DNA from: a virus
Lineage: Duplodnaviria > Caudoviricetes
Virus record (IMG/VR): IMGVR_UViG_3300039306_000019
Span: 1 to 33,063 of that record
Length of the DNA: 33,063 nt
Reading direction: 5' to 3' (one strand)
This document shows positions 1 to 33,063 of this stretch, piece after piece. The position numbers and the translations under genes were made by a program. The first letter of the stretch is position 1. Each line of letters starts with the position of its first letter. A model generated the notes under the pieces. The model made no database searches. It was not told the origin of the DNA and worked only from the letters and a program-made list of their open reading frames with translations.

Positions 1-1272
1 ATGATAAGAAGCTATTATCAACTGATGAAAAACACCCAGCAAGGGGCGGTTATTGGCCTGATCTTAGAAACCAGGCAACCGAAAAAGGACGGCACATGTC
101 CGGTGAAAATACGAGCCACCTTTGACCGTAAGCAGCGCTACTACAACGCCGGTATGGATCTTACGCCTGATGACTGGGAGAAGGTCATGTCAATCAACCC
201 ACGAGGCAAATACAAAGACCTTCGTATTATGCTGGATACAGCTTATGCCGATGCTGATCGCATTGCCAAAGATTTGAAGGGCCGGTTCAGCTTTGAAAGG
301 TTTTCGTCCCTGCTGTTTGGTCCTTCACGTGATGAAAGCAATTTCTACGCACTGTTTGAAAGCTACGTGCAAAAGCTGCAGACTGAAGGAAGAGCAACAA
401 CGGCATCCAGTTACAATTGTGCATTGACTTCGTTTAAACGGTTTAGGCCTTCTCTGAACTTAGCTGAGATCACGCCTGATTTGCTTAGTGAGTATGAGAA
501 ATGGATGACTACATCCGGAAACTCAAAAACCACTACCGGCATTTATACCCGCAGTCTTCGTACGGTACTAAACTTGGCTGTTGATAAGGGATTGATTAAA
601 CAGTCGGATTATCCCTTTGGGAAAAATAAGTACTCCCCTCCTACTGGTCGTAATGTAAAAAAGGCACTTACGCTTTCGGATGTGCAGCTCATTTATGATT
701 ACGACGCTATTGAAGAAAGCCCGGAAAGCAAAGCCCGGGATCTGTGGTTATTCTCTTATCTGTGTGCCGGCATGAACTTCAAAGATATTGCCCGGCTTAC
801 CTTTCGCAATATCCACAAAGACCGGATTGTATTCTTAAGGGCAAAGACAGAACGCAGCCACCGGGCCCAGCCTCAACCCATCACTATAGTATTGACTGAT
901 GAAACCAGGGATATTATCAAACGATGGGGCAATAAATCAAGGATGCCAGATGATTACGTTTTTCCAGTGTTACGATCTGGAATGACACCACTGCAGGAAA
1001 TGAACACCATCCACCAATTTATCAAAACCTCTAATAAGTATTTATCTCGAATTGGGCAGGCTATCGGGCTTGAAAACCAACTTACGACCTATGTAGCTCG
1101 ACACACCTATGCAACCGTGCTGAAGCGCTCAGGAGCTCCTATAGAGTTCATTTCAGAGAGCCTAGGACACAGCAGCCTAAAGACTACTGAGAACTACTTG
1201 GATAGCTTTGAGGACGCTGCAAAAGCCCAATACAACGAACAATTACTGGCATTTAAGAAGAAAGTAGTATGA
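1..1272 (+). CDS. int: Tyrosine integrase, Bacteroidota type (arm-binding, SAM-like and catalytic domains)
   Basis: N-terminal KKDGTCPVKIR..RY arm domain; catalytic boxes GMNFKD, RAKT, TTYVARHTYA, LGHSSLKTTENY. Start may be the ATG at 25. Confidence 0.93.
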   Translation: MIRSYYQLMKNTQQGAVIGLILETRQPKKDGTCPVKIRATFDRKQRYYNAGMDLTPDDWEKVMSINPRGKYKDLRIMLDTAYADADRIAKDLKGRFSFERFSSLLFGPSRDESNFYALFESYVQKLQTEGRATTASSYNCALTSFKRFRPSLNLAEITPDLLSEYEKWMTTSGNSKTTTGIYTRSLRTVLNLAVDKGLIKQSDYPFGKNKYSPPTGRNVKKALTLSDVQLIYDYDAIEESPESKARDLWLFSYLCAGMNFKDIARLTFRNIHKDRIVFLRAKTERSHRAQPQPITIVLTDETRDIIKRWGNKSRMPDDYVFPVLRSGMTPLQEMNTIHQFIKTSNKYLSRIGQAIGLENQLTTYVARHTYATVLKRSGAPIEFISESLGHSSLKTTENYLDSFEDAAKAQYNEQLLAFKKKVV

Positions 1273-2378
1273 AAAGCGCCCCCCCCCCAAAGCAGTATAC
1301 TTTCTCTGATTGGCTAGAATACAATTTTGTGTATGAAGAAAATATACTAGGTTTTCCAGTATTAAATGATAGCCAAGAGTATCTAGATCTGGTCATGCGA
1401 GGAAAGATGACTTTGGAAACGCTTAAGCAAATCCAAGAAGCCCAAGCGGAGACTTATGAGATTTTAGTAAAAGCTAGCTTAGAAGAGGAAGTTAAACTTT
1501 TTGAAAGAGAACTTCGGCAGAGTATCGCTCCAGATAGACTACTTGAAGAGAAAACAAGAAGACTAGAAATGTATTTGCAAGAGCAGGGCAACACTTATTA
1601 TGATGTGATACTTCCTAAAGTGTTTAGAGGAATTAAAACAGGGGCAAAATATATTACTGCCTATCAATATCTACATCGTGAAAAGCAAAATTATATTTTT
1701 TTTCCATTTTATTCGGTTAGCTATAATAAACAGGAGAATATTTCAGCACTTGAAGCATATCTTGGTAAAAAACCAGAAGTGTTGTTAACTCCTTTTAAGC
1801 AGCCTAAAAATCAGAACGATGAAGATTTTGACTATGATCCGCAACAGCCATTACAATCTCAAATTTTATATGCCAAAGTGGAGGTAGTAGTAAAGCTTTT
1901 ACAATGGATAAAGTCACTTTCTGCTAGACCGATAGAAATTGAGAATAAGACCTTATTAAAATCCAATCAAAGCAATGAAGCCTCCCAAAGGGAGAATTTG
2001 TTTAATCCTCCGCTTCCCCTTAAAGAAGTTGAACGGTATTTTATGCAATTGGCTACTCAGAAAAATAAAGTGGGAGGAACCTTTCTATCCGAGCAGGAGG
2101 TGATGAATTTTATCAATCGGGCCTTCTGTAAGCAGACTGAGATACCGAAAGCCACGCTTCAAGTGCATAGTACTCAGGAATGGGCGTTCATCAAGAAGCT
2201 TTTTTACGTGTTTTACACTGAATGCAGAAGGCTATTTATAGCCGAATACCAAAGCAGGACAATATATGCTACCCTTTATTCTGACAACTTTCAAAATGCC
2301 CCTTCTGTAGAAAATCTGCTCCAAAACTTTAACAAGGTTGGGCTAAAGAATTGGAAAATTAATACCTTAAAGAATTAA
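1269..2378 (+). CDS. Hypothetical protein coupled to int (possible RteC-like regulator)
   Basis: 369-aa AT-rich ORF overlapping the int stop, in the int-X-xis position typical of Bacteroidota integrative elements; function is inference. Confidence 0.6.
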   Translation: MKSAPPPKQYTFSDWLEYNFVYEENILGFPVLNDSQEYLDLVMRGKMTLETLKQIQEAQAETYEILVKASLEEEVKLFERELRQSIAPDRLLEEKTRRLEMYLQEQGNTYYDVILPKVFRGIKTGAKYITAYQYLHREKQNYIFFPFYSVSYNKQENISALEAYLGKKPEVLLTPFKQPKNQNDEDFDYDPQQPLQSQILYAKVEVVVKLLQWIKSLSARPIEIENKTLLKSNQSNEASQRENLFNPPLPLKEVERYFMQLATQKNKVGGTFLSEQEVMNFINRAFCKQTEIPKATLQVHSTQEWAFIKKLFYVFYTECRRLFIAEYQSRTIYATLYSDNFQNAPSVENLLQNFNKVGLKNWKINTLKN

Positions 2379-2427
2379 ATTACTACAGTTATTCCAAAAT
2401 TACTACAGTTCTTACTAGGCTTACTAC
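2377..2427 (+). promoter_or_regulatory. Direct-repeat operator upstream of xis
   Basis: AAATTACTACAGTT at 2377-2390 and 2397-2410, with partial TTACTA copies at 2412 and 2421. Confidence 0.55.
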
Positions 2428-2488
2428 TCTCAGAATATCAATAAGTTAGGTGATTATACTTGCGTATCGTTTCTAAAAAACATACGCA

Positions 2489-2809
2489 ATGGCTTCACTT
2501 ACATTTGAACAAATTCCTGCAAAGCTTGAGTACCTCAGCGGTAAGGTAGAAGACCTTGAACGTCTTTTATTTAAGCTGTCCGACCAACTCCCAAAAACAT
2601 TACCAACTAAACCTCGGCGACTGACACTGGATCAGCTGTGCGAGAAATTGCCTTGGCGTCCTGCAAGGGCTACTGTCTATGGGATGGTGTCTCGTAGAGA
2701 AATCCCTTTTGAAAAAAACGGAAAATACCTGCAGTTCAGAGAAGACGAAATAGATAAGTGGCTGGATCAAAGAGCCCAAAGCCATGGCTACTTCATAAAA
2801 AAACGCTAA
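2489..2809 (+). CDS. Excisionase-like HTH DNA-binding protein (HTH_17/AlpA-like)
   Basis: LTLDQLCEKL..ARATVYGMVSRREIPFEKNGKYLQFREDEIDKWL is a typical Xis-type winged HTH. Confidence 0.85.
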   Translation: MASLTFEQIPAKLEYLSGKVEDLERLLFKLSDQLPKTLPTKPRRLTLDQLCEKLPWRPARATVYGMVSRREIPFEKNGKYLQFREDEIDKWLDQRAQSHGYFIKKR

Positions 2810-2815
2810 CCCACT

Positions 2816-3034
2816 ATGACGCAGATTAACGTTAAGAATTCGTTTTTGCCGGGAAAGCAGGACGAAGTTACGACAAAACAAAGAATCTTCAAATTCCTCG
2901 ATGGACTGCGCTTGAGTAACCTAACTGATCAGTTTAGCCTGATTGGAGAACGGAACCTGGCTAACAAGTTCAAAGTATCGATTGAGGTTTTCAAGCAATA
3001 TGTGGAAGAGCACAGGAAAGGAGGTCAATTATGA
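2816..3034 (+). CDS. Small conserved hypothetical protein, paralog of 27517-27750
   Basis: Shares KQRIFKFLDGLxL.N.T..FS..G.RNLA.KFK with the element 2 copy. Confidence 0.8.
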   Translation: MTQINVKNSFLPGKQDEVTTKQRIFKFLDGLRLSNLTDQFSLIGERNLANKFKVSIEVFKQYVEEHRKGGQL

Positions 3035-4089
3035 CCACTCCCCTGAGGAATCTATCTGATTACAGCGCTGCAGAATATCAATACCCTGCTCTGATTCTCA
3101 TATCGGCACTGGAACACGATAAACTATATCTGCCAAATACTTTAAAAAGACTGCTGACCCCTCACTGTAAAGATGCAGAAGCATTCTTTGAGCAGTGTTT
3201 GCAAAGTAAATTGATTGAAGAAAACGCGGGTCAATATGGCGTGTCTTACAAATTATGGCAAGCCTATCAGCCTGCTCCAGGCTCCAGTTTTACTCAGGTG
3301 CCGGATACAGATAAATGCGGGACTGATATGTACGGCACTCCGGCAAGCATCGACCTAAATGGCAATGTAGTCTATCTGGAAACGCAGGACAAAATACGAG
3401 ATTTTCATAATCTGTATTCGCACGATCAGCTGGCAGCTTCAGAAGTTTTGTCCTCAATTGTAGACACTAGAATTAAGTTAATCCCTTTTCAGTCGGGCCA
3501 TATTCTGGATAGGGAAATATCTATTTTCAGAGCGCCGGCAAGCAACAAATTTGGAAAACTGACTACAATCCGGGATGTTCTTTTCAAAGAAATCCGCAGT
3601 GACAAGCACTTACCGGTTACGCGCATTCTTCGAAACAAACCCACCACTACCCTGCAGGAAATAGCAACAGCAAGAGAATACAAGCAGTTGGCTTTTGATT
3701 ACGTAACCTGGTCGTGCGTGTGTTCCTATCACCACGATTCACACGTCACAAGTTACTCTGGTATCGTTTGTCTGGACCTTGACCACCTGGAAGCCATTGT
3801 CGATATACAACGGCTAATAAACGCTGACCCGGCTGTTATTGCATCCTTTATTTCTCCTTCAGGAAATGGACTAAAAGTTCTTTATGAAACCAATTCTACT
3901 AGAACGAACGAACAGTGGTACAAAGCGTACTCAAAGCGCTTACTGAAGCTTACCGGACTTCCTGAAACCTACGTCGATCCAATTGATGGCCGGGAAAAAA
4001 AGCATATCGATCCCACCTGTAGCAATATAAGCCGGGCCTGCTTTCTGCCCTGCGATGCATCTCTTTACGTCAATCCTGTCTTGCTATGA
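3031..4089 (+). CDS. BT4734/VirE N-terminal-like primase-polymerase domain protein
   Basis: YSGIVCLDLDH, FISPSGNGLKV and DPTCSNISRACFL motifs. Confidence 0.82.
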   Translation: MTTPLRNLSDYSAAEYQYPALILISALEHDKLYLPNTLKRLLTPHCKDAEAFFEQCLQSKLIEENAGQYGVSYKLWQAYQPAPGSSFTQVPDTDKCGTDMYGTPASIDLNGNVVYLETQDKIRDFHNLYSHDQLAASEVLSSIVDTRIKLIPFQSGHILDREISIFRAPASNKFGKLTTIRDVLFKEIRSDKHLPVTRILRNKPTTTLQEIATAREYKQLAFDYVTWSCVCSYHHDSHVTSYSGIVCLDLDHLEAIVDIQRLINADPAVIASFISPSGNGLKVLYETNSTRTNEQWYKAYSKRLLKLTGLPETYVDPIDGREKKHIDPTCSNISRACFLPCDASLYVNPVLL

Positions 4090-5984
4090 GCTTAATACCT
4101 AATGATTTGGATTTCGATACGGAACCTGAAGTAAAGCAGGCAAAAACAGCATATCAAAGCGTAGACGAAGAAGGCAATCTAACCCCTTTTCTAGCTAAAA
4201 AGCTTGAATATTATATTTCTGAGATTGAGCGGCTTCAGATGGATCTGTCTCCGGGCCGGGAAACTTGGATTCAGCTGATTAATGAGTTTGCTTCATTGGG
4301 AATAGATGCTGAACCGTACTTTATGCGTGTTGCCTGTATCTCTGATAAGTTCGATGAAGAGGAAAACCGGCAGGAATTTCAAAAGGCTATCAATTACCAT
4401 AAAGGTAAGCGTAATATTGGTTCATTCTTCTTTCGCTGTCACGAAGCAGGCATCAAGCCTTATCAGAAAACAAAGAAATCTTCAAAGCCAGAAAGCAAAA
4501 ACATCCCCTTTCCTGTAAATGAGGTAAACTCTCAGACTACAATAGACCATTGCCACGAAGGGCAGCAGGGTTTGGCTGAACTCTTGGCCGCCTTGGTGTT
4601 AGGATCTGTTTTGTTCAATCACACGACAAAAAGATTCTGCTACTACTTTGATGGCCGCTGGGTTGATGATGAAACAAAGCAATTCCGTTTCTATGCGCTC
4701 GTAATCCTAAAGCAACACTTGAGTAAATGCGCTTCTGAATTAGATGGAAAGGTGAACGAATTCACCAAAGCTTCTGCCCGTCTTTCCGAACAGGATGAAA
4801 GAATGGTAGACCGGCTAGAAAAGAACAGGGATTATATAAGGGCTACCTCCTACCGGTTAAATCAGAAATCTCAAATTGAAGCTGTATTGGAATTGGCATC
4901 AAGCATTTTGCCTACTCAATCCAACGACTTTGATGCCAATCCTTTTCTGTTTAATGTCTTGAATGGAACACTTGACTTTAGAAGGGGTGAATTTCGAAGT
5001 CACGATCCAAAGGACATGCTTTCCAAGCAGGCTGAAGTCAATTATAATAAGGAAGTAACATGCCCACAATGGAAAGCATTTCTGAGCAATGTATTTAACG
5101 GCGACAAGGACCTGATATCCTTCGTACAGCAGTGTGTCGGATACTCATTGACTGGTTTGACTGATCTACAGGTCGTGCTATTCTGCTACGGCCAGGGAGC
5201 GAACGGCAAGAGTGTATTCTTTTCAGTATTGAAATTACTACTGGGAGAGTACTGCATTGGGATACCAGTTGAAACGCTACTCACGAGTAAGCAGAAGCAA
5301 AGTGGAGCCGATTATGTTCTGGCTACATTAAAAGGGGCCCGGGCTGCTATCGGATCTGAAATACCGCAAGGAAGGCAGCTTAATGAAAGTCAAATGAAGG
5401 ATTTGACCGGAGGTGAACCCATTCACGCCCGTAAGATTTACGAAAGTCCCTACTCCTTTCTACCCACTCACAAACTATGGATGTTTGGCAACCATAAACC
5501 GGTAGTGCGGGGCACTGATCTGGGTATTTGGCGGCGCATCCGGCTTATCCCCTTTACGGTCACGATACCGGAAAAAGACCGCAGACCGATGAGCGAAATG
5601 CTGGCTGAGTTCGGAGAAGAATTACCAGGGATACTCAACTGGGCATTGGATGGGTACAAGGAATACTATAAATCAAAAAAGCTAGTACCTCCTAAATCGG
5701 TGATGGATGCCACTGCTCAATATCAGTCTGAATCAGACACTTTGTCCAGCTTTCTGCAAGATAAATGCGTGGTCGGCGCTACTCTCACTTGCCTAACGAA
5801 AAATCTATACGCTGAATACCTAAGATGGTGCGAAAGCGAAGGCGAAAATCCTGCTTTCCGTACAAACCGGCTTTTTATTGCTGATATGATAAGAAGGGCT
5901 TATGAAACGGCAAAGGGAACAGGTAATTATCTAGTATTCATTGGTATATCAATAAAGGATTCTCAACCAAAACGCAATAATTAG
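4086..5984 (+). CDS. P4/D5-family primase-associated SF3 helicase with N-terminal PriCT-2-like domain
   Basis: D5_N-like FDANPFLFNVLNGTLD; Walker A GQGANGKS; KDLTGGE, NHKP and DLGIWRR motifs. Confidence 0.9.
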   Translation: MSLIPNDLDFDTEPEVKQAKTAYQSVDEEGNLTPFLAKKLEYYISEIERLQMDLSPGRETWIQLINEFASLGIDAEPYFMRVACISDKFDEEENRQEFQKAINYHKGKRNIGSFFFRCHEAGIKPYQKTKKSSKPESKNIPFPVNEVNSQTTIDHCHEGQQGLAELLAALVLGSVLFNHTTKRFCYYFDGRWVDDETKQFRFYALVILKQHLSKCASELDGKVNEFTKASARLSEQDERMVDRLEKNRDYIRATSYRLNQKSQIEAVLELASSILPTQSNDFDANPFLFNVLNGTLDFRRGEFRSHDPKDMLSKQAEVNYNKEVTCPQWKAFLSNVFNGDKDLISFVQQCVGYSLTGLTDLQVVLFCYGQGANGKSVFFSVLKLLLGEYCIGIPVETLLTSKQKQSGADYVLATLKGARAAIGSEIPQGRQLNESQMKDLTGGEPIHARKIYESPYSFLPTHKLWMFGNHKPVVRGTDLGIWRRIRLIPFTVTIPEKDRRPMSEMLAEFGEELPGILNWALDGYKEYYKSKKLVPPKSVMDATAQYQSESDTLSSFLQDKCVVGATLTCLTKNLYAEYLRWCESEGENPAFRTNRLFIADMIRRAYETAKGTGNYLVFIGISIKDSQPKRNN

Positions 5985-6096
5985 TTATCGGAGTTATCAG
6001 AGTTATTCATTTTCCATAAAGTTCAAAAACGAAAAATACCCCTAGTCTCGTGGGGACTTTATATAAATCCAGTAACTCCAATAACCCCGATAACTA
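5982..6096. repeat. Putative replication origin of element 1 (inverted iteron triplets)
   Basis: TAGTTATCGGAGTTATCAGAGTTATT (5982-6007) is an imperfect inverted copy of AGTAACTCCAATAACCCCGATAACTA (6071-6096); directly after the helicase stop. Confidence 0.7.
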
Positions 6097-6109
6097 TTTG
6101 ACCAAAAGT

Positions 6110-6616
6110 ATGCTAAACCAACGTCGACAAACCTTTGTGAATGAATACCTGATTTCAGGAAATGCAACTGACGCGGCCATCAAAGCCGGATATTCCCGCA
6201 ATACTGCCCGTTCCATTGGTCAGCAATTATTGACATTTCCTGACATACAGCAGGCCCTCCAAGAGCACCGTAAGCAGGCCGAACAGCGTACGGCTGTCAC
6301 CTTAGACCGGGTAGTAAAGGAGCTGGCAAAGATTGCGTTCTTTGAAATAGGTGAAGCTTTAGACTTGGAAGACAATGAGTTACGCATAAAAAACTTATCT
6401 GACCTCTCCGCAGACGTCCGGGCCGCAATATCAGAAGTTACCGAGACAGATACGGCCTTTGGCAAACGGCGCTCCATCAAGCTGCATAGCAAGCTAACGG
6501 CCTTGGATGCCCTGATGAAGCATTTAGGGGGATATATTACTGTAAATGAACTAATTGATAAGATGGGAGAGAAAGAACTAGATGAGCTAATCACCAAGAT
6601 AATGGCGAAAAAATGA
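6110..6616 (+). CDS. terS: Terminase small subunit
   Basis: FVNEYLISGNATDAAIKAGYS..TARSIGQQLL motif; ATG at 6110 preferred because the GTG at 6050 lies inside the ori. Confidence 0.9.
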   Translation: MLNQRRQTFVNEYLISGNATDAAIKAGYSRNTARSIGQQLLTFPDIQQALQEHRKQAEQRTAVTLDRVVKELAKIAFFEIGEALDLEDNELRIKNLSDLSADVRAAISEVTETDTAFGKRRSIKLHSKLTALDALMKHLGGYITVNELIDKMGEKELDELITKIMAKK

Positions 6617-6846
6617 AAGGAAACGACAAGAGAAAAGCCATTAGAGCCGCCCTTTTTGGCAATGATTCTCACCTAATGGCAATGAAGCAGGAACGGATGA
6701 AGCATATGGCCGGATACCGGGAACGGCTGACAAGGCTGCTGGAATCACTCGATGAGGGACAGTTGCAAAGGTTCGTAGAGAAGCACAAAGAGCAACATCC
6801 TGAACTAGTCAAAGCTGTCATCAATTACCACAATGAAAAAGACTAA
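6613..6846 (+). CDS. Small hypothetical protein with KRxxLKxxLxG-type N-terminus
   Basis: ATGA overlap with terS; motif shared with three other post-terS ORFs. Confidence 0.65.
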   Translation: MKGNDKRKAIRAALFGNDSHLMAMKQERMKHMAGYRERLTRLLESLDEGQLQRFVEKHKEQHPELVKAVINYHNEKD

Positions 6847-7270
6847 CGACAAACGCCAACTTCTCAAAGATGTGCTGGCCGGCAAGCTAGGGTTAGAGCA
6901 GGCCTTTCCTTCCAGACCCGTACTGCCTCATTGGTTCAGTGACGAAGAGACAGACTACTTTATCTATATCGTCCTTAAAAGGGACCGCACGCCTTTAGAG
7001 CAGCAGGTCTATGAGGAGGTGATACGCAAAACCCGGCACACGTTAGACTTAGATCTATGGAACATTTTGGAGCAGCCCATCCCTGAACAGGAGTGGACAC
7101 TGAGCCAGCACCAGCAAGCTATAGAAGAAATGGTGCCTACTCTTCCTCGCTTCACATCGGAGATAAGCCAGGCGATCGCAAAACGCATTCTTGAAAAGAC
7201 TTCTAGCCGGCTGCAGTTAGAGAAGTACGGCGCCAATCAATTCGTCGACGATGACGACCTTTTAGTATAG
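6833..7270 (+). CDS. Hypothetical protein with KRxxLKxxLxG-type N-terminus
   Basis: Overlapping operon position; begins MKKTNDKRQLLKDVLAGK. Confidence 0.65.
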   Translation: MKKTNDKRQLLKDVLAGKLGLEQAFPSRPVLPHWFSDEETDYFIYIVLKRDRTPLEQQVYEEVIRKTRHTLDLDLWNILEQPIPEQEWTLSQHQQAIEEMVPTLPRFTSEISQAIAKRILEKTSSRLQLEKYGANQFVDDDDLLV

Positions 7271-7300
7271 TCCACCCTTTAATTTTAAATAATCACATCT

Positions 7301-7906
7301 ATGAAAAATGATACCCAAATCACTGAGCGATTAGAAGCTTACAACGAAGCCCGGAAATGGTCAGGACCCTTTATGGACCGCAGTGTGGCTGACTCTTACA
7401 TGGAAGTCATCAGGAAGGGAGAACTGTATAAATCAGAGACCTTCCAAAGTCTGAAAGCGGCCCGAAAGGAGTATAACCTCATCAATAGCAAGTTTTCTGA
7501 AAGCAGGCAAGCCGTACAGAAAATCATGGGCCGCATCGATCAGCTCGAATACCAGAAAAAGGAAGCTCAAGGGAGCCGGCAGGTAGATCGGTTCTTTGAC
7601 TTGGAAGCCCAGGAGTCTAAGGCTTGGAGAGAACTAAAAGAAGCCCGGGAGGAGCTGGCCATCTTCACTGAACAGGAGAAAACAGCTGGTGAAACGCTCA
7701 AAGCTCTGGAAGCACAAATGAGAAAAGAGCACCAGGCAATGAAAGCCGCATTGGAGGAGCAGATGACCCCTCACCTGGTAGCCTTGAATGATCTGATGGT
7801 GCAGATTAGATTTTTAGGGCACCAGGTCGCTAACTCTGGTGCTGCCAATGGTGGAGGCGAACTCTTTCGCCCTTACCTAGCTAAGTATCGTCACCTGAAC
7901 GGCTAA
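7301..7906 (+). CDS. Coiled-coil hypothetical protein
   Basis: 201 aa, long E/K/Q/A-rich helical run, in operon. Confidence 0.65.
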   Translation: MKNDTQITERLEAYNEARKWSGPFMDRSVADSYMEVIRKGELYKSETFQSLKAARKEYNLINSKFSESRQAVQKIMGRIDQLEYQKKEAQGSRQVDRFFDLEAQESKAWRELKEAREELAIFTEQEKTAGETLKALEAQMRKEHQAMKAALEEQMTPHLVALNDLMVQIRFLGHQVANSGAANGGGELFRPYLAKYRHLNG

Positions 7907-8343
7907 TGAGAAAGGCAGGAAATCAGGTCCAGTACAGCCGGGTGCATTATTCGGCTGTAGACTCACACTTCAAAGATGAGTGTTTCCGGATGTACTGGCT
8001 TAGCTGTAGGATGTTGGGTCTGGATCCAGATGTAACCCCTATTCCTATCCATTTCATTAAGCTTGACCCGGACAATGAGAAACCTTTCTATACCGATTTT
8101 GAAGAAGTCAAGGGAGTTGCATTTGGCCTGTCTTATAAGATTTACATCAGTACGGATTATCCGCTGGAAGATGCCCTTTTCACAGTTGCCCACGAAATGA
8201 GACACATACACCAATATGAGAAGTATGGCTTTCGGGTAGGCTATCAAAAAGAGCTGTCTTCCATCCTGGAAAGCGACGCGGATGAGTTTGCCACCAAAGC
8301 CTGCCGCAAGTTTCAACACCAAAATATGATTTTACATTTATGA
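7906..8343 (+). CDS. Zincin-like HExxH metallopeptidase
   Basis: TVAHEMRHIHQ with downstream ESDADEFA. Confidence 0.72.
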   Translation: MRKAGNQVQYSRVHYSAVDSHFKDECFRMYWLSCRMLGLDPDVTPIPIHFIKLDPDNEKPFYTDFEEVKGVAFGLSYKIYISTDYPLEDALFTVAHEMRHIHQYEKYGFRVGYQKELSSILESDADEFATKACRKFQHQNMILHL

Positions 8344-9029
8344 GCTATCAAACTAAACAATGCTCCCTGGCAGTAAAGGATCTTGATACCAGGGGCCGCA
8401 CCGTAGTTATTTACGTCTCAGCCTTTGGCAATAAAGACTCCGACGGGGATATCATTCTGCCGGGTGCTTTCAAAAAGACGATTGCAGAGAACGGTCCAAA
8501 GTCCTACCAACCCCGCATCAAACACCTGATGCAGCATAAGCACGACCGCCTGATTGGTAAGCCCCTGGAGATGGTGGAGGACAGCAGAGGCCTGCTGGTA
8601 ACTTCACTACTGGCTGACACTACAGAAGGAAGGGATGCGCTGAAACTCTATGAAATGGACTTGCTGGAGCACTCCATTGGCTACCAGGTACCCTCTAGCG
8701 GCCAGAAAAGAGTAGGTGATGCCAATCACATATCTGAAATCTATTTGCGTGAATACTCCTCCGTCAGCTGGGGAGCCAACTCCTCCACGCCCCTAGTGGG
8801 CATTAAATCCTTATCGAAGCCGGATCAACTGGCAGTATTACAATCCCGGGCAAACCGGTTGAGTGAAGCCTGCAACAAAGGCAGTTTCACTGATGAGACT
8901 AGCCAGCTTCTGGAAATGAACCTTAAACAAGTCAAGCAGGAATACCAGCGGCTAACAGATCCGGAATACGAAGAGAAGGAGTTGATTAAATGGCTCCGGG
9001 AACTCCGGTGGTCTTTGGAAAATCATTAA
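8340..9029 (+). CDS. HK97-family prohead (maturation) protease
   Basis: SAFGNKDSDGDII.PGAF, H...LIGK, SIGY and EYSSVSWGAN motifs; catalytic His and Ser appear intact. Confidence 0.92.
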   Translation: MSYQTKQCSLAVKDLDTRGRTVVIYVSAFGNKDSDGDIILPGAFKKTIAENGPKSYQPRIKHLMQHKHDRLIGKPLEMVEDSRGLLVTSLLADTTEGRDALKLYEMDLLEHSIGYQVPSSGQKRVGDANHISEIYLREYSSVSWGANSSTPLVGIKSLSKPDQLAVLQSRANRLSEACNKGSFTDETSQLLEMNLKQVKQEYQRLTDPEYEEKELIKWLRELRWSLENH

Positions 9030-9053
9030 TCTACCTTTTAAACAGTAAAGAGA

Positions 9054-11321
9054 ATGACTATTGAAGAGCTTAGTGTTGCCATAGGGGCCAACCTTACCAG
9101 TTTGGATAAGGGCTTAAAGGATGCCAATCGAAAGTTGGATTCCTTTTCAAAAGATGTAGAGAAAAACAACCGGCAGATGGAAACCTCTTTTACTAAGGTG
9201 GGGACTGTACTAAGTGCCGCGTTTGCTGTCGATATGGTAGATCGTTTTGGCGGGGCCATGATCGGATTAGGCGGGGAGGTAGTAAATACCTACGGAAAGT
9301 TTGAGAAGCTGCAGTCCCTTCTCTCGAATACATTCCAGAGTAAGACTTTAGGAGCCGTAGCGATTGCACAGCTGCAGACAGCGGCAAAAGATCTGCCTGG
9401 TAGTCTGGAAGACGCAACCACTGCATTTTTGAAATTGCAGAATTCTGGCGTGAATCCAACGATAACAGAAATGCGGGCCTTTGCCGATGTGTCGGCTAAT
9501 GCTGGCAAGGGTCTGGACATCTTTGCAGAGGCGGTAAACGATGCTACAAGGGGGGAATTTGAGCGACTAAAAGAGTTCTTCATTGATGCTTCAGTCAAGG
9601 GTGACAAGGTAGCCTTTACCTTCAAAGGTATCACTACCGAAGTAGACAAGAACGACAAAGCAATTAAGGATTACCTGGTTAGCCTTGGCAAGGTAGATGG
9701 GGTAATGGGTGCTGCTGGTGTGCAGATGGATACCGTAAGCGGCAAGCTGTCCAACATGACCGATAGTTGGGATCGTTTGTTTACTAACTTAGGTAAACAG
9801 AACTCAGGCGTTATTGCCGGTACGCTGGACCTAATGATTGATAAGCTGGATGCCGTAGCCAATGCTTTGGTATCAGTTGAAGACAGGGGCCTAGCAAATG
9901 CAGCTTCAGCCATCAAAGCACAGTTTGACAGCATACAGGGTGATTTTGAACGAGCAGCGAAGACAGCAAAGGAAAAAGGCGAAGATATACAGACTGCGCT
10001 AGCAGGTTTGGCAAAGCAAAATAAAGACTACTTCTCGCCGAAACTGGCTGAAGCACAGCAAAAGCTTAACGCGTACCTAGATGAAGAGGGGTCTAAATTA
10101 GACCAGCTTTCGCGCAACCTGCGTACTGCCACTGAAGAGCAAAAGAACTATGATGCCACAGTTGCCCGCCTTTCCGGCGATGTGCAGTTATATCAAAGTA
10201 TTCTCAATGAACTTCCCACCTTGCAGGATAAGGCAACAAAGGCTGTTCAGGGAACGACTGCGGCGATGGGTGGGCTGATTGATCAACTCGAAAAGCGAAT
10301 TAAAGCACAAAAGGCAGTTGTTGACAGTGCAACTAGTGAGGCGGCAATTGCTAGTGGTAATGCAGCCCTGAAAAACTTAGAAGATCAGCTAGAGGCATAC
10401 CGAAAGCTAGGCACACAGAACAGCTTGGAGGTGGTAACCGATAAGCTGGAAAAGTATTACGAAGTACTAGCCAACCCGGACGCCTCCGAAAAGTCGATTA
10501 ATAATACCATCAAGCGTATCAGTATCTTCGAGCGTGAAAAGGAGATGCTTGAGTCGCTTATTGATGCTACATTACGGGCAGCTAAAGGGTATCAGCAAAC
10601 AGTTGAAGAGATTTCTACGACCAGGCCTAGTATCTATACCGGACAAGAAAGCGCGGGATCTGGTACACCTATCAGCCTAATTGATCGCATTAGCTCACAG
10701 AAGGAAATAACCCCCGAAACAAGAAAGCTATCCCCGGACGAGTTTGCCGAAGAATACCAAAGAGCTGGCGGGGCTGTAGTGGAAGTAAACTCGTTAATCG
10801 CGGGATCATTGGCTGGATTGATTTCTACCTCCGCTCAGGCATTTGGTGAATTAGCCATGGGAGTGGGATCAATTGAGAATGTGTTTTCTATGCTGCTTGG
10901 TCAGGTTGCCAGCTTTGTTAAGTCATTTGGGGAGGCAATGATTCAATCTGGTACTGCGGCCTTGATTGCTGAAACTGCGTTGTTCGTCAATCCGGGGATT
11001 GCAATTGCGGCAGGTGCGGCCCTGGTTGCCTTTGGATCTGCGATGTCTTCGGGCTTAAAATTCGGGTCGGACTCAGGCGGTGGGAAAAAGCAGCGCGGCG
11101 GTGCTATACCTCAGTACGAGCAGGGCACCAATTACGTGCCTTTCAATCAGCTAGCCTTTCTACACAAGGGAGAAGCCGTAGTGCCGGCAAAGTTCAACCC
11201 CGCATCATTTGCAGGGATGGCAAGCAAGGCAATAGAAGTATTCGGGCAGTTCCGGGCAGAGGGTAGAGAAATGGTGGCTACGCTGGAAGCTTACGGTTAT
11301 TCCAATATGCGTACAGGTTGA
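9054..11321 (+). CDS. Tail tape measure protein
   Basis: N-terminal LSVAIGA; tape-measure core AVNDATRGEFERLKEF; Ala/Gly-rich helical body; C-terminal GTNYVP..LAFLHKGEAVVP. Confidence 0.85.
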   Translation: MTIEELSVAIGANLTSLDKGLKDANRKLDSFSKDVEKNNRQMETSFTKVGTVLSAAFAVDMVDRFGGAMIGLGGEVVNTYGKFEKLQSLLSNTFQSKTLGAVAIAQLQTAAKDLPGSLEDATTAFLKLQNSGVNPTITEMRAFADVSANAGKGLDIFAEAVNDATRGEFERLKEFFIDASVKGDKVAFTFKGITTEVDKNDKAIKDYLVSLGKVDGVMGAAGVQMDTVSGKLSNMTDSWDRLFTNLGKQNSGVIAGTLDLMIDKLDAVANALVSVEDRGLANAASAIKAQFDSIQGDFERAAKTAKEKGEDIQTALAGLAKQNKDYFSPKLAEAQQKLNAYLDEEGSKLDQLSRNLRTATEEQKNYDATVARLSGDVQLYQSILNELPTLQDKATKAVQGTTAAMGGLIDQLEKRIKAQKAVVDSATSEAAIASGNAALKNLEDQLEAYRKLGTQNSLEVVTDKLEKYYEVLANPDASEKSINNTIKRISIFEREKEMLESLIDATLRAAKGYQQTVEEISTTRPSIYTGQESAGSGTPISLIDRISSQKEITPETRKLSPDEFAEEYQRAGGAVVEVNSLIAGSLAGLISTSAQAFGELAMGVGSIENVFSMLLGQVASFVKSFGEAMIQSGTAALIAETALFVNPGIAIAAGAALVAFGSAMSSGLKFGSDSGGGKKQRGGAIPQYEQGTNYVPFNQLAFLHKGEAVVPAKFNPASFAGMASKAIEVFGQFRAEGREMVATLEAYGYSNMRTG

Positions 11322-11341
11322 TAGATGTGACATCAATTACC

Positions 11342-11379
11342 TTACAAACTCCCTTACTGATGAGTGAGGGAGTTTGTAA
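11342..11379 (+). terminator. Hairpin terminator after the late-type operon
   Basis: TTACAAACTCCCT...AGGGAGTTTGTAA 13-bp inverted repeat. Confidence 0.7.
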
Positions 11380-11480
11380 TTTACTTAAGAAAACACCAAG
11401 GGAACTTATAAGAGAGAACATTGTTTTGGATATTTTTCTTTTATCAATATATTTGTGAGGTAACCTGTACCAGACAAGAA

Positions 11481-11879
11481 ATGGAAATAGAGTTTTTTAA
11501 AGCTAGCGAATTAGATAGCAACATTAAGGCCACCATTCATTACAATGGTAAGCTTGGTTTCAATCGAAATGCAGAGAAAAAACTAAACTTGGAAAATGCA
11601 AAGTCTATCTTAATTGGTAAGGGAAGTGATTACGAAAAAGAAAAAATACTGTATCTCATAGCTCAGGAGGAAATAGATCCAGATGGTTTTGCCGTATTGA
11701 AGTCAGGGGATTACTACTATGCAAACACAAAGAGCCTATTTGATAAACTAGAGGAGGATTATGAAAAATATAAAGTAATCTATAATATCACAGAAACTAC
11801 CTATAACGGTAAAACGATCTTTAAACTAAAACGTAGAGTCATAGAGCGAAAGAAAGGCGAAGAAAGTATTGAAGAATAA
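11481..11879 (+). CDS. AT-rich cargo hypothetical protein
   Basis: ATG at 11481 follows a TATATTTG promoter box at 11448-11455. Confidence 0.65.
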   Translation: MEIEFFKASELDSNIKATIHYNGKLGFNRNAEKKLNLENAKSILIGKGSDYEKEKILYLIAQEEIDPDGFAVLKSGDYYYANTKSLFDKLEEDYEKYKVIYNITETTYNGKTIFKLKRRVIERKKGEESIEE

Positions 11880-11881
11880 AA

Positions 11882-11921
11882 AACGGACAGTGGAGGTTGG
11901 CAGACCTGTCCATTGTCCGTT
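11882..11921 (+). terminator. Stem-loop between cargo genes
   Basis: AACGGACAGTGG...CCATTGTCCGTT with inner AGGT/ACCT stem. Confidence 0.5.
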
Positions 11922-12091
11922 ATTATGAAATTGATTTCCTTGCGACGGGATCAATAACAAAAAGATGGCTTGATTAGCTCATCACGGCCTCTTATTGTCT
12001 TAACAAATTTAAGAATTTTTAGTAAAAAGTCAAATACAGGACTGCCATTTTATTTAAAAAGTTATAATTCACCTTATTAAAACTATTTAAC

Positions 12092-12424
12092 ATGGCACAA
12101 TTTGAGATTTTTCGTAGTACCATTAATAACCAATACTACTTCCGTTTTAAGGCTAGTAATTATAAGCAAATACTGTCTAGCGAAGGGTACAGCACTAAAG
12201 AAAACTGTAATAGTGGGATTAGATCTGTAAAAGCGATCAGTCCATATGATAGCTCATATCAAAAGATCGATAATTATGGTAATTACAGATTCAATATGAT
12301 AGCAACTAATGGTCAAACTGTTGCTAGAAGTAGTGAAGGGTATTCAGATCGTTATGGCCGAGATAATGCTATCAATGTTGTAAAAGCTGAAGCAGGAAGT
12401 GCTGTAGTGATTGATTTAACTTAA
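12092..12424 (+). CDS. yegP: YegP/DUF1508 family protein (two tandem domains)
   Basis: Duplicated YxFxxxAxNxxxxxxSEGY pattern in 110 aa. Confidence 0.88.
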   Translation: MAQFEIFRSTINNQYYFRFKASNYKQILSSEGYSTKENCNSGIRSVKAISPYDSSYQKIDNYGNYRFNMIATNGQTVARSSEGYSDRYGRDNAINVVKAEAGSAVVIDLT

Positions 12425-12443
12425 AAAGTATAATTTAATATTT

Positions 12444-12473
12444 AAAAGGACGCATATATGTGCGTCCTTTTTT
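12444..12473 (+). terminator. Rho-independent terminator
   Basis: AAAAGGACGCA-loop-TGCGTCCTTTT followed by T run. Confidence 0.75.
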
Positions 12474-12495
12474 TATTTTTATACAAAAATATTCT

Positions 12496-12744
12496 ATGAT
12501 AAAGACTTCAATCATACTAGGAATACAGGATGGGTTTCCCATCTGGTCTCCTTGCGATGGCTTTGCAAAAAATTTAAGTATAGCGAAATGGCTATTCTCG
12601 TTTTGTGGATGGAAAAATGAACAATCAACCTACCCGGAGCTCACTTACCAAATAGCTACTGTAGATTGTTCTGAGGGGGCTGTGTTTTACTTTTATGATC
12701 CTACAAAACTTTACGTTCTTGGCAAATGCATTTTCCTAAACTAG
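12496..12744 (+). CDS. Small hypothetical protein
   Basis: ATG at 12496 lies after the terminator; no recognised motif. Confidence 0.4.
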   Translation: MIKTSIILGIQDGFPIWSPCDGFAKNLSIAKWLFSFCGWKNEQSTYPELTYQIATVDCSEGAVFYFYDPTKLYVLGKCIFLN

Positions 12745-12758
12745 CTATTAAGTTGAGA

Positions 12759-12830
12759 ACATCCCCTCAAATTTGAGGGGATGTCTCCAAATTTGGATAG
12801 ATGTTTTAGAGGTCAGCTCATTTTTGAGTT
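12759..12830. repeat. Three-unit palindrome array (16-bp units)
   Basis: CCCTCA-AATT-TGAGGG-GATGT, TCTCCA-AATT-TGGATA-GATGT and inverted GGTC-AGCTCA-TTTT-TGAGTT. Confidence 0.8.
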
Positions 12831-12867
12831 CGGACTCATTATCAGCACTTTAGTAATTACTCTGGCA

Positions 12868-13104
12868 TCACAGTATTTTCTCTGTAAGTTTTGCTAGTAC
12901 CTCCTGAGACATATTAATAATGACAGGTCTTCCAGTGGCTTCATCGGTAAAGCTAAACATCAAGTGCCCTTGGATCTCTTTCAATTCTAATTCATCTGCA
13001 CTGGCTGGAGAATAACCCACAATCCCATTGCGATCATTTACTACCATTATATTGAAGTCTGTTGTCATAGTCCTTTTATTTACATAGTTTTTTTCTGTAC
13101 TCAT
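12868..13104 (-). CDS. Small hypothetical protein
   Basis: 78 aa, overlaps the 3' end of the HTH gene. Confidence 0.55.
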   Translation of the reverse strand: MSTEKNYVNKRTMTTDFNIMVVNDRNGIVGYSPASADELELKEIQGHLMFSFTDEATGRPVIINMSQEVLAKLTEKIL

Positions 13105-13300
13105 CCAAAAGCTTTTCTATGCCCTTTTCGATAGCCTCCACGTTCGTTTCTGTTACATACCGCTCATCTTTGCCTCCTAGCACCCGGGAAACAGTTACTC
13201 GATTACGCTCGGAATAATCCGCTATTTTTTGCTGATCAAGGTTGAACTCTTCAATTGTTTCACGAATCTTAACCAATCTGGTTAGTAGCCCTGTTTCCAT
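13076..13300 (-). CDS. Cro/CI-like HTH regulator
   Basis: LDQQKIADYSERNRVTVSRVLGG HTH; divergent from 13461. Confidence 0.72.
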   Translation of the reverse strand: METGLLTRLVKIRETIEEFNLDQQKIADYSERNRVTVSRVLGGKDERYVTETNVEAIEKGIEKLLDEYRKKLCK

Positions 13301-13325
13301 ATCGTTCTTTATTACAGAGTAAATA

Positions 13326-13459
13326 TACTACAAAAAGTTTTTACTACAAAATTGTAAATATTATTATGCTAAATGTTTGTAGTATCAAAATAATGTAGTA
13401 CGTTTGTGGTGTGCAGCAAGCACTCTTTTTTTGCACCACCATATCAAAAAAATGTAGTA
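13326..13459. promoter_or_regulatory. Divergent promoter with TACTACA boxes
   Basis: TACTACA at 13326 and 13342; TGTAGTA at 13378, 13394 and 13453; TACGTTTG promoter box at 13399-13406. Confidence 0.7.
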
Positions 13460-13460
13460 T

Positions 13461-13802
13461 ATGAAAACTCAAAGACAACGCGTCACTATCTGGGCCTGGA
13501 ACTTTGCCCGCCAAAACAATTACAACTGGTCAACAGCAATGAAGGCAGCTTGGAAGGAAATAAAGCTTCGGGACCTGCACACGGCACTCGCTCACAAAAC
13601 CGTCCGAGTAACCTTTATGAAAATCAATGGTGAAATAACTACCCGGGAGGCCACACGAAGCCGTAAGCTGATCCCCGCACAGTTCGCACCCAAAGGACAA
13701 GGTGGATACAGTCACGACAAGGTAGTAACCTTCTTTAGCCTCACTGACGGTCAATACAGATCCTTCAGGTCAGATAACCTTATCAGCTTCCAGGTGGCAT
13801 AA
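13461..13802 (+). CDS. SH3/Sm-like beta-barrel protein (WYL_2/DUF2693-like)
   Basis: VTFMKINGEITTREAT...TFFSLTDGQYRSFR fits the FxKxxG...W/YRSFR pattern. Confidence 0.75.
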   Translation: MKTQRQRVTIWAWNFARQNNYNWSTAMKAAWKEIKLRDLHTALAHKTVRVTFMKINGEITTREATRSRKLIPAQFAPKGQGGYSHDKVVTFFSLTDGQYRSFRSDNLISFQVA

Positions 13803-13821
13803 TTTTAAACAGCAAAATATT

Positions 13822-14205
13822 ATGAAAACCTCCATTGAATTCACTCAAAAAGAACTGGATTACTTATCTAATGTAGCAGCCATGCATCAGTTCCAGATCA
13901 ACACTTCAATCTTGAAATGTCACCGTAGGCTGAAAAGTAGCAGGCTCTCCCAAAAAGGCAGAGATCGAATACTCAACAGCATTCAGATTCTTGAAGGAAG
14001 CAGAGATAAGGCACAGCAGTTTCGCGACTTCCTGTCAGAGGCAAAACGAAATTTCTACACTAAGCAGGCCCAATCCTGCAGCGCTGAAGTAGCCTACATT
14101 TCCCAGGTAAATGAGATTCTGGCTGACCAAGGATTGATGCCGGCTCAATACTTCAGCCGGGAAGGAATCAGTCTCAGATTGACCGATAAACACCGCAATA
14201 ATTAA
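13822..14205 (+). CDS. Hypothetical protein
   Basis: 127-aa ORF in operon. Confidence 0.6.
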   Translation: MKTSIEFTQKELDYLSNVAAMHQFQINTSILKCHRRLKSSRLSQKGRDRILNSIQILEGSRDKAQQFRDFLSEAKRNFYTKQAQSCSAEVAYISQVNEILADQGLMPAQYFSREGISLRLTDKHRNN

Positions 14206-14246
14206 AGTTATTCAATCACTAGTTTCGCAACTGTCTGATAATAAAG

Positions 14247-14403
14247 GGCTGAAAAATCAGCCGATGTTTTATCAGGTTGATGTGTCCAAACTTGGGCAGA
14301 TGTTCTAGCAAGGTGATCCCCCCAAAGTTGGGGAGATGTCCTCAAACTTGAGGAGGTGTGCTCAAAAATGAGCCGACCAATGTGCGCAAAATTGCGTCGA
14401 CCT
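14247..14403 (+). repeat. Six-unit palindrome array with variable arms
   Basis: 16-bp units at 14247, 14283, 14319, 14339, 14359 and 14383, each followed by GATGT, GGTGT or GACC. Confidence 0.85.
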
Positions 14404-14442
14404 CCAATACTTTAATTCATTCACTTAATCCTTTCTCACACT

Positions 14443-14745
14443 ATGAAATTCACCAGATCAAATTTTAAAGCCCTTCAAAGGGCTGTGAAGTGTCAACAGA
14501 AAAGACACCGTTTGCTTCTCAAAGAACAATGGCAAGAACAAGCCGACTTCAAAAAGAAGTACGACGCATTGCTGGCAGAATACTTTCAGGTTATGCGCGA
14601 TCGAATAGACTTTATGCAAGAGATAGCAGAAGCTAAGATCTCAGAAATAGACCTCTACATTGATCGTGAAAAGACAAACAGAGAATATCTTAGCCGGGAA
14701 AGCCTGGAAGTTAGGTTTCAAAACTGCAAATACCGCCAAAATTAA
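14443..14745 (+). CDS. 100-aa coiled-coil protein, recombinase partner (copy A)
   Basis: Highly similar to 31027-31329 at the same position. Confidence 0.85.
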   Translation: MKFTRSNFKALQRAVKCQQKRHRLLLKEQWQEQADFKKKYDALLAEYFQVMRDRIDFMQEIAEAKISEIDLYIDREKTNREYLSRESLEVRFQNCKYRQN

Positions 14746-14766
14746 TAAACCTTAATTTTTACCTCT

Positions 14767-16071
14767 ATGAAAATGCATGCTAAAACAGTTGTAATTCTTT
14801 TCCGTCTCCGCAGAAACACTATTTATTGCCGAATCACGGTCAATAGTGAACGCGCTAAGAGTGACTTTTCAGTCAATGAACGCGTTCGGGCGCCAGTCAA
14901 TAAAAACCAGATTCAGGATGGAGAATGGGATTCCAAAAAACAGCAGGTAAAAGGCAACGGAGTCGAAGCTATGCTGATCAATAATAAATTAGAGCAGATC
15001 CGGGCTAAGATCAAAACCTGTGCTACTCACTTTATGGCAGAAGGCCGGCACTATACGGCTGAACTGCTTAAAGACATCTTCCTAGGTAAGTCTGAAATCA
15101 GTTACTCCCTCATTCGCACATCGGAATTGATGCTGGAATACATGAAAAGGCAGCCGGAAGATGAAGTAGCTAAGGGCACACTGAGAGGCTACCACACCCG
15201 GCACAATAATATGGTGAAATATTTAAATCATCGCCGCTATACCCGCTTAAAGCCTGATGAGTTTGCCCCTTCCATTGCCAGGGATTTCCTGTATTACATG
15301 CGAATGGAGCACCAACCCAACGCTAGCCAGGTTCACGCGGCCAAATGTTTAGAGTATATAAAAAGAGTGATTCACTTTGCTATCAATGAAGAGTGGATCC
15401 GACATAATCCACTACAGTCATTTGCTATTAAAAAAGGCAATAGTAAGCCAACTCCCCACCTTTCTGAAGACGACCGCGATCTACTAGAAAGGGCAAATTT
15501 TTCCTCTGAACGACTTCAGCGGGTAAAAGATATCTTTGTTTTTTGCTGCCATACCGGGCTGGGTTTTTCCGATGTATCAAGCTTTCGGGCATCCAAACAT
15601 TTGAATGTGGTAAAGGACCACGTATGGCTGGAGATGAAGAGGATGAAGACAAGCATAAACTTCTACGTTCCTCTTTCTGCCGTGGCTCAAGACATCCTAA
15701 GCCGCTATGGTGGGGAGCAACTACCAGTCATTTCTAATTCAAAAATGAATTGCTACCTGAAAGAAGTAGCGGAAATCTGCGGTATCACAATAAACCTGAC
15801 GGTACGAGTAGCCCGGAGAACTTTTGGAATGATTATGCTCAATGATATGAATTTAGACCTGGAAACTGTGTCGAAAATGTTGGGCCATAGCAGCACCGGG
15901 ATGACTGAAAAGCATTACGCCCAAGTATTGAAGAAAAGAATTGTAAAACGGTTAGTTACTGAAAATGCAGACTTCTACGAGTCTTCCCTTGTTCAGCCTG
16001 CCATAGCGATCCAACCCGCTCCGATGATAGGCTTTCAGCGAGTGAAGCCAGTAACGCTACAGCTGGAATAA
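14767..16071 (+). CDS. Second tyrosine recombinase (copy A), atypical catalytic boxes
   Basis: IYCRITVN arm domain, SAM-like domain, TGLGFSD, RMKT, TVRVARRTFG, LGH...HY. Confidence 0.9.
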   Translation: MKMHAKTVVILFRLRRNTIYCRITVNSERAKSDFSVNERVRAPVNKNQIQDGEWDSKKQQVKGNGVEAMLINNKLEQIRAKIKTCATHFMAEGRHYTAELLKDIFLGKSEISYSLIRTSELMLEYMKRQPEDEVAKGTLRGYHTRHNNMVKYLNHRRYTRLKPDEFAPSIARDFLYYMRMEHQPNASQVHAAKCLEYIKRVIHFAINEEWIRHNPLQSFAIKKGNSKPTPHLSEDDRDLLERANFSSERLQRVKDIFVFCCHTGLGFSDVSSFRASKHLNVVKDHVWLEMKRMKTSINFYVPLSAVAQDILSRYGGEQLPVISNSKMNCYLKEVAEICGITINLTVRVARRTFGMIMLNDMNLDLETVSKMLGHSSTGMTEKHYAQVLKKRIVKRLVTENADFYESSLVQPAIAIQPAPMIGFQRVKPVTLQLE

Positions 16072-16089
16072 AAGGAACGATTGCAAAAG

Positions 16090-16160
16090 AAGTATGATAA
16101 AAAGTATGATAAATAAAAAAGCACTTACAAGTTTTATCTCGCAAGTGCTTGATTTTCAAG
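16090..16160. promoter_or_regulatory. att-flanking sites: tandem 12-bp repeats, hairpin and IHF-like box
   Basis: AAGTATGATAAA twice (16090-16113); AAGCACTT...AAGTGCTT hairpin; WATCARNNNNTTR match on the minus strand near 16142-16154. Confidence 0.6.
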
Positions 16161-16204
16161 TGGGCCCTGATGGGATCGAACCATCGACCCCCTGATTATG
16201 AGTC
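16161..16204 (-). tRNA. 3' fragment of tRNA-Ile2(CAT); att core, not an intact gene
   Basis: Minus strand reads GACTCATAATC-AGGGGGTC-GATGG-TTCGATC-CCATC-AGGGCCC-A (anticodon loop, T arm, acceptor 3' strand); no D arm or 5' acceptor strand. GACTCATAATC context favours Ile2 over Met. Confidence 0.85.
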
Positions 16205-16331
16205 CGAAGTATATGAGTATTATTTGTTTATTGTTACTTACTAACATATACTTAAAATGCTGATATAAAGTATATTATTATACTACCGATTATAATTACT
16301 CTATTGTTTATTTATCGATGTTTATTATTTT

Positions 16332-16353
16332 TGTGTATACAACTGTGTACACA
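16332..16353 (+). promoter_or_regulatory. Putative integrase arm-type repeats and int promoter
   Basis: TGTGTATACA and TGTGTACACA at 12-bp spacing, overlapping a TATTTTTG box at 16326-16333. Confidence 0.5.
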
Positions 16354-16355
16354 GA

Positions 16356-17630
16356 ATGAACGAACCCACCCCGAAAGCGAAAAGAATAAGAGCTACCGCT
16401 GCGCTTACCCTTCGCACTGAAATCACTAAAGCCGGCGGCACTCATCCAGTCAGACTTCGAATCACATTCTTACGGCAACGCAAATACTACGGCATTGGCA
16501 TTGATATAACCCTTGAGCTATTTACTGAAACCCAGGACAAGCACAAGAAAAGTCAGAAGGTAGTGGATGCCCGTCAGCGGCTGGACTCCTTCTTGAGTAA
16601 AGCGGTAAGCATTATCAATAAGTTAGATGAGGAGGAGTTCACTTTTGAGAAGTTTGAACAGCGCTTCTTTCAAAACGATTTGGAAGCCCAGCGTAACAAG
16701 TCACTGCAGACAGATCTGCACCATCATTTTGAAACCTACGTAGCCTCATTAAAAGCCGAAGGACGCGCCGCTACTGCTCAATCTTATTATTCGGCTGCCA
16801 GTTCTTTTAAAGCGTTCCGGAGTGACTTGAAGCTTGATCAGATCACTCCGGACCTGCTGGCTAAATACGAGAAATGGATGCTTAACAATGGAAGCAGTAT
16901 ATCCACTGTCGGTATTTACGCCCGGTCACTTCGTACGATCATCAACCAGGTTAAGTCCAAAGGATTGATTAAAGATACTCAGTATCCCTTCGGCCGAGGC
17001 AAATACATTATACCAGCCAGCCGGAACGTGAAGAAGGCTTTATCACTGGCAGAAATCAAACTGATTTTCCAGTACGAGGCCATCCCCCTTTCACCTGAAG
17101 ATAAAGCCCGGGATTTTTGGGTGTTCAGCTACCTTACCAATGGGCTGAACATTAAAGACATTGTTAGGCTGAAATGGAAGAACATTGACGGGGATAAACT
17201 ATCTTTTATCAGAGCTAAAACAGCCCGTAGTAGTAAGGCCAATCAACGGGCTATCTCTGCTGTCTTGACAGATCCGGCAAAGGAAATCATTGCAAAGTGG
17301 GGATCTCAGGACCGGCGGCCGGATTCCTACATATTCGAAGTTTTACAGACAGGGATTACGCCACTACGAGAACGGGAATTGGTGCAGAACTTTACCAAGA
17401 TCGTAAACAAGTGGATGCGGCGCGTTGCGGCCGCTGTAGGCATCGATAAGCCTGTTACTAGCTACTTTGCCCGGCATTCGTACGCCACCGTCCTGAAGCG
17501 GTCTGGAGCCCCTATGGAGTACATCTCCGAAAGCTTAGGACATAAGGACCTCCGCACCACTGAGAGTTACTTGGATAGCTTTGAGGATGACGTGAAGAAG
17601 CAGTATTCCAATGCGCTACTGAATTTTTGA
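16356..17630 (+). CDS. int: Tyrosine integrase, homolog of 1-1272
   Basis: GLNIKD, RAKT, TSYFARHSYA, LGHKDLRTTESY; shares ATVLKRSGAP.E.ISESLGH and YLDSFED with int1. Confidence 0.93.
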   Translation: MNEPTPKAKRIRATAALTLRTEITKAGGTHPVRLRITFLRQRKYYGIGIDITLELFTETQDKHKKSQKVVDARQRLDSFLSKAVSIINKLDEEEFTFEKFEQRFFQNDLEAQRNKSLQTDLHHHFETYVASLKAEGRAATAQSYYSAASSFKAFRSDLKLDQITPDLLAKYEKWMLNNGSSISTVGIYARSLRTIINQVKSKGLIKDTQYPFGRGKYIIPASRNVKKALSLAEIKLIFQYEAIPLSPEDKARDFWVFSYLTNGLNIKDIVRLKWKNIDGDKLSFIRAKTARSSKANQRAISAVLTDPAKEIIAKWGSQDRRPDSYIFEVLQTGITPLRERELVQNFTKIVNKWMRRVAAAVGIDKPVTSYFARHSYATVLKRSGAPMEYISESLGHKDLRTTESYLDSFEDDVKKQYSNALLNF

Positions 17631-17647
17631 TTGTGCACACCGTCACT

Positions 17648-17683
17648 AAAAAGCCCTTATACGCAATGTATAAGGGCTTTTTT
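17648..17683. terminator. Bidirectional terminator-like hairpin
   Basis: AAAAAGCCCTTATAC-GCAAT-GTATAAGGGCTTTTT between convergent genes. Confidence 0.8.
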
Positions 17684-17722
17684 ATTGGTAGGTCAAGTAA
17701 TAGGTCGAGTAGTTTTTCAAAC

Positions 17723-18793
17723 TCAGACAAGAATTTTAAATTTAGCACGCCCAGGCTCTTTGCCTAATAAGAAGCGGTCATAATCAGCATAGCTGATCCC
17801 GATAATATCAGATAGTTCGGATCGAGAATAATTCAATTGATTTAAATAAGTATTCAACATTTGGGAAAGTATTTGCGGTTGGTCAATTTCAACTGGGCTT
17901 TTTTCAGTTTTTCTTTCACCAAGTCGACTAAGTTCTATCATCATGTTGGTGTACTTTGTCTTGTCGATATATTTTAGATCAAATGCCCGTTTTATCAAAG
18001 ATGATTTTGATACTTTCCAAAACTGCTTAAGATCTCCAAGAACACTAAATCTGAGGTGTATAAGATCTCTCCGAATATCCATTTCTGGCATCAGGAACTC
18101 AGAAGCAAATGCATTTGCTTCTGATTCAGTATCTCTATCCGGATCAAGAATAGGATAATACGGAATATGCATGATGTTGTGACCTAATTCATGTGCGATG
18201 GTGAAGCGCTTACGGTCATTAGGAATATCGTAATTTATTACTATAATGATTTGCCCGGTGTCAGTGATTACGGTTGTGCCATCAAATTTGTCAGGGGCAT
18301 CTTTCATGAAGTATATCATTATGCCATGCCTCTCAAGTGTATTTACAAGCTTGTCAATAGGGCCTTTTGGCAGTGACAACAGGAACCTAATCTTTCTTGC
18401 AATTTCAATAGGGGTATTATTTCCTGCCACTTCGATTGTTGGAATATCGAAATCAGGAACATCAACGTCTTTTAAAAGCCCCTCCATCCAAAGCCTAATT
18501 AAGTCAAAATTTGCCTCAAGTTTTATTTGTTGTTTTCTTGGCATTGTGACCCGCTTACGATAATAGTATTCAGCTTGTGGTTTGATAGGGGTTGGTAAGC
18601 TAAAATAGCTTAGAGGGAAGTTTAGTTCGCTGGCAATATTGACGATAGTCTCATACGGAATGGATAATAAACCCTTCTCCATCCTAGAATAATTGCCCTG
18701 GCTTAAATTGGAGATTTTACTAACCAATTCCTCCTGTGTAAGCCCTCTCGCTTCTCTAGCAATAGGTAACATTTGGAAATTGACCTCTTTCAT
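17723..18793 (-). CDS. XRE-HTH fused to ImmA/IrrE (DUF955) metallopeptidase
   Basis: AREARGLTQEEL...SRMEKG HTH; RKRFTIAHELGH; ESEANAFASEFLMP. Confidence 0.93.
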   Translation of the reverse strand: MKEVNFQMLPIAREARGLTQEELVSKISNLSQGNYSRMEKGLLSIPYETIVNIASELNFPLSYFSLPTPIKPQAEYYYRKRVTMPRKQQIKLEANFDLIRLWMEGLLKDVDVPDFDIPTIEVAGNNTPIEIARKIRFLLSLPKGPIDKLVNTLERHGIMIYFMKDAPDKFDGTTVITDTGQIIIVINYDIPNDRKRFTIAHELGHNIMHIPYYPILDPDRDTESEANAFASEFLMPEMDIRRDLIHLRFSVLGDLKQFWKVSKSSLIKRAFDLKYIDKTKYTNMMIELSRLGERKTEKSPVEIDQPQILSQMLNTYLNQLNYSRSELSDIIGISYADYDRFLLGKEPGRAKFKILV

Positions 18794-18861
18794 TGAATGA
18801 ATATAGTTTAAAGGTAGTTGGTGGAAGTATTGTTACTTCCACCAGATAATAAGTTGCCACC

Positions 18862-19503
18862 CTAACTTGACGAATTTTGCTGATCATCAACCGACTTTTT
18901 AACCTTTGGTTTAACCAGCAAAGGCACATCAACGATAGGGGTTTGAGGGAAAATCGGCAATTGAGAAATTCCACTCTCAAAATCTCGCAGGTCGGTAACC
19001 CAGATCCTTTTACCTTTGGATATGTAAACCGCACAGAGATTGATAATTTCCTCCCAGGATCTGTTTGGCCTATAACCAACAAATATTTCAGGGAGTTTTG
19101 TAAACAAAGAGTGTTGTTCTAGGATTCTCCGCGACCTGCCTGTTGCCACATTCATTGGCATCAATTCGTCATCCAACTTCTTGAAATAAATAATGCATGA
19201 CCCCTCCTTTAAAAACCAGAAGCGCTGATCACTATCTTCTTTCATTTCGTTTGGAAATCGTTCGAAGAGCAATCCCTTAATGTTTTCATTCATACGGTTT
19301 GCTTTTGAATTACGGTTTTGGTACGTACGAGGCTTTTTTCTAATATCGTCCCACATCATTTCAAAAGCGATTTGCTGAATTTCAGCAAAAACAGGAAGCT
19401 GATTTGCCATTACTTGCTCAAAAACTTCTTGAGCTGACGGCTCCAAATTGTAGCTTGGATTCTTGCCATCTTCGTGATTTTGTTCTAAATTTGCGTTCAA
19501 CAT
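18862..19503 (-). CDS. Hypothetical partner of the ImmA/IrrE protein (candidate toxin)
   Basis: 213 aa, co-oriented directly upstream; TAGCTTTG promoter box on the minus strand at 19566-19573. Confidence 0.65.
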   Translation of the reverse strand: MLNANLEQNHEDGKNPSYNLEPSAQEVFEQVMANQLPVFAEIQQIAFEMMWDDIRKKPRTYQNRNSKANRMNENIKGLLFERFPNEMKEDSDQRFWFLKEGSCIIYFKKLDDELMPMNVATGRSRRILEQHSLFTKLPEIFVGYRPNRSWEEIINLCAVYISKGKRIWVTDLRDFESGISQLPIFPQTPIVDVPLLVKPKVKKSVDDQQNSSS

Positions 19504-19834
19504 ATTTGTATTGAGTTTTTGATTACTGAACGCCGCTTGTTCGCACCAAGTGGCGTTCTTCTTTCCAAAGCTAAATAAAATTCGGATAAAAGTTGTAAAT
19601 AATTTTATATGAAAAGTTGTGTGATTTATATATTACATAATTAACTGATTATAAGGATCTTATTTAGTAAAATTAAAATTCGATGTTATTTTATAATTCT
19701 CTCATAGACGTTGAGTATAAATAATTGTGTCTATAACATTGGTCTCTACAAGACCGAAGAGTTACAAATAATAGACTTGGCAACAGCGAAAAAAGCTTGT
19801 GTTTTTCATAGCTTCTTTCCTTGTTTAATACAAA

Positions 19835-19863
19835 AAACTCCCTTACTAATGGTAGAGGAGTTT
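19835..19863. terminator. Hairpin after the element 2 late-type operon
   Basis: AAACTCC...GGAGTTT; shares AAACTCCCTTACT with the hairpin at 11342. Confidence 0.5.
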
Positions 19864-19885
19864 ATAGTATCTGAACCCAAATTAG

Positions 19886-20497
19886 TTAACAATACCTACA
19901 CTTGTTTTCCATACTCTCCTCCAGCATTTGCAAGTCCCTTACATTCACCTTATCCGAACGTGCATCTAAAACGCGAAATATCCAACGCAGTGAGGCGGTC
20001 AAACAGTCCCGAAGCGTTTTTTTAGGTGGATCGCATTTCTCCAACATATAGGAATACTGTTCGTAAGGCACTTCGTCCAGTCGTTTGGTGACTTGGTTGT
20101 ATTTTCCGGACCTCACCAATGGCCTTAGTTCCTGTACTATCTCTAACGTCGGGACCAGATATTTTTTCTCATCTTCTAGGAATAGTTTTGTCATCGAAGG
20201 CTTGCGCACTGGCTTGAGAGCAACCGGCTCGGGGACAACGGGGGCCGGTTCTTCGGGTGGTGCAATGACGTCACGCTTTAACTTCAATCTCCGACGACGA
20301 ATTTCAATAGCATCGGGAGTAGTACCAAACATGGCAGCCAGTTCACGATCGGTCATGAACAGATAGCACTCTTTGAGCTGGCGAACTTTAGAAGGTTTCC
20401 AATTGTAATACGGGCGCTTTTTAATAACAGGATTCTCAACAGTTGTTTCTAATAGGGCGGTTTCTTCCATTGGATAAGTGAATAGATAAATTGACAT
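19886..20497 (-). CDS. HTH-containing hypothetical protein
   Basis: WKPSKVRQLKECY..MTDRELAAMFGTTPDAIEIRRRRLKL resembles a phage HTH; start may be the second Met. Confidence 0.6.
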   Translation of the reverse strand: MSIYLFTYPMEETALLETTVENPVIKKRPYYNWKPSKVRQLKECYLFMTDRELAAMFGTTPDAIEIRRRRLKLKRDVIAPPEEPAPVVPEPVALKPVRKPSMTKLFLEDEKKYLVPTLEIVQELRPLVRSGKYNQVTKRLDEVPYEQYSYMLEKCDPPKKTLRDCLTASLRWIFRVLDARSDKVNVRDLQMLEESMENKCRYC

Positions 20498-20502
20498 ACA
20501 GA

Positions 20503-22554
20503 CTATAAATCTTCAGCGCTCTCATTACGGGCTGGATTAGCCATAATGAGTTTGAAAGAAGCAATTCCTCCTTCCTGGTTAGGTTCGTAGCTTACTTCAC
20601 GAATAAAAGCTTGTTTGTAATCTTGGTTGCTGCAGGAGTAAGCTATTGATTCGATAGCTTTTAGCTTCAGATCCAGAAACTCTCCAAAGGTCATCGGATA
20701 TTGAAAGAGCACTTCAATAGGCTGGAATAGGGCATTGGCAGCATCTACTTCAATGTGCGCGTTTTCTCTGATGCCGGCAGATTCCATCAGGTAGTTACCG
20801 GTACCAGAGACGAACTTTGCTACCTGATCGGTGCTACGGAACAGGCAGCCGCCAAATACTTTTCTCCACCGTAACAAGCACCGGACAGGACTAAAACGAA
20901 GATTGTAGGAGGTGGAGGGGCTGAGAATACCGGTAATGGGTTGGTATCTCTCATCCCGTTCCGGCCGGATAATCGTACCATCTCTCAGGCAGGCAATCAG
21001 AAACAAATTATTGTCTGTTGGATAATCCGTTGTTCCATTAGTGGAGAACTGCTGACGCCTGGTAAACTCAATAGCGTACCCGGAGGTAATGACGGTCGTA
21101 CGAAGTTCCAGTTTATTCTTATGCTGACGGATGGGTAGAACATAGCTCCTCTTGGTATTGAATTCATCGAGCTTGTTGAGCTGTTTCGTATCTCCCTGAT
21201 TTTGATAGTCGAATTCTACTTCACTATACACATCACTCAAGCTGGGGTTTTCCTGTAGGTCAGCAATGAAGGAAAAGCGGGTGGTCCCGTTGAGGCGATA
21301 AAAATAAGCTTTGGGCTCAATACGCAGATGGCGACCTTCCAGCCTAAGTCCTAAGTTGTGAATGGTGTTGAGGGCATCAAACACTTCTTTGAAAGAGGTC
21401 ACGACCGGTTTATCACCAAATTTCCGTAAGCCGAAACCATTTGTAAGGGCAATCAAAGCCCCCTGACCGTCTTCAGAATAATGGAAAGGTACCGAATCGA
21501 TGCGCCCTAGAAAGTCGCTACGGAGCACGTCGCTTTGCCCTGTGATGGATTCCAATATTCGGTTGATTGCCTCAAACACCAGATAGGATTTAGCTGTCGA
21601 CGCCGGGAATACACTTGCCTCATCCATTGTGATGAAACTAAGTTCATCATCAAAATCGAAAAACCCTCCGTTAGAAAGTGCAACGATCTGAACGTAAAAG
21701 TTAGAGTCCGGCGGAAAGGAGAAGTATTGATCGAAAGAGTAGTCCACGTACGCCGTAGCGCCGTTTGGGGCTGATTGCGTCGGACTGTCAACACTCGTAT
21801 AGACAATTTCACTCTGAACGCCACTTACCCCTATCCGGACGAATACCGACGGAGCTGGGCCACCTAAGGCATCAAACCCACGCAGGGAGAATTTGACCCG
21901 GCCTCTAATCCTAAGCGTACGATTTTCAACCCCGGCCGGGTAAGTGAATCCGGAATAAAATAATGGGTTGTTGGGATCGTAGCTATTGGGTGATAGCGCC
22001 TCCTCAATATCGGCCGTTATGATTTCGAAGGGCGGAACACTAAACTGATCCTCTTCAAACCAAAAATAGCTTTTCAAGAGAGAGTTAATTTTATACTGCG
22101 CTGTAAAAAACAACTCTTTGGAGTGAAGAGGTAAATCAATTGGCGTTATGGGGGTCAGTGTGTTGCCTTCCAAACCTATCTCCTTACTCAGATCAACAGG
22201 GGTTTCAAATCGATTCGTGAATAGGTTAGAAAAAGATGACTCCTTTATGCCTACGGCGATAAAACCTCCCTTCTCTTTATACAAGGAGAAGTTAATTACG
22301 CCACTATACCGCCAACCTTGACAATGTTCGATGACGATTGGGACATATGCGTCAATAAATTCGGCTTGATAGGCTGCTCGGACGATTTGAGCGGGCAGTC
22401 CATCAAACTCTAATGTGTCGGAAAAGGTAAAGTCGTATCCTATATCATTAGTGGCTCTACGAAGCGTAAATTTAACTTTGTCCCAGCCGATGGGTTCCCA
22501 GCCGTTGGGAATGATAATTTCATTAATGGTAAAGGTCCAGGCATTGAAGGCCAT
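20503..22554 (-). CDS. Putative phage tail/structural protein
   Basis: 683 aa, beta/aromatic-rich, N-terminal EPIGWD..FTLRR reminiscent of Bacteroidota phage tail-region proteins; recalled similarity, not verified. Confidence 0.55.
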   Translation of the reverse strand: MAFNAWTFTINEIIIPNGWEPIGWDKVKFTLRRATNDIGYDFTFSDTLEFDGLPAQIVRAAYQAEFIDAYVPIVIEHCQGWRYSGVINFSLYKEKGGFIAVGIKESSFSNLFTNRFETPVDLSKEIGLEGNTLTPITPIDLPLHSKELFFTAQYKINSLLKSYFWFEEDQFSVPPFEIITADIEEALSPNSYDPNNPLFYSGFTYPAGVENRTLRIRGRVKFSLRGFDALGGPAPSVFVRIGVSGVQSEIVYTSVDSPTQSAPNGATAYVDYSFDQYFSFPPDSNFYVQIVALSNGGFFDFDDELSFITMDEASVFPASTAKSYLVFEAINRILESITGQSDVLRSDFLGRIDSVPFHYSEDGQGALIALTNGFGLRKFGDKPVVTSFKEVFDALNTIHNLGLRLEGRHLRIEPKAYFYRLNGTTRFSFIADLQENPSLSDVYSEVEFDYQNQGDTKQLNKLDEFNTKRSYVLPIRQHKNKLELRTTVITSGYAIEFTRRQQFSTNGTTDYPTDNNLFLIACLRDGTIIRPERDERYQPITGILSPSTSYNLRFSPVRCLLRWRKVFGGCLFRSTDQVAKFVSGTGNYLMESAGIRENAHIEVDAANALFQPIEVLFQYPMTFGEFLDLKLKAIESIAYSCSNQDYKQAFIREVSYEPNQEGGIASFKLIMANPARNESAEDL

Positions 22555-22582
22555 AATGGATAGATTAAATGGTGAATAGGTT

Positions 22583-22831
22583 TTAGAAATCGGTAGGGAT
22601 AAAGTGGATCACCGGTAAGCCCGGGCGCTGCAATCTGTTGTGCTGATCAAACTGCTGCCGATTCATTTCCTGGCCGGATTGCAGGCACCGCACATAGCCA
22701 TCAGTAGCAGGGATCCAGGTTCGTACTTCCAGCCTGATTCCTTCCAGTCTCAAGCGCAATTCTTCAGCGTCGACCTTACCCAGCAATAGGGCCTTCAGGG
22801 TCTGGCGTTTGTAGTTTCTTTGGGGCTTCAA
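22583..22831 (-). CDS. Small protein with KRxxLKxxLxG-type N-terminus
   Basis: YKRQTLKALLLGKV; TTG start overlapping the upstream ORF. Confidence 0.6.
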   Translation of the reverse strand: MKPQRNYKRQTLKALLLGKVDAEELRLRLEGIRLEVRTWIPATDGYVRCLQSGQEMNRQQFDQHNRLQRPGLPVIHFIPTDF

Positions 22832-23066
22832 GGTTGGGTAGATTAACAGTGATTAGTTTGCAGTCTTTGTATTCTTTGGCATCCGCCCGGGCTTCGTCCC
22901 ATACTTCTTTACTGACGCGCTGCCCATTGAGTGTATATTCGTCTCCTATCCGACAGAGAATTTCTACATCGCGGCCATTGAGTGCTCGTTCCAACTGACG
23001 GGGTGTAACGGCGCCGCTTAGGAGTGCTTTTAAAGCTTTGCGTTGTTTACTGTCTGATTTTTTCAT
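22776..23066 (-). CDS. Small protein with KRxxLKxxLxG-type N-terminus
   Basis: KQRKALKALLSGAV; ATGA overlap with terS. Confidence 0.65.
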   Translation of the reverse strand: MKKSDSKQRKALKALLSGAVTPRQLERALNGRDVEILCRIGDEYTLNGQRVSKEVWDEARADAKEYKDCKLITVNLPNLEAPKKLQTPDPEGPIAG

Positions 23067-23587
23067 GGCAAAGTTTTGGGTTTCATCTGTGATAAAAGCT
23101 TTTTGGTAAGCTTCTCTAAAGTTTCCTCATCTAACCGGTCGATCAGGTCCTGTACCGTCACATAGCCGCCTAAGTGCTTCATCAGCATATCCAGGGCTGT
23201 CAGCTTGCTATGTAGTTTGATGGAGCGCCGTTTGCCGAAGGCCGTATCTGTTTCAGTAATCTCAGCAATGGCGGCCCGTACGTCTGAGGAGAGTTCAGAT
23301 AAGTTCTTTATCCGTAAATTATTGTCCTCTACATCCATCACTTCTCCGATATCAGAAAAGGCAACCTTAGTTAGTTCAAGTACTACCCTCTCCAATGTGA
23401 CGGTGGTTTTCTCTTCCATCTTGTTTTGAAAGTTTTTTATGGCTGTTTGAATGTCAACATTTGTCAACAAGCGTTGGCCTTGTGATCGAGCCGTTTTGGG
23501 GGAATACCCGGCTTTGAGCGCTGCCTGAGTGGCGTTGCCCGATACCAGGTATTCCTGCACAAACACTTTTTTGCGGTGGTTGGTCAT
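23063..23587 (-). CDS. terS: Terminase small subunit
   Basis: FVQEYLVSGNATQAALKAGYS; shares TETDTAFGKRRSIKLHSKLTALD with element 1 TerS. Confidence 0.9.
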   Translation of the reverse strand: MTNHRKKVFVQEYLVSGNATQAALKAGYSPKTARSQGQRLLTNVDIQTAIKNFQNKMEEKTTVTLERVVLELTKVAFSDIGEVMDVEDNNLRIKNLSELSSDVRAAIAEITETDTAFGKRRSIKLHSKLTALDMLMKHLGGYVTVQDLIDRLDEETLEKLTKKLLSQMKPKTLP

Positions 23588-23847
23588 CAGAACAAATCCG
23601 CTGCTGTTTCTGGTCCCGTTCCAAAACTGATAGAAAAGGGCTTGTGCTTCGGCTGACCGTAGGTATACCGCGGTTCTGTCCCTTCAGGCTGTTGCTGCTG
23701 TTGTTCATCCTGTTGGGCCGCCAATTTCTTTTCTAACTCAGCCACTTTTTTCAGGGCTTCATCACGTTCAGTCTGATATTGGCCGTTTTCCTTGGCCAGA
23801 TGATACATCAGGTCTGATGAAAAGGGATGTTCTTTTTCTTCTGCCAT
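23587..23847 (-). CDS. Small coiled-coil hypothetical protein
   Basis: 86 aa, stop overlaps the terS start. Confidence 0.65.
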   Translation of the reverse strand: MAEEKEHPFSSDLMYHLAKENGQYQTERDEALKKVAELEKKLAAQQDEQQQQQPEGTEPRYTYGQPKHKPFSISFGTGPETAADLF

Positions 23848-23872
23848 TGTGATTTTCCTTTCTTAGTTTAAA

Positions 23873-24478
23873 TTAATCATTGGTAGTGCGAACTGATAAG
23901 CCTCTCATTTTTACCTTTCCCTTGACAGAGTAGAACAGCGTTGGGCTATTCTCTATTTCAGCGGGAAGGATGCGTACTTGGTCGTATTTCTGCTGAAAGT
24001 CCTGCAATTGATCGAAAATGTCTTTTGCTTCTTGTAGGGCTTGGGCCTCTTCTTCGGTAGCGTAAGTAGAAGTTTTGTCGGTTACCCACTGTTCAAAGTC
24101 GGGGGAAAGAAGGACCCGGCCGTTTTCAATATTAATAAAGCGTTCCTCAATGGCTCCTAAAAAGCGGTCTGCCCATTTGAGACCATTTACTGCTGTTACA
24201 AAGGCGCTGAATGCAGCGGGGAGTTCGATCATCTGCAAAACAGCTTCCTTTTTCAGGGGTAAGGATTGCAGCATTTGGTTCTCTCGGTAGATGGCTTCAC
24301 GAACGTACTCTTCTGGGTTGTGAATTCTCAGCTCGCTCACTTTAGCAATAGAAGCCTTTAGACCTAGGGCTTCGTGAGCGTCGTAAATACCCTGGTAGAT
24401 TTCTGCTTGGCGCTTGTGGTTGCCGCGTAACTCACCAGCGTTGGTGGTGTTCTGATGCAATACTGTTTTTTCGTTCAT
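23873..24478 (-). CDS. Hypothetical protein
   Basis: 201 aa, first gene after the ori. Confidence 0.65.
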   Translation of the reverse strand: MNEKTVLHQNTTNAGELRGNHKRQAEIYQGIYDAHEALGLKASIAKVSELRIHNPEEYVREAIYRENQMLQSLPLKKEAVLQMIELPAAFSAFVTAVNGLKWADRFLGAIEERFINIENGRVLLSPDFEQWVTDKTSTYATEEEAQALQEAKDIFDQLQDFQQKYDQVRILPAEIENSPTLFYSVKGKVKMRGLSVRTTND

Positions 24479-24533
24479 AAATTAGAATTGTTTAAAATGG
24501 AAAATATAAAAGGGTTGCATTGATGTGTTTTGA

Positions 24534-24840
24534 AACTTTGCCGGGTTTGCTGTTCTTTGCCGGGACTTTGCCGTTAGATAAGTTGCTGACATACAGGTTA
24601 ATGCATCACTTTCCGGCAGAACGGCAAAGTTTTCGTATAAAATATACCTATGGGGGTATTCTAATTTCTTTTGGGGATCCCTGCTTCATAGTAATTGAAT
24701 TAGCCCCCTATCGCGTTTTATATAAAAGTTTTTGCCGTTTTGCCGTTTTCTTTGTTTCTCTGTTATAGAGGCCTATTTCGAACGGCAAACAGGGTTAAAA
24801 CTTTGCCGAACTTTGCCGTTAACGGCTAAACTTTGCCGTG
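24534..24840. repeat. Putative replication origin of element 2 (TTTGCCG iterons)
   Basis: About ten TTTGCCG/CGGCAAA-type copies in both orientations around an AT-rich core, at the primase-helicase stop. Confidence 0.75.
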
Positions 24841-27225
24841 TAAAGTATACACTAAGTGCCGGTTTCCATCCTTATCCTTTGACGATCCATCATCAACTTG
24901 CCAGCGTTTATAGTTTCCGTAGGCGTGAAGCCATTTAGTAAACCGTTGGGCAGTAAGCTTACTGTGTTCGGGGAATTGTGCCAGAAAGGAGGCAAACAGG
25001 ATACGTTTTATATAGTTGGTGCCAGGCTTTAGGCTTTCGTCAGCAAACCTTTTGAAATCCGTGTTGTTGCCAGTTTCCTGTATTAGCTTCCTCTCGTTCA
25101 GATTGACTTGTTTAGGAAAGACAATTCCATCGGTAAGGTATTGCATCGCGCAGGTCATCATGAAGAAATCAAAGATGTTCCATTGTTGGGCGCTCCAGTC
25201 ATCAAAGAACCAGCAACCAAACTCATCTTTAGGGCTATGCTTATCAGAGAAGTAGTTTGCAAACTCAAACTCAATCACTCGAGCCCGGGCTGATCCACCG
25301 CTGATATTCAGGGCCCTATTGGAGGAAATAATAATAGTTGGCTTTATAGTAAAGGTGGGCTGCCCTTTCTTTTCTACCCGAACCCCTTCGGTCACGGCGG
25401 TAAACATCATTTCGAAATCAAAGCACTTTTTACCCCTTCCTACATCATTAAGGTGAAGAACCTGAGTGTCCAGGCTAGCATCCTGATAACGGAATCGGTC
25501 TGCAGGATCAAACCCTTTTCCGTCTACCTCTGAATAAACCCGTAGTTTGCCTAAAGCTTTGCCAATGATGGTTTTACCCGTTCTGCCTTCGGGATTGTCC
25601 GTAATCTCAGTATCAGTAAAAACCAGTGCTCTACGTTCTTTCTTATGAGTGTGGAGGGCATAGCCTAACAAACTCACAAAGGCAAACAGCCTCTTTTCAT
25701 CTATCTCCCAACTATTGCCATTTCGGACAGAACAAATCTTTTCAACAAACGTGGTAAACATGAAAGATTCAACCGCATTGGCGTCTGCCGGCTTTATAAA
25801 ATCGCGGGCTAATATTTGGTTTTGCCAGATAAACCCATTCAGATCAGAATACGGCTTTAGGTCTATACCGTCTTTTGTTACCTCTACAAATGCATTCCGG
25901 AAATAGAAGTACATCGCAGTTTCCGTATCCTGGTGGAAGTTGGCTTCTATGCGTCGTAGAGCATTCAGCTTTTCCATGCTGAATAGTCCCGTATAGACAT
26001 TGATTGCGTTTAGGATCGCGTGTTTGATGGACTCGGAAAGAGCTTTCTGAAAGTGTACATAATCGCGTACATACTCCTTTATATCCTTTAAAGAAATCTG
26101 ACTGACAATATTCTCCTTTACCCTTACCAGGATGTATGAGGTAACGTCAAGCTGATACAAGTGAAATCCGTTATTGTGGAGGAACTGAATGAGGTTCTCT
26201 AAATCCAGGGTTACGGTTACCTGTCCGGTGTCTTGGTTAGTATGCTCTACCCAGAATTTGAAGTAATTATTTGGGCTTTCAATAACGGTCTGACTCTCCT
26301 CATCATAGCAGTAAATACGATTGCCATACTTGAAATCGAGCCCTTTTAGTATGTCCGAATGGAGCCTATAAAAACTATTGGCGTTATCGACACCGAACAA
26401 CTCATTTATCTTATTGTGGCTGTTATCCTTCAGGCATAGGATAAGAAAGTAACTGGTCGCATCAGATAGCCGTAGTGCATCGTTTACTATTTCTTCCCGA
26501 TCATTAGGCATTATGACAAACAGATCATCTAAGCCTTTGGCTTTGTTCTCTTCCTTCAGGTAGCCATAATACACATCTACATTAACCCCTTTGCAGGCTT
26601 CTTTATAGTTCTTCACTGCTGATGCAAACAGAAGTGGCCTTTTCCTTAGATCTTTTTCCCGTATCAGCTCATCAGTAAGTGAATCATCATTACTGGTCAT
26701 CTGTAGAGAATCGCTATCGGTGAGGAAAACTAGGTTCTTCACCTGGCAGGCCTCAATGATCTGAAGAATAAATGGGTGAAGTTTTTTAGTTTGCGCAGAG
26801 AGGCTTTGATGAATACCCGCAATCCCTATACAGTCCAGCCCATTCCTGCAGGCAGCAAAAGCTTTAAATTCTCCCTCAGTAATAACCAATGTTTCAATGC
26901 CTAAACCCAGACGGACCTTTTCAACGATTTGGGGAGGAATGAAAGGGTAAGATTCGGCTCCCTTAGGAGTGTGATACTTATTATTCTTTTGAGGAACCTT
27001 CCAGCGGGTACGGATATAAGGTTTTGTAGCTCTGCCATTGTAATAAGTCACCTGGTTGCCTTCCGGGTCCAGGTAAAGGATCGAAATATTGTCATGGTCG
27101 TCACTTGAAAAAAGCAGACCTTCCTTTATTTCAGCTTTATAAGTATACTTCACAGTATTCATTTCTGGCGTAATACTTAATTCGCTTAATCGTTTTTGGC
27201 AAAAGGATATAGTGTGCTCAATCAT
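24826..27225 (-). CDS. TOPRIM (DUF3854-like) primase fused to a P-loop helicase
   Basis: LVITEGEFKA, FLTDSD and KGLDD TOPRIM motifs; Walker A EGRTGKT. Confidence 0.85.
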   Translation of the reverse strand: MIEHTISFCQKRLSELSITPEMNTVKYTYKAEIKEGLLFSSDDHDNISILYLDPEGNQVTYYNGRATKPYIRTRWKVPQKNNKYHTPKGAESYPFIPPQIVEKVRLGLGIETLVITEGEFKAFAACRNGLDCIGIAGIHQSLSAQTKKLHPFILQIIEACQVKNLVFLTDSDSLQMTSNDDSLTDELIREKDLRKRPLLFASAVKNYKEACKGVNVDVYYGYLKEENKAKGLDDLFVIMPNDREEIVNDALRLSDATSYFLILCLKDNSHNKINELFGVDNANSFYRLHSDILKGLDFKYGNRIYCYDEESQTVIESPNNYFKFWVEHTNQDTGQVTVTLDLENLIQFLHNNGFHLYQLDVTSYILVRVKENIVSQISLKDIKEYVRDYVHFQKALSESIKHAILNAINVYTGLFSMEKLNALRRIEANFHQDTETAMYFYFRNAFVEVTKDGIDLKPYSDLNGFIWQNQILARDFIKPADANAVESFMFTTFVEKICSVRNGNSWEIDEKRLFAFVSLLGYALHTHKKERRALVFTDTEITDNPEGRTGKTIIGKALGKLRVYSEVDGKGFDPADRFRYQDASLDTQVLHLNDVGRGKKCFDFEMMFTAVTEGVRVEKKGQPTFTIKPTIIISSNRALNISGGSARARVIEFEFANYFSDKHSPKDEFGCWFFDDWSAQQWNIFDFFMMTCAMQYLTDGIVFPKQVNLNERKLIQETGNNTDFKRFADESLKPGTNYIKRILFASFLAQFPEHSKLTAQRFTKWLHAYGNYKRWQVDDGSSKDKDGNRHLVYTLHGKV

Positions 27226-27536
27226 GGTGTTAAGCCCTTCCTGATAAGTTTAGAAAAGAGGGATCTTGACCGTTTTGGCGGGGTAATTACTGAAGGCTCC
27301 TCCTGTTTGATTGGATAAGAGGACTGATTGATTTCAGTGTCTATGACAAAGCAATATGTGCCAGGTATCTCTTCTATAAGTATTCCCGCGCGGCAAGCAT
27401 CAGAAAAGAGCATCCCTGGTGCATTAGTGGCCTTTGTTCGTTCAAAGTAGTAAAGCCATTCTTCACGGGTACCGTAGGTCCCTGGCTCGGCTATTATCGA
27501 CAACAGATCGATGAGGCTATCTGCACTTACTTGCAT
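27222..27536 (-). CDS. Hypothetical protein
   Basis: ATG at 27536 preferred, since the longer version overlaps the conserved 77-aa gene. Confidence 0.55.
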   Translation of the reverse strand: MQVSADSLIDLLSIIAEPGTYGTREEWLYYFERTKATNAPGMLFSDACRAGILIEEIPGTYCFVIDTEINQSSYPIKQEEPSVITPPKRSRSLFSKLIRKGLTP

Positions 27537-27750
27537 CGTCGCCTCCTCTCTGCCGGTATTCTTCAACAATCTGTTGAAACTGATCTTGATTAATCTTGAA
27601 CTTACTAGCAAGATTGCGCAGTCCTTTTTCGGAGAAATCGGACGTCATATTTCCCAGTGCTAAGCCGTCCAGGAATTTGAAAATCCGTTGCTTTTTGGTA
27701 TCTTGCTCTTGCCTTTTTGAGCCAATACCATTATTTGAGCCGTCTTTCAT
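27517..27750 (-). CDS. Small conserved protein, paralog of 2816-3034
   Basis: KQRIFKFLDGL motif; same position after xis. Confidence 0.8.
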   Translation of the reverse strand: MKDGSNNGIGSKRQEQDTKKQRIFKFLDGLALGNMTSDFSEKGLRNLASKFKINQDQFQQIVEEYRQRGGDDASKCR

Positions 27751-27759
27751 ATTCGTATG

Positions 27760-28098
27760 TTAGATGGCTTTTTGTTTACGGCCTAGGAATGAATCTCTTT
27801 CGGCATCAACCTCCTGATCAGTCAGGCGTTTTCCGGATTCGATCCAGTCCAGAAGTTCGGTGCGGGAGAAGTAGAGACGTTTGCCATTGGCGTTTTTCCG
27901 GTGTGGGATGCGGCGAGCGCTTACCAATTGGTAGATAGTTTGCCTAGCAAGGCCGGTAATTTCTTCGGCCAGCGCGATAGTACCTATCTCTGGAAGCTGC
28001 GGGAGAGGAGAAGGTGAGTGGTTGCCGTGCTTGATATCTAGAAGTAAGGCCTCAATACTGTCTAGTCGAGCAGCCAGCAAATCGAATGGATTACTCAT
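27760..28098 (-). CDS. Excisionase-like HTH DNA-binding protein
   Basis: AEEITGLARQTIYQLVSARRIPHRK..GKRLYFSRTELLDWIESG. Confidence 0.88.
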   Translation of the reverse strand: MSNPFDLLAARLDSIEALLLDIKHGNHSPSPLPQLPEIGTIALAEEITGLARQTIYQLVSARRIPHRKNANGKRLYFSRTELLDWIESGKRLTDQEVDAERDSFLGRKQKAI

Positions 28099-28153
28099 GT
28101 GGCGTGTGTTTTAGTACGCCACAAAAGAATAATTAATGAATCAGCGTAACCGG

Positions 28154-29131
28154 TTACACCCGGTTACTTTTTTTGTTTTTTGTTACTTTTTTTGATGGAT
28201 ACTCTGCCTCATAATCATTTAGAAACGAATTATATTCGTCTGTCGCTCGGGCCAGCGCTTTAGGGTGGGAGTTTAGTAATTCAATGACTCTTTCTAATCT
28301 TTGTTTGTGTTTTGTGTCTGCCGGCTTGCTCTGGCGAAGCCCTTTTCTTTCAGATACATTCTTATTATATTTATTATAATCTTGATATAGAGCCTGCCCA
28401 CTACATTTAGATCCAAATCCGTATCTATCTGCAACTTCATCCATGTTGGATCTATCTATATGGGCACCTTTATCGAACATTGACAAGTAGCAATGCATCA
28501 AGGCAAAATCCTCAGACTTAAATTTTTGAACTGGTATAGTCTGACTTTCTTGTATTTGGGTTTTTCCCCTTCCAAACGACAATGACCTGATTTTCAACTC
28601 TGATTCAAGATTATAATATGTAATCCATTGCTCAAGATCTTTAAGAGTAGCTGCAGCCTCTGCTTCTATGTTATACCAGATAACTAATCGTTCAACTAGT
28701 CTCTTCCTTTTATTGAGATATGTTATTTTTTGTTCAAAGTCGTTTATGGATTCTACTTCGTCCAAACACCATTTTTTTATCAATAGAAAATACTCTTGTA
28801 CAGATATAGTCTTTGTGACTATTCTTCGGGCTTTTGCTGCTTTCCGGATATTGATGTAGTTCCAGTATTGATCATCTGAAAGTTTCTTTATCCTGGCAAA
28901 CCTGGTTATTGATGGCATTTTCCATCCATTTGTATTTGGAAGGCACTGAAGGAGGCAGAAGCTAGTTTTTGATGGCATCTTTACAAATTGTTGATATTGC
29001 CTAACCAGGAATGCTTGATACTTAACCATGTCGAACCTTGGAGAGGTAGTGACAACAAAGAACCTGGTACCGTTGCGGTCGATGCATTGAGCAATGCCGT
29101 GCCTTCCAGCAATTATTTCAGCAGCTTTCAT
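28154..29131 (-). CDS. Hypothetical protein upstream of xis
   Basis: AT-rich 325-aa ORF in the position equivalent to 1269-2378; start uncertain. Confidence 0.6.
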   Translation of the reverse strand: MKAAEIIAGRHGIAQCIDRNGTRFFVVTTSPRFDMVKYQAFLVRQYQQFVKMPSKTSFCLLQCLPNTNGWKMPSITRFARIKKLSDDQYWNYINIRKAAKARRIVTKTISVQEYFLLIKKWCLDEVESINDFEQKITYLNKRKRLVERLVIWYNIEAEAAATLKDLEQWITYYNLESELKIRSLSFGRGKTQIQESQTIPVQKFKSEDFALMHCYLSMFDKGAHIDRSNMDEVADRYGFGSKCSGQALYQDYNKYNKNVSERKGLRQSKPADTKHKQRLERVIELLNSHPKALARATDEYNSFLNDYEAEYPSKKVTKNKKSNRV

Positions 29132-29135
29132 ATTT

Positions 29136-29390
29136 TCATATCCTTATTTGTTCCAAGTAAGCCTCTAACCGCTTCGGAGTTCTGAAGCTGACTACTGAGT
29201 CTACTGAATTGTCCCGGGTATTATACCATAGCTCCACAAAGAATTCCTCCCTGAATAGTCTAGCCTTGCAGTAATAGAGTGCGGCCGTATGGCTGTCGTC
29301 ATCTGCTTGCTGCATCAAAAACAAGCAGTGTTCCCAAACGAATACAATCTTATCATCCTTTGAAAGCTTATTGAATTCGTAGAGGGTCAT
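29136..29390 (-). CDS. Small hypothetical protein
   Basis: MTLYEFNKL...W N-terminus resembling a common Bacteroidota small-protein type. Confidence 0.65.
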   Translation of the reverse strand: MTLYEFNKLSKDDKIVFVWEHCLFLMQQADDDSHTAALYYCKARLFREEFFVELWYNTRDNSVDSVVSFRTPKRLEAYLEQIRI

Positions 29391-29393
29391 ACA

Positions 29394-29732
29394 TTACTGA
29401 TGCTTTGCTATTCCTTCCTGAACTGGCTGAGTAACTTCCTCCTCTTCAACCGGCATTGGCTTAAGGCTAGTCGTGTCTTTTCTTAATGCGCAGTACTTGC
29501 AGTTGCCTTTATGGGTGAGTTGGTAGCCATCATTCATTTGAGAAGCTATATATTCACAGCTGTCCAGAACTACCACCCCAAAATTGGGCGCATCAATCCA
29601 GCGTATCTGACCTTCTTCAAATGGATTAGGCCAAGGCTTTTCAGCAGTCCGTTCCATTATGCCCGTCTCATTTTTTGGCTGACTGCAGGCATACCCACCT
29701 AACAATAGACAAAATAGTAGTGCTTTCTTCAT
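29394..29732 (-). CDS. Putative lipoprotein
   Basis: MKK + hydrophobic stretch + GYAC lipobox; DSCEYI...HKGNCKYC Cys/His motif. Confidence 0.68.
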   Translation of the reverse strand: MKKALLFCLLLGGYACSQPKNETGIMERTAEKPWPNPFEEGQIRWIDAPNFGVVVLDSCEYIASQMNDGYQLTHKGNCKYCALRKDTTSLKPMPVEEEEVTQPVQEGIAKHQ

Positions 29733-29746
29733 AAGCGAACCGGATG

Positions 29747-30043
29747 TTAATTAGATGACAATGCCTTAATGTAATCTAAGATAGCTTTGAATTCTTGTAG
29801 CTTAGATTGATTGATTGAAAGGTGCACTTCTCTCCCTTGCTTTACACTCTCTAGTAACTCTGCATTAACTAACTGTTTGACGTGGAAGGAAACGGCGGGG
29901 TAAGACAGTTTACTGAGTTGTTGAACCTCTGACATATTCAGACTGCCGCGGTCAATAATTTCCCGAAAAATCCGTAAACGAGTGCGATCACCAAACGCCT
30001 TAGCAGCTTGGGCAATGAAATTAAAGTTATCTGTGGTGTCCAT
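29747..30043 (-). CDS. ArsR/SmtB family regulator
   Basis: AKAFGDRTRLRI...LSYPAVSFHVKQL...KQGRE; ATG at 30043 preferred. Confidence 0.88.
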   Translation of the reverse strand: MDTTDNFNFIAQAAKAFGDRTRLRIFREIIDRGSLNMSEVQQLSKLSYPAVSFHVKQLVNAELLESVKQGREVHLSINQSKLQEFKAILDYIKALSSN

Positions 30044-30096
30044 ATTAATTAGTTTCAACTTTTAGTTTGTGCGCCCTACTAAGATAGTTTTACTAA

Positions 30097-30261
30097 TTAT
30101 GACACGTTCGAACTCTTTTTAACTACGCTATCCTCTATTACCTCCGCTGCAATCACAGCAATAGGCACCTTGGCCTTTAGTTCCTTCTTCTTGGTTTCCT
30201 GAATCTTAACTAGCTCTTCGTGAGCCTCATCTGACACTTCGATAGTGATTTTCTTTGTCAT
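30097..30261 (-). CDS. 54-aa ribbon-helix-helix-like regulator (absent from the ORF track)
   Basis: Manual translation MTKKITIEVSDEAHEELVKIQETKKKELKAKVPIAVIAAEVIEDSVVKKSSNVS; alternating beta strand then two helices; divergent position like the HTH at 13300. Confidence 0.7.
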   Translation of the reverse strand: MTKKITIEVSDEAHEELVKIQETKKKELKAKVPIAVIAAEVIEDSVVKKSSNVS

Positions 30262-30272
30262 AATATATTTTG

Positions 30273-30343
30273 TTGTAAAATTAATTGTAAAATCTATTGC
30301 AGATATAAATTATGTTCGTAAATTTACAACAGAATTTACAACA
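30273..30343. promoter_or_regulatory. Divergent promoter with TTGTAAA boxes
   Basis: TTGTAAAAT at 30273 and 30285; AATTTACAACA at 30321 and 30333. Confidence 0.68.
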
Positions 30344-30358
30344 AAACAAAATAAACTT

Positions 30359-30823
30359 ATGCAAACTCAAGAAGTATTTACCCGTCCCTACACTGAATCA
30401 GCAGTATTCACCCGCACCGTTTCCAACCTCTACAAGTTGGCTACCTCCTTATCTGAAGATCCGGCACAATCATTATTAATGTTCAACTATGAGTTGCAGA
30501 TGCAGCACTTCATGATTGCACATTATTCAAACAGCCAGATAGGGGCCAATACTTCAAGAAAAATGGTTGACTGTATTCTTTATACAATCGCCATGGTAAT
30601 GCAGGAAACTCATCCGATTGCGAAAGTTAACCGCTCCATAATGGATTGTCTTACAGAAGCCTGTACACGGGTATCTGATGGCTATATTGAAGGGTTTGAA
30701 GATGAAGAATTTGCTAGGGAAATCAGGCAGGGAGCGGACCTGGCTAAGTCAATGCACGATAAGGGAAACACCATAGAGCAAACTATATTTCTGACCGAAT
30801 TCCTGTTCTGTTTTCGGGCATAG
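30359..30823 (+). CDS. Hypothetical protein
   Basis: ATG at 30359 (MQTQEVF) downstream of the operator boxes. Confidence 0.65.
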   Translation: MQTQEVFTRPYTESAVFTRTVSNLYKLATSLSEDPAQSLLMFNYELQMQHFMIAHYSNSQIGANTSRKMVDCILYTIAMVMQETHPIAKVNRSIMDCLTEACTRVSDGYIEGFEDEEFAREIRQGADLAKSMHDKGNTIEQTIFLTEFLFCFRA

Positions 30824-30830
30824 TTTTTCA

Positions 30831-30987
30831 ACCTGACATACCGATTCGTGAGGTCAGGTCTGAATATTACTTCAGCCAGCCTCCCGCTGGAGCTGGCGTA
30901 ACCTTTCGTTACGCCAGCCTGACACGAATACTTTTCGTGTCAGGTCAAAAAATCAGCCGATCTATGTACGCAAAATTGCGTCGACCT
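30831..30987 (+). repeat. Palindrome array of element 2
   Basis: Three 27-bp palindromes (30832, 30892, 30918), two short hairpins, then two 16-bp units (30943, 30967). Confidence 0.82.
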
Positions 30988-31026
30988 ACAGTATTTTAAT
31001 TCATTCACTTAATCCTTTCCCACAAA

Positions 31027-31329
31027 ATGAAATTCACCAGATCAAATTTTAAAGCCCTTCACAGGACAGTGAAGGCACAACAGAAAAGGCATCGTTTGCT
31101 ACTCAAAGAACAATGGCAAGAGCAAGCCGACTTCAAAAAGAAGTACGACGCATTGCTGGAAGAATACTTTCAAGTTATGCGCGATAGAATAGAGTTTATG
31201 GAGGAAATAGCGGAGCAAAAGGTGGCTGAAATAGACCTCTATATTGATCGGGAAAAGACAAACAGAGAATACCTCAGCCGGGAAGGCCTGCAAGCGAGGT
31301 TTCAACATTGCAAATACCGCCAAAACTAA
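31027..31329 (+). CDS. 100-aa coiled-coil protein (copy B)
   Basis: Paralog of 14443-14745. Confidence 0.85.
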   Translation: MKFTRSNFKALHRTVKAQQKRHRLLLKEQWQEQADFKKKYDALLEEYFQVMRDRIEFMEEIAEQKVAEIDLYIDREKTNREYLSREGLQARFQHCKYRQN

Positions 31330-31353
31330 AACTTCACTCTTATATTTTACTAT

Positions 31354-32658
31354 ATGAAACTTCAATCCAAAACGGTCGTAGTTCTTTTCCGTCTCCGAAA
31401 AAACACCATTTATTGCCGAATCACTGTCAACGGCGAACGTGCAAAGAGTGACTTTTCCGTCAATGAGCGCGTTCGGGCACCGCTCAATAAAAGCCAAATT
31501 CAGGATGGGGAATGGGATGGAAAAAAACAGCAGGTAAAAGGCAATGGTGTAGAAGCCATGCTGATCAATAATAAGTTAGAGCAGATCCGGGCTAAGATCA
31601 AAACACATGCTACCCACTTTATGGCAGAAGGCCGGCACTACACGGCAGACCTGCTTAGAGATATCTTCCTTGGTAAGGCTGAAATCAGTTACTCTCTCAT
31701 TCGCACATCTGAATTGATGTTGGAATATATGAAAAAGCAACCTGAAGATGAGGTAGCTAAGGGTACACTGAGAGGCTACCACACCCGGCATAATAACATG
31801 GTGAAATATTTAAATCATCGCCGCTATACCCGCTTAAAGCCAGACGAGTTTGCCCCTTCCTTTGCCCGGGATTTCCTTCAGTATATGCGACTGGAGCACC
31901 AGCCCAACGCCAGCCAGGTTCACGCGGCCAAATGTTTGGAGTACATCAAAAGAGTAATTCACTTTGCTATCAATGAAGAATGGATACGACATAACCCACT
32001 ACAGGCGTTCGCCATTAAAAAGTGCAATAGCAAGCCTACTCCCCACCTTTCTGAAGAGGACCGTAATAAACTGGAAAGGGCAAAATTCGCCTCTGAAAGG
32101 CTTCACCGGGTAAAGGATATCTTTGTTTTTTGCTGTCATACCGGACTGAGTTTTGCCGATGTAACAAGCTTTAGGGCATCCCAACATTTGACGGTGGTCA
32201 AGGGCCACGTATGGTTGGAAATGCAACGAATGAAGACCGGCGTAAACTTTTATGTTCCTCTATCTGCCGTGGCTCAAGACATCCTAAGCCGCTACGGTGG
32301 GGAGCAACTACCAGTCATTTCTAATCCAAAAATGAATTCCTACCTGAAAGAGATAGCGGACATTTGCGGTATCACGATAAACCTAACAGTACGAGTAGCC
32401 CGGAAAACTTTTGGAATGGTTATGCTCAACGATATGAATCTGGACCTGGAGACTGTGTCCAAAATGTTGGGCCATACCAGCACCGGGATTACTGAAAAGC
32501 ATTACGCCGAAGTGCTTAAGAAAAGGATTGTAAAACGGTTGGTTACTGAAAATGCAGATTTCTACGAGTCTTCCCTTGTTCAGCCTGCAATAGCAATCAA
32601 ACCCGCTCCGATGCTAGGCTTTCAGAGAGTGCGGCCGATAACGCTGCAGTTAGAGTAA
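31354..32658 (+). CDS. Second tyrosine recombinase (copy B)
   Basis: About 47 of 434 residues differ from copy A by manual count; TGLSFAD, TVRVARKTFG, LGH...HY. Confidence 0.9.
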   Translation: MKLQSKTVVVLFRLRKNTIYCRITVNGERAKSDFSVNERVRAPLNKSQIQDGEWDGKKQQVKGNGVEAMLINNKLEQIRAKIKTHATHFMAEGRHYTADLLRDIFLGKAEISYSLIRTSELMLEYMKKQPEDEVAKGTLRGYHTRHNNMVKYLNHRRYTRLKPDEFAPSFARDFLQYMRLEHQPNASQVHAAKCLEYIKRVIHFAINEEWIRHNPLQAFAIKKCNSKPTPHLSEEDRNKLERAKFASERLHRVKDIFVFCCHTGLSFADVTSFRASQHLTVVKGHVWLEMQRMKTGVNFYVPLSAVAQDILSRYGGEQLPVISNPKMNSYLKEIADICGITINLTVRVARKTFGMVMLNDMNLDLETVSKMLGHTSTGITEKHYAEVLKKRIVKRLVTENADFYESSLVQPAIAIKPAPMLGFQRVRPITLQLE

Positions 32659-32814
32659 GGCTTTATACAAATGATATTCCCCGCCGGCCACTAATTCGAC
32701 TATATTTGTTAGAATGCTTGCCAGCTCTTTTCTGGCTATTATCAACTAACTTGCTATTGGCGGGGAATTAATTAATGAACTTTTAGAAGAAATATTAAAT
32801 CAATAGCAACATTT

Positions 32815-33063
32815 ATGACGATGGCAACTATCACAATCACTAATACAAACCCGACCCTTAGCAATCTCCGTGAAATTTTAAGCAGAATTGTTGATCAATA
32901 CCGCTTAGTCTGGAATGTTGAGAAAACCGCTATTGTCGGTAATGGGATGAGTGCCAGTATTGACTTCGAAGGTGAAAAGCCAGTGTCGGTTACCATAAAG
33001 TCTACTATTTACACACCTGAGATACTTGAGGAAGTTGCTAAAAAAGTGAGGGGTAATGGTTAA
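32815..33063 (+). CDS. Small hypothetical protein
   Basis: 82-aa ORF; TATATTTG box upstream at 32701-32708. Confidence 0.55.
   Translation: MTMATITITNTNPTLSNLREILSRIVDQYRLVWNVEKTAIVGNGMSASIDFEGEKPVSVTIKSTIYTPEILEEVAKKVRGNG

Follow-up and report, generated by a model that had tools for sequence, protein, structure and literature searches.

Palindrome arrays matching sites inside phage Rha and Bro-N genes precede a recombinase gene pair in two tandem PICI-like satellites

Introduction

What does a run of palindromes do directly ahead of a tyrosine recombinase gene, in an element that already has an integrase beside its attachment site? The question is raised by a 33-kb provirus call in IMG/VR (IMGVR_UViG_3300039306_000019), which we analysed as the entire record of 33,063 nucleotides (hereafter, the window). 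A reading of the sequence alone had described a module, present twice, of a palindrome array, a 100-aa coiled coil and an atypical tyrosine recombinase, and proposed that it is exchanged and selected as a unit in which the recombinase and its partner act on, build or are controlled by the array.

Several known systems resemble parts of this layout. Integrons combine attC sites bearing R boxes with gene cassettes, and in shufflons a tyrosine recombinase acts on repeated sites. In lambda (xis-int) and Tn554 (TnpC), an integrase is accompanied by a small accessory protein. PICI-like satellites sense their helper via repressor-inducer pairs, and few kinds of phage regulator are as common as the Rha and Bro-N proteins.

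Results

Two tandem satellites, each with its own integrase

Judged from sequence, the window consists of two tandem PICI-like elements from a Bacteroidota host (Table 1), both of which encode an integrase, HTH_17, primase and TerS. A PICI-like assignment fits their gene content (integrase, excisionase-like HTH, primase and packaging gene, with an incomplete virion set) and their small size, both read from elements whose ends lie partly beyond the record limits. No major capsid gene was detected among the scanned ORFs of the window, and the record holds no helper phage. In element 1, the integrase gene is followed by HTH_17, BT4734-like, D5 primase, TerS, prohead protease and tape-measure-like genes, the last two within 8340-11321; element 2 encodes a 683-aa virion structural protein within 20503-22554. 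A phage contig (G024:C106) carries counterparts of the tape-measure-like and of the structural protein, at 38% identity in both cases, and we regard the genes for these two proteins and for the protease as putative captured late genes, with no capsid gene detected alongside them. Also in element 2 (17723-19503), an HTH and IrrE-like peptidase of 356 aa is encoded together with a partner of 213 aa, within whose coding sequence lies an array-unit-like word (19429-19449).

The tRNA-proximal end of each element has the same layout: a divergent HTH switch, one or two unrelated genes, the palindrome array, the 100-aa gene and the 434-aa recombinase gene. Long AT-rich inverted repeats (13321-13405 and 30261-30353), probably each element's own operators, separate the divergent HTH genes from the rightward operons. 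The plus-strand gene of the element 2 switch ends 11 bp ahead of array 2.

The tRNA fragment at the junction of the elements matches tRNA-Met(CAT) of genomes G114 and G024 at 44 of 45 bases. G114 carries a 33.8-kb element at this same tRNA gene, whose integrase belongs to the int1/int2 family (34% identity, E 1e-74 to 1e-80) and lies beside the displaced tRNA fragment in the geometry of int2. This element also has a second, weakly related recombinase of 305 aa, and no match to the 434-aa protein was found in it.

Table 1 Features of the two elements, in window positions
Feature	Position	Strand	Remarks
Element 1 integrase (int1)	1..1272	+	199/403 aligned residues identical to element 2 integrase
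Array 3, three Rha-type palindromes	12763-12831		End of leftward HTH operon of element 1; no recombinase adjacent
Element 1 divergent switch, HTH-like, 74 aa	13076-13300	-	
Element 1 upstream gene, WYL_2, 113 aa	13461-13802		
Element 1 upstream gene, 127 aa	13822-14205		
Array 1, six Rha-type palindromes	14246..14399		18-mers starting at 14246, 14282, 14318, 14338, 14358, 14382
100-aa orphan protein, copy 1	14443..14745	+	
Recombinase, copy 1, 434 aa	14767..16071	+	IntCTnDOT subgroup; Arm-DNA-bind_5, SAM_5, Phage_integrase
Recombinase C-terminal tail	15982..16068	+	Residues 406-434 (29 residues); low-confidence in model of recombinase alone
12-bp direct repeat	16090-16113		att-flanking region of element 1
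Terminator-like hairpin	16119-16150	-	att-flanking region of element 1
tRNA 3' half, CAT anticodon	16160..16204	-	att junction between elements 1 and 2
Element 2 att-adjacent integrase (int2)	16356..17630	+	Family and geometry as in G114 tRNA-Met(CAT) element integrase
Element 2 divergent switch, region	29747..30823	- and +	Winged-HTH, 103 aa (-); unrelated gene, 154-192 aa (+)
Array 2	30835..30983		Bro-N-type 21-mers at 30835, 30895, 30921, then two shared Rha-type units
Array 2, other hairpins	30857-30878, 30875-30897		Matching neither library
Array 2, shared Rha-type units	30942, 30966		Left arm broken in unit at 30942
100-aa protein, copy 2	31027..31329	+	87% identical to copy 1
Recombinase, copy 2	31354..32658	+	Tailed; 89% identical to copy 1

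A shared block under purifying selection

The two modules align over 14364-16062 and 30948-32649 with 87.7% nucleotide identity. The left edge of this block falls in the A-rich middle of the penultimate array unit and its right edge at the recombinase stop, beyond which the two copies diverge; the block thus holds the last two array units, the 100-aa gene and the recombinase gene. Elsewhere, nucleotide similarity between the elements is confined to two short stretches, in terS (83% over ~170 bp) and in the integrases (79% over 108 bp). The recombinases share 387 of 434 residues and the small proteins 87 of 100, with dN/dS of 0.11 (95% bootstrap 0.08-0.16) and 0.13 (0.06-0.25), respectively, at dS of ~0.5; both are therefore real, selected genes.

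The earlier description of the module thus holds in its main lines: both elements carry it besides their att-adjacent integrase, homology runs from the last two array units to the recombinase stop, the recombinases are about 89% identical, and the upstream genes and array units differ, elements 1 and 2 having different unit sets. The proposal of a selected, modular unit is likewise supported, and the partner appears to travel with the tailed recombinase (see below).

In scans of viral sequences, the sole matching record, together with its re-fetches, was L167, which is identical to window positions 5274-16283, shows no difference in the arrays and may be the same source DNA. Array and gene pair together have accordingly been observed directly in this window only, L167 being an identical copy. 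Just past the second recombinase, an inverted repeat of ~10 bp enclosing ~75 bp was noted by eye (32675-32772).

Array units match palindromes inside regulator genes

At a threshold of six of eight pairs, arrays 1 and 2 contain five hairpins each, a count reached by 0/300 and 5/300 dinucleotide shuffles, respectively; at seven of eight pairs, 6/300 and 4/300 shuffles reached the observed count. The generic hairpin count of array 3 was not significant (44/300 shuffles). Unit centres in array 1 lie 36, 36, 20, 20 and 24 bp apart, and array 3 has the same unit types at a spacing of ~20 bp. Array 1 units are mutually identical at 7-15 of 18 positions, the longest word repeated three times is 5 nt, and no constant repeat or recombination core common to them was found. 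None of the three arrays contains attC sites (RYYYAAC / GTTRRRY ends), and the seven IHF consensus matches of the window all lie away from the arrays. The arrays may conceivably act as structured RNA, given their strong folding z-scores (-5.5 for array 1, -7.4 for array 2), but such scores follow from the palindromes themselves, and no Rfam match was obtained at E 0.1.

Database matches of single units pointed to regulator genes. One array 1 unit occurred at 120 or more viral loci, falling within a Rha gene by profile match in 46 of the 120 listed, and Pfam confirmed Rha in 33 of 34 distinct contexts submitted. One array 2 unit had 14 viral loci, two of which were Bro-N genes with matching flanks. 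Many Rha and Bro-N genes (L415-L474, L475-L554) carry a symmetric palindrome at a fixed codon position, with a sequence that varies between homologs; weakly Bro-N-like genes (~280-300 aa) do so too. Read in the Rha frame, array 1 units 1-3 give GLKNQP, VSKLGQ/LPKFGH and PPKVGE/LPNFGG, and units 4-6 give VLKLEE/LLKFED, VLKNEP and VRKIAS/RRNFAH.

To avoid circularity, we built site libraries by locating the variable codons through the protein alignment and excising the DNA there. Genes for the Rha library were chosen by Pfam (30 loci from 251 Cytophagales genomes), and those for the Bro-N library by Pfam together with a protein motif, the sites used being the 34 of 60 anchored ones with at least five of seven symmetric pairs. 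When the Rha library was compared with the whole window, six of the seven best sites (≥18/23) fell in arrays 1 and 3, the best 23-mer match to a Cytophagales Rha gene being 21/23 at 14318 in array 1. For the Bro-N library, the two best sites in the window (18/21 and 16/21) both fell in array 2, and arrays 1 and 3 held none. Symmetric arm-shuffled libraries reached the observed counts in 0/200 trials, both for Rha in arrays 1 and 3 and for Bro-N in array 2. Over 700 bp upstream, the site libraries found five Rha-type sites at copy 1, and one Rha and two Bro-N sites at copy 2.

Sequence matching thus identifies the array units as palindromes resembling sites inside phage regulator genes, Rha-type in element 1 and, in the upstream part of the array, Bro-N-type in element 2; we consider this identity well supported. 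No Rha or Bro-N gene was found in the window, so any binder of an array would have to come in trans.

Few transcription signals were apparent around the arrays. Ahead of array 1, positions 14220..14228 (+) hold what we take to be a possible, weak Bacteroidota -7 promoter-like word, one mismatch from the consensus, and no counterpart was found ahead of array 2. A perfect match to the same consensus occurs on the opposite, minus strand across the stop codon of each 100-aa gene (14737-14744 and 31321-31328); with 26 matches to the -7-like word across the window, it could be an antisense promoter reading across the 100-aa gene and the array, or chance.

Arrays also occur away from recombinases

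Non-coding arrays of three to seven Rha-type palindromes were found in other proviruses (L254:300-520 and L331, L274, L291, L333, L343/L361), with no recombinase within 2.5 kb in L254, L274, L291, L333 and L343. Whole-record searches placed the only integrase of each record ~8.5 kb (L254), ~2.6 kb (L274), ~10 kb (L291) and ~10.7 kb (L333) from the array, and none was detected in L343, a 4.5-kb fragment. By eye, the L254 array adjoins a terminase-small-subunit-like gene. Conversely, among the 202 of 269 family recombinase loci with sufficient flank, the 700 bp upstream held at most two Rha-type sites, against five at copy 1. With array 3 and these five records lacking a nearby recombinase, arrays evidently do not need one, and the adjacency in our elements could be incidental.

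An IntCTnDOT-type recombinase with a catalytic variant

By its domains (PF17293, PF13102, PF00589) and catalytic positions, the 434-aa protein is classified as an IntCTnDOT-type recombinase with His-II changed to Arg; its model showed fold matches to Tn1549 Int, lambda Int and Xer. Key residues are G266 at Arg-I, R292, K294, R347 at His-II, R350, H374 and Y384. Across 18 aligned homologs, position 266 is G or S and R292 is invariant, and from its position R292 would be the substitute Arg. According to PMC8138268, loss of Arg-I with a substitute Arg downstream is normal for this subgroup. The label 'atypical' thus applies in part: Arg-I loss is ordinary for IntCTnDOT, and only the change of His-II to Arg (R347) appears to be clade-specific, Arg or Lys at this position marking a clade of 13 proteins with 100/100 support. 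As in IntDOT and NBU1 (PMC8138268), the protein has arm-binding, core-binding and catalytic domains, lacks Arg-I with R292 available, and retains K, Arg-II, His-III and Tyr. It differs from the subgroup in the Arg/Lys at His-II, in a 29-residue tail with an orphan partner encoded upstream, and in being encoded alongside a separate att integrase, as the second integrase-like protein of each element.

The only other clade member with readable DNA, P0017, is encoded on phage contig G024:C106. Its gene is flanked by tail genes and by a cI/cro-like pair and lies 207 bp from an attP-like core, 14 bp that repeat the 3' end of the host tRNA-Val. Neither a partner in genome G024 nor an array upstream was found for it. 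Its place at an attP-like core suggests that the catalytic variant would be compatible with ordinary integration. The attP-like copy of the tRNA-Val(TAC) 3' end occupies 36808-36821, between the cI-like gene and the clade integrase; the host tRNA-Val itself lies on C335, followed by a terminator-like hairpin, and the phage may have been assembled in unintegrated form.

Close relatives are scarce. Searching metagenomes and genomes with the clade alignment returned, among the matches listed, only generic family members (26-40% identity). A close clade member was present in one of 401 Cytophagales genomes, and no further one was found among 151 relatives, in 13 and 2 genomes of two small families, or in 301 genomes of one family, where the best match was L385, a tRNA-Lys-adjacent integrase. 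Identity of GenBank phage proteins to the recombinase was at most 29% among the best 15 matches.

A predicted helical partner that appears to co-vary with the recombinase tail

The 100-aa protein has no Pfam family, no Atlas feature match and one marginal PHROG match (E 0.009). It was modelled, as a monomer, with a long helix over residues 5-82 (78 residues) and a short one over 85-99, and its structural look-alikes were generic long helices. The proposed 'coiled coil' reduces to a predicted 78-residue helix and a short helix in a monomer model. With no Pfam match and a predicted long helix, no HTH or winged-helix domain of the Xis/RDF kind was found in it. Six family members are known, with conserved N-terminal and C-terminal motifs and the Gln-Asn end kept in five of the six; none was found in 401 class-level genomes. 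One further candidate, the repetitive P0127 (2694 aa, E 9e-4), was dropped from the family.

The recombinase tail occurs in four of 120 listed homologs, namely the two window copies, P0011 and P0019, and these four are the ones that have, or probably have, a 100-aa partner. Source, contig count and longest contig are the same for P0011 and the partner P0125 (longest contig 16,857 bp) and likewise for P0019 and the partner P0004 (1,976 bp), and from these contig statistics, which are indirect but specific, we infer that each forms a co-located pair. The remaining partner proteins, P0003 and P0126, had no matched recombinase. In this thin sample of two direct and two deduced cases, the orphan helical protein appears to co-vary with the tail, a new association for which physical contact between the two is a plausible reason.

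The tree places the tailed recombinases in more than one lineage (three changes; a single clade was rejected at p-AU 4e-124), and one of them keeps His-II. It follows that tail and partner have been lost more than once or have passed from one recombinase to another. A small, co-conserved gene directly upstream recalls lambda xis-int and Tn554 TnpC, from which this partner differs in its predicted long helix and in having no HTH/Xis or other Pfam match.

Discussion

What, then, is the array for? We tentatively favour, at slightly less than an even chance, the reading that it is a bank of binding sites for helper regulators, through which an accessory recombinase pair is controlled. Rha and Bro-N proteins of a helper phage would occupy the palindromes, and binding between the upstream genes and the pair would change expression of the pair, in the simplest form as a transcriptional road-block while the helper is active; the array may also titrate the phage regulator. 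As an accessory or directionality factor, the 100-aa helix would likely engage the recombinase via the latter's 29-residue tail. Together the two proteins would recombine the DNA of the satellite itself a second time, timed by the helper; the array would not be the substrate, and candidate reactions are re-integration, excision or dimer resolution. Exchange of array units would retune which helpers are sensed. The identity of the units, the differing unit sets, the position before the pair, purifying selection and a separate att integrase in each element support this reading. Both arrays sit at the same place and their last two units lie inside the conserved block, the link between array and recombinase being seen in two copies within one record; no substrate site for the 434-aa recombinase was identified. 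Among the roles first proposed for recombinase and partner, control by the array would remain the best reading.

A bolder version, possible but somewhat unlikely, joins an exchangeable library of regulator sites, a dedicated recombinase and a helical partner of a new kind, docking on the tail, into a retunable helper sensor that triggers a second recombination in Bacteroidota satellites; in its boldest form, the recombinase would also swap units at palindrome centres.

An unlikely alternative is that the arrays are decoys only, sponging up helper Rha and Bro-N proteins on a replicating satellite, with the gene pair an unrelated neighbour at the element's variable end. Array 3, which has no recombinase, fits this, as do the five other viral records, where the only integrase lies 2.6-10.7 kb from the Rha-type array or, in the 4.5-kb fragment, none was detected. 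It does not readily explain why the arrays of both elements hold exactly the same position despite differing upstream units and genes, nor why two units lie within the conserved block.

That the recombinase and its partner build or reshuffle the array at palindrome centres is improbable. In its favour, the single junction between swapped and shared DNA lies in the A-rich centre of a palindrome, the junction unit of array 2 (30942-30959), whose left arm is broken in that copy. The right part of this unit fits array 1 unit 1 (14/18) better than its positional counterpart (12/18). The enzyme, moreover, keeps R292, K294, R350, H374 and Y384 and is under selection. Yet one junction cannot separate site-specific exchange from microhomology, and the L167 array is unchanged, though maybe from the same source DNA. 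Array 1 units share little (7-15 of 18 positions, no three-fold word above 5 nt, no attC R boxes), arrays exist far from any recombinase, and P0017 sits by an attP-like core with no array. Arrays lacking a recombinase and units lacking a constant core make the recombinase probably not the array builder, and the earlier suggestion that it acts on or builds the array is not borne out.

Still less probable is a small independent mobile unit of partner and recombinase, with its own target, that was inserted or swapped and left the array as a captured flank. Sharp homology edges, little other nucleotide similarity between the elements and the scatter of tailed recombinases over the tree would suit it. 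Against it, the repeat list, which is non-exhaustive, shows no terminal repeats or shared flanking core, and a right-hand att arm would have no space, since the homology does not extend past the stop codon.

Least probable is a lambda-like xis-int-att arrangement in which the 434-aa protein simply serves the tRNA site. The element 1 recombinase does end 89 bp from the tRNA fragment, and tRNA-type sites adjoin P0017 as well as the L247 and L385 proteins, which are more distantly related, but the G114 element uses an int1/int2-family integrase at the same tRNA-Met(CAT), and no tRNA core lies in the 405 bp between recombinase copy 2 and the record end. The 434-aa protein is thus probably not the mere tRNA-site integrase that the sequence-only reading had named as one possible refutation, the tRNA-Met site appearing to be served by the other integrase family.

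Taken singly, the parts have known counterparts: the recombinase is of the IntCTnDOT subgroup, the 100-aa gene resembles small accessory genes, the elements are PICI-like satellites, and the array units correspond to Roi/Rha-type gene-internal sites. With integrons and shufflons the elements share a tyrosine recombinase beside an array of hairpin-forming units, and differ in lacking attC R boxes, a constant recombination core and gene-bearing cassettes; unlike a CRISPR-like array, no constant repeat is common to all units. Integrase, HTH_17, primase, TerS, tRNA integration and the undetected major capsid gene are shared with PICI-like satellites, whereas here the helper would be sensed through a bank of DNA sites that its regulators bind, the tRNA-proximal end has an additional recombinase pair, and the host is a bacterium of the Bacteroidota. 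The Rha/Bro-N network of phage DNA-binding proteins is named in PMC10111431. As in HK022 Roi and that network, array units match palindromes at a fixed codon position in Rha/Bro-N genes; here, in contrast, the sites are non-coding, several variants stand in a row with no IHF consensus beside them, and the element carrying them has no Rha or Bro-N gene. In the literature searched, with subscription journals mostly outside its coverage, no paper describes such arrays by its title or the start of its abstract.

Because the array stands ahead of a defined output gene pair, a sensor can be distinguished from a decoy. In the pairing of tail and partner, IntDOT-type recombinases may have a new mode of regulation. 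Few DNA targets are known, to our knowledge, for Rha and Bro-N proteins, and the variable fixed-codon palindromes copied into satellite arrays would be direct candidate operators of these regulators.
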